IMG/VR virus record: IMGVR_UViG_3300027739_000008
Reading direction: 5' to 3' (one strand)
Source of the DNA: an uncultured virus (IMG/VR IMGVR_UViG_3300027739_000008)
Taxonomy: Duplodnaviria; Heunggongvirae; Uroviricota; Caudoviricetes
DNA length: 64,000 nucleotides
Of this stretch, positions 1 to 64,000 are shown piece by piece (position 1 is the stretch's first letter; every line of letters starts with the position of its first letter). The notes below the pieces were generated by a model. It did no database searches and was not told the origin of the DNA. It saw nothing but the letters and a program-made list of their open reading frames with translations. The position numbers and the translations under genes are program-made.

Positions 1-220
1 TGAGTCGTCAAATGATTTTACCGATTTTTCCGTCACGCTACAGGAAATGAGGTTTACCGACGTTGAAACAACTACTTTCGACGAAGGAAACTACAAATCA
101 GCGATCGCGGCGCAAAATGCGTCAAAAGACGAAATTGGTAAAGTAGCAGGAAAGAACGGAAAACAGTTTAACACCACGGCGTTGGCGTTGGCTGATGCAG
201 GGGGAATATTGCCGCCATGA
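1..220 (+). CDS. 3' end of tail/baseplate hub-associated protein (partial; homolog of 39419-40252)
   Basis: Nt 1-117 identical to 40030-40146; same frame ends in TGA at 218-220 overlapping the next ATG. Confidence 0.8.
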   Translation, partial: ESSNDFTDFSVTLQEMRFTDVETTTFDEGNYKSAIAAQNASKDEIGKVAGKNGKQFNTTALALADAGGILPP

Positions 221-573
221 CACAAATAACTGGCTTGCGGGCCTCGCCTTTCCAAAGTTTTAATATCCCTGATCCTGACAAACGTAAAACGGTTTATTTC
301 ACGCTGCGATTCTCTCCACGGACGCAATCCTGGTATATGGATATTGAATACGAGGGATTCATTGCCAACGGGATAAAAGTCGTCCGCGGAATGAACATTT
401 TGAAACGGAACATCAATACACTACCCTTTGGTCTTACGGTAACGGTCTCTGATAACCTCGAGCCGTTTTTAATCAATGATTTCGTTTCTGGCCGCGTTTC
501 GATCTATATTCTTTCGCATTCGGAATGCGTTGACGTAGAAAACATGATTATCGAAGGATATTCGGTCCCGTGA
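217..573 (+). CDS. Phage baseplate protein (unit A)
   Basis: 118 aa, near-identical homolog at 40249-40605; position in baseplate operon. Confidence 0.65.
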   Translation: MTQITGLRASPFQSFNIPDPDKRKTVYFTLRFSPRTQSWYMDIEYEGFIANGIKVVRGMNILKRNINTLPFGLTVTVSDNLEPFLINDFVSGRVSIYILSHSECVDVENMIIEGYSVP

Positions 574-1433
574 AATTCATACGCAATTATGAAATAAGAA
601 TTACCACCCCAAACGGCTACGCGATAACCATAGCGCCACCGATCACTTGCTCCCTCGAGGTCGAACAATCGGTAAAAGGTTCTTCACTTTCAAATGCGTC
701 TGTAACGATCACCAATCTTGCACCAAACACGCGCGCGCGACTCGGAAAAGACAAGTTTACACCGGTTGATTATTGGCAGATAATTATTTTGGCCGGTTAT
801 GGGAATGCCTTAATCGAGATTTTCCGTGGAAACATTCAAGAGGGTTATTCTTACAAACAGGGTACCGAATGGATTACCAAACTAGAATGCTATGACGGTG
901 CCTACCAGGTGCAAAACGGGTTTATGTCAGAAACGTTTACAAAAGACATGAACCTTAAAGACGTGATTTCCCGCAGCGTAAAAAGTATGCCGCAGCTTTT
1001 ATCGGGGGTTCTTGGAAGCCCTGCAGAGAAAGCATCGCCCGCGCGCGGTAGGGTGGTAATAGGAAACCCTTACGACGAAATACAAAAAATGAGTGACGGG
1101 CAGGCTTTTATATCGGGCGAAAAATTATATGTTTTGGCCGATAACGAAGTAATGTCAGGAGAGGTTTTTGTTCTTTCGGCAGAAGATAATAAAACGACGC
1201 CAAAACGTCGCGATGGATATCTCGAGGTCGAAAGAATCTTTTCACCCGAACTTAAAGTCGGAAGGATTGCCGAGGTCAGATCGATGAGCGAAAAGTATAA
1301 CGGTCAGTATAAAATATTCGGGGTAAAGCATTCGGCTGTTTTTTCTCAATCAGAAGCCGGTGACGCGGCGACGACGGTTTCCCTTTTTATTGGAAGCGAG
1401 CCGCTTTTGGAGATTAAGGGGGAAGAAAATTGA
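570..1433 (+). CDS. Baseplate hub protein
   Basis: 287 aa, ITNL...LAGYG...IFRGNI pattern typical of myovirus hub proteins; precedes spike; conserved in unit B. Confidence 0.7.
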   Translation: MKFIRNYEIRITTPNGYAITIAPPITCSLEVEQSVKGSSLSNASVTITNLAPNTRARLGKDKFTPVDYWQIIILAGYGNALIEIFRGNIQEGYSYKQGTEWITKLECYDGAYQVQNGFMSETFTKDMNLKDVISRSVKSMPQLLSGVLGSPAEKASPARGRVVIGNPYDEIQKMSDGQAFISGEKLYVLADNEVMSGEVFVLSAEDNKTTPKRRDGYLEVERIFSPELKVGRIAEVRSMSEKYNGQYKIFGVKHSAVFSQSEAGDAATTVSLFIGSEPLLEIKGEEN

Positions 1434-2071
1434 AAGCAGAACAAATACTTCCTGCGGATACGCGGGCGGTCCTCGACGCACAAAAGGCCGATATTTTTTC
1501 CACCTTTCATTGTATTCAAATTGGAAAAATTGAGAAAGTAACCAAGGCCGAGCAAACCGTCGAAGTAACGCTGCAGATACGAAGGCCTGCACAGGACGGA
1601 ACGAGCGCGGCAATTCCACTTTTGGTTGACGTGCCTTATTTCGTGCTGCAGGGCGGAGGGGCGTATATCGATATGCCAATAGCCGTCGGGGATTATTGTA
1701 TCGTTCTTTTCAATGACCGGGATATTGATACTTGGTGGAGTACGGCAAACCAGGCCGACCCCGCATCCTCGAGGAAACACGATCTTTCCGACGGGATTGC
1801 CATTGTTGGTATCAACCCAAAGACGTCAGTCCGGGATATGGACGGGACGAAAACTAGGGTAATCAACCCTGACGGGATTGAATTAAACGGTAATTCTAAA
1901 GCCTTTGTTACTCACGCGGAGCTTGATTCGGCGTTGCAGACGTTCAAAACAGACCTGAATTTGCACGTTCATACCAGCGCGGTATCAGGAAGCCCGACAA
2001 GTCCTCCGATATCGCCAATGAGCATCGACATTTCCGCAGCGAAAACGACAACTGTAAAGACGGGAGGGTAA
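1430..2071 (+). CDS. Baseplate central spike (Gp138/gpV-like)
   Basis: DVPYFVLQGG...PIAVGDYCIVLFNDRDID...RKHDLSDG motif and C-terminal HVH metal site. Confidence 0.85.
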   Translation: MKAEQILPADTRAVLDAQKADIFSTFHCIQIGKIEKVTKAEQTVEVTLQIRRPAQDGTSAAIPLLVDVPYFVLQGGGAYIDMPIAVGDYCIVLFNDRDIDTWWSTANQADPASSRKHDLSDGIAIVGINPKTSVRDMDGTKTRVINPDGIELNGNSKAFVTHAELDSALQTFKTDLNLHVHTSAVSGSPTSPPISPMSIDISAAKTTTVKTGG

Positions 2072-2072
2072 T

Positions 2073-2420
2073 ATGAAAACGCGCGCGCTAGACATCAACG
2101 GGGATTGGCAATTCGGTCGGGGACTGCAATCTTACGTCACCGAAAAAAACGCATTGAAGCAGAATATTGCAACCCGACTAAAATCATGGAAAAACGACTG
2201 CTTTTTCGCAATGGACGACGGCGTTGACTGGCAAAATTTTCTTGATATAGGAATGAAGCAATACCTCGACATTGACATAAAAAGAGTCATTTTGCAAACC
2301 GAGGGCGTCTTGCGGATTTCGTCCTATACGAGTACACTAGACACAGCGGACCGGCGCGCGACGATCACGGCAACGGTGGCGACGGTTTTCGGTCTTTTAA
2401 CGGTAACGGAGGTTGTATGA
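2073..2420 (+). CDS. Baseplate wedge subunit (gp25/gpW-like)
   Basis: MKTRALDINGDWQFG...RL..W..DCFF...GVDW pattern; between spike and baseplate J. Confidence 0.7.
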   Translation: MKTRALDINGDWQFGRGLQSYVTEKNALKQNIATRLKSWKNDCFFAMDDGVDWQNFLDIGMKQYLDIDIKRVILQTEGVLRISSYTSTLDTADRRATITATVATVFGLLTVTEVV

Positions 2421-3025
2421 TTTTCGACGAGCTCCAAAAAGACACGATGGAAGTCAAAGACTCGACTGGAAAATCAGCAATGAACGTAGCCCTTCTCACG
2501 ATGTCTTCTTTTTCAAAAGACGCCGTTTTGACGACCGATTACGAGAATGACTATATCGTTCGAGGAATGGCTTTTGAAGTTCAGCGCCGCATATCCTTGA
2601 CCTCCGGACAAACGCTTTACCTTGAATTTGACGTCACGAAAGCGGTTGGAAAACTAGTTTTTTCACTCCCATTCAAGGCGATATCAAATGGCGGTAACGT
2701 GTTTATTGACACCTACGGAGCAGATTCCTCGACGGGGGGAACGGTCTTAATGACGCCGAACAACCTCAACGCGCTTTCAAGTAACGTTGCCCTGACTACG
2801 GTAAAAACAGGAGTTACGCCGACGGGAGGGCCTTATCGGGTTCGCGAGTATAGTACTGGATCAAAAACGACCAATCAGGCTGCAGGAGGCGGATCAGCAG
2901 GAACGGGTTTCGCAAAAATCCTTGACAACTCCAAACCGCTTTATTTCAAGTTCGTGAATCAGGAAACCGATACCGTTATAATCGACTTTGGATTTGTTTG
3001 GTATGAATTGGAGCTAACAGCATGA
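2417..3025 (+). CDS. Variable virion-associated hypothetical protein
   Basis: 202 aa, translationally coupled both sides; only first ~12 aa shared with unit B counterpart. Confidence 0.6.
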   Translation: MIFDELQKDTMEVKDSTGKSAMNVALLTMSSFSKDAVLTTDYENDYIVRGMAFEVQRRISLTSGQTLYLEFDVTKAVGKLVFSLPFKAISNGGNVFIDTYGADSSTGGTVLMTPNNLNALSSNVALTTVKTGVTPTGGPYRVREYSTGSKTTNQAAGGGSAGTGFAKILDNSKPLYFKFVNQETDTVIIDFGFVWYELELTA

Positions 3026-4206
3026 GCGATATTCTTGATCAGAACGGATTGACATTAAAAACGCTCCCAGAATTGACGACGGAGCTTTCTGACGGATTAA
3101 AAAGCATTTACGGCGACGATATATCGGTAGAGTCGGACTCCCCCGATGGCCAGTTAATCGGCCTAGTAGCCCAGGCGGGAATCGATCTCCGTGAGGTGCT
3201 TCGGGACGTGCATTCCTCTTTTGATCCTGAGCAGGCCCAGGGAACGGTCCTTGATCAACGCGTTGCGATTAACGGTATCCAACGTCGAGGAGCGACGTTT
3301 ACTATCACGCCAGTTAACGTAACGGTTGACCGGACAGTAACACTTTCCGGTCTTGACGCACTTGCTGATACGATAGAAATTCCTTCAGGAGTTTACACGG
3401 TTAAAGACGATGCGGGTACGCAGTTTGTTTTACTAGAGACGACGATTATTTCAGCGGGAACACATTCTCTTTCTTTCCGAGCGAAAGATATCGGGGCGGT
3501 ACTGGTCGCAGTCAACACGATAACGACACCAGCGACCGCAATCGCCGGTGTGACGGCGATTGGAAACACTGCGGGAGTAACGACACAGGGAGTCGATGAA
3601 GAATCGGACGCAGCTTTGCGAATCAGGCGCAAGAAATCAATCGCCGGTCATTCTGTGGGGTATACAGATTCCATTGAATCCGCAATATCAGCCTTGAATG
3701 GAGTGTCCGCTTGCAATGTTGAGGAAAACACAACCGGGGCAGTTGACTCCTACGGTATTCCAGCTCACTCAATTTGGGTTGTAATAGAGAATGGAGACGA
3801 AGACGAAATCGCGGCCGCGATTTATGCAAAACGGTCTGTCGGGTGCGGTACATACGGATCCATAACGAAGACGGTAACACGCACAAACGGCCGCACCGTG
3901 CAGGTCAAATTCGACCGACCGATAAACGTCCCTTTGTATATTCGGTTTACTATTTCAGTCCCTTCGGGTGGATCGATCGACGAGGATTATCTGAAAGCGC
4001 AGCTGGTCGAGAATATCACCTACTTGATTGGCGAGGATGCAACGTCGGATGAAATCGTTTGTTTTCTAAAACAAATGAATCCTTTGTATCGCATAACGCT
4101 TGCGGGAATTTCCTTGAATGGGTCGACGTGGGTCGAGATATTAAACGCAGCAACGATCCAAAGCAAGTTTATTTTGGACGTGTCACGCATAACGATAACG
4201 GTGTAA
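3022..4206 (+). CDS. Baseplate J-like protein
   Basis: SPDGQLIG, DPEQAQG..LD, G.DEESDAALR.RR, ENTT...D..GIPAHSI motifs. Confidence 0.9.
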   Translation: MSDILDQNGLTLKTLPELTTELSDGLKSIYGDDISVESDSPDGQLIGLVAQAGIDLREVLRDVHSSFDPEQAQGTVLDQRVAINGIQRRGATFTITPVNVTVDRTVTLSGLDALADTIEIPSGVYTVKDDAGTQFVLLETTIISAGTHSLSFRAKDIGAVLVAVNTITTPATAIAGVTAIGNTAGVTTQGVDEESDAALRIRRKKSIAGHSVGYTDSIESAISALNGVSACNVEENTTGAVDSYGIPAHSIWVVIENGDEDEIAAAIYAKRSVGCGTYGSITKTVTRTNGRTVQVKFDRPINVPLYIRFTISVPSGGSIDEDYLKAQLVENITYLIGEDATSDEIVCFLKQMNPLYRITLAGISLNGSTWVEILNAATIQSKFILDVSRITITV

Positions 4207-4210
4207 AGGC

Positions 4211-4825
4211 ATGGCAGAAAACGCTAATCTGATCGAATATTATAAAAACCTTCTCATTTTGCAGTATCGGCAAAAACCGAAAGCCGAAGCAATGGTCGAG
4301 GAATTTATCAAAGCGTTAATGGTTTTCGATATTATCGACGACGTTCGAAACGGGTATAACCTTTCGACTGCGGTCGGACCGCAGCTTGATATTTTATCAC
4401 TATACGTCGGCGCCTCGCGATATGTCCCCGGAACGTTTTTTTATAGACAATATTTTGGATTTGTCCTTTATGGCGATACTTCGCCATTTTTATTTAATGG
4501 GTATATAAAATATGGTGATGCAATTCCCGATGTACAGTTTCGAACATATGAGGAAGGAAAGCAATCTGATTACGCGCTTACCGATTCAGAACTTCGAAAG
4601 TTTATAAACCTTCGGATTATAAAAAATAATTCGACGGGATCATTAAAAGATATCGACGACTTCCTTTTATACTTTTTTTCAGGTACGGTGTACGTCGAGG
4701 AAGAGGCGAATATGGAATTAACATATTACGTTCCTTTGGCTGACGTGCGTATATTTACGATCGCTCGAGAAATGAACGTTCTCCCGAGCCCCGCAGGCGT
4801 TGGGGTTTTTGTGGTTGCTATATAA
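4211..4825 (+). CDS. Baseplate protein (DUF2612-like, gpI analogue)
   Basis: LILQY..KPKA, TAVGPQLDIL...VG, P.PAGV motifs; follows baseplate J. Confidence 0.8.
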   Translation: MAENANLIEYYKNLLILQYRQKPKAEAMVEEFIKALMVFDIIDDVRNGYNLSTAVGPQLDILSLYVGASRYVPGTFFYRQYFGFVLYGDTSPFLFNGYIKYGDAIPDVQFRTYEEGKQSDYALTDSELRKFINLRIIKNNSTGSLKDIDDFLLYFFSGTVYVEEEANMELTYYVPLADVRIFTIAREMNVLPSPAGVGVFVVAI

Positions 4826-4846
4826 TAGGAAAGGAGCAAGAAAAAC

Positions 4847-7261
4847 ATGGCAAAACTTATCAGAGTAAAACAGGAAATATTTGGCTCGTCCGGAGCGACA
4901 ACGGAATTTGGCGTTTTTGGATCGGACTCCGAAGGCGCCGCGGCAACGTCGAAGGACCCCGCGCTCATCCAGTCCCTTGAGACGTTCTTGCGTGGACTTT
5001 ACGGATCGACCGCGAATGCCTCACAGCCTCCAAGAATTCAGGATATGAATGCCCTTTACTATCTTTTCGCCCGACAAATTGCCTATGGGATGCAGGCGGG
5101 CGTCCCCGAGTGGCTTGCGACGGAAAACTACTATGCGAATGGATCAGTCGTGCTCGGATCGAACGGAAAAATATATATTTCCAAAACCGGTACGGACGGA
5201 GCTCCGAACGTAAACAATAATCCCGTAACTGATACGGGAACAAATTGGCGATTCCTTTGGTCGAACGAAGAATTTACCGCTCTCTCCGATCTCTCCCGCG
5301 TCATGCAGATCAATGGCGACGGCGTGCCAATGATCCCTGACAACGCGGCGGGCATCGAATACATCCCTAATTTTGCAACAACTGATAGCTGGTCGGGAAA
5401 CAATTCTTCCCTGTCAGTGTCCGCAAACGTGTTGAAAATAACGGCATCGTCGTCGGCGTTATACGGCGGATCACGAAGTTTCTCAGTTCTTAATGGAAAT
5501 ATAGCCAGAATAAGAATCAGAACATCACGGGCAACAACCGTTTACTTAAAAGTAAATGACGGCTCTTCATTCCCTATAATTGGTCTTGTATCAACCACCG
5601 CAGGCGTTTGGACGTTTATAGATGGCTATGCAATAGGTTCAGCAACCGGCCAGCTTTTTATAGACACCTTTGATGGTGCTACGGCAGGCGACACGCTTGA
5701 GATATCGCAAGAAGGCACATATCTCGGGTCTGGCCTTTACGACACGCCTCTGTATGATACATCTTGTTGTAATATATTCAAAATCCATGGTGTCCTTCCC
5801 GTCAAAGGCAAGCGAGGATTAGCGCTATCTTTTAATGGCGCACATTGGCTCGAAGCAAACAATCCGGTAACTGGAATAACCGGAACCTTAAGTTTTATTT
5901 TAACCACTGGCTCCGACGTGACTACCCGTCAACGTATTTTAAGTAACAGAACATATTCACCTAACGCTGGATTGTCGGCAAGTATATATAATGGCGACCT
6001 TCTAGTTGAAGGTTCAGAAGATGAACATCTTGCATATGCGGTATCACCTAACACGGAGTACACAGTTAGCATTGATTTTGCTCCGACGACCTATGCAGTG
6101 ACGGTAAACGGTGTTCAGGTAGCGTCCGGCAGTGCGGTATTCACGTTGGCAACGAGCGTGCTTTATATAGGACGCGCCGCTCATTATGCAGGAGAGTACC
6201 TAAAAGCGACTATTGAGAATCCGCGATATGATGACACGGTTCTCACCGTTGACCAGAAGATAAGATATCTCAACGGCGACGACGCGGTTGATAGCCAGCA
6301 GAAAAGCGAAACCGGCACACCTCACGCACTCGCGGTATACGGCGCCGACGGTGGATTAAAGGCACATGGCGGGGCGAAGGTTTGGGATTCCTCAAATGAC
6401 GTTGGTCTTTTTGGCCCAGACGGATGGCCTCTTATAAACGGGCCGGTCTATGGCATGACGGCCCAGGTCGGCGTTGGCCTTTCTATACCAGGGATCAGTT
6501 TCCCCGCGCTCTGCGCGCTTAACGCGACCGACGTCGCGTTTATTGATAGCGTGGCAGGAATTCTCCGGGTATATCGATGGAATGGGTCCACGTGGTCTCA
6601 GGTCGGAACAGGTCTTACGATAGCAAGTGGCGCGCATGGACCTCTTTGTGCGCTTAACGCGACCGACGTCGCCTATTTTACTCTTGAATCCCTGCGCGTA
6701 TATCGATGGAATGGGGCAACATGGACGGAAGTCGGAACAGCCCTTACGATAACCGGGGTTATAGGAGCCGCGCTCTGCGCGCTTAACGCGACCGACGTCG
6801 CGTTTATTGATGGAGCTCTTGAATCCCTCCGGGTATATCGATGGAATGGGTCCACGTGGTCTCAGGTTGGAACAGGCTATTCAATACCAGGGATAGATAA
6901 TATTCCCGCGCTCTGCGCGCTTAACGCGACCGACGTCGCGTTTATTGATGGAACTCTTGAATCCCTCCGGGTATATCGATGGAATGGGTCCACGTGGTCT
7001 CAGGTTGGAACAGGCTATTCAATACCAGGGATCAGTTTCCCTGCGCTTTGCGCGCTTAACGCGACCGACGTCGCGTTTATTGATGGAGCTCTTGAATCCC
7101 TGCGCGTATATCGATGGAATGGGTCCACGTGGTCTCAGGTTGGAACAGGCTATTCAATACCAGGGGTAGATAATATTCCCGCGCTCTGCGCTCTTAACGC
7201 TACCGACGTCGCGTTTATTGATGGATCTCTTCAATCGCTACGTACTTACAAAACGATCTAA
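4847..7261 (+). CDS. Tail fibre / receptor-binding protein with central LamG-like domain and C-terminal tandem repeats
   Basis: N-terminus PRIQDMNAL...YGMQAGVPEW...Y typical of fibre anchor; last gene of tail operon. Confidence 0.85.
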   Translation: MAKLIRVKQEIFGSSGATTEFGVFGSDSEGAAATSKDPALIQSLETFLRGLYGSTANASQPPRIQDMNALYYLFARQIAYGMQAGVPEWLATENYYANGSVVLGSNGKIYISKTGTDGAPNVNNNPVTDTGTNWRFLWSNEEFTALSDLSRVMQINGDGVPMIPDNAAGIEYIPNFATTDSWSGNNSSLSVSANVLKITASSSALYGGSRSFSVLNGNIARIRIRTSRATTVYLKVNDGSSFPIIGLVSTTAGVWTFIDGYAIGSATGQLFIDTFDGATAGDTLEISQEGTYLGSGLYDTPLYDTSCCNIFKIHGVLPVKGKRGLALSFNGAHWLEANNPVTGITGTLSFILTTGSDVTTRQRILSNRTYSPNAGLSASIYNGDLLVEGSEDEHLAYAVSPNTEYTVSIDFAPTTYAVTVNGVQVASGSAVFTLATSVLYIGRAAHYAGEYLKATIENPRYDDTVLTVDQKIRYLNGDDAVDSQQKSETGTPHALAVYGADGGLKAHGGAKVWDSSNDVGLFGPDGWPLINGPVYGMTAQVGVGLSIPGISFPALCALNATDVAFIDSVAGILRVYRWNGSTWSQVGTGLTIASGAHGPLCALNATDVAYFTLESLRVYRWNGATWTEVGTALTITGVIGAALCALNATDVAFIDGALESLRVYRWNGSTWSQVGTGYSIPGIDNIPALCALNATDVAFIDGTLESLRVYRWNGSTWSQVGTGYSIPGISFPALCALNATDVAFIDGALESLRVYRWNGSTWSQVGTGYSIPGVDNIPALCALNATDVAFIDGSLQSLRTYKTI
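6460..7255 (+). repeat. Six tandem coding repeats of ~43-46 aa (ALCALNATDVAFID...LRVYRWNGSTWSQVGTG)
   Basis: GCGCTTAACGCGACCGACGTCGC core recurs about every 126-138 nt; last copy truncated. Confidence 0.95.
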
Positions 7262-7324
7262 CAAGGAACAAAAGAATATTTCATAAAGAGACAGAATATT
7301 ATTATTCGATTACCGCCATACCGG

Positions 7325-7360
7325 AAAAAAAGGCAAGCCCACCACCGCTTGCCTTTTTTT
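7325..7360 (+). terminator. Intrinsic terminator after tail fibre (probably bidirectional)
   Basis: AAAAAAAGGCAAGC-ccaccacc-GCTTGCCTTTTTTT; same hairpin at ~47112-47146. Confidence 0.8.
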
Positions 7361-7405
7361 ATATTTCGTCATATAATTAAAATGTCTTTTAAAACAGGAG
7401 AAAAC

Positions 7406-7591
7406 ATGGGCAGACCAAAAGGCCATCCGGGGCCCGTGAAGCCGGAAGCGGAAAAGATGAACAAGCCGGTCCGCGTGGGGTTCACGTCGGTGGAAAAAAA
7501 CTTACTTATCAAGCGGGCGGCCTCGCTTCATTTATCGGTATCGAAATATATCCGGACGCTTTTCGTCGCGGACATTACGAAAAATGGGTGA
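7406..7591 (+). CDS. Small ribbon-helix-helix-like DNA-binding protein
   Basis: GRPKG...VRVGFT..EK.L..RA...LSVSKYIR; AGGAG RBS before ATG 7406; homolog 47171-47356. Confidence 0.6.
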   Translation: MGRPKGHPGPVKPEAEKMNKPVRVGFTSVEKNLLIKRAASLHLSVSKYIRTLFVADITKNG

Positions 7592-7772
7592 AACGGCAAC
7601 CCTTATAGCGCGTATACGCCAAGATATCGGGTGTGGTCGCGTCCCGACGGCGGAAGTGCTGCAGTTGTGCGAGAGGGCGGAGGAACTTCTCGCTGTGTCG
7701 CTTAAAATGGAAAAGGCGCTGCACGACGCGCTGAAAATAATTGAGTCGCGCGATTCTTTGGTAGAAAAATAA
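7584..7772 (+). CDS. Hypothetical protein
   Basis: 62 aa, conserved in unit B (47349-47537). Confidence 0.6.
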   Translation: MGETATLIARIRQDIGCGRVPTAEVLQLCERAEELLAVSLKMEKALHDALKIIESRDSLVEK

Positions 7773-7784
7773 ATACGATTATTA

Positions 7785-7812
7785 TTGACATATATTTATT
7801 TTCGTGTATAAT
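7785..7812 (+). promoter_or_regulatory. Sigma70-type promoter driving the RNA cluster/helicase
   Basis: TTGACA-16 nt-TATAAT; unit B has TTGACA-15 nt-TATAAT at 47534-47560. Confidence 0.75.
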
Positions 7813-7878
7813 AATAATTACTTTATGACTTCTTCTTTTCTGTCCCCTGAGTGCGCCGTTGGCGAGGAAGGGGGCCAC

Positions 7879-7950
7879 AGTAGGGTAGAGAAGCGGTATC
7901 TCGCCAGTCTCATAAACTGGAAATCGAAGGTTCAAATCCTTCCCCTGCTA
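7879..7950 (+). tRNA. tRNA with CAT anticodon (Met, or Ile2 if lysidine-modified); CCA not encoded
   Basis: Acceptor AGTAGGG/CCCTGCT, D arm GAGA/TCTC, anticodon arm CCAGT-CTCATAA-ACTGG, T arm GAAGG-TTCAAAT-CCTTC. Confidence 0.92.
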
Positions 7951-8003
7951 ACTGGTTGAATCCAAACCAACGGACGCCGAAAGGACTTCGCCGTGAAGGA
8001 TTT

Positions 8004-8100
8004 TAGAAGTGAGGCCGCAAGGTGTAAGGCGGCTGACACCTTTCAAAGTGCGAGAGTGGCTTATATGTCGCACCCTCCGGGTCAACGCCGGACACTTCTA
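8004..8100 (+). ncRNA. Putative structured RNA (closing stem + pseudoknot + two hairpins)
   Basis: TAGAAGTG/CACTTCTA closure, GGCCGC/GCGGCT crossing AAGGTGT/ACACCTT, GTGCGA/TCGCAC, TCCGG-7 nt-CCGGA. Confidence 0.55.
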
Positions 8101-8111
8101 TATTTTTTTAG

Positions 8112-8230
8112 GCAGTCACGCGCCTTATGTCTGGACGGAAACAGCCCTTTTAGATGATGGCCGCTTCCGGCGAATCGTGACCCGTCCTCCGGTTTTCCGG
8201 GCGTGACGCGGCCATCTTCTAAAGGGGTTG
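8112..8230 (+). ncRNA. Conserved cis-regulatory RNA sequestering the downstream RBS
   Basis: ~23-bp stem CAGCCCTTTTAGATGATGGCCGC/GCGGCCATCTTCTAAAGGGGTTG plus GTCACGC/GCGTGAC and GGACGG/CCGTCC pairings; conserved at 47790-47906. Confidence 0.65.
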
Positions 8231-8236
8231 TTTCTT

Positions 8237-8395
8237 ATGAGTAAAGGATTTATTGACAAAAGAACTAAAGCCTATAAATGGACTTTGGAACAATTCAAAA
8301 AAGCCAGAAAAGCAGCCGAAGAAGAAACATTTGATCGTTTTTATCTTTATTTAATAAAGAAAGAAAGAGAAGATCGCGCGGCGGGCAAAAAATGA
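8237..8395 (+). CDS. Small basic hypothetical protein (52 aa, not in ORF track)
   Basis: AAAGGGG RBS, ATG 8237, MSKGFIDKRTKAYKW...AAGKK, stop overlaps helicase ATG (ATGA). Confidence 0.55.
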   Translation: MSKGFIDKRTKAYKWTLEQFKKARKAAEEETFDRFYLYLIKKEREDRAAGKK

Positions 8396-15289: not shown

Positions 15290-16313
15290 TCCTTCCCCCT
15301 TTATAATTCACCCCGCTATCATACTTAACCCATTCTCCCCCGCGATCCGCGTCTACCACCGTCCACGGACGCAGAAAGTCGGGAACGAAGAGATGCCGGT
15401 CACAGCCCGTTTTTTGCCGTTTATCGTCCAGGGCATAGTCAAGATTGTCCTGGTCGCGAGAGCACGTCCAAACGCCGCCTTTTGAGTCGTGCGCGTCCAT
15501 CGGCGTCGAGTGCAGACACGTCCTGCAGTTGCGCTCGATCCTGTCCCGAGAAAAGGGAACGAACGCCCATCCCGCCCCGGTATCCTTCCACTCCGTCCCG
15601 AAACAAAGACCGTGATACTCGCAAAACAGGCAATCTTGGTTTTTCGGATCATCCGACAACACGCCCGCGGGCCGCGGCGACTCGACCACGGCGCGAGCTT
15701 TACCCGCGAGACCCTGAGCCATCAGGTGATCCAATTTTACCCGTTCCCCGTAGATTTCGTCAGTGTTCTTGTTGACGGCGATATACATGGCCCGGTCAAA
15801 TTCACCGGGGTAGGATTCATTCATCTTGTACATATAGACTTGCATCTGCGCGAAGTGGTAGGGCTTGGCCTGTTGCACTCCCTTGTTTTTTAATTCCTGA
15901 AAGCTTTTCTCATTATGCGTCTTGAACTCGACGACGTGCCACTTTTTCGGCGCTTCCTCGAAACCTTGGGCGATCCCGTCGAGCGATCCGCCCGAGTGTT
16001 CGCAGAAAGAGACGCGGAACTGTTGTCCGGTCGAAGGGTCGCGGTCGTAAACCGTGATTCCGGCATTCCGCAAGTCGGCGACGATACGGCCCTCCTCGCG
16101 GTTCCCGGTATCAAAGAGGCGGAGGACGCGCCCAGGGAAGTTGGGAGCTAGGGCCCACCGGAAGGAAAACCAGAGGGCGCGGCGGCAGGGGTTCCCGAGA
16201 AGAGATGCCCCGAGGTGGGGACGTCGCCAGTCTCCGTTATGGGTCTCATAGTAGTCGGTGACGTGCTGGATGAAGCGAGCCGGGGGGCGGATGGCGGTCG
16301 AGATGTCAGGCAT
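15270..16313 (-). CDS. PD-(D/E)XK exonuclease, Cas4-like Fe-S type
   Basis: HLGAS..G.PC.R.LW, GSLDG, VEFKT, AQMQVYM, C.FC....C. Confidence 0.85.
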   Translation of the reverse strand: MPDISTAIRPPARFIQHVTDYYETHNGDWRRPHLGASLLGNPCRRALWFSFRWALAPNFPGRVLRLFDTGNREEGRIVADLRNAGITVYDRDPSTGQQFRVSFCEHSGGSLDGIAQGFEEAPKKWHVVEFKTHNEKSFQELKNKGVQQAKPYHFAQMQVYMYKMNESYPGEFDRAMYIAVNKNTDEIYGERVKLDHLMAQGLAGKARAVVESPRPAGVLSDDPKNQDCLFCEYHGLCFGTEWKDTGAGWAFVPFSRDRIERNCRTCLHSTPMDAHDSKGGVWTCSRDQDNLDYALDDKRQKTGCDRHLFVPDFLRPWTVVDADRGGEWVKYDSGVNYKGGRIEESRV

Positions 16314-16560
16314 GGTCGTACCGACTTATTATTGCCATCGCGTTGTTTCGCTTCTTTTGGCATTCAACGCAAGAACAATGAATGTAAGAAGGATCAGAAA
16401 AAGCTTTCAGCGCCGCGAGCAGCTCGTCGCGCTGGGCGGTGAGTTCTTCAAGCTGGTCGGCGGCCATTTTGGCGCGTGCAATGAGCTGAACGACTCCCAT
16501 GGTATCACATGGTTCGCACGGGGCGCGAAGGCACGCAATGTCAAATTCAAGGCTCATCAT
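16306..16560 (-). CDS. Hypothetical protein
   Basis: 84 aa in leftward operon with overlapping start/stop. Confidence 0.5.
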   Translation of the reverse strand: MMSLEFDIACLRAPCEPCDTMGVVQLIARAKMAADQLEELTAQRDELLAALKAFSDPSYIHCSCVECQKKRNNAMAIISRYDHA

Positions 16561-16966
16561 TCCCCTCCACGCTTTTCAGCGACTTCTCGACCATCTCAAT
16601 GATGAAGTCATCCGGAGTGGTAGCGCCAAAGTGTTCGACCTCGGCGCGCTGCCAGCCGTACAGGGCGCGGAGGGCGGAAAGAAGGGAATCGCGCTGGATC
16701 AATAACGCGTCCCTATCTTCTTTCATTTTCTCGACGCAATCGTCGGCAAGGTCTTCATCGGAAGCGGAACGGCACGCATTCACGCACGCGACTATTCGGC
16801 GGGCGTTGGCTTTTTGGATTTCGAGCGCAACTTCTTCGCCTTTTTTCGACAGCCAACCCCAGCCGCGAATCTGTGCAACTATATTTCCTTCACAGAGAGG
16901 CGCGCCAATATAATCGCCCATTCCATCTTCTTCCCACGGCTCCGGCGTGTGTAGTTTTTCCATCAT
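16547..16966 (-). CDS. Phage hypothetical (HTPEPW...ANARRIVACVNAC family)
   Basis: Recognisable phage accessory motif. Confidence 0.7.
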   Translation of the reverse strand: MMEKLHTPEPWEEDGMGDYIGAPLCEGNIVAQIRGWGWLSKKGEEVALEIQKANARRIVACVNACRSASDEDLADDCVEKMKEDRDALLIQRDSLLSALRALYGWQRAEVEHFGATTPDDFIIEMVEKSLKSVEGNDEP

Positions 16967-17196
16967 TCCCCTCCCTCAAGCTCGGCTATGAGCGCGTCGG
17001 CGAGTTGCCGTGATCTTTTCGCAATCGTCATAGTGCATTCAGGGGGAAAGCCGCCCGCTATTATTCCCGCCAACGCCTGCCCCGCGTAATACTCGCGGAG
17101 ACTCATGCCGGGCGAAGCGTTGTTATAATAGCGTGTTGTTTCCGTAATTCGTTCGCCGATTGGGCGGGCAAACGCAGCCTTGCTTGTGTCTTTCAT
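16963..17196 (-). CDS. Phage hypothetical (GMSLREYYAGQALAG...ADALI family)
   Basis: Common phage motif; GGAGG RBS before MKDTS. Confidence 0.7.
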   Translation of the reverse strand: MKDTSKAAFARPIGERITETTRYYNNASPGMSLREYYAGQALAGIIAGGFPPECTMTIAKRSRQLADALIAELEGGE

Positions 17197-17353
17197 CTTA
17201 TTACCGCCTCCAACGCCTTGACGCGAAGTGTCGCGCCCATAAAAATTGCCGTATCTACCGGCCGTTGCCACAGAGCGAACGCCGCAACCATCTCTTTCCG
17301 AGTAATATGACCAAGACGAAACTCGGCCATGGTATCTTTCAATTCTGCGTATT

Positions 17354-17545
17354 TCATACCGTCTCCTTCAAATTCTCAATCGCCTGTCGTTTAAGCGCCT
17401 CGAATAATTCCGCCACGGCGGCATAGTCGCGCGAGGAGGTGGCCGATAAGGTAATAAGACGGTTATCTCCTATGCTTGCCGTTGCTGTATATCCGCCGTC
17501 AACCTCGTCGATGGTCACGGTCAGGCCGTTTACGATGGTTTTCAC
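17354..17545 (-). CDS. Hypothetical protein
   Basis: Conserved in unit B 54773-54976. Confidence 0.6.
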   Translation of the reverse strand: MKTIVNGLTVTIDEVDGGYTATASIGDNRLITLSATSSRDYAAVAELFEALKRQAIENLKETV

Positions 17546-17752
17546 CTGAATTCCTCCTCAAGTTCTTTTCTTTCAGCCGCCTTGTTAAAAAAGGCGTTGT
17601 CTACCGCCACTTGTGCGCCCTGAATGACATCGCGCGGCAGGGTCGAAAGATCCTCGCGCTCGGGGTGCTGAAGGCGCAAATAGATAGAAATGGCGCGGGT
17701 ATATTCGCCCATGCGAACCGCCCGGCGAAAGCGGGGGTCTTGAAGGATGTCG

Positions 17753-17992
17753 CTATTTTCCATCGCCATACCTCGTGCCTGAATGCGAATCCGGGCCAAA
17801 GAGCGCGCCTGCGATGGCCCGTCCGATTCTCGCAAAAAGGTTGTTTTCATACCTCTTGAGCGATTCCTCGGTGCTTTCAGCCAGCCGGTCAATGTTTTTC
17901 ATTTGTATAACATATACCAAGTTGGCAAGAGTCAAGGCAACTAAAAGTATGCCACAAATTAAAACGCCCGCAATCAAAACAATGTCTTTCAT
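17753..17992 (-). CDS. Small membrane protein
   Basis: N-terminal TM; GGAGG RBS; downstream of leftward promoter at ~18016-18044. Confidence 0.5.
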   Translation of the reverse strand: MKDIVLIAGVLICGILLVALTLANLVYVIQMKNIDRLAESTEESLKRYENNLFARIGRAIAGALFGPDSHSGTRYGDGK

Positions 17993-18113
17993 TCCGTCCG
18001 TCCTCCGATGTTTTAATTCTATACCAGAAAATAAATAAATACAAGATAAATCGGCGTTTTTCTCGTTTATTTTTGTATAATAAAATAAAGTGCCTTATAC
18101 GAAAATAAACTAG

Positions 18114-18157
18114 AAAAACGGCCCCATAGTGGGGCCGGGCCTGATGGGGGCCTATAG
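18114..18157 (-). terminator. Terminator after SSB gene
   Basis: Minus strand CGGCCCC-ACTAT-GGGGCCG-TTTTT; conserved at ~55906-55947. Confidence 0.65.
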
Positions 18158-18159
18158 CG

Positions 18160-18675
18160 TTACTTCCCCGGCCAGTTTTCCCACGGCTTGTAGGGCAAGC
18201 CGGTTGCCGGATTGACGGGGGGCTGTCCGGCCACCACGGGCGCGGGCTTGGTCACGATGGTGACGGGTGCGGTGGGGGCCGTCTGATACGCCATATAGTT
18301 CTTGATGCGGTTCGACGGCCCGTACTCGCCCTGTCCGGGTTGGATGCCGACCTTGACGGTCATCGGGATATTGTGGAGCTCCTCGGAGTTCTGGGCTCCC
18401 GGCTTGTTTACGGCGGCGACGATGGTCGCGAGCTCCCGGTTGGCGATCTCGACTGCCTTGGGGTTCGGGTTCCAGAGATTCAGGATCACGAAAATGATCC
18501 TTCCCTGAAATTCGCCTTCGATGATCTCGACGCGCAACGAGAGATACTGTCCATCCCCTGTCTTGGTCGGCTTGATTTCGGATTCCGTGATGACGGCCTT
18601 ATAGTCTCCGACCGGGATCGGGGTGAAGTCGTCCATGGGTTTCGCGTTCTGGTAGTCATTTCCTAATGCGGGCAT
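18160..18675 (-). CDS. DUF669 single-stranded DNA-binding protein
   Basis: PIPVGDYKAVI..SE.K.TK.G.G.YL.L..EI.EG...GR; next to Sak4. Confidence 0.85.
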   Translation of the reverse strand: MPALGNDYQNAKPMDDFTPIPVGDYKAVITESEIKPTKTGDGQYLSLRVEIIEGEFQGRIIFVILNLWNPNPKAVEIANRELATIVAAVNKPGAQNSEELHNIPMTVKVGIQPGQGEYGPSNRIKNYMAYQTAPTAPVTIVTKPAPVVAGQPPVNPATGLPYKPWENWPGK

Positions 18676-18739
18676 AATGTTTCCTTATAAAAAAAGTTAG
18701 AGAATTACCCGGCGCGCGCTAACGGCGGCCGGGGGAGAG

Positions 18740-19006
18740 TTATTTATTCGCGAGCCACGCGATGAACCGGCAAGAAAGACTCATTTCGGTCTCGTAGCCG
18801 TTCGGTCCGGTAAACTTGCGCGCGGGGGCGTTCGGAATGGCGTCGAAAACCGCGTGCAGTTCCTCGATTTTCTTTTTTTCTTCCTGCCAGTTATCGTACC
18901 AAGAATCCTTGCTGGCTTCTGTGCTTTTCAGTCTGGTTTCCAGATCCGCGATTCTCTTCTCGGCCGCAACCAACGCGGCGGGTTTTCGCTTTTTCGCCTC
19001 TGCCAT
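18740..19006 (-). CDS. Coiled-coil hypothetical (unit A only)
   Basis: 88 aa, AAGGA RBS. Confidence 0.55.
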   Translation of the reverse strand: MAEAKKRKPAALVAAEKRIADLETRLKSTEASKDSWYDNWQEEKKKIEELHAVFDAIPNAPARKFTGPNGYETEMSLSCRFIAWLANK

Positions 19007-19047
19007 TTTTTCCGTCCTTTCCCCGCGATAGGCACGGGGGCCGTATT

Positions 19048-19809
19048 TTATACCAAATACTCCGCGAACGGGTTGACGCCTTCCACGAAGGGCAAATCGA
19101 CCTTGATCCCGAGCCGGTTTTTCGAGACGTGCGCCGGGTGCGGGTAGCAGGTGATGATCCGTTCGCCCGAGGTGTTCGCCCGCTTGCCATCCTTGTCGGT
19201 GCCGGTCACGAAGGTTTTGAGTTTCAGGAAGGCCACGACGTCCACGTCGTCCACATAGTGCGATACGGATTTCTTGTGCATCCGGATCGTATACCGCGAG
19301 AACTGGGGTTGATCGGGGAGATCAAGCGACTCTACCTCGACATGGGCGAGGAAGAGGACATTCATGCCCTTTTCGTCGGCCAAGCGCTGCGCGATCTTGC
19401 GGAGCTCGAAGTGGTAGTTCGCGACGGCGGAATACCCCGCGCCGTATCCGCCCAAAGCGGTATTGATTGACGCGCCTTTCCCGCCCGCTTTCCGGTCGGC
19501 CTCCATGATCTCGGCCTCGGCGAAGGTATTGAACTTCGTAACGGTGTCGAATGCGACCGTTTTGAAGGGGTGATCCTCGGTCAAAAGCGCCATTGCCGCT
19601 TCCATGACATCGTTCGTGCTTTTTGCGACGGGGAACATGGCGACGTCTCCGCGCGATTCTATCGATTTCGAGCCGTCTTCGGCGCGAACCATTACCAGAT
19701 TCGGGAAGTATGAGGCAAGCGTCGTTTTACCGATACCGCCCTCCCCGCAAATGGTCATAATGAGCGGCCGCCGTTCCGGGGCGGTCAGGGAAGAAAGTGA
19801 TACTGCCAT
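19048..19809 (-). CDS. Sak4-like AAA_24 ssDNA-annealing ATPase
   Basis: GEGGIGKTT, EDG, KTVAFDTV, GGYGAGY, FLAH, KNR. Confidence 0.88.
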   Translation of the reverse strand: MAVSLSSLTAPERRPLIMTICGEGGIGKTTLASYFPNLVMVRAEDGSKSIESRGDVAMFPVAKSTNDVMEAAMALLTEDHPFKTVAFDTVTKFNTFAEAEIMEADRKAGGKGASINTALGGYGAGYSAVANYHFELRKIAQRLADEKGMNVLFLAHVEVESLDLPDQPQFSRYTIRMHKKSVSHYVDDVDVVAFLKLKTFVTGTDKDGKRANTSGERIITCYPHPAHVSKNRLGIKVDLPFVEGVNPFAEYLV

Positions 19810-19810
19810 A

Positions 19811-20458
19811 CTACCTCACCACCAGGGTCGAGCCCTGCGCATAGCGGATGCCGGGGAGGGAGAATTCGATCATCTCGAAATGATCCTCAACGGGCATTGC
19901 TTGTTTATAAAACACCATGTCCCGGTCAAGCGGATTTTCCGCGTCGGGTTTCTGGTACAGCGTGCCCGAGGCAAGTCCTTCCTTGATCTTGGTCGCCGAA
20001 AGCTCCGGTTCCTTGTACAGGAACTCCGGTATCTTCGCGATATCGAACGACGAATCCGTCTTGACCGACGCAGCCGTCGCCTGAATGCCCGCCGAGAAAA
20101 GCTCGGTCTTGTGCTTTTTCATGCCGAGGGCGTCGAACGCGAACCAAAGAAGATCCTTGATCCGTCCAGCCTCGTTCTCGCGAGCCTTCGCGCGCTTCGA
20201 AAGCCGGTCCATCTCTTCTTTGAGGGAATCGCGTTCGGCCTGAGCCGTCGCCGCGTTGGCCTTCAGGTTCTTGAAGAACTTGCAGATTCTGTCAAACTTG
20301 GAATCGAATGCCTCGGATTCCTCTTTAACCCATGCCGCGAAGGTCGTTTTTTCTTCGTCGGTCAGTTCCCGGGTTTCCCCGGTTTCTTCGTCGGTCAGTG
20401 ATTCGATAAGGGCGGATAAAGCCTTTACGTCACCCACGATGGTGTAAATAGTGCTCAT
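19811..20458 (-). CDS. Gp157-like (Gam-like) coiled-coil protein
   Basis: K.D.I....KNL.A......E..RL..R......IP...K...IKE.L..G...PG; first gene of leftward operon. Confidence 0.75.
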   Translation of the reverse strand: MSTIYTIVGDVKALSALIESLTDEETGETRELTDEEKTTFAAWVKEESEAFDSKFDRICKFFKNLKANAATAQAERDSLKEEMDRLSKRAKARENEAGRIKDLLWFAFDALGMKKHKTELFSAGIQATAASVKTDSSFDIAKIPEFLYKEPELSATKIKEGLASGTLYQKPDAENPLDRDMVFYKQAMPVEDHFEMIEFSLPGIRYAQGSTLVVR

Positions 20459-20489
20459 GGCACCTCCTCTCTACTCTCAAACTAAAATC

Positions 20490-20573
20490 AGTATAGCGCC
20501 GGTATTTTTTTATGTCAAGCGAAAAATTAAAAATAATTATGCGGTTGACAGTTTAATTTTTATCGTGTAATCT
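20490..20573. promoter_or_regulatory. Divergent promoter pair
   Basis: Leftward TTGACA-17-TATACT (20518-20490); rightward TTGACA-17-TAATCT (20545-20573); both conserved in unit B. Confidence 0.8.
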
Positions 20574-20592
20574 ATTTCTATTAGGGGGATCG

Positions 20593-20775
20593 ATGGCAAA
20601 CATATACTCGATCGAACAGATTAAAGAAAAATTAGCCGATAAAAAGATTTCGGTTATAGCAGAAAGGACCGGACTTTCCCGGCAAGAGATCTACAATGTG
20701 AAGCTGGGGAAAAACATCAGCTTCGCGACGTATGAAAAACTGGTTCATTATTTATTCCCGGATGGTGAGAAATGA
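20593..20775 (+). CDS. Cro-like HTH protein
   Basis: ISVIAERTGLSRQEIYNVKLG helix-turn-helix. Confidence 0.8.
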   Translation: MANIYSIEQIKEKLADKKISVIAERTGLSRQEIYNVKLGKNISFATYEKLVHYLFPDGEK

Positions 20776-21011
20776 AAGCTCTTTCGATGGAATCATTAAC
20801 CGGATATGGATCACGCGTCAGGGTTCTTTTCGACAAAACTGGTCGAGACTCTGACGAAACGACAATCGATATAGATTTTTCAAGAAATTCTTTCCCTGAT
20901 ATTTTCGCCTCGGGAGCTGGAGGAAGTATTTCTATTCGCGCGTCCGGATCAATAGAACAAACCGAAATCCTCGAAGCCTTCCGATCTGTTGTAAAAATGC
21001 TTGAATCATAA
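20772..21011 (+). CDS. Hypothetical protein
   Basis: 79 aa, ATGA overlap with HTH gene. Confidence 0.5.
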   Translation: MKALSMESLTGYGSRVRVLFDKTGRDSDETTIDIDFSRNSFPDIFASGAGGSISIRASGSIEQTEILEAFRSVVKMLES

Positions 21012-21020
21012 AGGGACGCC

Positions 21021-22922
21021 ATGCAAAAAAAGAAGGGCATAAACTTTCAAGAGGCGAACCGCATTGCCTCGGAATCAATACGCGACTGGCTCCCGGGATA
21101 CGACGACGGGAAGCGGCAAGGCGACTGGGTGAACGGAATTCCGAACCCGACGCGACCGGACCGGGACACGGCTTCTTTCGGCGTCAATCCGGTCGAAGGC
21201 CGATACCATGATTTTACCGGCGAGACGCATGATCTCCTGCATCTCTACGCGGTCGTCAATGGTTTGACCGATAAAGACGCGGCCTTGTCTCTCTTGCCCT
21301 CATCTCCCGAGCCCTACGAAACCAATATTTCCGCCCTTTTAGCCTCGCTCGACAAGCAGCGTGCCCCGACTATTCCCGGCGAATGGGACCACGTTCACCA
21401 GTATTCTGACGGCGTATGCTCTTTTTTTGTCTGTCGGAAGGATGCGCGGGACGACAAGCCGAAAGAAATCAGGCCGGCCACAATTTCGGGCGGTCAAGTT
21501 ATTTTCAAGAAACCCCCGAAGCCCGCGCAAGGGTATCCCTTGCTTAATCTCGACAAGATATTGACGGCACCGGCCGACGCTGAAATAGTCCTTGTGGAAG
21601 GCGAGGTCAAGTCCGAAGCGATTCCCGCGCCCTATATTGCGACATCCATCGCCGGGGGCGCGAACGCGTGGAAGGATACCGACCTTTCCCCTCTTCAAGG
21701 TCGTCGCGTTATCCTTTGGCCCGACAATGACGAGCCCGGCAAGAAGTGCATGGAAGAAATCCGCGCTATTTTGACCGATACCCGAATCATTACGCCCTCA
21801 TCCGACTGGCCAAAAGGCGCGGACGCGGCGAATTTCTCGTATGACGAACGGATTTCTATTATCCAAAGCGCGAAAAAGGTCGAGAAAAAATCCGCGTTCC
21901 CCTTGGTCAAGATCGGATCCCGTGATCTGAAGGCGCGGCAATGGCTCATAAAAGGGCTGATATCGAAACACTCTTTCACCTCGATTTTCGGCGCGTCGTA
22001 TACCGGTAAATCCTACGTAGCGGTTGATCTCGCGTGTCGCGTTGCTACCGGTGAGGATTTTTGCGGGTATCCGGTCAAAACTCCCGGCGCGGTGGTCTAT
22101 ATAGCGGGTGAAGGTTACGACGGAATAGAAAAGCGGTTTCTTGCATGGTCGATAAAAAATAATAAGAAAATGGATGAACTGCCGATCTATATTTCCCTTA
22201 TGCCCGCAGCGCTCGGAAATGATGATATAATGAAAACCGTAGAAGATTCGGTCCGGGACGTTGCCGGTCTGCACGACGGGAAAATATCCCTGATTATCTT
22301 CGATACCTGGGCGCGTAACTTTGAAGGAAACGAGAACGACTCGGCAGACACGAGCGCGGCCGTTCGGACGATAGACAACCTGAAAAACACCTATGAATGT
22401 GCTGCCTTGATCGTGCATCATACAGGGAAAGGAGACCAAACCAAGGCGCGAGGATCGTCGGTGCTCTATGGAGCACTCGACTTTGAATTCTCGGTCACGA
22501 ACAAAAATAGCACGATTCACATGGAAAATACGAAAATGAAAGACGGAACGCCTCCCCCGGTATTGCGTTTCGGGTTTGAAAATATCGTCGTCGGACAGGA
22601 CGAAGACGGCGAGGATGAAACCTCGGCGGTATTAAACCAGATTGATATTGAGGGAATTACCGGGCAAGCGGGCACGAAAGAAAAGACCTCGAAAGGGCTC
22701 GCTTGCGCGCTTGATATCCTGAAAGCGAACCCTACGGGAATAATTACTTCGACTTTTTTGTCGGAATTGACATTAAAAACCAGTGAACGAACCGCGTTCC
22801 GAACAAAAAAAAGCATGACCGAGGAAGGCAAGCTGATAGAAATTGACGGCAAAATATTCTTGCCGAAGGCAACTGAAGAAGGGAAAAAGGCAGAAAACAA
22901 TGAAAATATGGATATTTTCTAG
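21021..22922 (+). CDS. Toprim primase fused to AAA_25 (RepA/SF4-like) helicase
   Basis: LVEGE, LWPDND.PG, DAAN; GASYTGKS, YIAGEG, IIFDT, GNEN, IVHHTGK, RGSS. Confidence 0.9.
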   Translation: MQKKKGINFQEANRIASESIRDWLPGYDDGKRQGDWVNGIPNPTRPDRDTASFGVNPVEGRYHDFTGETHDLLHLYAVVNGLTDKDAALSLLPSSPEPYETNISALLASLDKQRAPTIPGEWDHVHQYSDGVCSFFVCRKDARDDKPKEIRPATISGGQVIFKKPPKPAQGYPLLNLDKILTAPADAEIVLVEGEVKSEAIPAPYIATSIAGGANAWKDTDLSPLQGRRVILWPDNDEPGKKCMEEIRAILTDTRIITPSSDWPKGADAANFSYDERISIIQSAKKVEKKSAFPLVKIGSRDLKARQWLIKGLISKHSFTSIFGASYTGKSYVAVDLACRVATGEDFCGYPVKTPGAVVYIAGEGYDGIEKRFLAWSIKNNKKMDELPIYISLMPAALGNDDIMKTVEDSVRDVAGLHDGKISLIIFDTWARNFEGNENDSADTSAAVRTIDNLKNTYECAALIVHHTGKGDQTKARGSSVLYGALDFEFSVTNKNSTIHMENTKMKDGTPPPVLRFGFENIVVGQDEDGEDETSAVLNQIDIEGITGQAGTKEKTSKGLACALDILKANPTGIITSTFLSELTLKTSERTAFRTKKSMTEEGKLIEIDGKIFLPKATEEGKKAENNENMDIF

Positions 22923-22923
22923 T

Positions 22924-23046
22924 AACTGCCAAACACTGCCAAAACCTGCCAATGGCAGTGTTTGGCATATATTTTTACTGCCAAACCCTGCCACGTATAT
23001 ATAATATACGTGGCAGTGGCAGGAAATGGCAGTCGGCGGTGGCAGT
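22924..23046. repeat. Putative replication origin A: CTGCCA/TGGCAG iterons around AT-rich palindrome
   Basis: About ten CTGCCA/TGGCAG copies; CTGCCACGTATAT-ata-ATATACGTGGCAG centre; directly after primase. Confidence 0.7.
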
Positions 23047-23117
23047 GTTCCAAAGAAACAGAGTGTATACTTTTTTATACACTTTATTTTTATACCAAAA
23101 AGGGGTATCATACGGCT

Positions 23118-23468
23118 ATGAAACGCAACTATGAGGAATCCCGCCTCCAAGCCGAAATCGTCAAGGCTTTTTCTCTTCTTGGCATATACGTCCTAATGTG
23201 CCCGAACGGAGAAATCACTGATATGTCGGCCAAGAAATATACCCGCCTGGTTGCCCTTGGGTTCCGACTGGGTGCCCCGGACCTTTTTTTATTCAAGAAG
23301 GGCGAGAATAGGTTTTTCGGGATGGAGCTGAAGCAGCCTGGAGGGAAGCAATCGCCGGGCCAGGTATCCTTCCAGGAAAAGTGTATCGCTAATAACTGGC
23401 CCTACGTGGTCGTCTCAAGTTTGGACGACGCCATTGTGGCCGCGAAGGGGTGGGGATTATGCCGGTAA
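23118..23468 (+). CDS. VRR-NUC domain nuclease (resolvase-like)
   Basis: ESRLQ..I, PNG, G...GAPDL, MELKQPGGKQS..Q..F. Confidence 0.85.
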   Translation: MKRNYEESRLQAEIVKAFSLLGIYVLMCPNGEITDMSAKKYTRLVALGFRLGAPDLFLFKKGENRFFGMELKQPGGKQSPGQVSFQEKCIANNWPYVVVSSLDDAIVAAKGWGLCR

Positions 23469-24022
23469 AGCCGACGCCAAAGCAAAAAGCTAAAACTATG
23501 CTCGAAACCAAGGCGAACAGGGAAGCGTTCGTTCGGGCGTACATCGATAACGATTTCAAAGACGCATCAAAAGTGTATGAAAAAGTATACGGTTGCTCGG
23601 CAAAGTCGGCGGTTTCTGCCGCGTCTCGTCTGTTGAAAGACGTCAATATCCAAGAGATGATGGCGGCGGAACTGGCCGAAACTATGAAGATAGCGCGCAT
23701 ACCCCTTGAAAAGCGCGTGGTCGATACGTGGATGAAGCGGGCGTTCTATGACGTCGCCGATATCGTCGATACACAAGGCGCGCTGAAGCACGATATGGAT
23801 GAGCTGAAACGGCTCGGCCTTTCCGTCTGCATCGACGGGATCGACGTCAAGCCGGATAAGGACGGCGGGGAGCACTACGTTTACAAATTGGCGGACCGGG
23901 ACAAGGCGCTTGAAATGCTCCAAAAGTACGCGCAAATCATCAAGCCTTTTGATGCGCGGGTCTCGGGCTTGGAGAATGCCGGGGCGTTCGTGGTTGAGTT
24001 CTTAAAGACGGGGGAAAAATGA
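23459..24022 (+). CDS. terS: Terminase small subunit
   Basis: FV.AY...A......G.S.KSA...ASRLL....I; KLADRDKALEML; upstream of TerL. Confidence 0.8.
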   Translation: MPVKPTPKQKAKTMLETKANREAFVRAYIDNDFKDASKVYEKVYGCSAKSAVSAASRLLKDVNIQEMMAAELAETMKIARIPLEKRVVDTWMKRAFYDVADIVDTQGALKHDMDELKRLGLSVCIDGIDVKPDKDGGEHYVYKLADRDKALEMLQKYAQIIKPFDARVSGLENAGAFVVEFLKTGEK

Positions 24023-24339
24023 AAGATACAAAGTTTACGCCGGGGCCGTGGGTTGTTTCTCGGCAATTAGGGACTATCGACGGGGAGCTTATGATTCTTG
24101 CTGGCGGGAAAGGAGAAACCGGAAGACCCTATGCGATTGCCGGTTTTATGACTTTTGATGCCAACGATGAAGAAAAAAAAGAATCTTTGGGAAATATAAC
24201 CCTTGCAATGGCCGCCCCGGATATGTACGCGGCACTGAAGAAAACGGCGGCATATATTTCAGAAGAGGGGGAGTCTGCTGGAATATCGCCATTATTGCAG
24301 ACTGTTCTGTCCGCGCTCGCGAAGGCTCGCGGCGAATAG
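24019..24339 (+). CDS. Phage hypothetical (TPGPW...AAPDMY.AL family)
   Basis: Common phage accessory motif; replaced by MTase in unit B. Confidence 0.7.
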   Translation: MKDTKFTPGPWVVSRQLGTIDGELMILAGGKGETGRPYAIAGFMTFDANDEEKKESLGNITLAMAAPDMYAALKKTAAYISEEGESAGISPLLQTVLSALAKARGE

Positions 24340-24342
24340 TTC

Positions 24343-25593
24343 ATGCCCCGAATCCAGATCAACGCCGTTTATCAACAACTTTTCCACAAGAACCGGCTCC
24401 GCGAGGATGTCCGGTACTTTTGCGAATACGGCGGAAGAAGAAGTGCCAAGAGCTTCGATACCGTGCAAGCTATCTGTTTAACGATACTTCAGGAGCCCGG
24501 ACATTTCGTGGTTGCGATCCGCAAGGTCGGAGCGACGCTCAAGGATTCTGTCTTTTCCGAGTACGCGGACTTTTTCAGGCGCAACGGGATCAAAGTCGCG
24601 ATAAACAAGACCGACAAGGAAATCGGGCTGCCGAACGGCTCGCGTATTCGGTGTTTCGGGCTGGATGACGCGGAAAAGCTGAAATCCCTCAAGGGCGCGA
24701 CCATTATCCATTTCGAGGAAGCGAACGAAATTTCGGAAAATGATTTCGATTCGGTGGACGCCGGATTGTCGCCCGCGAACTATCCCGCGCGTATTTTCAT
24801 GACGTTCAACCCGATACCCCAGATTCCCGGCTCGATGCACTGGCTACAACGGCGCTTTCTTCAGGTTCCGCACACATTATCCACAGCGGTCATCGACAAA
24901 AAGACGAACGCACTTATTCTCCGAACGTGGTACAAGGACAATGCATTTTGCCCGGAGGCGTCCCGAAAGGTGCTCGAAGGCTATAAAGAGACGAACCCCG
25001 AAAAGTACAAGCTCTGGGCGCTCGGGGAGTTCACGAAGCTGGAAGGGTGTGTATTCACGAAATGGAACGTTGTCGCGTCGGTGCCCGAGGAGATGCTCCA
25101 CGACGACATCGGGGTTGGGCTTGACTTTGGCTTTTCCAATGACCCATCGGCAGCGGGTCGCGTGTGGGTGCGCGAGTCGACGCGCGAGATATGGTTTCAA
25201 GAACTGGTTTACAAGACCGACCTCTTCAATGATGCCTTGTACGCTGAGCTTAAAGAGCGTGGCGTAGGGGAATACGAGGAAGTGACGGCTGACTCCGCGC
25301 GTCCCGACATTATCGGCGATTTGTATAGGCTCGGGCTTATGGGTATAAAGGGAGTCCAGAAAAAGGCAAACTACAAAGAGGACGTTGCTACCCGACTTCA
25401 GGGGTACACGATCCACGTTATCGAAGGCTCGACGAACATGGTCCGCGAAATATCGACCTACGCTTGGGCGCGGGACAAAAACGGGAACCAGATGCCGAAA
25501 CTACAGGACGGCGACGACCATTTAATTGACTGCCTGATCATGAAAATGCACGAGCACACGGGGCAGGTGAGCATTTTGGACGTTGTCGGCTAA
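24343..25593 (+). CDS. terL: Terminase large subunit (PBSX/Terminase_3 family)
   Basis: GGRRSAKS, GLDD.EKLKS, EEANE, TFNP, GLDFGFSNDP, DSARP, DHLID. Confidence 0.95.
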   Translation: MPRIQINAVYQQLFHKNRLREDVRYFCEYGGRRSAKSFDTVQAICLTILQEPGHFVVAIRKVGATLKDSVFSEYADFFRRNGIKVAINKTDKEIGLPNGSRIRCFGLDDAEKLKSLKGATIIHFEEANEISENDFDSVDAGLSPANYPARIFMTFNPIPQIPGSMHWLQRRFLQVPHTLSTAVIDKKTNALILRTWYKDNAFCPEASRKVLEGYKETNPEKYKLWALGEFTKLEGCVFTKWNVVASVPEEMLHDDIGVGLDFGFSNDPSAAGRVWVRESTREIWFQELVYKTDLFNDALYAELKERGVGEYEEVTADSARPDIIGDLYRLGLMGIKGVQKKANYKEDVATRLQGYTIHVIEGSTNMVREISTYAWARDKNGNQMPKLQDGDDHLIDCLIMKMHEHTGQVSILDVVG

Positions 25594-25641
25594 TTGTTTG
25601 CCGTCACTTGATAAAATACCAAAACCGGAGGATACTACCGT

Positions 25642-27066
25642 ATGTCCAACAAAAAACACGCGCGAACGCAGATAAATAACTCCCTGACCGATCTTTCCGG
25701 CCTTTTGGGGGCCGCGGCGACCGGGGGCTCGGCACTCTCGGGATACAACACCATCGGGTTTTCCAATAACTATTCCCTCGTTACCCTTAACCGCATAATC
25801 CTGACATATTTTTACGCGGGGAACGGGCTTTTCCAGACCGCCGTGCAGCTTCCCATCCAGGACGCTTTGGCGAAGGGGATCAAGATCGAGTCGGGCGAGC
25901 TTGCCCCGGAAGAGATCGACCAGATTCTCGACTGGTTTGAATCGCACAACGTCTTCGCCGCGCTCGAGAACTTCTGGACGTGGGTGCGGGTGTACGGTGG
26001 CGGTGCGCTCATTATCAATACCGACCAAGACCCCGAGAAGCCGCTTGACTATAAGCGGCTCAAGAGGTCGCCTATTGAGTTCTACGACGTGGACCGCTGG
26101 CAGCTTTCCGTCTCGGGCACGGAGATGAATTCCATCATGGAATACGACGATATGACCAACTCGGACGAGTTCTACCTCAACGGGCAGAAAATCAACCGAT
26201 CGCGCGTCATCATCGGGCAGGGCAAGAGGGCGCCGTCATATATTCGCCGGATCTTGCGCGGCTGGGGCATGAGTGAACTTGAGCGCATGATCAGGGATAT
26301 TCAACTCTATCTCAAGACCGGAGACGTTCTTTTTGAGATCCTCGACGAGTCGAAGCTCGACATTTACCATATCGAGGGATTCGCCCAAAAGCTCCTGACG
26401 GCCGGCGGAACGCAGTCAATCGCGAACCGCGTCAAAGAAGCCAACAAAATAAAGAACTACACGAACGGACTTATCCTGGACAAGAACGAGGAATTCGAGC
26501 AGAAACAACTTTCTTTCGGCGGTCTTGCGGAAGTTATGCGCGAGAACCGTATCGGCGTCGCGTCGGCGCTCAGGATGCCTATGACGAAGCTTTTCGGGAT
26601 ATCCGCCTCGGGATTCTCGACGGGCGAGTCGGATACGGACAACTATAATGAAATGGTGGAATCCGAAATCCGAATGAAAATGCGCCCCGCAATTCGCCAG
26701 TGCATTGAATTGGCGTGCGCGAACTTGTGGGGGTATGTACCGTCGTTCCGCTTCACGTTCCCCCCGCTCAAAGTTACGCCGGCGCTCGATCAAGAGCAAA
26801 TAAAAGCGAGTATGACGACGCGGTTGCTCGCCCTCGTTTCGGCTGGCTTGGTTCCCGGTAAAAAGATCGGCGACGAGCTGGCGGCGGCTGACGCAATATC
26901 GGCGGAATTGGCCGCGGCCTTCGTGGATAATCCTCTTCCTTCCCAACCCGGACAAGAGGGTGCGCCCGAGGATGGCGGAGGGATCGAAGTATATCGGGCG
27001 GAGAAAGAGGCCAAAAAGAATATGAGTTTGCTCGGGTGGATGAAACAAAAAGATGTTAAGGGTTAA
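25642..27066 (+). CDS. Portal protein (DUF1073 family)
   Basis: RVYGGG, SRVI, GWGMS.L, SFGGL, PMTKLFG.S.SGFSTGESD..NY. Confidence 0.9.
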   Translation: MSNKKHARTQINNSLTDLSGLLGAAATGGSALSGYNTIGFSNNYSLVTLNRIILTYFYAGNGLFQTAVQLPIQDALAKGIKIESGELAPEEIDQILDWFESHNVFAALENFWTWVRVYGGGALIINTDQDPEKPLDYKRLKRSPIEFYDVDRWQLSVSGTEMNSIMEYDDMTNSDEFYLNGQKINRSRVIIGQGKRAPSYIRRILRGWGMSELERMIRDIQLYLKTGDVLFEILDESKLDIYHIEGFAQKLLTAGGTQSIANRVKEANKIKNYTNGLILDKNEEFEQKQLSFGGLAEVMRENRIGVASALRMPMTKLFGISASGFSTGESDTDNYNEMVESEIRMKMRPAIRQCIELACANLWGYVPSFRFTFPPLKVTPALDQEQIKASMTTRLLALVSAGLVPGKKIGDELAAADAISAELAAAFVDNPLPSQPGQEGAPEDGGGIEVYRAEKEAKKNMSLLGWMKQKDVKG

Positions 27067-27994
27067 AGATTCCTATTTTTCCGACACCGACGACCATCTC
27101 CGGCGCGTATTCTACGAAACGTATTTCGCGCCGCTCTTGGCCGCGATACCCCGCGCACCGAAGCTGAACGCCTCAAGCAACGCCCTTCTCGCGGCCTTGT
27201 CTTCCGGGCGCGTCATTTACAAGGACGGCGTTTTCTCGGGGTCGTTTAATGCGTCGATTTCCATGAACTTGGCCGCCTTCGCGAAATTCGACCGGCACAC
27301 GAAAAAATGGTACGGGCGGCCACCTTCGAACGTGTTGGCATCGGCAATCATGGCGAACGACAAGCGGGCGGCACTGATAAATAAAATAAATCAAGAGATA
27401 GACAACTTGGCAAAAAAGGCCGACGAAACCGTCAAAACGCTCTCATTTTCGACCGATTTGCCACTTTTCTCGATGAATCAGGACGTTTTGGAGACGCTTC
27501 CCCTCGGGACACGCCCAACACTGGACGCCCGGACGGCCGAGAAATTGCGGAAAGATTATACCGAATCTCAGCGGCTGAACGTCAAAAACTGGACGCCCGA
27601 GCAAATCGTGCGCCTCCGCGAGATGGTCGAACGGTATCAAACATCGGAAACAAACGAATCTCTAACCGATATGATTATGAAGGAATGGGACGTTTCCGCG
27701 AACAAGGCCAACTTTCTGGCCCGACAAGAAACGTCGCTTTTTTTCTCGAAATTCTCGATGAACCGCGCAAGTTCGGCGGGGGTGCGGAAATACCGATGGT
27801 CAACGTCGCACGACGGAAGGGTACGGGACAAACTGCCGGGACGCGCAAAAAACGCGCCGAACCATGAACATCTTGACGGTGAGATTTTTACCGTTGATGG
27901 GCCGGGGGGAGTGGTTGATTTGAAGACGGGGCGGCGCGCGCATCCAGGGGAAGACTATAATTGCCGGTGCGCGGCTATTTGGGTGTTGGAGTGA
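27053..27994 (+). CDS. Head morphogenesis protein (SPP1 gp7/MuF)
   Basis: AR.ET, Y.WSTSHD.RVR, H..LDG, HPGEDYNCRC. Confidence 0.9.
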   Translation: MLRVKDSYFSDTDDHLRRVFYETYFAPLLAAIPRAPKLNASSNALLAALSSGRVIYKDGVFSGSFNASISMNLAAFAKFDRHTKKWYGRPPSNVLASAIMANDKRAALINKINQEIDNLAKKADETVKTLSFSTDLPLFSMNQDVLETLPLGTRPTLDARTAEKLRKDYTESQRLNVKNWTPEQIVRLREMVERYQTSETNESLTDMIMKEWDVSANKANFLARQETSLFFSKFSMNRASSAGVRKYRWSTSHDGRVRDKLPGRAKNAPNHEHLDGEIFTVDGPGGVVDLKTGRRAHPGEDYNCRCAAIWVLE

Positions 27995-28037
27995 CTACCG
28001 CGAGCTACCGCGAGTCGAGTTGAAGCAGTTGTTAGCT
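27995..28037 (-). repeat. Truncated attC (R''/L'' half only)
   Basis: AGCTAACAACTGCTTCAACTCGACTCGCGGTAGCTCGCG, nearly identical to left part of attC A; right arm absent. Confidence 0.8.
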
Positions 28038-28322
28038 TATTGACTGTAACCATTCTTCCGGCGTTTTATACTCTGTGTATTCAAGCGCATTGCATACGCA
28101 GAACTCAGGATAGACTTGGTCGTTATCATCAAATAAATCGCGCGATGCTTTAGTAAAAAGTTTCTGACAAGTATCGCAGGTATAAATTGCAGAAAAATCA
28201 CCGTATGAAATGTTTGTCTGGTAGTTCATTATTGACCCGGCAGGGAATAAACGACCGCAAGCAAAACACATATGAGATTTTTTTGTCTTTACGATTTTAT
28301 CCGTTAACACTTCGCAACTCAT
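28032..28322 (-). CDS. Solo cassette gene, Zn-finger-like phage protein
   Basis: KT.K.H.CFACG, CDTC, C.C; stop TAA in R'' box. Confidence 0.8.
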   Translation of the reverse strand: MSCEVLTDKIVKTKKSHMCFACGRLFPAGSIMNYQTNISYGDFSAIYTCDTCQKLFTKASRDLFDDNDQVYPEFCVCNALEYTEYKTPEEWLQSIS

Positions 28323-28379
28323 AAAACCCCCTCTTCCGGCTGGCTATCCGTGTAACGCAGTTACGCGGTTGTCCAGTCC

Positions 28380-28454
28380 AGCTAACATAAATTAGACTGT
28401 TCAGCCTAACTTCCTTCTTGTTTTAATTCTATACCCTTTTTTAACTCCAGTCAA
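28380..28454 (-). promoter_or_regulatory. Pc-like promoter plus attI-like site for solo cassette
   Basis: TTGACT-17-TAGAAT (28454-28426), then TTAGGCTG-AA-CAGTCTAA-TTTAT-GTTAGCT. Confidence 0.6.
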
Positions 28455-28505
28455 CACAAATCGCCCCACGTTGACAAATCCCAATAAACAACGGATTATA
28501 TACTA

Positions 28506-29555
28506 ATGGCAGAGCCGAAATCTTATAAAACCAGATTTATCGAACCCGGAATTATGTCGTATGAAGACAAAGAGCAGGGTGTGGTCCTCGTCTCAAAAGA
28601 GACCCTGGATCGCATGGCCGCGAGTTTTCGGAATAAGCCGGTTATTTTCATACCTGAAATGCACGACAATTCAGACGAAAAAACCGCGTTCAATTTCGAT
28701 GACCTTTCCGCCAATCCCGCGTCAGGAATCATAACAGGCATACCGTATTGGGGCGATGATGGCTGGCAATGGGTCGAAATGTCCGTTTGGGACGAAGCGG
28801 CTCAAGAGGCGCTTGATTCTGGCTATTCCGTATCGTGCGCGTATGACGCGGACGAAGACAACACAGGCGGAATATGGCACGAAATCCCGTACACGTCCGA
28901 GGTGACGGACGGGAAGTATATGCACATGGCAATAGTCCCGAAGCCCCGATACGAGGGGTCACGGGTACTGGCAAATAGTAAGGGCCCGGTTGCGGGTTCT
29001 TGCGGAGATAGTAGTAAGGGGGATGCATTGAATATTTTCAAGAAAAAAAACGCTGCCCCTCCGGTTCCGGAAAAGAAAGCAGTTCCCCTTGCGGGAAAGG
29101 AAACTCCGGCCGAGGAAAAAGCGGAACTCATGAACGATGACACCATGGTTGACGTGAACGGAACTCCCGTTCCCCTCCACGAGCTTGTCTCGAACTATGA
29201 GGAAAAGAACGGCGCGGGAGCTCAGGCTCCGCTTGCCGACGAGGACGAAGTCGCACTTTCCGACGGAACGAAAGTAACGCTGGCTGACCTGAAGGCCGCG
29301 TATGCCGGTGGTGGCGAAGCAGAAGCACCCGAAGCCCCGCTCGAGAACGCCGAAGCACCGACCGATACCGTCGCGGCTCCCGTCATCGACGAGACCAAGC
29401 AGCGCGCCAACAGCGCCACGCCCCGGACCGTCAACGCCAAGCTCAAAAACGCGGCGTCCGAATCCGGCTATGTCGCGGACAAGATCGAGACCGGTGCGTC
29501 CCGCCTCGAGCGCGGACGGACCCGGTATTCTCTTCCCGTGAAAGGAGGTAAGTAA
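28506..29555 (+). CDS. Capsid maturation protease/scaffold (DUF2213-like)
   Basis: PGI..Y, SF.NKPV, VSCAY, HMAIV..PRY; acidic C-terminal scaffold. Confidence 0.8.
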   Translation: MAEPKSYKTRFIEPGIMSYEDKEQGVVLVSKETLDRMAASFRNKPVIFIPEMHDNSDEKTAFNFDDLSANPASGIITGIPYWGDDGWQWVEMSVWDEAAQEALDSGYSVSCAYDADEDNTGGIWHEIPYTSEVTDGKYMHMAIVPKPRYEGSRVLANSKGPVAGSCGDSSKGDALNIFKKKNAAPPVPEKKAVPLAGKETPAEEKAELMNDDTMVDVNGTPVPLHELVSNYEEKNGAGAQAPLADEDEVALSDGTKVTLADLKAAYAGGGEAEAPEAPLENAEAPTDTVAAPVIDETKQRANSATPRTVNAKLKNAASESGYVADKIETGASRLERGRTRYSLPVKGGK

Positions 29556-29558
29556 CCT

Positions 29559-30044
29559 ATGGGTACTACCAATATGAACGTTTTCCAGCCTGGAATTGCG
29601 GTCGGTGATCTTGACCTCAATTACTTCGGCGGCGAAAACGTCGTTACCGTGAAGGTCGATCCGACCGACACGACCAACAAGTTCTACGCCGGACAGGGCG
29701 TAATCCTCAAGGACTGCGGCGCCGATGACGTCGCGGGCGCTCCGATCGCCGGAGTGCGTTCGGGCGATACTATCGCCATTTTCGGCGTCCGCAAGCGGTC
29801 CCTCAAACAGGCCTACAACGAGGGCGGGCAGGAAATGGAAGTCGCCATCCGTGGCGCGGTAATGTGGTTCAAGGCTTCCGTGGCTCTTGCTCGCGGTGTG
29901 GCGGTAACGCTCGACACGGCGACTCCGGGCAACGTCAAAGCGCAGACCACTAAGGCTTTCCTGGGGTATACCCTCGATAAAGTCGCCCAGAATGGCATGG
30001 TCCGGGTTATGCTCGGATGCGACGCCCTTACGGCGGGGAGCTGA
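29559..30044 (+). CDS. Capsid decoration/cement protein
   Basis: 161 aa between scaffold and major capsid; AAGGAGG RBS. Confidence 0.65.
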   Translation: MGTTNMNVFQPGIAVGDLDLNYFGGENVVTVKVDPTDTTNKFYAGQGVILKDCGADDVAGAPIAGVRSGDTIAIFGVRKRSLKQAYNEGGQEMEVAIRGAVMWFKASVALARGVAVTLDTATPGNVKAQTTKAFLGYTLDKVAQNGMVRVMLGCDALTAGS

Positions 30045-30049
30045 TCAAC

Positions 30050-31030
30050 ATGATAAACAAACGAGCATTTTTTAACGCCGCGGGTGATTTCGATACCTCC
30101 GGAGCCGGTTTCCAGTATGCGATCAACACGATGTCGCAGATTCGCGCGGAGATCATCAAGCAGATTTTCTTCGAGATTTCTATCGCGGACTATCTGCCCG
30201 TCGATGTCGGCTTCGCGGCATGGAAGAGCGAGATCGTCCAGAATCTCGAATTCCTTTCCGTGGGTCGCTTCGCTGACGGTATCGTCAATCAGGGCAATTC
30301 TCGCCGGCCGAAGGTCGACGCCGGAATCAGCCAGATCCGTATGCCGATCAAGACGTGGGCGGTCAAGACGACCTGGACCATCGCGGAAATTGCCGAAGCG
30401 GCAAGCGCGGGCAACTGGGACGTCGTGGAGTCGAAACTCCGCGCGCTCAAGAAAGACTGGGACCTTGGAATCCAGGAAACGGCCTTCAACGGCCTGACCG
30501 GCGACGACGAGATCACGGGTCTTTTGACCAACGCGAACGTCAATATCAACACCACGCTGATTACCGAAGACGTTTCAGGCATGAGTGACGCGGAATTCCA
30601 GACCTTCGTGAAAGGCCTCCTGACCGCGTACTACGCGAACTCGAACAGCACCCGGCTGCCGACCAAGCTGATTATGCCGACTGCCGATTACCTCGGCATG
30701 GCAACGGCCGCTTCCGCGACGTTCCCGAATATCTCGAAAATCGAGTACCTCGAGAATTCGCTCAAGAAGATGACCGCAAACGACGGATTCAAGATCCTCC
30801 CGCTGACCTACGCGCAGAGCGACAAGAACCCCGCCGCGAAGGATCGCTACGTGCTGTACCGCGACGACCCGGAGACCCTGAAGCTGACGATCCCCGTCGA
30901 CATGACGATGAATCAGGCCTACACGATAAACGGCTTCGACTTCGAGCAGCTTGCCTACGGCCAGTTCTCGGGCGTCCTCATCGGACGGCCCCGCGAGGTG
31001 CTGTACTTCGACAAGACCGCGACGACCTAA
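30050..31030 (+). CDS. Major capsid protein (DUF2184-like)
   Basis: Size and position; W...E...A, AF.G, GLLTN.NV, P..L.MP motifs; followed by strong terminator. Confidence 0.85.
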   Translation: MINKRAFFNAAGDFDTSGAGFQYAINTMSQIRAEIIKQIFFEISIADYLPVDVGFAAWKSEIVQNLEFLSVGRFADGIVNQGNSRRPKVDAGISQIRMPIKTWAVKTTWTIAEIAEAASAGNWDVVESKLRALKKDWDLGIQETAFNGLTGDDEITGLLTNANVNINTTLITEDVSGMSDAEFQTFVKGLLTAYYANSNSTRLPTKLIMPTADYLGMATAASATFPNISKIEYLENSLKKMTANDGFKILPLTYAQSDKNPAAKDRYVLYRDDPETLKLTIPVDMTMNQAYTINGFDFEQLAYGQFSGVLIGRPREVLYFDKTATT

Positions 31031-31066
31031 AACTAAGCCGCCCTGTAATGGGGCGGCTTAGTTTTA
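31031..31066. terminator. Bidirectional terminator
   Basis: AACTAAGCCGCCC-tgtaatg-GGGCGGCTTAGTT-TT between convergent genes. Confidence 0.85.
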
Positions 31067-31270
31067 TTTGATTAGATTACCGTCGCGAATGCCGAGCATG
31101 ATATCGTTGTTTAATTCTCGCCATTCTTCATCCCAATAATCATTACAGGCTTTTTTACAAAACGGGCAAAGGTTTCTATAGTTTTTTTCATTATCTTGAT
31201 AGGCCGTATTCATGCGAACCCTTTCGGCGTCTTGACTATCGCACGGCCCTTCCCATCCTTCGCACTGCAT
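31064..31270 (-). CDS. Cys-containing hypothetical (moron-like)
   Basis: AAGGAG RBS; CEG...C...CPFC. Confidence 0.65.
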   Translation of the reverse strand: MQCEGWEGPCDSQDAERVRMNTAYQDNEKNYRNLCPFCKKACNDYWDEEWRELNNDIMLGIRDGNLIK

Positions 31271-31311
31271 ATTTCTCCTTCTCCCGGAGGCGCTCCGGGC
31301 TGGCGGTTATA

Positions 31312-31575
31312 TTAGAAGAGCGTTTTTTGCTCTTGATTTATTTTCTCAATGGCGATCATTTTCGCTTCAGTGCCAAACTCGCCTTTTTTGATTTCGCTTG
31401 AATGAACACGGACTTCATCATTTGTCAGAAATATCAGAATCGGGGTAAGGTCTGCATCAAGCAATTTTTGTATTGCCTTATTTACCGAAACAGTAATTTC
31501 AAACGGGAATCCTTTTTTATAGGACTCCTCGATTATCATGTTATAGCCCTTATATTCGACATTCATTCCGTTCAT
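31312..31575 (-). CDS. Hypothetical (moron-like, AT-rich)
   Basis: Downstream of leftward TTGTTT...TATAAT at ~31618-31645; start uncertain. Confidence 0.5.
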   Translation of the reverse strand: MNGMNVEYKGYNMIIEESYKKGFPFEITVSVNKAIQKLLDADLTPILIFLTNDEVRVHSSEIKKGEFGTEAKMIAIEKINQEQKTLF

Positions 31576-31705
31576 CCCCGTCCATCCTTTGCGCTTCTCG
31601 CGCCCTGTTGATTTAATATTATACCATAAAATAAAAATAAACAAGCCCTAAAAGTAATAATTCGTCATTATTTACAAAATCCCCCAAAAGCCCCATACTA
31701 CCCCC

Positions 31706-32491
31706 ATGACCCCCACTACTGTACTGATATTGGGCAACGGCCTTTCCCGTCTCGCGTTCGACGCCGCCATCCGCGCGCATACCGGCCCCGTCTGGGGGTG
31801 TAACGCAGTATATTTGGACTATGGCGACGTTTTGACGGCCCTTGCGGGGCATGATTGGTGCATGGCCGACGCCGCGCGGGTCCGGGCGGAAAAGGGGTAC
31901 AAATACAAGATTTTCGGGGGGCTCAAGTGGTCCGGGGATATTGGTGACGAGGCTTTCACGTGCAAGCCAATTTTCCGGGAGAATACAGGAACGACGTTGG
32001 TCGCCGAGGCGCTGAACAGGGGATATTCCGTTATCGCCTGCGGGTTTGACATGGGGGGCCCGGACGTATACTCGCCTGACCACGAAAAGAGGAACAAAAC
32101 GGTATGGGTGACACGGTGGAGGCTCGTTTTCGAGGAATTTGGAAGCGACCGGGTGACATTCTGGGGATACGATCACAAGCCGTTTCTTTTGCAAAAAGGG
32201 AACGCCCGAGAGTACTCAAAAAAATACATGGCCGGGGAGGTGCATATCCCTGATCCGGAATACGCGCGGGCGGTTGAGGAATGGGAAAATGACTATTCCC
32301 GAATATGGGCGCGGGTACCGAAAGCGCGTTTCAAGAATATCGGGAACCGCGAGTGGTATTTTGAAGAGATTCCCGGAGTGTTTCGGGGCGGGGCCGAGGT
32401 GATTATCCCCGAGGAACTGGCAAGGAAGCACGAAAAGGAATATCCCTTCGAGTTTTCCGTGGAAGCGGTCGGTGCCGTCGAGCCCTTGTGA
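31706..32491 (+). CDS. Rossmann-like protein (DUF115/MptE-/sialyltransferase-like N-terminus)
   Basis: VLILGNGLSR, VWGCNA.Y, TG..L..A, GFD motifs. Confidence 0.55.
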   Translation: MTPTTVLILGNGLSRLAFDAAIRAHTGPVWGCNAVYLDYGDVLTALAGHDWCMADAARVRAEKGYKYKIFGGLKWSGDIGDEAFTCKPIFRENTGTTLVAEALNRGYSVIACGFDMGGPDVYSPDHEKRNKTVWVTRWRLVFEEFGSDRVTFWGYDHKPFLLQKGNAREYSKKYMAGEVHIPDPEYARAVEEWENDYSRIWARVPKARFKNIGNREWYFEEIPGVFRGGAEVIIPEELARKHEKEYPFEFSVEAVGAVEPL

Positions 32492-32547
32492 TTTTTTTAA
32501 TTTATGGTATAATTACCATTATAACGCAATGAAAGGAGACTAACGAA

Positions 32548-32958
32548 ATGAACGCAATTACCATCTGGAATAAAGGGAAAAGGACGTGGCCGCTCAAGAA
32601 CTCCGAGGGCGTCGAGGTCCGTCTTGAACCGCAGGAATCCTGTCAGGTCGAGGAAGTCTACGGGCTTCGCATGGTCGCGGCGTATCCGAAAGACCTGACG
32701 ACGACCGGCGTCGCGGGCCCGTCCATCGACGACATCAAGCGGCGGGAGCAGAGCTTGCGTGATCGGGAAGCGAATCTGGACGCGCGAGAGAAGGCTCTGG
32801 ACGAGCGAGAAAAAGCCCTGAAAGAGCCCGCTCCAACAAAAGAAGAGCTTTTGAAGGAAGCGGAAGCGCTGGGGCTCAAACTCGATCCGGCCATGAGCGT
32901 GAAAAAGATCAAGGCCGCAATCGCCGAGAAAAAAGCCGAACCGCCAAAGGCCGAGTAA
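32548..32958 (+). CDS. Hypothetical coiled-coil protein with C-terminal HeH-like motif
   Basis: AAGGAG RBS; KEELLKEAEALG. Confidence 0.6.
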   Translation: MNAITIWNKGKRTWPLKNSEGVEVRLEPQESCQVEEVYGLRMVAAYPKDLTTTGVAGPSIDDIKRREQSLRDREANLDAREKALDEREKALKEPAPTKEELLKEAEALGLKLDPAMSVKKIKAAIAEKKAEPPKAE

Positions 32959-33381
32959 ATGGGAACCGTAACCCTCGCGTCATTCAAAACCCAGTTCGCC
33001 CGGAATTTCACGTTCGGCTCGGCCGTGCCCGATATCATGGACGCGGACATCACGAACGCGATTGCCGAGAAAGACGCGGTTTTTAATTTTTCTTTATATC
33101 CTACCGACCGCCCTGAAGCGGGAACGCTCTCCGAGCATTATCTGACGGCGCACTTCCTGACTACCGACGTGGACGCGGCGGACTCGGGCGGACAAACTAG
33201 ATTACTTCAGACAAGCCGCAGCGCGGACGGGGTTTCCGAGTCTCTGGACATTCCCGACTGGATGAAGCAGGGGGAATTCGCCTTTTACGCCTCGACCTAC
33301 TACGGGCAGAAATATTTGATTCTCTCGAAACCGTACCTCGACGGCGCGGTATTCTCGGTTGAAGGAGGGACAATGCCATGA
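32959..33381 (+). CDS. Head-tail adaptor (DUF4054-like)
   Basis: F..QF...F, YLTAH.L, S.S.DGVS, ST.YGQKY. Confidence 0.8.
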   Translation: MGTVTLASFKTQFARNFTFGSAVPDIMDADITNAIAEKDAVFNFSLYPTDRPEAGTLSEHYLTAHFLTTDVDAADSGGQTRLLQTSRSADGVSESLDIPDWMKQGEFAFYASTYYGQKYLILSKPYLDGAVFSVEGGTMP

Positions 33382-33566
33382 ACAAAAAACAGGCCAAGGC
33401 CACCCGCAAAGGCTACCGCGAGGCCGGGCAACTCTACTGGACGGACGAAATGGCCGCGATGCTCCGCAAGAAACAAAAAGAGCTCATCGCGTATCGCGTG
33501 GGGTTTCTTGCGTCCCTCGCGTTCGCCGTGGGCGTTGCCGTACTCTACGCGCGGGCGTTTTGGTGA
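33378..33566 (+). CDS. Small protein with C-terminal TM
   Basis: ATGA/GTGA overlaps both sides. Confidence 0.5.
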   Translation: MNKKQAKATRKGYREAGQLYWTDEMAAMLRKKQKELIAYRVGFLASLAFAVGVAVLYARAFW

Positions 33567-34039
33567 GTTTTAATATCCGCGACGGGCAATCCGAAATCCG
33601 TGGGGATTTTTCCGGGCTTGAAAAGCTCATCAAGGGGCTCAAGGAAGACCATTCCGTCGATATCGGGTATTTTAAGGACGCAAAGACGCCGGACGGGCAG
33701 AGCGTGGCCGCTTACATGGCTGCCAACGAATTCGGCTCAGTATCGCGGAAATTGCCCGTCCGTTCGTCCGTTCGTATGCCCCTGGAAAAGAAGCAAAAAG
33801 AAATAGCCGCGTATGCTGAAGGGCACGCTCGCGAGCATATCGAGTCGGGCGACGTCAAGGCGATTTTCGAGGACATTGGGATCGCGGGACAGGCCAAGAT
33901 TCAAGAGGCGTTCGATACTGACGGATTCGGGACGTGGCCGCCCGACTCGGATAAAACTATCGCGCGGAAGGGATCTGATGCGGTGTTGATTGATACCGGC
34001 TTGGCCAGAAAGTCAGTGACGTATGAGGTGGATAGATGA
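33563..34039 (+). CDS. Neck/tail-completion protein
   Basis: NEFG...P.RS..R, P....TIARKGS...LIDTG; GTG start inferred. Confidence 0.75.
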   Translation: MSFNIRDGQSEIRGDFSGLEKLIKGLKEDHSVDIGYFKDAKTPDGQSVAAYMAANEFGSVSRKLPVRSSVRMPLEKKQKEIAAYAEGHAREHIESGDVKAIFEDIGIAGQAKIQEAFDTDGFGTWPPDSDKTIARKGSDAVLIDTGLARKSVTYEVDR

Positions 34040-34623
34040 GTATACCCCGGGTAGAAAATGCCTTTCGCGGCTGGACCAAGCGCCGCGAGGTGTGGATCAT
34101 AACGAAAACGGTCGAAAACTTCCTGACCCGGCAAACGGCGGAAATTGTGACAATGGACATCATGGTCGCTCCGCTCAAGCCGGAAGAAGTTCGACGTCTC
34201 CCGGAAGACCAGCGGGCGTGGAAATGGTTCGACGTATTGGTAAAAGCGTCCTCTCGGCCGCTCACGGTTGACTGCCAGATAGTCGTGGACGGTATCGTCT
34301 ACCTCATCGACTCGATCCAAAATTGGAAGGAAGCCGGATACCGGCGCTACCTCGCGACGGAAAACGTCACGGGCGTGAAAACCATGTATCCCGTCACGTA
34401 TTTAGGGAACGGGAACACGGGGGGCAATCCTCCCGGAAAGTTCGCGTACATGACCGGGGGGATCGCTACGATAGCGGCCAACACCATGACGCGTGACGGA
34501 TTCGCGTTCGTCGAGTGGAATACCGTGGCCGATGGAACGGGGTCGGGGTACGATCCCGCTGATACGTTGACGATGGGCTCGGCGGCGGTTACACTGTACG
34601 CGATATGGGAGGCGGTGGGGTGA
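34036..34623 (+). CDS. Head-closure-like protein fused to C-terminal InlB B-repeat (Flg_new) domain
   Basis: C-terminal VTY.GNG..GG..P...TRDGFAF.EWNT.ADGTG..Y...TLYAIW. Confidence 0.7.
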   Translation: MSIPRVENAFRGWTKRREVWIITKTVENFLTRQTAEIVTMDIMVAPLKPEEVRRLPEDQRAWKWFDVLVKASSRPLTVDCQIVVDGIVYLIDSIQNWKEAGYRRYLATENVTGVKTMYPVTYLGNGNTGGNPPGKFAYMTGGIATIAANTMTRDGFAFVEWNTVADGTGSGYDPADTLTMGSAAVTLYAIWEAVG

Positions 34624-34793
34624 TCGAATGGATAAGCGTAAAAGATAAACTACCGGAAGAAGGGAAAGATGTTCTTTGCGTTGATAGCAAGGGCGCATTC
34701 ATTGGTTGTTATCGTGAAGGCGTTTGGTATGATATAGATAGTTGTGGTTTACGCCCAACTCACTGGATGCCGTTGCCGGAGACACCCAAATGA
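34620..34793 (+). CDS. DUF551 family protein
   Basis: WISVKDKLPE...VL...THWMPLPE.P. Confidence 0.8.
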   Translation: MIEWISVKDKLPEEGKDVLCVDSKGAFIGCYREGVWYDIDSCGLRPTHWMPLPETPK

Positions 34794-35290
34794 CCATCAC
34801 CCAATGCGGACAGCTTCTCGGCACGATCCTCGCGGCCTATACCGGAATAAATCCCGCGCGTATCATCCTGAAAAACGAAAAGTACGACGCCCCGAAAGAC
34901 GGCACCCCCTATATCCTGATCGACTATGACGGCATGGCGGGCATGGTAGGTATCGTGTCGAAAAAGAACTATTCAACCAATATGGAAACCATGTCGATGT
35001 CCGCGCACGAGCGTTTTGCTGTGGAACTCTGCGGGTTCGGGCAGGAAGCGACCGACCGGAAGAATGAAATACCGATGGCCTTGCGCTCTTCCATCGCTAT
35101 CAGGGCGGCGGAAGATGCCAACTGCGCTATTTACGTTGCCGGCCCGACGCTTGACCTTTCCAGTATCGAAGGAAGCTCCGCCTTGCGCCGTTACCGAATA
35201 CCGGTTATTATGAGTAATCTTGATACTAAGACCTTGGCGGAAACGATGATCGACAAATTCGTGACGCCTACAATCGAAACGGAGGCCTAA
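34790..35290 (+). CDS. Tail terminator-like protein
   Basis: Position directly before sheath; ATGA overlap. Confidence 0.6.
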   Translation: MTITQCGQLLGTILAAYTGINPARIILKNEKYDAPKDGTPYILIDYDGMAGMVGIVSKKNYSTNMETMSMSAHERFAVELCGFGQEATDRKNEIPMALRSSIAIRAAEDANCAIYVAGPTLDLSSIEGSSALRRYRIPVIMSNLDTKTLAETMIDKFVTPTIETEA

Positions 35291-35292
35291 AC

Positions 35293-36765
35293 ATGGCGGG
35301 AAAGCTCAGTATTTCCAATTTTATCCAAGTGACGCTCTTGGCGGCACTGCGCGGGCTCGCGGATGTGAACACCTCCGCGCTCGCGTTTTTCGCGGACGAG
35401 GTCCCGATCCCGTCGAATTACGGTGACTACGGGATTTATACCGGGCCCGATGGAGTGGCCGACGACTTCGGCGCAAGCTCGGACGCGTACCGTATCGCGG
35501 TATCGGTGTTCAGCCAGTCGCCGAACATTATGAGCGCGGGCGGATCCCTCGTTATCATTCCCCGGCTTGCCGCGGCCACTGCAAGTGCGGCAACCATCTT
35601 GGGAACCGGCCCGGTCGACCTGACGGCGTTAAAAGCGACCGACTATAAAATCAGTCTGGCAATCGACGGCGGAGCCGATGCGGACATTACCATCGGGGCA
35701 ATCGACTCAACTTCCCTGCTCACGGCGACCGCTTCGCTCAATCCCTACGCGCTCGAAACGGCCGGGGCGATTATTGAAGTGACCGGCGAGCTCACGGCGG
35801 CGCTGATTACCCTGAAATCCGATACCGCCGGTGCAACGTCCGCCCTGACCGTCGGCTCGGCGGCCGCGACCGATATCGCTCCCAGCTTAAAATTGGCCGG
35901 GTCCGCGACAGGTGCGGCGACGGGAACCGAACGGCTCAAGGACGCAGTCCTCCGGGCTTCGGCGCTCGTGCCGTTCTTTGGGATTATCTCGACCGACAAG
36001 CCTGCCGATGCGCTCTTTTTGGAGACCGCGAAAACCATACAGACGATGGATAAACTATGGATCGTCGGTTCTCCGACCGTAGCAGATATCAAAGGCGTGT
36101 TTACCACGATTCTGAATGCAGGACTCACGCATACCCGGTGCCTGTTTTATTCCTCGTCCGCTGATGACGCGTTTGATTTTGCGGCGGGTTACGCGGGGCG
36201 GGGACTTTCGATTGACTTCTCGGGATTCAATACGGCGCACACGATGCACGGCAAGGAAATCGTCGGCATGGTTGCCGATCCCGGCATGACGCAGACCGTA
36301 CTTACCGACTGCAAGAATGCCGGCGTTGATTTCTACGGTGACTTTGGCGTTCCGAAAGTCTTTGCCTCCGGGGCGAATCAGTTTTTTGATCAGATTTATT
36401 CCCGCCTTGCGTTCAAGCTCCGGCTGACCATCGCGGGATTCAATTTCCTGACCACGACCAACACCAAGATCCCGCAGACCGAGGAAGGGATGAACGGGCT
36501 GAAAGGCGCATATCGTAAGGTTTGCCAGCAGTTTGTCCAGGCGGGTGTTTTCGCTCCCGGAACGTGGAATTCCTCGACGACCTTTGGAAAACCCGAAGAT
36601 CATATCAGGAATATCGCCGGTTTTGGTTATTACATCTATTCCATGCCGATTTCCCTGCAGTCGGCAATCGATCGCGCGGCCCGCAAGGCTCCTGCGACGT
36701 ACATTGCCTGTAAGGACTCGGGTGCGATCCACTCGGCCGATGTCTCGGTGATGGTAGAGGCGTAA
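35293..36765 (+). CDS. Tail sheath protein (DUF3383-like)
   Basis: 490 aa; FSQSP, IDF.G.N, KIPQT.EG, G..APG.W, GYY, R.ARK, GAIH. Confidence 0.9.
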   Translation: MAGKLSISNFIQVTLLAALRGLADVNTSALAFFADEVPIPSNYGDYGIYTGPDGVADDFGASSDAYRIAVSVFSQSPNIMSAGGSLVIIPRLAAATASAATILGTGPVDLTALKATDYKISLAIDGGADADITIGAIDSTSLLTATASLNPYALETAGAIIEVTGELTAALITLKSDTAGATSALTVGSAAATDIAPSLKLAGSATGAATGTERLKDAVLRASALVPFFGIISTDKPADALFLETAKTIQTMDKLWIVGSPTVADIKGVFTTILNAGLTHTRCLFYSSSADDAFDFAAGYAGRGLSIDFSGFNTAHTMHGKEIVGMVADPGMTQTVLTDCKNAGVDFYGDFGVPKVFASGANQFFDQIYSRLAFKLRLTIAGFNFLTTTNTKIPQTEEGMNGLKGAYRKVCQQFVQAGVFAPGTWNSSTTFGKPEDHIRNIAGFGYYIYSMPISLQSAIDRAARKAPATYIACKDSGAIHSADVSVMVEA

Positions 36766-36815
36766 AACAGAGCTCGCCGCAAGGCGGGCTTATCTTTAAC
36801 TTAAGAAGGTAATAC

Positions 36816-37268
36816 ATGAGCGTAGCACTTACCGGAAAAGATACGACCATTCTTGACACCCGAATGCTTACCGATTTTGGCACAGGGGACGTCGTCAATA
36901 TCGAAGCCCCGAACAATCTGGTCGAGCTTAAGCAGGGAAAAAACGGGAATGCGGTTTATGCCTACAATGCTTCGGGAAAGCAGGTAAACGTCACGGTCCG
37001 CGTAATTCGCGGGTCCGGAGACGACAAGTATCTTGCGTCCAGGATGCAGGAATATATCAACGACCCCGCGGGCTTTATCCTCATTTCGGGCGAGTTTATC
37101 AAACGGTCGGGCGATGGCGCCGGAAACATCACGAACGAGGTTTACCCCCTTTCTGGCGGTGTTATCCAGAAATTGTCGGGCGGAAAAGAAAACGTCGAGG
37201 GAGATACCGAACAGGCGATTTCTATTTACGTTATCGTCTTTGCGAATGCCGACCGGGTCTTGGGGTAA
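36816..37268 (+). CDS. Tail tube protein
   Basis: 150 aa following sheath; G.GD, GKNG, N.SG. Confidence 0.75.
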   Translation: MSVALTGKDTTILDTRMLTDFGTGDVVNIEAPNNLVELKQGKNGNAVYAYNASGKQVNVTVRVIRGSGDDKYLASRMQEYINDPAGFILISGEFIKRSGDGAGNITNEVYPLSGGVIQKLSGGKENVEGDTEQAISIYVIVFANADRVLG

Positions 37269-37271
37269 GAT

Positions 37272-37733
37272 ATGAAAATTTCAGGAGTGGAAATTCATAT
37301 CGAGCTCGCGGAATTCAGGGACGCCCTTGCGCTGCAGAAAGCACTAGGGCGATCTTTGAAGGGACAAAAACTCGACCTTGCGGGGGTGTCCTCCGACGTT
37401 ATCAAAAAAGACGATTCCGGGAACATCGACGTTTCATCGGTTGATCTTTCCGGGGCAGGAGGGATCGCGACAACGATTCTAAATTTGCTTTTAGGGCCCG
37501 TTTGCTCGGATGAAGTAGAATCGGCGGCTTTGGCGTGCGCAAAAAAATGCTACGTCGAATCGACGCGCGACCCGATCAATATGGACTTTTTTGACAAGCC
37601 AGAGAATCGTGAACTCTATTACCCGATAATGGTCGAGGTAATAAAGGCAAATTGCGGCCCTTTTATCAAAGGCCTCGTTTCGTCGTTCGGGGACCTCGGG
37701 GCGATTCTCGGAAAAGGCCTGACACGGAAATAA
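37272..37733 (+). CDS. Tail assembly chaperone
   Basis: Between tube and tape measure. Confidence 0.65.
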   Translation: MKISGVEIHIELAEFRDALALQKALGRSLKGQKLDLAGVSSDVIKKDDSGNIDVSSVDLSGAGGIATTILNLLLGPVCSDEVESAALACAKKCYVESTRDPINMDFFDKPENRELYYPIMVEVIKANCGPFIKGLVSSFGDLGAILGKGLTRK

Positions 37734-37906
37734 ACGTTGACGACGTGGAGCTTATCGCCTTGCGACTTGCGAAGGCGGGATATTATGGCGGAGATCCAGG
37801 AGCCATAAAACGCGCCCCGGTTGACGACGTCTTAAATGTTCTTTCATATGACGTTTTCTTGAGTGAATATGATAGCGTCGAATATGAAATAAACAAAAAA
37901 GAATAG
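37700..37906 (+). CDS. Probable -1 frameshift extension of tail assembly chaperone
   Basis: Open -1 frame overlapping chaperone 3' end, no good independent start. Confidence 0.45.
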   Translation, partial: GDSRKRPDTEINVDDVELIALRLAKAGYYGGDPGAIKRAPVDDVLNVLSYDVFLSEYDSVEYEINKKE

Positions 37907-37997
37907 AAGGGTTTTCGGACCCGGCTCGGCGCGGGGTGCTAACCACTCCTACCCGCGCCGGGTTTTTTGTGTTACAATGGAGGCGCGGGGAGGTATT

Positions 37998-39422
37998 ATG
38001 AATATCCTTGAACTTTTTGCGCATATAGGATTGAAGGCCGACACCGGCCCCGCCGAAGCGTTCGGGAAAGGAATAAACGGTATCAAGGGGGCAATCGTCG
38101 GCGCGGTCGCGGGTACGCTTTCCCTATCGGCTGCCGTCAAGGCCGTCAATGATCAATTCAATCAATCCCTAACCATGCAGAAATTCGCCGATGACACCGG
38201 CCAGTCAGTCGAGGAAATGCAGAAATGGAAAGCCGTCGCGCAGCAAGTCTCCGGAGCCGGGGCAACGGTCGCCGAAAGCATACGGGCGATATCCTCCAAT
38301 CAAGCAAAAATACGGCTCGGGCAGGGCAATATCTCGGGATATCAACTTCTCGGGATAGATTCGCGTTCCGACCCGTTCAAGGTGCTGGAAGCGATACGGA
38401 CGAAAACTCAAGGGCTTTCTCAATCCATGCGCCGGAATATTGCGGGGCAGTTTGGTATCTCCAATGACCTCGTAAAAACGCTTGAGCTCACAAATGAGGA
38501 ATTCGACAAGATGGCAGCGAAGGCTTTCGTCATTCCTTCGGAAAATATCGACGCAATGAATAAAGCTAGAGGTTCGCTCGAAACGGTTAAAAACGCCGTA
38601 AACTTTTTGACGGCCAAATTTGTCACGGCATTGGCACCATCAATCAAGTTGGTTTCGGATAAGATCGCGGAGTTTGTGCGAAATTACGGAGCAAGTCTTT
38701 CCCGTTGGATTCAGCAAATAACACAAACGATAACGCGCGTTCTCGGCCTTATCGATCAGACAATAAAAAGTACCGTTGGATGGAAGACCGTGTTAATAGC
38801 TTTGGCAGCAGTTTTTTTCATGCTAAATTCTGCGATCATGTTGCCAGTTGCCGCTATAGCACTTCTTTTTATTGCACTTGAAGATATCGCGGCCTATTCT
38901 CGCGGAGAGGATAGCTTGGTTGGAAGATTTTTGAAAGGAATGCCGGAATTCAAAAAAGTTTTTGACGATTTACTTGAGATAGTACAATTACTCATAACGG
39001 CCATAGGCTCGGTTTTCTCCGGAGATTTTTCAAAGCTCGACGAAATGACCCGCAAATGGGGACTTTTCGGAGACATTTTGACCGTAATCGCGCACGCACT
39101 TGAAATTATAAATCGAGGCCTTTCGATGGAAGATTTCAACGCAAGTATGAAGGGAATTAAAGAAAAAGGATTTTTTCAGGAATACGGCGAGCAATGGGGA
39201 AACCTTTGGGAACAGGTAAAAAACACCGATTGGACAGGAAATAAAGCTACAGCCGCGGCCGAACAATCGTCCGGATCCGTAACAAGCGTAACGACCAGCG
39301 CGGTAATTACCGTTCAGGGCGCGACCGACCCGGCGGCAACAGGACAAGCCGTTTCCGATTATATCAGGCGCGAGCAACAGAAGGCCTATGATATGAGCGC
39401 CAAGAGGAAGGCCGAAAAATGA
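37998..39422 (+). CDS. Tape measure protein
   Basis: GGAGG RBS; long helical Ala-rich protein with TM segments; position. Confidence 0.8.
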   Translation: MNILELFAHIGLKADTGPAEAFGKGINGIKGAIVGAVAGTLSLSAAVKAVNDQFNQSLTMQKFADDTGQSVEEMQKWKAVAQQVSGAGATVAESIRAISSNQAKIRLGQGNISGYQLLGIDSRSDPFKVLEAIRTKTQGLSQSMRRNIAGQFGISNDLVKTLELTNEEFDKMAAKAFVIPSENIDAMNKARGSLETVKNAVNFLTAKFVTALAPSIKLVSDKIAEFVRNYGASLSRWIQQITQTITRVLGLIDQTIKSTVGWKTVLIALAAVFFMLNSAIMLPVAAIALLFIALEDIAAYSRGEDSLVGRFLKGMPEFKKVFDDLLEIVQLLITAIGSVFSGDFSKLDEMTRKWGLFGDILTVIAHALEIINRGLSMEDFNASMKGIKEKGFFQEYGEQWGNLWEQVKNTDWTGNKATAAAEQSSGSVTSVTTSAVITVQGATDPAATGQAVSDYIRREQQKAYDMSAKRKAEK

Positions 39423-40252
39423 GTTTTTCACTAATCAAGCAGAAAGAAAAAACCGACGTCAATCTTTCTTCGGAGGCAAAGGATTACCTGGACGAAAAAT
39501 CGCAGGCTATTCTTATGGTTTCCGGAAGGAAAGGCATCTCGGGATGGGTTTTCGATATCCCGACTGGCGAAACATTGACGTCAAAAACGAGTATATCAAA
39601 GCACTATACTGAAAATGGATCGGTAATAAGCGATCACGCGATAAACGAGCCCGACGAAATAACATTAACCGGATTTGTCGGCGAACTGGTTTACCGAAAG
39701 CCGCAAGGGATCGAGGGCGCGCTTGCAGAGGCAACTTCCAGACTTTCAACCGTCAATGCGTACCTTGGGCCGTTTACACAAGGATATACCCAAAAGGCCG
39801 CACAGGTTGCCCAGCAGGCGGCCTACGTCGCGAACCAAGCTGCGGCGATCGCAAAGCGCGCTTCAAACGTAATCGATTTTTTCAAGGGAGAGGAAGCAAC
39901 ATTAACCAAACAGCAGAAGGCTTATTTTGAGATTATGGCCCTGCAAAAAACGCATCAAAGGGTGTATGTTTTAACGCCATGGAATTTTCATCGACGCTTT
40001 CTTATTTCCCAGGTAGTTGCCCGACAAGATGAGTCGTCAAATGATTTTACCGATTTTTCCGTCACGCTACAGGAAATGAGGTTTACCGACGTTGAAACAA
40101 CTACTTTCGACGAAGGAAACTACAAATCAGCGATCGCGGCGCAAAACGCAGAGAAAGAAGAACTCGGGAAGGTTGCGGGAAAAGACGGAAAAAAATTTAA
40201 CACAACGGCTTTGGCTTTGGCCGACGCCGGGGGAGTATTACCTCCGAAATGA
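39419..40252 (+). CDS. Tail tube initiator / Dit-like baseplate protein
   Basis: ISKHYTENGS.ISDHA..EP.EITLTG motif. Confidence 0.75.
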   Translation: MSFSLIKQKEKTDVNLSSEAKDYLDEKSQAILMVSGRKGISGWVFDIPTGETLTSKTSISKHYTENGSVISDHAINEPDEITLTGFVGELVYRKPQGIEGALAEATSRLSTVNAYLGPFTQGYTQKAAQVAQQAAYVANQAAAIAKRASNVIDFFKGEEATLTKQQKAYFEIMALQKTHQRVYVLTPWNFHRRFLISQVVARQDESSNDFTDFSVTLQEMRFTDVETTTFDEGNYKSAIAAQNAEKEELGKVAGKDGKKFNTTALALADAGGVLPPK

Positions 40253-40605
40253 CACAAATAACAGGACTTCGGTCTTCTCCGTTTCAAAGTTTTAATATCC
40301 CCGACCCCGACAAACGCAAAACGGTTTATTTCACGCTGCGATTCTCTCCGCGGACGCAATCCTGGTATATAGACATTGAATACGAGGGATTTATTGCCAA
40401 CGGGATAAAAGTCGTCCGCGGAATGAACATTTTGAAACGGAACATCAACACCCTACCCTTCGGTCTTATGGTAACGGTTTCCGACAACCTCGAGCCGTTT
40501 TTAATCAACGATTTCGTGTCTGGTCGCGTTTCGGTTTATATACTTTCGCAGTCGGAATGTGTTGATATAGAAAATATAATTATCGAAGGGTATACGGTCC
40601 CGTGA
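40249..40605 (+). CDS. Baseplate protein (unit B)
   Basis: Homolog of 217-573. Confidence 0.65.
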   Translation: MTQITGLRSSPFQSFNIPDPDKRKTVYFTLRFSPRTQSWYIDIEYEGFIANGIKVVRGMNILKRNINTLPFGLMVTVSDNLEPFLINDFVSGRVSVYILSQSECVDIENIIIEGYTVP

Positions 40606-41465
40606 AATTCATACGCAATTATGAAATAAGAATTACCACCCCAAGCGGCTACGCGATAACCATAGCGCCGCCGATTACTTGCTCCCTCGAGGTCGAACAG
40701 TCTGTAAAAGGATCTTCCCTTTCAAATTCGTCTGTCACGATTACAAACCTGGCGCCAAACACCCGCGCGCGACTCGGAAAAGACAAGTTTACGCCGGTCG
40801 ACTATTGGCAAATTATTATCCTTGCAGGGTATGGGAACGCCTTGATCGAGATTTTTCGAGGGAATATCCAAGAGGGTTATTCTTACAAACAGGGTACCGA
40901 ATGGATTACCAAACTAGAATGCTATGACGGTGCCTACCAGGTGCAAAACGGGTTTATGTCAGAAACGTTTACAAAAGACATGAACCTTAAAGACATGATT
41001 TCCCGCAGCGTAAAAAGTATGCCGCAGCTTTTATCGGGGGTTCTTGGGAGCCCTGCAGAGAAAGCATCGCCCGCTCGCGGTAGGGTGGTAATAGGAAACC
41101 CTTACGACGAAATACAAAAAATGAGCGACGGACAGGCGTTTATTTCAGGTGAAAAACTCTATGTTTTGGCCGATAATGAAGTCATGCCCGGGGAGGTTTT
41201 TGTTCTTTCGGCCGAGGACAATAAAACGACGCCGAAAAGGCGTGACGGATACCTCGAGGTTGAAAGGATTTTTTCGCCAGAATTGAAAGTAGGCCGGGTT
41301 GCCGAGGTCCGGTCAATGGTCGAGAAATATAACGGACAATATAAAATATTTGGGGTAAAGCATTCGGCCGTTTTCTCGCAGGTCGAAGCCGGAGACGCGA
41401 CCACGACGGTATCCCTTTTTATTGGAAGTGAGCCGCTTTTGGAGATTAAAGGGGAAGAAAATTGA
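40602..41465 (+). CDS. Baseplate hub protein (unit B)
   Basis: Homolog of 570-1433. Confidence 0.7.
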   Translation: MKFIRNYEIRITTPSGYAITIAPPITCSLEVEQSVKGSSLSNSSVTITNLAPNTRARLGKDKFTPVDYWQIIILAGYGNALIEIFRGNIQEGYSYKQGTEWITKLECYDGAYQVQNGFMSETFTKDMNLKDMISRSVKSMPQLLSGVLGSPAEKASPARGRVVIGNPYDEIQKMSDGQAFISGEKLYVLADNEVMPGEVFVLSAEDNKTTPKRRDGYLEVERIFSPELKVGRVAEVRSMVEKYNGQYKIFGVKHSAVFSQVEAGDATTTVSLFIGSEPLLEIKGEEN

Positions 41466-42103
41466 AAGCAGAACAAATACTTCCTGCGGATACGCGGGCG
41501 GTCCTCGACGCACAAAAGTCCGATATTTTTTCCACCTTTCATTGCATTCAAATTGGAAAAATCGAGAAAGTAACCAAAGCCGAGCAAACCGTCGAAGTAA
41601 CACTGCAGATACGCCGTCCGGCACAGGACGGCACGAGCGCGGCAATTCCTCTTTTGGTTGACGTTCCCTATTTCGTGCTGCAGGGTGGGAAATCCTATAT
41701 CGATATGCCAATCGCCGTCGGAGATTATTGTATCGTTCTTTTCAACGACCGGGATATTGATACTTGGTGGAGTACGGCTAACCAGACCGACCCCGCGTCC
41801 TCGAGGAAACACGATCTTTCCGACGGGATTGCCATTGTCGGGATCAACCCGAAGACGTCAGTCCGGGATATGGACGGGACGAAAACCCGGGTAATCAACC
41901 CTGACGGACTTGAATTAAACGGGAATTCGAAAGCCTTTGTTACTCACGCGGAGCTAGATTTGGCTTTGCAGACGTTTAAAACAGACCTGAATTTGCACGT
42001 TCATACCAGCGCGGTATCAGGAAGTCCGACAAGTCCTCCGACAGCACCAATGAGCATCGACATTTCCGAGGCAAAAACTACAACTGTAAAGACGGGGGGA
42101 TAA
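41462..42103 (+). CDS. Baseplate spike (unit B)
   Basis: Homolog of 1430-2071. Confidence 0.85.
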   Translation: MKAEQILPADTRAVLDAQKSDIFSTFHCIQIGKIEKVTKAEQTVEVTLQIRRPAQDGTSAAIPLLVDVPYFVLQGGKSYIDMPIAVGDYCIVLFNDRDIDTWWSTANQTDPASSRKHDLSDGIAIVGINPKTSVRDMDGTKTRVINPDGLELNGNSKAFVTHAELDLALQTFKTDLNLHVHTSAVSGSPTSPPTAPMSIDISEAKTTTVKTGG

Positions 42104-42104
42104 T

Positions 42105-42452
42105 ATGAAAACGCGCGCGCTTGATATCAATGGGGATTGGCAATTCGGTCGCGGGTTGCAATCTTACGTCACCGAAAAAAACGCATTGAAACAGAATATT
42201 GCAACCCGACTAAAATCATGGAAAAACGACTGCTTTTTCGCAATGGACGACGGGGTTGACTGGCAAAATTTTCTTGATATAGGAATGAAGCAATACCTCG
42301 ACATTGACATAAAAAGAGTCATTTTGCAAACCGAGGGCGTCTTGCGGATTTCGTCCTATACGAGTACACTAGATACAGAAAACAGGGCGGCAACCATCAG
42401 CGTAACTATTGGAACTGTTTTTGGACTGGTAACCATCGAGGAGGTTGTATGA
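42105..42452 (+). CDS. Baseplate wedge subunit (unit B)
   Basis: Homolog of 2073-2420. Confidence 0.7.
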   Translation: MKTRALDINGDWQFGRGLQSYVTEKNALKQNIATRLKSWKNDCFFAMDDGVDWQNFLDIGMKQYLDIDIKRVILQTEGVLRISSYTSTLDTENRAATISVTIGTVFGLVTIEEVV

Positions 42453-43255
42453 TTTTCGACGAGCTCCAAAAAGACACGATGGAAATGAAAACCACGCTTG
42501 GTAAGAGCGTCATGGCCGTCGCCGCGCCGAATGAGGAGCCGCTCAATACGCTCGCACAGGATGACGTTTCTTTCGCCGTTATGCCGTATTTGACGCGCGA
42601 GATTTCCGCGTCTTCGTTTGCCTCGGCGGGCGTGGTCGATACCAATACCGTCACTCTCGCGACCGGACACGGGGTTCTGGTCGGTGATTCCGTTGTCGTG
42701 AAGGGTCTCTATATTGGCCGCGCGCTAGTGGTCGCCGGGGACGTAATAACGCTCAATCAGCGTTTCAATCTCACATTCCCCATTGGGACGGTGTGCTATC
42801 GCGGGTCGCCGAACATGGTGGTTGACGGGTCGTCAACTCCGGTCTTTTTCGGGCTCGAGGCCGCGCCGGGAATCAAATTCGACGTGTACAAGATGCGCCT
42901 TGCTTTCCGCGGAACGGCAGAGCCTGACGATGCGAAATTCGCCATGCTTGCAGCGGCGCTGACCAAGGGCCTTCTTGTCCGGGCGAAAATCTCGGCGACT
43001 CGGTACAATAACTATTTCAACGCCCGGAGCAATTCGGAATTCCATCTTCGCGGGACGCTTTCCTACAACGCGAAGGCCCCGGCCGGGAGTTTCGGCATGG
43101 TATTCGAGTTTCCCTTGAAAGACGACAATGGCGTCGCGCTTCGCATCGACGGAACGGCGGGGACCAGGCTCGAGGTTATTGTACAGGATAAACTCGACGG
43201 CGCGACGCTTTCCTACATGGAAGGCATCGTGTCCGGTCATGTGGTGGAGGACTAA
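42449..43255 (+). CDS. Variable virion-associated protein (unit B allele)
   Basis: 268 aa; shares only MIFDELQKDTME with unit A gene. Confidence 0.6.
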   Translation: MIFDELQKDTMEMKTTLGKSVMAVAAPNEEPLNTLAQDDVSFAVMPYLTREISASSFASAGVVDTNTVTLATGHGVLVGDSVVVKGLYIGRALVVAGDVITLNQRFNLTFPIGTVCYRGSPNMVVDGSSTPVFFGLEAAPGIKFDVYKMRLAFRGTAEPDDAKFAMLAAALTKGLLVRAKISATRYNNYFNARSNSEFHLRGTLSYNAKAPAGSFGMVFEFPLKDDNGVALRIDGTAGTRLEVIVQDKLDGATLSYMEGIVSGHVVED

Positions 43256-44439
43256 TGAGCGATATTCTTGACCAGAACGGACTAACATTAAAAACACTCC
43301 CGGAATTGACGACGGAGCTTTCTGACGGATTAAAAAGTATTTACGGCGACGACATATCGGTCGAGTCGGATTCCCCTGACGGTCAGTTGATCGGCCTAGT
43401 CGCCCAGGCAGGAATCGACCTCCGCGAGGTGCTTCGTGACGTGCATTCCTCTTTTGATCCCGAGCAGGCCCAAGGAACGATCCTTGACCAGCGCGTCGCG
43501 ATCAACGGGATTCAGCGCCGCGGCGCAACCTTTACTATAACGCCGATCAATATAACGGTTGATAGAACGGTAACGCTTACCGGACTAGATTCTCTTTCCG
43601 ATTCGATTGAAATTCCCTCGGGAGTGTACACGGTAAAGGACGACGCGGGAACACAGTTTGTTTTGCTCGCGTCAACGACGATCGCCGAGGGAACCCATTC
43701 TCTTTCTTTCCGAGCGAAAGATATCGGGGCGGTACTGGTCGCAGTCAACACGATAACGACACCAGCGACCGCAATCGCCGGCGTGACGGCGATTGGAAAT
43801 ACTGCGGGAGTAACGACTCAGGGAGTCGATGAAGAATCGGACGCAGCTTTGCGAATCAGGCGCGAGAAATCAATCGCCGGTCCTTCTATGGGATATACCG
43901 ATTCCATTGAGTCGGCGATCTCTGCTTTGGATGGAGTATCCGCTTGCAACGTCGAAGAAAACACGACGGGAGCAACGGACGCGGACGGGATCCCCGCTCA
44001 TTCGATTTGGGTTGTCGTAGAGAATGGCGATGAGGACGAAATCGCCGCGGCTATTTATGCAAAACGATCCGTCGGATGCGGGACCTACGGATCCATAACA
44101 AAAACAGTAACACGAACAAACGGCCGCACCGTGCAGGTCAAATTTGACCGACCGATAAACGTCCCTTTGTATATTCGGTTTACTATTTCAGTCCCTTCGG
44201 GCGGATTGATCGACGCGGGTTATCTGAAAGCGCAGCTGGTCGAGAATATCACCTACTTGATTGGCGAGGACGCAACATCGGACGAAATCGTTTGTTTTCT
44301 AAAACAAATGAGTCCTTTGTATCGCATAACCCTTGCGGGAATTTCCTTGAATGGGTCGACGTGGGTTGAGCTATTAAACGCGACAACGATCCAAAGCAAG
44401 TTTGTTTTGGACGTATCACGCATAACGATAACGGTATAG
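43255..44439 (+). CDS. Baseplate J-like protein (unit B)
   Basis: Homolog of 3022-4206. Confidence 0.9.
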   Translation: MSDILDQNGLTLKTLPELTTELSDGLKSIYGDDISVESDSPDGQLIGLVAQAGIDLREVLRDVHSSFDPEQAQGTILDQRVAINGIQRRGATFTITPINITVDRTVTLTGLDSLSDSIEIPSGVYTVKDDAGTQFVLLASTTIAEGTHSLSFRAKDIGAVLVAVNTITTPATAIAGVTAIGNTAGVTTQGVDEESDAALRIRREKSIAGPSMGYTDSIESAISALDGVSACNVEENTTGATDADGIPAHSIWVVVENGDEDEIAAAIYAKRSVGCGTYGSITKTVTRTNGRTVQVKFDRPINVPLYIRFTISVPSGGLIDAGYLKAQLVENITYLIGEDATSDEIVCFLKQMSPLYRITLAGISLNGSTWVELLNATTIQSKFVLDVSRITITV

Positions 44440-44452
44440 GGCGGTTGACTAA

Positions 44453-45067
44453 ATGCCGGAAAACGCGAGCTTGATTGAATATTATCGAAACCTTCTCATT
44501 TTGCAATATCGGCAAAAACTGAAAGCCGAAGCAATGGTCGAGGAATTTATCAAAGCCTTAATGATTTTTGATATTATCGACGACGTTCGAAACGGGTATA
44601 ATATTTCGACTGCGGTCGGACCGCAGCTTGATATTTTATCTTTATACGTCGGCGCATCGCGATACGTCCCTGGAACGTATTTTTATCGACAATATTTCGG
44701 GTACGTTCTTTATGGGGACACATCGCCATTTCTTTTTAATGGATATATAAAATACGGAGACACGGTCCCCGACGTGCAGTTCAGAACCTACGAGGAAGGA
44801 AAACAAGCGGATTACGCTTTGACAGACGCTGAATTGCGAAAATTTATCGAATTGCGAATTATAAAAAATAACTCGACGGGATCATTAAAAGATATCGACG
44901 ATTTTCTTTTATACTTTTTCTCCGGTACCGTGTACGTCGAGGAAGAGTCGAACATGGAATTGACGTATTATGTTCCTTTGGCCGACGTCAGAATATTTAC
45001 GATCGCGCGAGAAATGAACGTTCTTCCAAGCCCTGCGGGAGTCGGGGTTTTTGTCGTAGCAATATAG
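44453..45067 (+). CDS. DUF2612-like baseplate protein (unit B)
   Basis: Homolog of 4211-4825. Confidence 0.8.
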   Translation: MPENASLIEYYRNLLILQYRQKLKAEAMVEEFIKALMIFDIIDDVRNGYNISTAVGPQLDILSLYVGASRYVPGTYFYRQYFGYVLYGDTSPFLFNGYIKYGDTVPDVQFRTYEEGKQADYALTDAELRKFIELRIIKNNSTGSLKDIDDFLLYFFSGTVYVEEESNMELTYYVPLADVRIFTIAREMNVLPSPAGVGVFVVAI

Positions 45068-45113
45068 CAATATAGAAGCATAGCAATATAGATTTTACAA
45101 GGAGCGACATAAC

Positions 45114-47045
45114 ATGGCAAAACTTACCAGGGTACAGCAAAAAATATTCGGATCCTCCGGGGCAGCAACGGAATTTGGCGTTTTTGGATCCGACTCCGAA
45201 GGCGCTGCAGCCACTTCGAAGGATCCTGCGGTAATTCAGTCCCTTGCGACGTTTCTCCGGGGCCTTTATGGATCAACGGCAAACGCTGCCCAGCCTCCGA
45301 GAATAGAGGACATGAACGCCCTTTATTATCTTTTTGCCAGACAAATAGCCTACGGAATGCAGGCGGGTATCCCCGAATGGCTTGCGACGGAAAACTACTA
45401 TGCGAATGGATCCGTCGTACTTGGTAGCAACGGGAAAATATATATATCAAAAACGGGGACCGATGGAAGCCCGAACGTTAATAATGACCCGGTAACGGAC
45501 CCGGGGACGAATTGGCGCTTTGTTTGGACAAACGACGTTTTCTCCGCAACCCCTCTCTCCGATCTCTCCCGCGTCATGCATATCAATGGCGACGGTGTGC
45601 CGGTTATTCCCGACAACGCGGCAGGAATCGAATACATCCCTAATTTTGCAACAACTGATAGCTGGGCGGGAAACAATTCTGCTTTGTCAGTGTCCGCAAA
45701 TGTATTAAAAATCACTGCATCGTCATCATCGATATATGGAGCAACCAGAACTTTTTCTGTTCTCAACGGAAACCTTGCACGGTTAAGAATCAGAACATCT
45801 CGTGCGACGACGGTCTATATAAAAATATATGACGGTTCAAGCTATCCAATAAAAGGATACATTCAAACTAAGGCTGGTGTTTGGGCTTTCCTAGATGGCT
45901 ATGTAAACGGATCAGCAAACGCTGTCCTATACATAGACACCGTTGATAGCGCAACAGCAGGCGACATGTTAGAGATATCGCAAGAAGGCACATATCTCGG
46001 ATCGGGTCTTTACGACACGCCTCTGTATGATAAATCTTGTTGTAATATATTCAAAATCCATGGTGTCCTGCCCGTCAAAGGCAAGCGAGGATTAGCGCTA
46101 TCTTTTAATGGCGCACATTGGCTCGAAGCAAACAATCCGATAACTGGAATAACCGGAACCTTAAGTTTTATTTTAACCACTGGCTCCGACGTGACTACCC
46201 GTCAACGTATTTTAAGTAACCGAACATATTCGCCTAACGCTGGTATGTCCGCAAGCATTTATAATGGTGAACTTCTAGTGGAGGGATCGCAAGATGAACA
46301 TTTTGCTTGTGTCGCAGTAGCAAATACGGAGTATACACTTAGCTTTGATTTTACTCCGACGACCTATGCGGTGACGGTAAATGGCGTACAGGTAACGGCA
46401 GGCAATGCAGTCTTCACGCTTGCGACGAGCGTGCTTTATATAGGACGCGCCGCGCATTATGCAGGAGAGTACCTAAGCGCAACCATCGAGAATCTGCGAT
46501 ACGATGACACGGTTCTCACCGTTGACCAGAAGATAAGATATCTCAACGGCGACGACGCGGTTGACTCACAGCAGAAAAGCGCTACCGGCACGCCTCACGC
46601 TATCGCGGTGTTTGGGGACGATGGAAAGCTGCACGCGACGGCGACGCAGGCAGATAGCGCGACAACTGCGACCACGGCAGATCATGCGGCGACGGCGACG
46701 CAGGCTGATAACGCGACAACTGCGACCACGGCTACCACGGCTACGACATTTGGGACTACGAATCGCAAAAAGATTGATATTGGAGCATGGGACATGAATA
46801 ACACGCAGTCTGTTTCAGTGGCTCACGGACTTAATGAATTAAATGATATTATTGTATCTGTTACCGCAGCTATTAGAAACGATGCTTTTTCGAGAACTGA
46901 TATGCTGTCTAACAGCGGAGAGATTTATTGGGCACCCGGAGGTACTACGATAGTTTTAGGGCGAACCACATCCGGTTTATTTGACGGTACCAGCTATCAG
47001 TCAACGGCGTTCTCTCGCGGATTTATTGTAATTGATTACATCTAA
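45114..47045 (+). CDS. Tail fibre (unit B) with Ala/Thr repeat linker and different tip
   Basis: First ~505 aa homologous to unit A fibre; then ATATQADSATTATTA repeats and unrelated C-terminus. Confidence 0.85.
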   Translation: MAKLTRVQQKIFGSSGAATEFGVFGSDSEGAAATSKDPAVIQSLATFLRGLYGSTANAAQPPRIEDMNALYYLFARQIAYGMQAGIPEWLATENYYANGSVVLGSNGKIYISKTGTDGSPNVNNDPVTDPGTNWRFVWTNDVFSATPLSDLSRVMHINGDGVPVIPDNAAGIEYIPNFATTDSWAGNNSALSVSANVLKITASSSSIYGATRTFSVLNGNLARLRIRTSRATTVYIKIYDGSSYPIKGYIQTKAGVWAFLDGYVNGSANAVLYIDTVDSATAGDMLEISQEGTYLGSGLYDTPLYDKSCCNIFKIHGVLPVKGKRGLALSFNGAHWLEANNPITGITGTLSFILTTGSDVTTRQRILSNRTYSPNAGMSASIYNGELLVEGSQDEHFACVAVANTEYTLSFDFTPTTYAVTVNGVQVTAGNAVFTLATSVLYIGRAAHYAGEYLSATIENLRYDDTVLTVDQKIRYLNGDDAVDSQQKSATGTPHAIAVFGDDGKLHATATQADSATTATTADHAATATQADNATTATTATTATTFGTTNRKKIDIGAWDMNNTQSVSVAHGLNELNDIIVSVTAAIRNDAFSRTDMLSNSGEIYWAPGGTTIVLGRTTSGLFDGTSYQSTAFSRGFIVIDYI

Positions 47046-47170
47046 TCGTTGTTGATTAGTTCACCCTACACCATTTTACATGGAATAAGGCGAACCACAA
47101 AAGCACGTCGCAAAAAAGGCAAGCCCACCCCCGCTTGCCTTTTTTTCTTTTATACCCCATAATTAAAACC

Positions 47171-47356
47171 ATGGGACAACACAAAGGGCACCCGGGGCCT
47201 GTAAAGCCGGAAGAAGAAAAATTGAATCAATGGGTCCGCGTAGGATTTACCAAAAAGGAAATGCCCTTGATTAAGTCAAGGGCGAAGGGTTTGGGCATTT
47301 CCGTCGCGAAGTATTTTCGTACTCTTTTCGTTGCCGATATCACGAAAAATGCCTGA
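47171..47356 (+). CDS. RHH-like DNA-binding protein (unit B)
   Basis: Homolog of 7406-7591. Confidence 0.6.
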   Translation: MGQHKGHPGPVKPEEEKLNQWVRVGFTKKEMPLIKSRAKGLGISVAKYFRTLFVADITKNA

Positions 47357-47537
47357 TCCGAAGACAACCGACCCGACGGCGGTATTGATCGAGAGAATTC
47401 GCCAGGAAATAGGATGCGGGCGAGTACCAACGGCCGACGTTTTGCGCCTTTGCGATCGCGCGGAGAGTTTGCTTTCCGTTTCTTTGCGAATGGAAACGGC
47501 TTTGCATGGTGCTATAAAAAGAATCGAAAGTTATTGA
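47349..47537 (+). CDS. Hypothetical (unit B)
   Basis: Homolog of 7584-7772. Confidence 0.55.
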   Translation: MPDPKTTDPTAVLIERIRQEIGCGRVPTADVLRLCDRAESLLSVSLRMETALHGAIKRIESY

Positions 47538-47625
47538 CAGGTTTTCTTTCTGGGTATAATATTAAGTTACTTTATTGACTTCCTTTTTTTGCCCCAAGGT
47601 CGCCGTTGGCGATACAGGGCCACAT

Positions 47626-47701
47626 TCCCGGCCTCTTGTTGTGCACGACAAGAGAATTGGACACCCTAAAAAGGTACTTGGTTCGAATCCAAGGTCGGGA
47701 G
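47626..47701 (+). ncRNA. tRNA-like RNA with canonical acceptor and T arms but aberrant D/anticodon region
   Basis: TCCCGGC/GTCGGGA, CTTGG-TTCGAAT-CCAAG, 9-bp CTCTTGTTG/CGACAAGAG hairpin. Confidence 0.65.
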
Positions 47702-47709
47702 CTATTCAT

Positions 47710-47782
47710 CGCAAGGTGGAGAAGCGGCTATCTCGTTTCCCTCATAAGGAAAAGATCCTGGGTTCGAATCCCAGCCTTGCAA
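47710..47782 (+). tRNA. tRNA-Met(CAT) with C1:A72 mismatch
   Basis: C-GCAAGG/CCTTGC-A, GAGA/TCTC D stem, TTTCC-CTCATAA-GGAAA, CTGGG-TTCGAAT-CCCAG. Confidence 0.9.
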
Positions 47783-47789
47783 AAAACTC

Positions 47790-47906
47790 GCAGTCACGCG
47801 CGAGCATACGGACGGAACAGCCCTTTTTGAAGATGGCCGCTCCGGTATTTTTGGACCCGTCCTCCGGATTTCCCGGGCGTGACGCGGCCATCTTCTAAAG
47901 GGGTTG
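47790..47906 (+). ncRNA. Conserved cis-regulatory RNA (unit B copy)
   Basis: All paired segments of 8112-8230 retained, linkers changed. Confidence 0.65.
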
Positions 47907-47910
47907 AGTT

Positions 47911-48600
47911 TTGAAAACTGGAATAATTTATATGTATACCTCTCCGTCCGGGAAGTCATACATAGGGCAGACAATCGATGAAAAAAGAAGAAAACATCAA
48001 CACCAATTTGATAAAATAAATATCTGTACCGCTTTCAAGAATGCCATTTATAAATATGGTTTTGATAATTTCAAATATGAAGTGCTGCATTCTGGAATAG
48101 AAACAAAAGAAGAATTAAACAGACTTGAAGAAAAAGAAATATCGGAAAGAAAAACACTCTCCCCGTTAGGATATAATTTATTGTCTGGAGGTAATTCAAG
48201 AATACCTTCCGAAGAAACAAGGAAAAGACAATCTTTAGCACAAATAGGGCGAAAACATACAAAAGAAACAATTATAAAAATGTGCCGGGTTCAGAAAGGA
48301 AAAAAGGTTTCTGAAGAAACAAGAGAAATATTGAGGATACAACATACAGGAAAAAAGCTATCAGAAGAACATAAGAATAAAATATCTAAAGGAAACAAGG
48401 GCCATTATGTTTCTCAAAAAAGTAGGGACATAACAATCCAGAGAAATAAGAAAAAAATACTTTGTGTTGAGACAGGAAAGATTTATGACTCTTTTTCAGA
48501 GGCGGCGAAAGAATACGGAGTAAAGAATCTTTCTTCTTTTTCAGCAGCGTTACGAAGTGAAAAAAATACCGCCTACGGTTTTCATTGGAGGCGGGCATAA
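47911..48600 (+). CDS. Free-standing GIY-YIG homing endonuclease with NUMOD3-like repeats
   Basis: GIIY...SYIGQT...R, GYN, SEETR/HTKET repeats; AT-rich; absent in unit A. Confidence 0.9.
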   Translation: MKTGIIYMYTSPSGKSYIGQTIDEKRRKHQHQFDKINICTAFKNAIYKYGFDNFKYEVLHSGIETKEELNRLEEKEISERKTLSPLGYNLLSGGNSRIPSEETRKRQSLAQIGRKHTKETIIKMCRVQKGKKVSEETREILRIQHTGKKLSEEHKNKISKGNKGHYVSQKSRDITIQRNKKKILCVETGKIYDSFSEAAKEYGVKNLSSFSAALRSEKNTAYGFHWRRA

Positions 48601-50285
48601 TGATCGAGCTACGGAAAAACCAGCGCGAGGCAATTGATTCCGTTTATGATGGGTGGGCTAAAGGATTGGAAGGTAATTTCCTTATTTGCGCCCCGACTGG
48701 TTCAGGGAAAAGCGTTATAATAGCTTTTTTGATAAAAGAACTTTTTGAGAACTGGGGAGCAAGAATCTTAGTTCTTACCCATACAAAAGAAATTATTACG
48801 CAAAATGTTCAAAAGATTTTGACCATATGGCCGATGGCTCCGGTCGGTATTTATTCCGCTGGAATTGGCCGAAAAGAATTGCACGAACAAATTGTTTTCG
48901 CGGGGATTCAAAGTATCGCCAGTAAAATATCTACTACGCGGCCTTTTGATATTTGTATAGTCGATGAATGCCATTTAATTGACACGAACGAAAACACACG
49001 GTACAAAAAAACGCTTGATCTTTTATCTGTTATGAATCCAAATATGCGCGTTATTGGATTGACGGCTTCTCCTTTCCGTCTCGGTTCCGGATGGATTCAT
49101 AAGGGAGAAAACCGCATTTTTCATCATATGGTGTATGATATTAAAATACAGGAACTTATCGACCAAGGATTCCTGTCAAATATTATTCCGCAAGGTGGAT
49201 CGGTCAAAGTAAATACTGACGGTGTTTCTTTACGCGGGAAAGAGTTCGTTCCAGGAGAACTTGAAGCCGCAGCCATGAAGGGCGAGACAACCGCCGACGC
49301 AATAAAAGATATTGTTGAACGCGGGAAAGATCGAAAGTGTTGGCTCATTTTTTCATGTGGAACGAAACATTCTGAACAGATTCTTGAATGCTTGCGAAGC
49401 CATGATATAAGCGCTGAAATGATTTCCGCTGATACTCCGAAAGCATTACGAGATCGATATATAAACGAACATAAAAGCGGTCAAATAAAATGTTTGGTAA
49501 ACTGTTCTGTTTTGACTGTTGGATATGACAACCCCCGCGTGGACCTTTTGGCTCTTATTCGACCCACAAAGTCGGAAAGCCTCTACCTTCAGCTTGTCGG
49601 TCGAGGAATGAGGATATTCCCCGGAAAAGAAAATTGTTTATTTTTGGACTATACCCATACGTCAACCGACTTAGGCCCGATAGATGCGCTTGACCCTGAT
49701 AACAAACAAAAAGGCCAAGGCGTCCCCCCCGCGAAGGAGTGCCCGTCCTGTCAGGCCATCATCGCCGCTGGCTTCCGGATTTGTCCCGTATGCGGGCATG
49801 AGTTCCCGGCACCCGTGCCCAAAATAGCCCCGCGGCCCGTAGCGGCACCCGTCCTGAAAAGCCAGATTCTCCCCCAAGAATACGAGGTTACCGGCTGCCG
49901 GTACTGCCGACACGTAAAGCAGGGGAAAAAGGATTCGATACGGGTCGAATATACCTGTGGTTTTCTCACCTTCAAAGAATGGGTGTTCCCCGATGCAGGA
50001 ACTACCCAGCTCGCGTTTTACTACGGGAAATTCATGTCCGCTGCGGGGGTAGAATATACCCGATGGCCAAGAACCGTTGAGGCTTTTTTGGCCGCTCCCC
50101 CACGGTCGCCCTCGCGGATATGGGTGACTCAGGAAGGGAAATTCGACCGCGTGACGCGCAAGGAATACGGGGCTGGGGCTCCCGAGGTGGAGGTGGACAG
50201 GCCGAGTATGAGAGAGCAAAAAGAGCGGTATGATATGGAGAAGGAAGCGAAAGAGCCTATTTATCTTGACGACGTGCCATTTTAA
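48600..50285 (+). CDS. SF2 DEXH helicase (unit B allele)
   Basis: PTGSGKS, DECH, TASP, QLVGRGMR; C-terminal third near-identical to unit A. Confidence 0.92.
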   Translation: MIELRKNQREAIDSVYDGWAKGLEGNFLICAPTGSGKSVIIAFLIKELFENWGARILVLTHTKEIITQNVQKILTIWPMAPVGIYSAGIGRKELHEQIVFAGIQSIASKISTTRPFDICIVDECHLIDTNENTRYKKTLDLLSVMNPNMRVIGLTASPFRLGSGWIHKGENRIFHHMVYDIKIQELIDQGFLSNIIPQGGSVKVNTDGVSLRGKEFVPGELEAAAMKGETTADAIKDIVERGKDRKCWLIFSCGTKHSEQILECLRSHDISAEMISADTPKALRDRYINEHKSGQIKCLVNCSVLTVGYDNPRVDLLALIRPTKSESLYLQLVGRGMRIFPGKENCLFLDYTHTSTDLGPIDALDPDNKQKGQGVPPAKECPSCQAIIAAGFRICPVCGHEFPAPVPKIAPRPVAAPVLKSQILPQEYEVTGCRYCRHVKQGKKDSIRVEYTCGFLTFKEWVFPDAGTTQLAFYYGKFMSAAGVEYTRWPRTVEAFLAAPPRSPSRIWVTQEGKFDRVTRKEYGAGAPEVEVDRPSMREQKERYDMEKEAKEPIYLDDVPF

Positions 50286-50435
50286 CCATAAAATAAAAAC
50301 ACCATCTTTGCCGTCTTATGTATCTCGAGCCCTTTTGTACCAGCAAAAGGTGACGCGCCGAATTCGACTCGGCGCGTTTTTTTTCTCCATTCTCCCCACT
50401 TGCCCCCGCGCCTTTTCCGTTGTAATATCATTCTC

Positions 50436-50762
50436 ATGAACGATCAAAAAACAGTGTGCGATGCTCATGTTTTATTGCTTCAGACCGTCGAGCGGGTGCA
50501 AGCCGGTCAGGAAAAACTATACAATCTGGACCGCGAAAAGGCGGCGGAATTATCCGAAATCAAGGTATCAATGGCCCGCATGGAAGCGAGCACGGGGGCG
50601 GGATTCGAGACGCTCGCCGAACAAATTGAATCCTTACGAAAAATGATCGCCGCGCAAAGCTCGCGGCACTGGAAACCCGGACACTTGGTCGCCCTTGCCG
50701 GGTCTTTTTTTGGTTCGGCGGGAATCGTTCTCGCCGCGTGGATATCGAGGGGGAAATCATGA
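50436..50762 (+). CDS. Coiled-coil/TM lysis-associated protein (unit B)
   Basis: Distant homolog of 10729-11079. Confidence 0.55.
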   Translation: MNDQKTVCDAHVLLLQTVERVQAGQEKLYNLDREKAAELSEIKVSMARMEASTGAGFETLAEQIESLRKMIAAQSSRHWKPGHLVALAGSFFGSAGIVLAAWISRGKS

Positions 50763-51238
50763 GCAAAAAACTTGAAGACCTGAAACCGATGGTCATGGTC
50801 GCGGCGCTCAAGGCGCTCGCGGAGCTCAAGTCGGCGGGCGTTCAGGTCGTCGTAACCTACACGTTCCGGACGACCGAGGAGCAACAGGCTCTTTACGCGC
50901 AGGGCCGAAAGCCGATTGCCGAGGTTAACGCACTCCGCGCGAAGGCGGGTCTTTACCAGATCAAGGAATATCTCGGGAAAGACAAGAAAACCCATTCAGA
51001 CAACGATTATTCCGTCACTAACTGCGACGGGGTGAAAAAGCGAAGCGCACACCAGACCGGAAACGCGCTCGACGTGGTGCCCGATATTGACCCCTCAGAA
51101 CGCGATGTGCCGGGCTGGCCCGTGCCTTCCGATCCGCGATGGGAGAAAATCGCGGTTGCTTTTCGCCGCCATGGTTTCGAGTGGGGCGGGGACTGGGAAG
51201 AATTCCCGGATTATCCGCATTATCAGTATAGGGGCTAA
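50759..51238 (+). CDS. Endolysin, M15 family (L-Ala-D-Glu peptidase-like)
   Basis: RT.EEQ.ALYAQGR, SAH..G.ALD, EWGGDW..F.DYPH.Q. Confidence 0.9.
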   Translation: MSKKLEDLKPMVMVAALKALAELKSAGVQVVVTYTFRTTEEQQALYAQGRKPIAEVNALRAKAGLYQIKEYLGKDKKTHSDNDYSVTNCDGVKKRSAHQTGNALDVVPDIDPSERDVPGWPVPSDPRWEKIAVAFRRHGFEWGGDWEEFPDYPHYQYRG

Positions 51239-51261
51239 TACTTTCTTATAGGAGGTGTGAT

Positions 51262-51501
51262 ATGAAAGGCTTTTTTGGGATCTTCAAGGAATCTGACGGG
51301 GCGTGGTCAATGCGCCGCGTGTTGGCCTTTATCGGTTTTGTCGCCGGTATCGCGTGTGGGATTATCGCGGTGCTTTTTGGAAAGACTTGGCAGGATATCG
51401 CCATTGCCTTCGGTATGCCAATCTCCGCCGCACTCATTCTCTTGTTTTTCACCACATGGACGGACGTTATCGGAATAGTAAACGCAGTAAGGAAGGGTTG
51501 A
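51262..51501 (+). CDS. Putative holin (unit B)
   Basis: 78/79 aa identical to 11090-11329. Confidence 0.7.
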   Translation: MKGFFGIFKESDGAWSMRRVLAFIGFVAGIACGIIAVLFGKTWQDIAIAFGMPISAALILLFFTTWTDVIGIVNAVRKG

Positions 51502-51502
51502 T

Positions 51503-51964
51503 TTGTGCGCGCGCGGACCGTTGCGTTACTTTTTATTGTTGGCGTTGCTCTTGCTCTCATCGCTGGCCTTTTCGCAGGATGGCGGGTCGCCGCTTCCGGT
51601 GCCGGACTTATCGGAATCGTCGCAGGACTCGCTAGAACAGCTTCTAAGCGAGCCGCCGACGACGCCCGCCGCGCAGATAAAGCCGGGCATGACGCTCGAG
51701 CAGAGGCAAGCCGCGACGCTGAAAGCATGGATCGAGTGGTCGAAAGAGGTGACGATCTGGCAAGAAGAGGTCAAAGCCTCGTGGAGCAAAGCGAAGGGCT
51801 CATACGAGAAAGCAGACGTGGCGCGAGTAAAACAGATCGAAAGCCGTGATATCGAGATCGCCGCGCTCAAGGATCAGCTACGTCAAGCGCAGACCGCCGC
51901 ATGGATCGCAGGATTCGGCGGCGCGGTTACTGGTTTCGTTATAGATAGAATCGTATCGCGCTAA
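51503..51964 (+). CDS. Spanin-like long-frame protein (unit B)
   Basis: Homolog of 11332-11793. Confidence 0.55.
   Translation: MCARGPLRYFLLLALLLLSSLAFSQDGGSPLPVPDLSESSQDSLEQLLSEPPTTPAAQIKPGMTLEQRQAATLKAWIEWSKEVTIWQEEVKASWSKAKGSYEKADVARVKQIESRDIEIAALKDQLRQAQTAAWIAGFGGAVTGFVIDRIVSR
51505..51849 (+). CDS. Spanin-like nested protein (unit B)
   Basis: Homolog of 11334-11669. Confidence 0.55.
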   Translation: MRARTVALLFIVGVALALIAGLFAGWRVAASGAGLIGIVAGLARTASKRAADDARRADKAGHDARAEASRDAESMDRVVERGDDLARRGQSLVEQSEGLIRESRRGASKTDRKP

Positions 51965-52016
51965 CATTGAGTTGACCTGCAATCTACTGATTGTCAGGTC
52001 GAACTCGTTGTTATGC
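51959..52016 (-). repeat. attC site (unit B, distal)
   Basis: GCATAAC-AAC-GAGTT[C]GACCTG[A]CAATC-AGTA-GATTG-CAGGTC-AACTC-AAT-GTTAGCG. Confidence 0.9.
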
Positions 52017-52027
52017 GTCGTGGCCTG

Positions 52028-52231
52028 TTACTTATCGCTAAACCAAACCGTAACCACGGAGGCAGGGCCGACAAGACCGATGGCGTGAACGATTTCGCCC
52101 TTCCAATTTCCAGACGGCGACCAATCGCACTGAACCAGCTTAATCATATTGCCGATCCAGCAACCGATACAGAAAATACCAATGATAAGTTGTGCAACCT
52201 GAACGCCAATTCCCGCATTTCGTGCTCTCAT
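52028..52231 (-). CDS. Cassette gene, small membrane protein
   Basis: AAGGAG RBS; hydrophobic; W..N.IKL..CD...KGE..H.IG pattern of phage membrane proteins. Confidence 0.75.
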   Translation of the reverse strand: MRARNAGIGVQVAQLIIGIFCIGCWIGNMIKLVQCDWSPSGNWKGEIVHAIGLVGPASVVTVWFSDK

Positions 52232-52307
52232 AAAAAACTCCTTTCCTGATACGCTCAGGCCGCGATTTAGTTCGTGTCGGTATAACCTGTTATACCGCTA
52301 AGAATCC

Positions 52308-52371
52308 GCATAACATTATATTAACCTGCAATGACCTACTGGGCATTGTCAGGTTGAACTACTTGTTGGGC
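52308..52371 (-). repeat. attC site (unit B, proximal)
   Basis: GCCCAAC-AAGTAGTT[C]AACCTG[A]CAATG...CATTG-CAGGTT-AATATAAT-GTTATGC. Confidence 0.85.
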
Positions 52372-52596
52372 GTTGCCGGGTGCGTCTGGTAACTCCATCC
52401 AATGAGTACAAGCCGGATCGTGATTGATAAACCATTTTGTGTATTGCTGAACACCGTCTCTTACGCCATTTGTGATCGGTTTGAAAAAATCCTCGACATG
52501 AACTGTTTTAATGCTTCCATTTGCAAAGTGCATAAGCACAGACCGATCACTTAAATGTGGCTCACGATCCGTACATTTAATCCATTCTCCGTACAT
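52336..52596 (-). CDS. Cassette gene, DUF551-like protein
   Basis: GGAGG RBS; WIKC.DR.P...THWMELPD.P; reads into attC. Confidence 0.8.
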   Translation of the reverse strand: MYGEWIKCTDREPHLSDRSVLMHFANGSIKTVHVEDFFKPITNGVRDGVQQYTKWFINHDPACTHWMELPDAPGNAQQVVQPDNAQ

Positions 52597-52642
52597 AAAA
52601 CCTCCCGGCAACTTGGTTGACTGTCCGTGTAAATCGCCAGAT

Positions 52643-53113
52643 TTATGCGGCTGGCAATCCGCCTCCCCTTCGAACCTTTTCAACATACTCCCAATCGGTC
52701 CCGTGAACCCGCGTTCCGGTTCTCCCGCGTCGATAAGCTGAAATCGCCTGGTCCATATCGCCCATTGCGCAAAAATGGTCCATTATGATATGGCCGGCAA
52801 TAATCGCCGACTGCAGCGGGCAATAGGGGTTATATTCTCCCCATTTCGAAGCCCGTTCGGCGTGATAATCCGGCGTTTCATGCAGTCCATAGTCTCCGAC
52901 GTCTAAAGGGTCCGGGTGCGAAACGTTGGCACCATAACTCGATTCCGCAAACCGAAGGCCCCTGAGTATCCACTCCGGGCATCCGGTTTCATACGACGCA
53001 ATCTCGTAAATGGTTAGTTCGGGCCCTGAAAAATCGTTATATTGAATAGTCGGGCTTTCGCACGATAAGCAAAGGGCGGCCGTTAGGGCCAAGAGTACCA
53101 GGAGTTTTCTCAC
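52643..53113 (-). CDS. SLT-like lipoprotein (unit B)
   Basis: Homolog of 14122-14583; new C-terminus runs into cassette leader. Confidence 0.65.
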   Translation of the reverse strand: MRKLLVLLALTAALCLSCESPTIQYNDFSGPELTIYEIASYETGCPEWILRGLRFAESSYGANVSHPDPLDVGDYGLHETPDYHAERASKWGEYNPYCPLQSAIIAGHIIMDHFCAMGDMDQAISAYRRGRTGTRVHGTDWEYVEKVRRGGGLPAA

Positions 53114-53327
53114 ACAAAGCCTCCGAAAGTATTTTTTTAACCGACCTTTGCGCGGTGTCGTACTGCTCTATTGTAATATTCTTTTTCAGCAAAAGATCTA
53201 GTTCTTCCATAATCGCGAAAGAAAGCGCCTCGACGGGATCCATGTATGCGGTCGCCGGCATTGACGCCGAGCCGAGCTTTTCGTCTGTCATCCCTTCAAA
53301 AAGGAAAGGCTCATTTTCTCGGTTCAT
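53037..53327 (-). CDS. Hypothetical (unit B)
   Basis: Homolog of 14507-14797. Confidence 0.55.
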   Translation of the reverse strand: MNRENEPFLFEGMTDEKLGSASMPATAYMDPVEALSFAIMEELDLLLKKNITIEQYDTAQRSVKKILSEALCEKTPGTLGPNGRPLLIVRKPDYSI

Positions 53328-53610
53328 AGTTCACCCGAAGGCCAAGAACGCGCGCCAAAAACCACTCGACCCGAGCCTCGCGAGAGCGCCACCAATCACG
53401 GAGCATATAGATTTCTTGGCACCGGCAAAGGGCGATAATACATTCTTTCATGTAATCGACCCACGTCGAGACCGCGGGCAAGAGGTAGCAAACATCATGC
53501 GGATTGACGGGTATATACCCCTTTTGCAAAATTTGCTCCGCTGCAGCGTAGAAAGCGGATTGGTTGCCGTTAGGACGTCCCGTTATCGGTCCCGAAATGT
53601 ACGTTTTCAA
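53311..53610 (-). CDS. DUF4406 protein (unit B)
   Basis: Homolog of 14781-15086. Confidence 0.8.
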   Translation of the reverse strand: MKTYISGPITGRPNGNQSAFYAAAEQILQKGYIPVNPHDVCYLLPAVSTWVDYMKECIIALCRCQEIYMLRDWWRSREARVEWFLARVLGLRVNYEPRK

Positions 53611-54625
53611 TCTTTCCCCCTTTATAATTCATGCCGTTTTCATACTTTACCCAATCTTTCGAAGCGTCAATAACTTCACCAAGAGAAAACCGTAAGAGGT
53701 CGGGGACGAAAAGATGATCCACGCATTCCGCCCGCTCGCCCTTGGCCGTAATTTCAGAATCGTCCTTTGCGCATTCCCACACGCCCGAGCCGTCAGGACG
53801 AACCCGAGCGCAGGGCGTCGAGTGCAGACACGTCCGGCAATTCCTTTCGATCCTCGATCGGTCGAACGGGAAAAACTCCCAATGGTCGCCCGCCGAACGC
53901 CACTCCGTCCCAAAACAAAGACCGTGATACTCGCAAAATAGGCAATATTGGTTTTTCGGATCATCCGACAACACACCCGACGGACGCGGCGACTCGACAA
54001 CCGCCACCGCTTTACCCGCGAGACCCTGAGCCATCAGGTGATCCAATTTTACCCGTTCCCCGTAGATTTTGTCGGTGTTTTTGTTGACGGCGATGTACAT
54101 TGCCCGGTCAAACTCGCCGGGAAAAACCTCGTTCATCTTGTACATATAGACTTGCATCTGCGCGAAATGGTAGGGCTTGGCCTGTTGCACTCCCTTGTTT
54201 TTTAATTCCTGAAATGATTTCTCGTTATGCGTCTTGAACTCGACGACGTGCCACTTTTTCGGCGCTTCCTCGAAACCTTGGGCGATCCCGTCGAGCGACC
54301 CGCCCGAGTGTTCGCAGAAACTTACGCGGAACTGTTGGCCGGTCGAGGGATCGCGGTCGTAAACAGTTATCCCCGCGTTTCGGAGGTCGGCGACTATCCG
54401 TCCTTCCTCGCGGTTTCCGGTATCGAAAAGTCGAAGGACACGTCCGGGGAAGCGCGGTGCAATCGCCCAGCGGAAGGAAAACCAGAGGGCTCGGCGGCAG
54501 GGATTCCCCAAGAGGGACGCCCCGAGGTGGGGGCGGCGCCAATCGGAGCTATTTTTTTCGTAGGCCTGATATACCCGTTTCACGAAGCGAGCCGGTGGGC
54601 GGATGGCGGAGGTGATGTCAGGCAT
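53570..54625 (-). CDS. PD-(D/E)XK Cas4-like exonuclease (unit B)
   Basis: Homolog of 15270-16313. Confidence 0.85.
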   Translation of the reverse strand: MPDITSAIRPPARFVKRVYQAYEKNSSDWRRPHLGASLLGNPCRRALWFSFRWAIAPRFPGRVLRLFDTGNREEGRIVADLRNAGITVYDRDPSTGQQFRVSFCEHSGGSLDGIAQGFEEAPKKWHVVEFKTHNEKSFQELKNKGVQQAKPYHFAQMQVYMYKMNEVFPGEFDRAMYIAVNKNTDKIYGERVKLDHLMAQGLAGKAVAVVESPRPSGVLSDDPKNQYCLFCEYHGLCFGTEWRSAGDHWEFFPFDRSRIERNCRTCLHSTPCARVRPDGSGVWECAKDDSEITAKGERAECVDHLFVPDLLRFSLGEVIDASKDWVKYENGMNYKGGKIENVHFGTDNGTS

Positions 54626-54772
54626 GAATTATGTGCTCCACGGCTGCGCGCTTGTTCTCCAAAGACGCGCACTCTACCGGCCTCTGCCATAACGCTATGG
54701 CCGTAATCATGATGACGCGCGTAACGCGCCCCGCGTGAAACTCGGCCATGACGGCCATAAGGTCAGAATAAT

Positions 54773-54976
54773 TCATTTTGTACCCCCAGAGTTTTCTTTA
54801 AGATTCTCAATCGCCTGTCGTTTAAGCGCCTCGAACAGCTCCGCCACGGCGGCATAGTCACGCGAGTTGGTTGCCGACAAGGTGATAATATTTTCCCCCG
54901 CGAAAGACGCGGAGGCGACGAAATTGCCGTCCACATCGTCGATGGTAACGGTCAGGCCGTTTATGATGGTTTTCAT
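54773..54976 (-). CDS. Hypothetical (unit B)
   Basis: Homolog of 17354-17545. Confidence 0.6.
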   Translation of the reverse strand: MKTIINGLTVTIDDVDGNFVASASFAGENIITLSATNSRDYAAVAELFEALKRQAIENLKENSGGTK

Positions 54977-55300
54977 ACAAGCTACGTTTTGTACTGATGC
55001 ACAACGCGAGCGTAGAATCCGGGCTCGACCTTGAGAAGCTCGCAGTCGTCGTCATCTTCGATTTCCGCGAGTTTCTTGTCGAGCTCGGCTTTCGTCCGAA
55101 AGCAGATAGTTTCTTCTTCGTCTTCATGGTCGCAGTATTCGCAATCGCATTCATGCGGTATTGAAATCGTAACCATGAAACCCTCACCCGTAAAAATCTC
55201 ATATGGGGCTATTTTTTCGAGGTCGGACTCCGAAAAATACTTTTTCGGGTTCAGTACGGGGCCGTCGTCTTTTCGGAAAACCTGCATTGATGAAATCATT

Positions 55301-55537
55301 TTACCGCATCTCCTTTTCCATTTCTTTCCGCTCTTGCAGTTTCGCGTGAATCGCGTTCCACGAGAGCGCCCGTGCGTTTTCCCGCACGTCATGAGGCAGG
55401 GTCGAAAGATCCTCGACATCGGGGTACTGGATGCGCAGGAAGATAGACACGCACCGATACAGCTCGCCGGAAATTACCGCCCGGCGAAAGCGTGGGTCTT
55501 GGAGGACGTTTTCATTGGCCATCGGCTGACTCCTCAA
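55301..55537 (-). CDS. Hypothetical
   Basis: LQDPRFRRAV motif shared with unit A ORF ending at 17542. Confidence 0.55.
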   Translation of the reverse strand: MRSQPMANENVLQDPRFRRAVISGELYRCVSIFLRIQYPDVEDLSTLPHDVRENARALSWNAIHAKLQERKEMEKEMR

Positions 55538-55805
55538 CTGGCATTATGTTACAACGGCAATTCGGATGGAAATTTACCGCAATTAATTTCGGCTTCCAAA
55601 ACTGCCATCTTTTACGGTTTGGATTAACGATTATAGAAACAGGTGCTCCTATTTCAATTTTTTCACCTGCTACGGTATGATCCTTTTTTATTCGGGTATC
55701 TTGAGCAGCACCCCAAACATACCTCCCCGCGCTATGCGACTCCGGGCCAAAAAGCGCGCCCCGCAAAGCTATTATAATTCTTTGTACAAACTTAAAAAAC
55801 TTCAT
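55512..55805 (-). CDS. Hypothetical with MuF-like C-terminal motifs
   Basis: RYVW.AAQD.R...H...G, HPNCRC; after TTGACA-17-TAGAAT promoter. Confidence 0.55.
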   Translation of the reverse strand: MKFFKFVQRIIIALRGALFGPESHSAGRYVWGAAQDTRIKKDHTVAGEKIEIGAPVSIIVNPNRKRWQFWKPKLIAVNFHPNCRCNIMPVEESADGQ

Positions 55806-55951
55806 TCCGTCCCCCTGTATGTTTTTAATTCTATACCAGAAAATAAACCATGTCAAATAAAATCGGCGTTTTTCTCGTTTATTTTTGTATAATAAAATAA
55901 ACGAGAAAAACGGCCCCATAGAGGGGCCGGGCCTGATGGGGGCCTATAAAG

Positions 55952-56476
55952 TTACTTCCCCGGCCAGTTTTCCCACGGCTTGTAGGGGGCTCCCGTCGCC
56001 GGGTTGATGGGGGGCTGTCCGGCGGTTGCGGGCGCGGGCTTGGTCTGCACCGTTATCGGCGCGGCCTGAGTCGTTTGGTACGCCATATAGTTCTTGATAC
56101 GGTTCGAGGGCCCGTACTCGCCCTGTCCCGGCTGGATGCCGACCTTGACGGTCATCGGGATATTGTGGAGTTCCTCAGAGTTCTGCGGTCTCGGGGCTCC
56201 TGCGGGAATAACGGCATTAACAATAGAGCTGAGTTCTCGGTTGGCAATATCGACGGCCTTGGTGTTCGGGTTCCATAGGTTAAGGATCACGAAAATGATC
56301 CGTCCCTGATACTCGCCTTCGATGATCTCGACGCGGAGGCTCAGGTATTGGCCGTCCCCGGCCTTCGTCGGCTTGATTTCGGATTCCGTAATAACGGCCT
56401 TATAGTCGCCGACCGGGATCGGGGTAAAGTCGTCCATCGGTTTCGCGTTCTGGTAGTCATTTCCTAATGCGGGCAT
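55952..56476 (-). CDS. DUF669 SSB (unit B)
   Basis: Homolog of 18160-18675. Confidence 0.85.
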   Translation of the reverse strand: MPALGNDYQNAKPMDDFTPIPVGDYKAVITESEIKPTKAGDGQYLSLRVEIIEGEYQGRIIFVILNLWNPNTKAVDIANRELSSIVNAVIPAGAPRPQNSEELHNIPMTVKVGIQPGQGEYGPSNRIKNYMAYQTTQAAPITVQTKPAPATAGQPPINPATGAPYKPWENWPGK

Positions 56477-56625
56477 ATTATTTCCTTACGGCTTGTGCCG
56501 AGTTTTTGAAAGTACCCGGCGCGCGCTAACGGCGGCCGGGGGTGAGTGCTATCTTTTTCTTAATAGGTAAATGCCACAGCAAAAACAAATTATAGAAAAA
56601 GCCGCGACGCCAACATCGGAGATGC

Positions 56626-57387
56626 TCATACCAAATACTCCGCGAACGGGTTGACGCCTTCCACGAAGGGAAGATCGACCTTGATCCCGAGGCGATTCTT
56701 CGATACGTGCGCCGGGTGCGGGTAACAGGTTATTATCCGTTCGCCCGAGGTGTTCGCCCGCTTGCCGTCCTTGTCGGTGCCGGTCACAAAGGTTTTGAGC
56801 TTCAGGAAGGCCACGACATCCACGTCGTCCACGTAGTGGGATACGGATTTCTTGTGCATCCGGATCGTATACCGCGAGAACTGGGGCTGGTCGGGGAGGT
56901 CAAGGGATTCGACCTCGACATGGGCGAGAAAAAGGACGTTCATGCCCTTTTCGTCGGCGAGCCGCTGCGCGATCTTGCGGAGCTCAAAATGATAGTTCGC
57001 AACCGCGGAATACCCCGCTCCATACCCGCCGAGGGCGGTGTTGATCGACGCGCCTTTTCCGCCCGCTTTCCGGTCTGCTTCCATGATCTCGGCCTCGGCG
57101 AAGGTGTTGAACTTGGTCACGGTGTCGAAGGCCACGGTCTTGAAGGGGTGATCCTCCGTGAGCAAGGCGAGCGCCGCTTCCATGACGTCGCCGGTGCTCT
57201 TCGCGACGGGGAACATGGCAACGTCCCCGCGAGATTCGATCGATTTCGAGCCGTCCTCGGCGCGAACCATTACCAGTCCGGGGAAGTATGAGGCGAGCGT
57301 CGTTTTACCGATACCGCCCTCCCCGCAAATGGTCATAATGAGCGGCCGCCGTTCCGGGGCGGTCAGAGAGCTGAGGGATATTGCCAT
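56626..57387 (-). CDS. Sak4-like ATPase (unit B)
   Basis: Near-identical protein to 19048-19809. Confidence 0.88.
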   Translation of the reverse strand: MAISLSSLTAPERRPLIMTICGEGGIGKTTLASYFPGLVMVRAEDGSKSIESRGDVAMFPVAKSTGDVMEAALALLTEDHPFKTVAFDTVTKFNTFAEAEIMEADRKAGGKGASINTALGGYGAGYSAVANYHFELRKIAQRLADEKGMNVLFLAHVEVESLDLPDQPQFSRYTIRMHKKSVSHYVDDVDVVAFLKLKTFVTGTDKDGKRANTSGERIITCYPHPAHVSKNRLGIKVDLPFVEGVNPFAEYLV

Positions 57388-57390
57388 CGC

Positions 57391-58041
57391 TTACCTCACC
57401 ACCAGGGTCGAGCCCTGAGCATAGCGAACGCCGGGGAGGGACAATTCTATTTCCCCGCTCGGGTCCTGCAGTGTCGGCGCGGCTATGGTATAGAAAACCT
57501 TGTCCCGGTCGAGCGGATTTTCCGCGTCCGGTTTCTGGTACAGTGTTCCCGCGGCCAGCCCTTCCTTGATCTTGGTCGCCGAAAGCTCGGGTTCCTTGTA
57601 CAGGAAGGCCGGGATCAGGTTAATATCGAACGAGCTATCGGTTTTGACCGATGCCCCCGTCGCCTGAATTCCTGCAGAGAAAAGCGCGGTTTTGTGCTTT
57701 CTCATGCCGAGCGCGTCGAACGCAAACCAAAGAAGATCCTTGATCCGTCCAGCCTCGTTCTCTCGGGCCTTCGCGCGTTTTGAAAGGCGTTCCATCTCTT
57801 CCTTGAAGGAATCGCGCTCGGCCTGTGCGGTCGCGGCGGTTGCTTTCAAGTTTTTGAAGAACTTGCAGATTTTGTCAAATTTGGAATCGAACGCCTCGGT
57901 TTCCTCTTTGACCCACGCCGCGAAGGTTATTTTTTCTTCGTCGGTCAGTTCCCGAGTTTCCCCGGTTTCCTCGTCGGTCAGCGATTCGATCAACGCGGAA
58001 AGCGTCTTGATATCCCCGACGATGCTGTAAATAGTGCTCAT
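57391..58041 (-). CDS. Gp157-like protein (unit B)
   Basis: Homolog of 19811-20458. Confidence 0.75.
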   Translation of the reverse strand: MSTIYSIVGDIKTLSALIESLTDEETGETRELTDEEKITFAAWVKEETEAFDSKFDKICKFFKNLKATAATAQAERDSFKEEMERLSKRAKARENEAGRIKDLLWFAFDALGMRKHKTALFSAGIQATGASVKTDSSFDINLIPAFLYKEPELSATKIKEGLAAGTLYQKPDAENPLDRDKVFYTIAAPTLQDPSGEIELSLPGVRYAQGSTLVVR

Positions 58042-58072
58042 GGCACCTCCTTTCTACTCTCAAACTATGGCC

Positions 58073-58158
58073 AGTATAGCGCCAGTATTTTTTTATGTCA
58101 AGCATTATTTTTATTTTTATTTATATCTATTGACTTATTTAATTTATGCGGGTAATCT
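58073..58158. promoter_or_regulatory. Divergent promoter pair (unit B)
   Basis: Leftward TTGACA-17-TATACT (58101-58073); rightward TTGACT-17-TAATCT (58130-58158). Confidence 0.8.
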
Positions 58159-58177
58159 GTTCTATATGGAGGAATCA

Positions 58178-58357
58178 ATGATTTCCAATGATGAGATAAA
58201 AAAGAAACTCGAAGACCGCAACGTAAAGGTTGTCGCGGCTCGGATCGGAGTTTCCCGGCAAACACTGTATAACTGGATGGCGGGCAAGAGTGAGCTTTCT
58301 TTACCGACATATAGAAACCTTGTCGAGTATTTATTCCCGGAAGAAACCGCAAAATAA
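58178..58357 (+). CDS. Cro-like HTH protein (unit B allele)
   Basis: VAARIGVSRQTLYNWMAG; GGAGG RBS. Confidence 0.8.
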   Translation: MISNDEIKKKLEDRNVKVVAARIGVSRQTLYNWMAGKSELSLPTYRNLVEYLFPEETAK

Positions 58358-58366
58358 GGACGCCTC

Positions 58367-60511
58367 ATGACAAATCTTCAAGCAGCCCTTGAGTATGCGG
58401 CGCGCGGGTGGCCAGTTATTCCTCTTCATACCGCACGTCCTGACGGATCATGCACGTGTAGGCATGACGATTGCAGAAGTATAGGAAAGCATCCGCGTAT
58501 TGAAAAAGGTCTTTTGAATGCTTCTACCGATCCTGAAAAAATAAAAGGATGGTGGGGTGGATGGCCCGCCGCAAATATCGGCGTGGTAACTGGTCCCGAA
58601 TCCGGTATTATCGTTATGGATATCGATGATGAGGAGCTTGCCAAAGAAGCGATCGGCGACAAGGAAATTCCCGAAACGCTCATGCAGGAAACCGGATCGG
58701 GCGGGAAACACCTGATTTTCGCGTATCCCGGGAAGCCGGTCAAATCGGGGACGAAGATCATACCAGGAGTCGACTCTCGCGCGGATGGCGGGTATATCGT
58801 TGTCCCCCCGTCAAATCACAAATCGGGGAGAAATTACGAATGGATCAATTCCTTCGATCCTGCCCCCGCTCCCACATGGTGGGTTGACCTCATCGACAAG
58901 TCAACCGCGCCAATTCATACCGCGCGGACAGATAACCCGGAAGGTTCGGCAATTTTCGAGGGGTCCCGTAATAACTCCCTTACGTCGGTCGCCGGTTCCC
59001 TGCGCAAGTTGGGTTTCGGATACGATGAAATTCTTGCGTCTTTATTGAACCGTAACGCGGCCGCCTGTCGACCCCCTCTCGACGAAAAAGAAGTCGAAAT
59101 AATAGCCCGGTCGGTTTCCGGATATGCGATAAAGACGACGGAAGAGGAAGCCGCCGAAAAAGAAGGCGGGCTTATTGCCTCCCGGATATGGGAAGCGGAA
59201 CAGAAAAAGCGGGCGGAAATCATTATCGCGTCGAAAGTAACCGCAGCGGGTCCCATGCCGGAAGGCATTATCCCGAACGATGGCCTTTTGCGCGAGGTGT
59301 ATGAATACGTGATGTCGATATCCCGGAAGGAGCAGCCGCTCGCTGCCCTCGGCGCCGCAATATCAGTGGTTTCCACGCTCATGAACCGAAAATATGCTTC
59401 CTATACCAATCTCCGGGCGAACGTGTTCATAGCGACTCTGATACCTTCCGGGCAGGGTAAAGACGTTGTTATCGGGGTAATACCGGATCTTTTGATCCGT
59501 GCCGGTGCGGAACGGTTCGTCGGCGGAGAGCCGGTTTCCGGGACCGCGATCATATCGGCGTTATCTGAAGTACCAGTCCGTTGCTATGCCCTCGACGAAT
59601 ACGGCCGGTATCTTTCAGGGGTAAACAATAAAAATGCGAACCCGAATAAAATAGAGATCGGTGACGTGCTCACGAAAATCTGGTCATGCTCGAATAAGCC
59701 GTATACTGGAAAGGAACGGGCGGACCGGAAAACAAACAAACAGCTTATTATTAGATCCCCTTTCGTCGTCGTGAACGGTGTCACGGTCCCGGATCGCTTT
59801 TGGTCGGCGATTACTTCGATGGACGCTTCGGACGGATTCCTTGGTCGGTATATCGTGCTCAATTCTCCGGATTACGCGAAAACGCTTTTCCCGGAACATG
59901 GTGCACCCCCCGCGTCACTCATCGACAAACTGAAGAGCCTTTATGAGTTTTTCCCGCAATCGGGGAATTTGGCCTCGGTGTATTCCCCGGAAATCGAGAT
60001 TGACCCGGTTGTTATTGTCCCGAGTCCCGACGCGCGGGAAATGTGGGAAGAGCTCGCGGAAAAGTATTCCCGGATAGCTTTCGAGAAAAAGGCATTTTCC
60101 AGTATTTATAACCGCGTCGCTGAAAATGCGATGAAACTCGCGATGATCTACGCTACTGCGCGGGACTACAAAAAGCCGTCTATGACTCTTGAGGCGATGA
60201 GCTGGGGGGCTTCTTTGGCGATATGGTCCGCCGAGACGATCGTCGAGCAGATTCAACGGTGCGTCGCGGATAACGAAAACGAAAAGCTTTTCAAGGAAAT
60301 TATTGCACTTATTCAGGATGCAGGACCCGAAGGGGTTCCCCCGTCGGTACTCATTCAACGCAAGGGACTGGGAAAAGGAGGGTTTGCTTGGAAGGACATA
60401 ATGGCTCAAATTGAGGCGTCAGGATCGGTATTTTTGCAGACTAAAAAGCCTGAGGGATCGGGAAGGCCGTCGACTCGATGGGTCGCAGCCGAGTTTTTTC
60501 AAGCTGAATAA
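58367..60511 (+). CDS. Bifunctional primase-polymerase (Prim-Pol, AEP) + PriCT + DUF3987-like helicase domain
   Basis: AL.YA.RGW.V.PL, NIG.VTG, MDID, TGSGG.H, D.RA.GGY.V.PPS.H, EG.RN, PSGQGKD, LDE, DGFLGR. Confidence 0.9.
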   Translation: MTNLQAALEYAARGWPVIPLHTARPDGSCTCRHDDCRSIGKHPRIEKGLLNASTDPEKIKGWWGGWPAANIGVVTGPESGIIVMDIDDEELAKEAIGDKEIPETLMQETGSGGKHLIFAYPGKPVKSGTKIIPGVDSRADGGYIVVPPSNHKSGRNYEWINSFDPAPAPTWWVDLIDKSTAPIHTARTDNPEGSAIFEGSRNNSLTSVAGSLRKLGFGYDEILASLLNRNAAACRPPLDEKEVEIIARSVSGYAIKTTEEEAAEKEGGLIASRIWEAEQKKRAEIIIASKVTAAGPMPEGIIPNDGLLREVYEYVMSISRKEQPLAALGAAISVVSTLMNRKYASYTNLRANVFIATLIPSGQGKDVVIGVIPDLLIRAGAERFVGGEPVSGTAIISALSEVPVRCYALDEYGRYLSGVNNKNANPNKIEIGDVLTKIWSCSNKPYTGKERADRKTNKQLIIRSPFVVVNGVTVPDRFWSAITSMDASDGFLGRYIVLNSPDYAKTLFPEHGAPPASLIDKLKSLYEFFPQSGNLASVYSPEIEIDPVVIVPSPDAREMWEELAEKYSRIAFEKKAFSSIYNRVAENAMKLAMIYATARDYKKPSMTLEAMSWGASLAIWSAETIVEQIQRCVADNENEKLFKEIIALIQDAGPEGVPPSVLIQRKGLGKGGFAWKDIMAQIEASGSVFLQTKKPEGSGRPSTRWVAAEFFQAE

Positions 60512-60785
60512 ATTATTTTTTAAACTAATAATTTATTCATGTATCCAATAATTTATTATCCGGTATTCTAAAAAACAAAGGATTTCGGGTTTTTAAGGGT
60601 AATAAATTATAGTTTATTGAATAAATTATGACATAAAAAATAATTTATTCAAAGAAAATAAGTATATGTATGGTAAAGACTTAGATACTGTTTTAATATA
60701 TATAAATGAATATATTATTATATTATTAGTAATAGTCTATATTTTCACTTTATATATATAGGGGTTGTAATTTATAATTTATTAG
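60507..60785. repeat. Putative replication origin B: ATAATTTATT/AATAAATTAT iterons in very AT-rich DNA
   Basis: About seven copies in both orientations directly after Prim-Pol gene. Confidence 0.65.
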
Positions 60786-60851
60786 TTTTGACACTAAGTG
60801 TATGAAAAAAGACACACTTTATTTTTATACCGAAAAGGAGTAAACTAAATC

Positions 60852-61082
60852 ATGGTTCAAAGAATTTGTATCAAAGCGCAATCGTGTAAAACAGCGCCCT
60901 CTTGCCAGCATGGTCGCCCGCATAACCCTTGCCCTGACTGCGAGGTTCGCGAGTGTTTTGTCGGCGGGCAGGTGAGGTGCAAGCCGTATGTCGAGAAAAA
61001 AGGGGGAGATAACGACTGGCAAGATAACGAGGTTCACCCGGACGATCAGGGGCTTGAACGCGGATATGGTGGCAAGCCGTGA
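60852..61082 (+). CDS. Cys-rich hypothetical
   Basis: AAGGAG RBS; multiple Cys/His. Confidence 0.55.
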   Translation: MVQRICIKAQSCKTAPSCQHGRPHNPCPDCEVRECFVGGQVRCKPYVEKKGGDNDWQDNEVHPDDQGLERGYGGKP

Positions 61083-61441
61083 CAAAAACTCGTAATTACG
61101 CCGAATCCCGGCTACAAGCTGAAGCAGTAAAAGAACTATCTCTCCTAGGTGTTTATGTAATGCAAATACCTAACGGCGAGATTGCCAATATGTCAAAAAA
61201 GAAGTTCGCCCGACTGGTTGCCATGGGATTCCGCAAGGGTGCTTGGGACACGCTTTTGTTAGAACGCAATAAAAACCGTTTTTTCGGTCTTGAGTTTAAA
61301 CAGCCGGGAGAAGAGCAGCTTCCTTCTCAAAAAGCTTTCGAGCAAGTTTGTATCGCAAATAATTGGCCGTACAAAATAGCGGAGACGGTGGAGCAGGCTA
61401 TCGAGTCGGCGAAAGAATGGGGATTGATTAAGGGTATTTGA
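61079..61441 (+). CDS. VRR-NUC nuclease (unit B)
   Basis: Homolog of 23118-23468. Confidence 0.8.
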   Translation: MTKTRNYAESRLQAEAVKELSLLGVYVMQIPNGEIANMSKKKFARLVAMGFRKGAWDTLLLERNKNRFFGLEFKQPGEEQLPSQKAFEQVCIANNWPYKIAETVEQAIESAKEWGLIKGI

Positions 61442-61488
61442 CAAGAAATTGTTATAGTGTTATGATTTTTATAACAAACGGGAGAAAT

Positions 61489-62037
61489 ATGAAGATCATA
61501 AAAATATCTGGGTTTGAAGTTATTATCGATGACGAAGATTTTGAAAGAATTAAAAAACTTGGCTGGTATGTTCAAAAAAATCAAGACTATAAAGACGGAC
61601 GATTTTATTTTAATGCGGAAGTATTTATAAACGATAAAAGAACGGTAACAAAATTACACCGTTTTATAATGGGTTGTCAGGTTGGAGATAAAAAGCAAAT
61701 AGATCATATAAACGGAAATACTCTTGATAACAGAAAAGAGAATTTAAGATTTTGTACAAACAGTGAAAACATGGCAAATAAAAAGTTAATATCAAAAAAC
61801 AATAAATCAGGATATAAAGGTGTTAGTGTTGCAGGAAAGAAGTGGAAGGCGACGGTATATGTAAACTCAAAAGCATATAATTTGGGATACTTTGTAGATC
61901 CAAAAGAAGCAGCTAAGGAATACGATAATATGGTCAGATTCACCCACGGTCGATTTGCTCGCGTTAATTTCCCTGATGAAAAATATGATGAAGAAAAAGC
62001 TATTAAAATAGCTAAGGGGTGGGGATTATGCCGGTAG
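61489..62037 (+). CDS. HNH-AP2 homing endonuclease
   Basis: LHRFIM, IDHINGN.LDNRKENLR, N..N, SGYKGV, W.A, LG.F...EAA..YD. Confidence 0.92.
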   Translation: MKIIKISGFEVIIDDEDFERIKKLGWYVQKNQDYKDGRFYFNAEVFINDKRTVTKLHRFIMGCQVGDKKQIDHINGNTLDNRKENLRFCTNSENMANKKLISKNNKSGYKGVSVAGKKWKATVYVNSKAYNLGYFVDPKEAAKEYDNMVRFTHGRFARVNFPDEKYDEEKAIKIAKGWGLCR

Positions 62038-62606
62038 CGAAGAAGAAAAGAACTGGCGGTAAAGTCACGAAAGAAAGGGATCATGAACAAAATATATTTT
62101 TTCATGAACAGAACGCAAACGAAATTGCTGAATATTTATATCCGCATTATAAATCATTTGAAAAATGCGTCATTCTTGATGCCTGTTCAGGACTTGGGGT
62201 TTTGGGAAATGCTTTTTCAAAACGAACAGGTAAAACAATGGTTTTCTTTTATGACAAAAAAGACGGTGCTGATATATTAAAAGCAGCCGGGGAATACGAC
62301 CTTATTGTTTGCAATCCTCCTTGGAGGCTTTCGGAAGCGTTGCCAATATATGAGCATCTTTTAAATTTGCTTTCTCCAAACGGCATACTTTTTTTTATTA
62401 TAAATAATGTTTTTTGTTATCAGGGTTCGGATCGGGCGGAAAAACTTTGTTTCCAAAAATATTATTTTCTCCCTCGATGGACGTTCAAGCCCGCCGGTAG
62501 GCCTTTGCTTGATTGCGGGGTAATGGTTTATCATAAAAACGGGATTATCCCTCAGGAAGCGGCAAACCTTAGGCCGTATATTCCGTTAAAAAAGGTGGAA
62601 AAATAA
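62028..62606 (+). CDS. N6-adenine-type DNA methyltransferase-like protein
   Basis: ILDACSGLG (motif I) and CNPPW (motif IV). Confidence 0.75.
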   Translation: MPVAKKKRTGGKVTKERDHEQNIFFHEQNANEIAEYLYPHYKSFEKCVILDACSGLGVLGNAFSKRTGKTMVFFYDKKDGADILKAAGEYDLIVCNPPWRLSEALPIYEHLLNLLSPNGILFFIINNVFCYQGSDRAEKLCFQKYYFLPRWTFKPAGRPLLDCGVMVYHKNGIIPQEAANLRPYIPLKKVEK

Positions 62607-63164
62607 ATGCCGACGCCGAAACAAAAGGCAAAAACTATGCTCGAAACCAAGGCGAACCGGGAAGCGTTCGTTCGGGCATACATCGATAACGATTTCAAAG
62701 ACGCATCAAAAGTGTATGAAAAAGTATACGGTTGCTCGGCAAAGTCGGCGGTTTCTGCCGCGTCTCGTCTGTTGAAAGACGTCAATATCCAAGAGATGAT
62801 GGCGGCGGAACTGGCCGAGACCATGAAGATAGCGCGCATTCCCCTTGAGAAGCGAGTGGTCGATACGTGGATGAAGCGCGCGTTCTATGACGTCGCCGAT
62901 ATCGTCGATACACAAGGCGCGCTGAAGCACGATATGGACGAGCTGAAACGTCTCGGCCTCTCCGTCTGCATCGACGGGATCGACGTGAAGCCGGACAAGG
63001 ACGGCGGGGAGCACTACGTCTATAAACTCGCAGACCGGGACAAGGCGCTTGAAATGCTCCAAAAGTACGCGCAGATTATCAAGCCGTTCGACGCGCGGGT
63101 CTCGGGCTCGGAGAATGCCGGGGCGTTCGTGGTAGAGTTTTTGAAGACGGGCTCCCATGATTAA
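62607..63164 (+). CDS. terS: Terminase small subunit (unit B)
   Basis: Near-identical to 23459-24022. Confidence 0.8.
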   Translation: MPTPKQKAKTMLETKANREAFVRAYIDNDFKDASKVYEKVYGCSAKSAVSAASRLLKDVNIQEMMAAELAETMKIARIPLEKRVVDTWMKRAFYDVADIVDTQGALKHDMDELKRLGLSVCIDGIDVKPDKDGGEHYVYKLADRDKALEMLQKYAQIIKPFDARVSGSENAGAFVVEFLKTGSHD

Positions 63165-63837
63165 CATGATTCACGCTGACTGCATGGTCGAAATGGCGAA
63201 AATGAAAGATAAAGAGTTCAATCTGGCAATTGTCGATCCGCCGTATGGGATACAAAAAGGCAATTTAACCGGATTCAAGAAAAAAACAATTCAGCATGAA
63301 CAATCAGAAAAATGCGCCGAATGGGATACTCGCCCGGATAGTTCTTATTTTAAAGAGCTTTTTCGTGTTTCAAAAAACCAAATTATATGGGGAATGCAGT
63401 ATTTTACCGCCGATCTTCCTGATTTTTCACAGCCGATAATATGGGATAAAAAAACAGGTGAAAATTATTTTGCCGACGCCGAATTGGCTTACTGCTCAAT
63501 TCCGGGAACTGCAAGAATATTTCAACACCAATGGTGTGGTGCGTTTAAAGATTCTGAGCGTGGAGAAAAAGCAGTACACGTTAATCAGAAACCCGTCGCC
63601 CTCTACAAATGGCTTCTTTCGCGCTATGCCAAACCCGGCGACAAGATTCTCGATACGCACGGCGGATCCGGCTCAATTTGTATCGCCTGCCACGATCTAG
63701 GATATGATTTGACGTGGATGGAACTCGACGCCGATTATTACAAGGCAGCCTGTGCTCGTTACCAGCTCCACGCCGCGCAAGCCTCATTATTCGCACCCGC
63801 CGAAATCCGGCAACCGGTACAGGTGAATTTGCTATAA
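63157..63837 (+). CDS. N6/N4 DNA methyltransferase (beta class)
   Basis: VDPPYG, IIWG, WDK, H..QKPV.L, ILD.H.GSGS. Confidence 0.92.
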   Translation: MINMIHADCMVEMAKMKDKEFNLAIVDPPYGIQKGNLTGFKKKTIQHEQSEKCAEWDTRPDSSYFKELFRVSKNQIIWGMQYFTADLPDFSQPIIWDKKTGENYFADAELAYCSIPGTARIFQHQWCGAFKDSERGEKAVHVNQKPVALYKWLLSRYAKPGDKILDTHGGSGSICIACHDLGYDLTWMELDADYYKAACARYQLHAAQASLFAPAEIRQPVQVNLL

Positions 63838-64000
63838 TGCCCCGAATCCAGATCAACGCCGTTTATCAACAGTTTTTCCACAAGAACCGGCTACGCGATG
63901 ACGTCCGCTATTTCGAGGTCTATGGCGGCCGGCGTAGCGCGAAATCTTTTGACACGGTGCAAGCTATCTGCCTCACCATCATGCAGGAGCCGGGGCATTT
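63837..64000 (+). CDS. terL: Terminase large subunit, 5' part (unit B, truncated by window)
   Basis: MPRIQINAVYQQ...GGRRSAKSFD as at 24343. Confidence 0.9.
   Translation, partial: MPRIQINAVYQQFFHKNRLRDDVRYFEVYGGRRSAKSFDTVQAICLTIMQEPGH

Follow-up and report, generated by a model that had tools for sequence, protein, structure and literature searches.

An integron cassette array without integrase at the lysis genes of an uncultured phage, and its counterpart with other cassettes

Integrons are usually viewed as gene-capture devices of bacteria. The window, i.e., the whole stretch of 64,000 nucleotides analysed here (uncultured virus, IMG/VR IMGVR_UViG_3300027739_000008, Caudoviricetes), twice holds an array of small genes separated by hairpin repeats, each time between an SLT-like lipoprotein gene and a convergent spanin-like gene, and the two copies, units A and B, carry different genes. 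This raises the question of what the repeats are, how the genes between them are exchanged and what has happened at the end of the unit B array. We consider it likely that the locus is a CALIN lying between the SLT-like and spanin-like genes, from which circles are cut by an integron integrase acting in trans, and that the arrays of A and B have been exchanged and the end of B remodelled.

Genes, cassettes and attC sites of unit B

The spanin-like open reading frame (ORF) of unit B (51503..51964, plus strand, 153 aa) is preceded by an M15 endolysin and a 79-aa holin-like ORF, contains an embedded +1-frame ORF (51505-51849) and ends on a TAA (51962-51964) lying within the terminal R box of the array, CGCTAAC. 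It is called spanin-like for its position and architecture only, because a family search gave no match. The array is read on the minus strand, in the direction of the SLT-like gene upstream of it, and consists of exactly two attC-type sites bounding two cassettes, which agrees with the DUF551 gene and the membrane protein gene listed in the initial annotation. Cassette 2 (51965..52313, minus strand, 349 nt) runs from G|TT to G|TT and comprises a leader, a 67-aa membrane ORF and the site attC B2, its 5' GTTATGC being identical to its own R''. The hydrophobic 67-aa ORF (52028..52231, minus strand) has no match in Pfam, PHROG or NCBIfam and no relative in viral_contigs. Cassette 1 (52314..52663, minus strand) is truncated at its 5' end and lacks the GTTG with which its copy in L076, another phage contig, opens; its 86-aa ORF (52336..52596, minus strand) belongs to the DUF551 family (Pfam PF04448, E = 1.6e-8) and enters attC B1 with its 3' end. 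The adjoining lipoprotein ORF (52643..53113, minus strand, 156 aa), whose C-terminus is changed by fusion with cassette 1, is tentatively named SLT-like, the family assignment being weak: phrog_342 alone was matched (E = 2.9e-4), by the unit A copy, and searches of Pfam and NCBIfam gave no match, nor did PDB sequences below E = 0.35. Promoter-like sites are not above chance (2 found, 2.4 expected) and none lies inside a repeat, while two tRNAs are the sole Rfam matches in the window at the gathering threshold and 11600-14300 gave nothing at E <= 1. In our reading, each cassette is a promoterless unit of structured leader, ribosome-binding site, small ORF and attC.

The two sites, attC B2 (distal, 51959..52016; R' CGCTAAC, R'' GTTATGC) and attC B1 (52308..52371; R' GCATAAC, R'' GTTGGGC), both have their bottom strand on the plus strand, and score 73.2 and 62.0 bits, respectively, with R1, an attC model built only from the 8 sites of the window, namely these two and the six of unit A (plus strand, 11787-11850, 12098-12162, 12715-12779, 13006-13067, 13299-13359 and 13601-13660). 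Nothing else in 51700-53300 exceeds 5 bits with R1 on the attC strand with filters off. A chance origin of the sites is excluded by their E-values with this model (1e-10 to 1e-13) and by their structure, in which 85% of cells are paired, as against 24-41% when the partners are slid; compensatory changes are seen in 11 of the 23 pairs of that structure. An attC site is described (PMC5027507) by R' RYYYAAC and R'' GTTRRRY boxes, an imperfect hairpin, the bottom strand, and an extrahelical G and T opposite the AAC arm with a 6-bp stem between them. The AAC of R' and the GTT of R'' are invariant in 8/8 window sites, and ..AAC and G.T.. stand at the expected offsets in 99 of the 103 hits of the model. 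The two bulges are columns 50 (G) and 43 (T) of alignment A1, which remain unpaired on either side of a stem of 6 pairs (columns 44-49), the bulged G lying 8 nt from R'', corresponding to positions 16 and 23. The central spacer, expected to be unpaired with 5-6 nt in each arm, measures 6 nt per arm here, yet three of its positions pair and covary in 6-7 of the 8 sites and one further pair is invariant.

R1 also finds 70 sites in a Treponemataceae chromosome, all on one strand over ~64 kb (25 in L061 and 45 in L080-L082, genome G037), where the final site lies ~0.9 kb from an intI gene (TIGR02249, 432 bits), whereas the phage arrays have no intI. IntI scores above the curated cut-off in 6 of the 13 searched bacterial genomes that have the attC pattern, and among uncultivated viral contigs the attC type was seen in 38 stretches on 36 contigs. 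By their anatomy and by the model, the hairpins of units A and B are genuine integron attC sites, of the same class as those of chromosomal integrons.

Units A and B compared

Both arrays end, as had been pointed out initially, in CGCTAAC (11788-11794 and 51959-51965), whose TAA (11791-11793 in unit A) is the stop codon of the spanin-like gene, an insertion point that is kept even in the distant relative L010, with a spanin only 32% identical. The flanks are indeed close homologs, the 708 nt compared towards holin and spanin being 91.2% identical and the 939 nt towards the SLT-like gene 90.8%. Between these flanks the six cassettes of unit A and the two of unit B have none in common: blastn and tblastx match leader and attC modules only, and no coding sequence. 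The A and B variants at this same lysis-gene-adjacent spot indicate that phages trade accessory genes through an integron cassette system, and the arrays of two strain variants would here have been exchanged completely. Close relatives of this exact locus are few, as a search with the SLT-like protein returned only G012, a record equal to unit A, and one contig ending in the gene, and a search with the holin found L041 (identical to L070/L074) and contigs that stop within the holin. L041 equals unit A minus exactly cassette A6, the crossover lying within the 8-nt AATGTTAG of the R' box, between diverged attC bodies. From natural variants alone, cassettes of a phage genome are seen to be gained and lost at G|TT. 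Of the "rapid turnover" proposed in the initial annotation, turnover at attC boundaries is supported, and its rate is a quantity that flanks of 91% identity cannot calibrate. Among the assembled contigs, neither excision circles nor an empty site were observed. One candidate deletion variant, a joint in run X3 that skips 646 nt (52015 to 52662), was set aside, being a contig of unit A that aligns there through the resemblance of its attC and SLT end.

At its proximal end, unit A has an entry site (13981..14010, minus strand) made of a short palindrome, then TTTAT, then GTTAGGC, and a 34-aa ORF (14021..14125, minus strand) whose start overlaps the SLT-like stop (ATGA). The loss of the attI-like site from unit B, and the fusion of its first cassette to the SLT-like gene end, had both been claimed before and hold: neither the hairpin-TTTAT-GTTAGGC nor the 34-aa ORF is present, and cassette 1 reads GGAGGCGGATTG (minus strand, 52666-52655) where GTTGGGCGGATTG is expected, while the L076 copy begins exactly with GTTGGGCGGATTG, directly after an attC. 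Homology to unit A stops at 52662-52663 and homology to the L076 cassette starts there, so that the junction of backbone and cassette 1 (52662..52663) lies inside the last SLT-like codons, at a 2-nt GG microhomology and not at G|TT; the SLT-like C-terminus changes from ..GGFL* in unit A to ..GGGLPAA* in unit B. In the independent run X5, which contains parts only and whose uncovered stretches carry no information, the SLT-like part and the DUF551 part are on separate contigs, both breaking at 52662/52663. After the exchange of arrays, the proximal end of unit B would have been remodelled by an illegitimate, microhomology-mediated junction, at the cost of the 34-aa ORF, the entry site and the 4-6 nt with which the DUF551 cassette began, what was left of that cassette being fused to the end of the SLT-like gene. 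Insertion at a secondary site, the GTT after GGGGAGG in unit A, with 6 nt deleted afterwards, was considered and rejected, as it takes two steps and is inseparable from a one-step microhomology join. Unit B may be unable to capture cassettes at its entry site, while exchange between attC sites would remain possible, and it offers a concrete case of the decay of an array once the proximal site is lost. The palindrome-TNTAT-GTTAG architecture also stands at the array starts in L006, L010, L025, L042, L043 and at window position 28394, and is a candidate attI-like site; nothing matching this recurrent entry site turned up in the literature searched, and section 3.4 of PMC9892861 does not mention it.

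Cassette movement and competing readings

Of the 62 phage cassettes, 48 have at their 5' end a GTTNNNN identical in all 4 variable positions to R'' of their own attC (the match is imperfect in the other 14), whereas the heptamer matches the in-array partner in 7/99 cases and random pairs in 6.9%. The Treponemataceae chromosomal integron, taken as a positive control, gives 18/18 own-end matches vs 0/21. As judged from sequence, this own-end match is the mark to be expected of a circular intermediate cut at G|TT, and cassettes would thus enter and leave as circles cut there by an integron integrase. In unit B, the match is present in cassette 2; for the DUF551 cassette it is present only in the L076 copy.

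Each cassette furthermore has a covarying two-helix leader next to its ribosome-binding site. The leader of cassette 2 (52261..52314, minus strand) consists of helices P1 and P2, followed by the ribosome-binding site, and scores 47.1 bits with the leader model R2, and that of cassette 1 (52608..52665, minus strand) scores 28.8 bits, a weak score due to the loss of its first bases. The leader hairpin does look like an expression element and, if confirmed, bears on the expression of promoterless cassettes as well as on how cassettes form. Leaders at least 85% identical are shared by 67 cassette pairs in which the ORF and both attCs are different, hence exchange at G|TT alone is an insufficient explanation. 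Nothing in the literature searched on cassette leaders and stem-loops matches this leader, and it goes unmentioned in section 3.4 of PMC9892861.

These 67 pairs are one reason to consider that the attC and leader modules could act as portable homology, the ORFs being shuffled by phage recombination proteins through relaxed homologous recombination or single-strand annealing without any integron integrase. The phage, which has no integrase, does carry a recombination module (AAA_24, DUF669, Gp157 and a Cas4-type exonuclease), and the body of attC B2 is 96% identical to the internal attC of unit A at 12098-12162, which stands behind a different gene. Recombination through such linkers would, however, not keep the own-end match, which the phage cassettes retain as does a real integron; leaders are unlinked to the preceding attC, which is common to only 5 of 80 same-leader pairs; and the crossover in L041 can lie only within 8 nt, the attC bodies around it having diverged. 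We regard shuffling by homology as improbable, and cutting by an integron integrase as the better account of the cassette ends.

Exchange is not confined to units A and B. By blastn, the DUF551 cassette (window 52663-52311) is 84.7% (~85%) identical over 354 nt to its copy in L076, which sits between two attCs, and it is 99% identical over 204 nt to L077, although L076 and L077 are otherwise unrelated phage contigs; the same cassette at 99% identity in unrelated phages means transfer between phages. Among nine same-ORF pairs from different loci, the leader is common in six, the own attC in five and the preceding attC in one. Part of the cargo with family matches consists of anti-restriction-type genes, DNA methyltransferases accounting for 7/89 and Lar-like proteins for 2/89 of the scanned cassette ORFs, so that the integron cassette pool would become a shared currency of the arms race between phages and hosts.

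A further reading takes the hairpins as RNA or transcription signals, such as terminators or stabilisers, and the A/B difference as ordinary phage mosaicism. The hairpins do sit between small co-oriented genes, with the expression-like leader hairpin beside each ribosome-binding site, and attC sites are said to be weak terminators (PMC9892861, section 3.4). Yet none of the terminator-like sites coincides with an attC and a T tail is absent, the bulge geometry, R boxes and own-end complementarity are specific to integron cassettes, and R1, built from these hairpins, also finds the intI-linked array of 70 sites, all of which makes this reading very unlikely.

That the assembler made the unit B array by joining unrelated reads into a chimera is barely credible: the contig as a whole does pass through diverged variants for longer than one genome, and A-type and B-type segments do differ about tenfold in depth, but one 976-nt Logan contig, found in X2 and X3, spans 51737-52712 with 0 differences, two overlapping X1 contigs likewise cross the spanin end, attC, cassette, attC, cassette and SLT end, and the B-specific pieces are of uniform depth (31-49). 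X1-X3 are perhaps the source samples of the window, yet were assembled independently. A different matter is the layout of the contig. Across three runs, contigs over segments that unit A shares or matches have depths of 390-626, as against the 31-49 of the B-specific ones, and the nearest record, G001, likewise winds through diverged variants over more than the length of one genome. By this depth gap and the precedent of G001, units A and B probably do not belong to a single genome; they are better taken as two co-existing strains joined by the assembler, with the tandem A-B layout an assembly product.

Integrase supply and known systems

In the promoter/stem-loop cassettes of T4-type phages, a conserved structured element likewise accompanies every one of the small accessory ORFs of a hyperplastic phage region, and relaxed recombination or annealing has been proposed for them. 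In contrast to those cassettes, with an early promoter in each repeat, no promoter-like site lies in the repeats described here, which have attC anatomy and G|TT ends. More closely related are the chromosomal integrons of the Treponemataceae (L061, L080-L082, G037) and of Treponema putidum (L047), which are alike in that their attC core fits the same model R1, their cassettes show own-end complementarity and, being co-oriented, start with GTTAG...GAC followed by a hairpin. They differ in that the chromosomal attCs are 111-124 nt long, vs 52-66 nt in most phage sites, and in that the 5' hairpin of the cassettes is a simple GC stem, R2 finding no match in those loci. A literature search for integron attC sites with prophage and Treponema returned no paper.

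A CALIN is two or more neighbouring attC sites with no integron integrase nearby, and what is found here is two sites 349 nt apart in unit B and six in unit A, with no integron integrase. No complete integron, with intI, attI and Pc beside the array, is found, as a tyrosine recombinase and an excess of promoters are both absent. The window ORFs scanned, all of 150 aa or more, include no tyrosine recombinase, PF00589 is absent from G012 (the record equal to unit A), and among viral records it is found in 1 of the 27 searched and in none of the 10 with a completeness of 90% or higher; resolvase and Y1 transposase are each found in 0 of the 27. Which enzyme acts, and when, we infer: since no recombinase is encoded, the integrase would be supplied in trans, most likely as the IntI of the infected host. 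It was reported that IntI1 recombines phage-borne attCs into attI1 (PMC9892861, section 3.4). A search of 401 Spirochaetota genomes did not find the capsid protein, a result that is no evidence on the host either way.

CALINs in virulent phages were published in 2023 as rare, and use of a bacterial integrase was proposed for them (PMC9892861). They are alike in having at least two co-oriented attCs without intI, small cassettes and orphan DNA methyltransferases in their cargo. The present locus differs from them in the direct comparison of two co-existing variants with wholly replaced cassettes, in a relative differing by one cassette and in the conserved insertion point overlapping the spanin stop. 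A wider proposal, which we advance tentatively and hold to be somewhat less probable than not, is that virulent phages of several unrelated backbones may keep a dedicated integrase-less integron platform, with an attI-like entry and phage-specific, covarying two-helix leaders. While infecting, they may borrow the host integrase or use an unrecognised phage enzyme, and may trade counter-defence genes, among them methyltransferases, Lar and RtcB, both between phages and with chromosomal integrons; the leader would perhaps be a new type of RNA element through which cassettes lacking a promoter are expressed from the phage transcript.

The end of unit B also has a parallel, in the fused cassettes of class 1 integrons (PMC4670013), in which a boundary is likewise reported to be lost and a cassette joined to the coding sequence of its neighbour. 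There it is the attC of the upstream cassette that is lost, whereas unit B has lost the entry site and the 5' end, at G|TT, of its first cassette, and the fusion partner is a gene of the phage backbone.

Two arrays at one locus

The 64-kb window contains two co-linear phage genome units, A and B, which lie about 40 kb apart and share repeated segments of 77-98% identity; besides a lysis block and a recombination module, it carries genes for terminase, portal, capsid, tail and baseplate. As the initial annotation had proposed, the cassette arrays of both units (~11787-14010 and ~51959-52663) end at the same sequence, CGCTAAC, whose TAA is the stop codon of a convergent spanin-like ORF (11791-11793 and 51962-51964), and this junction is kept even at viral locus L010, where the spanin-like protein is only 32% identical. 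The annotated count of two cassettes in unit B versus six in unit A was also borne out, with two and six hairpin sites of one polarity throughout, and full scoring of 51700-53300 yielded no third attC site in unit B. The two unit B cassette ORFs encode, as expected, a DUF551 protein (E=1.6e-8) and a hydrophobic protein of 67 aa, the latter having no family match. No cassette gene is common to the two arrays, which share only the repeat modules, while the flanks are indeed close (91.2% identity over 708 nt and 90.8% over 939 nt).

An assembly artefact in unit B is contradicted by a single 976-nt contig that covers 51737-52712 with zero differences in sequencing runs X2 and X3, and in X1 the same interval is covered by two overlapping contigs; X1-X3 are perhaps the source samples, but were assembled independently. 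In X5, a run from another study, the SLT-like and DUF551 pieces lie on separate contigs, both breaking at 52662/52663. The depth of B-specific pieces is 31-49 versus 390-626 for pieces shared with or matching unit A (three runs), and further arrays with the same modules but different genes are present in these samples, as loose ends and on a 36.6-kb contig. G001, the nearest record, matches window positions 1-20000 at 100% identity, shares all six attC sites with unit A, and likewise continues into a second, diverged copy (82-93% identity). Because of this second copy and the roughly tenfold difference in depth, A and B are probably co-existing strains that were threaded into one contig by the assembler, rather than a tandem.

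The units also differ elsewhere. The pre-holin region has been swapped without DNA similarity, with a C39-like peptidase and a 116-aa ORF in unit A (10137-11079) and a 120-aa ORF and an M15 peptidase in unit B (50400-51238). The primase genes are unlike, being of the AAA_25 type in A (21021-22922) and of the Prim-Pol type in B (58367-60511). Two endonuclease-type ORFs lie in unit B, one of the GIY-YIG/NUMOD3 kind adjoining a tRNA gene (47911-48600, +) and an HNH endonuclease ORF ahead of the terminase region (61438-62037, +). Near the start of the window, an 804-aa ORF past the baseplate genes (4847-7261) contains a 273-nt tandem duplication (6680-7225, +; 88% identity).

The proximal end of unit B and a candidate entry site

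The first unit B cassette had been described as lacking its 5' end, fused to the SLT-like gene and without the attI-like site, and all three statements hold. The cassette start reads ...GCAAAT GTTGGGCGGATTGCC in L076, a locus carrying the same cassette, and ...GAAGGGGAGGCGGATTGCC in unit B, where similarity to unit A extends as far as 52662 and that to the L076 cassette starts at 52663, with GG common to both. The join falls within the final codons of the SLT-like ORF, so that GGFL-stop becomes GGGLPAA-stop, and both the entry site of unit A and its 34-aa ORF are missing. One illegitimate join is the simplest explanation; insertion at the GTT following GGGGAGG of unit A and a subsequent 6-nt deletion could also have produced this junction.

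The candidate entry site of unit A (13981-14010, -) consists of a short palindrome, TNTAT and GTTAG, and the same elements are found at 28365-28394 (-), where a solitary cassette (27990-28420, -) sits among the head-morphogenesis genes of unit A. This cassette comprises the entry site, a leader (43 bits with the leader covariance model R2) and a 96-aa ORF (28032-28322), and ends in a decayed attC of which only R'' and L'' remain. The site recurs immediately ahead of the first cassette in arrays of unrelated phage contigs (L006 ~2467, L010 ~4529, L025 ~3266, L042 ~5758 and L043 ~3333), and it is possibly an attI analogue.

Cassette anatomy and turnover

In an alignment of the eight window sites, the outer boxes AAC and GTT are invariant, the + strand 3' arm has two bulged bases, G and T, with six pairs between them, 11/23 pairs show compensatory changes, and 85% of cells are paired versus 24-41% when partners are slid. 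For attC sites, the recombined bottom strand is described as having the boxes R' RYYYAAC and R'' GTTRRRY, with extrahelical bases facing AAC, the first and last of which are separated by a 6-bp stem (PMC5027507). The window sites agree with that account in boxes, extrahelical bases and 6-bp stem, but the 6-nt spacers termed 'unpaired' there are partly paired in the window. A covariance model built solely from these eight sites (R1) gave 115 matches (E<=0.1) in the window and 36 viral loci, the largest viral arrays having seven sites (e.g., L019).

In an integron cassette, the 5' bases (TTRRRY past the cut) are complementary to R'' of the attC that the cassette itself carries and not to R'' of the preceding one. 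Among 62 phage cassettes, each between two model hits (duplicates L020 and L040 dropped, otherwise not de-replicated), 48 have a 5' heptamer identical to their own R'' at each of the four variable positions, compared with 7/99 for in-array partners and 6.9% for random pairs; in a Treponemataceae integron the values are 18/18 versus 0/21. Of the six unit A cassettes, four match in full, one more (own R'' GCTAGGA) matches just at the four variable positions, and the remaining one does not match; the first cassette was scored by eye, the other five within the computed test. The second unit B cassette also matches its own R'' (GTTATGC).

In L041, a relative whose spanin-like protein is 76% identical, the fifth cassette of unit A and its attC are followed by a switch inside AATGTTAG directly to the spanin junction, therefore exactly cassette A6 is missing. 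The DUF551 cassette of unit B was found again between two attCs in L076 (84.7% over 354 nt) and in L077 (99% over 204 nt), loci that within 3 kb are otherwise unlike the window, bar a weak methylase-like match in L077 (42% over 66 aa). Nine cassette pairs share an ORF at different loci, with the leader common in six, the own attC in five and the preceding attC in one, a pattern that fits a unit bounded at G/TT.

After G/TT, nearly every phage cassette has GGA/TGA, P1 (4 bp), a P2 hairpin (6-9 bp), GAYA, the return strand of P1 and a ribosome-binding site. RNAalifold predicted 10 leader pairs, each with compensatory changes, and R2 gave 108 matches, 100 in other loci and eight on the minus strand of the window (12042-12105, 12661-12722, 12958-13013, 13246-13306, 13553-13608 and 13929-13987 in array A; 52261-52314 and 52608-52665 in array B). 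In the model-fitted alignment 89% of cells are paired versus 25-34% when slid, with 330 double-change cells versus 107 in shuffles. The leader has no match in Rfam, and R2 none in the chromosomal integron loci. We infer an expression element; the integrase model does not explain the 67 cassette pairs that share the leader alone, with differing ORFs and attCs.

Chromosomal integrons, recombinases and cargo

In bacterial DNA, R1 located 25 attC sites in L061 and a further 45 in L080-L082, on a single strand throughout. They belong to one integron array in a Treponemataceae chromosome (G037:C1, ~986.6-1050.0 kb), which extends over ~64 kb and contains at least 70 sites that the model detects; intI lies ~0.9 kb beyond the last of them (432 bits versus TIGR02249). 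This intI lies on the minus strand, apparently the strand expected for cassette genes and opposite the bottom strand. An integron integrase scored above the curated cut-off in 6 of 13 bacterial genomes searched, which were drawn from 26 bacterial loci with the attC pattern. The cassettes of the chromosomal integron loci have a plain GC hairpin after GTTAG...GAC, a start seen in many cassettes of the Treponemataceae array. The first cassette of phage array L043 (~3333-3400) has a simple GC-hairpin leader as in Treponema chromosomal cassettes, which hints at exchange between phage and chromosomal pools. Phage-type leaders and attCs also occur on short contigs that had been assigned to MAGs from widely differing phyla (L045, L046, L049, L057, a repeat of L009, and L068), which look like mis-binned phage fragments.

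This attC type occurs on 36 viral contigs, of which 27 were searched for recombinases and the nine short ones left out. A tyrosine recombinase was present in one of the 27 and in none of the 10 contigs at least 90% complete, no resolvase or Y1 transposase was detected in the 27, and no tyrosine recombinase was found among scanned window ORFs of at least 150 aa. Because recombinases are nearly absent from these contigs, a host integrase would act in trans on the phage attCs, which is supported by PMC9892861, where IntI1 recombined other phage-borne attCs. CALINs (clusters of attC sites without integrase) of virulent phages, and the ability of IntI1 to recognise them, are already published there; the present case adds natural evidence for cassette gain and loss at G/TT in phage genomes, a conserved insertion point, a candidate entry site and a structured leader.

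When 89 cassette ORFs were scanned for Pfam families, 71 had none and two had sub-threshold zinc-finger-type matches only. The cargo includes DNA methyltransferases (7/89), Lar-like proteins (2/89) and DUF7336 (2/89), with RtcB, radical SAM, AAA_33 kinase, DUF551 and DUF7736 as single cases (1/89 each).
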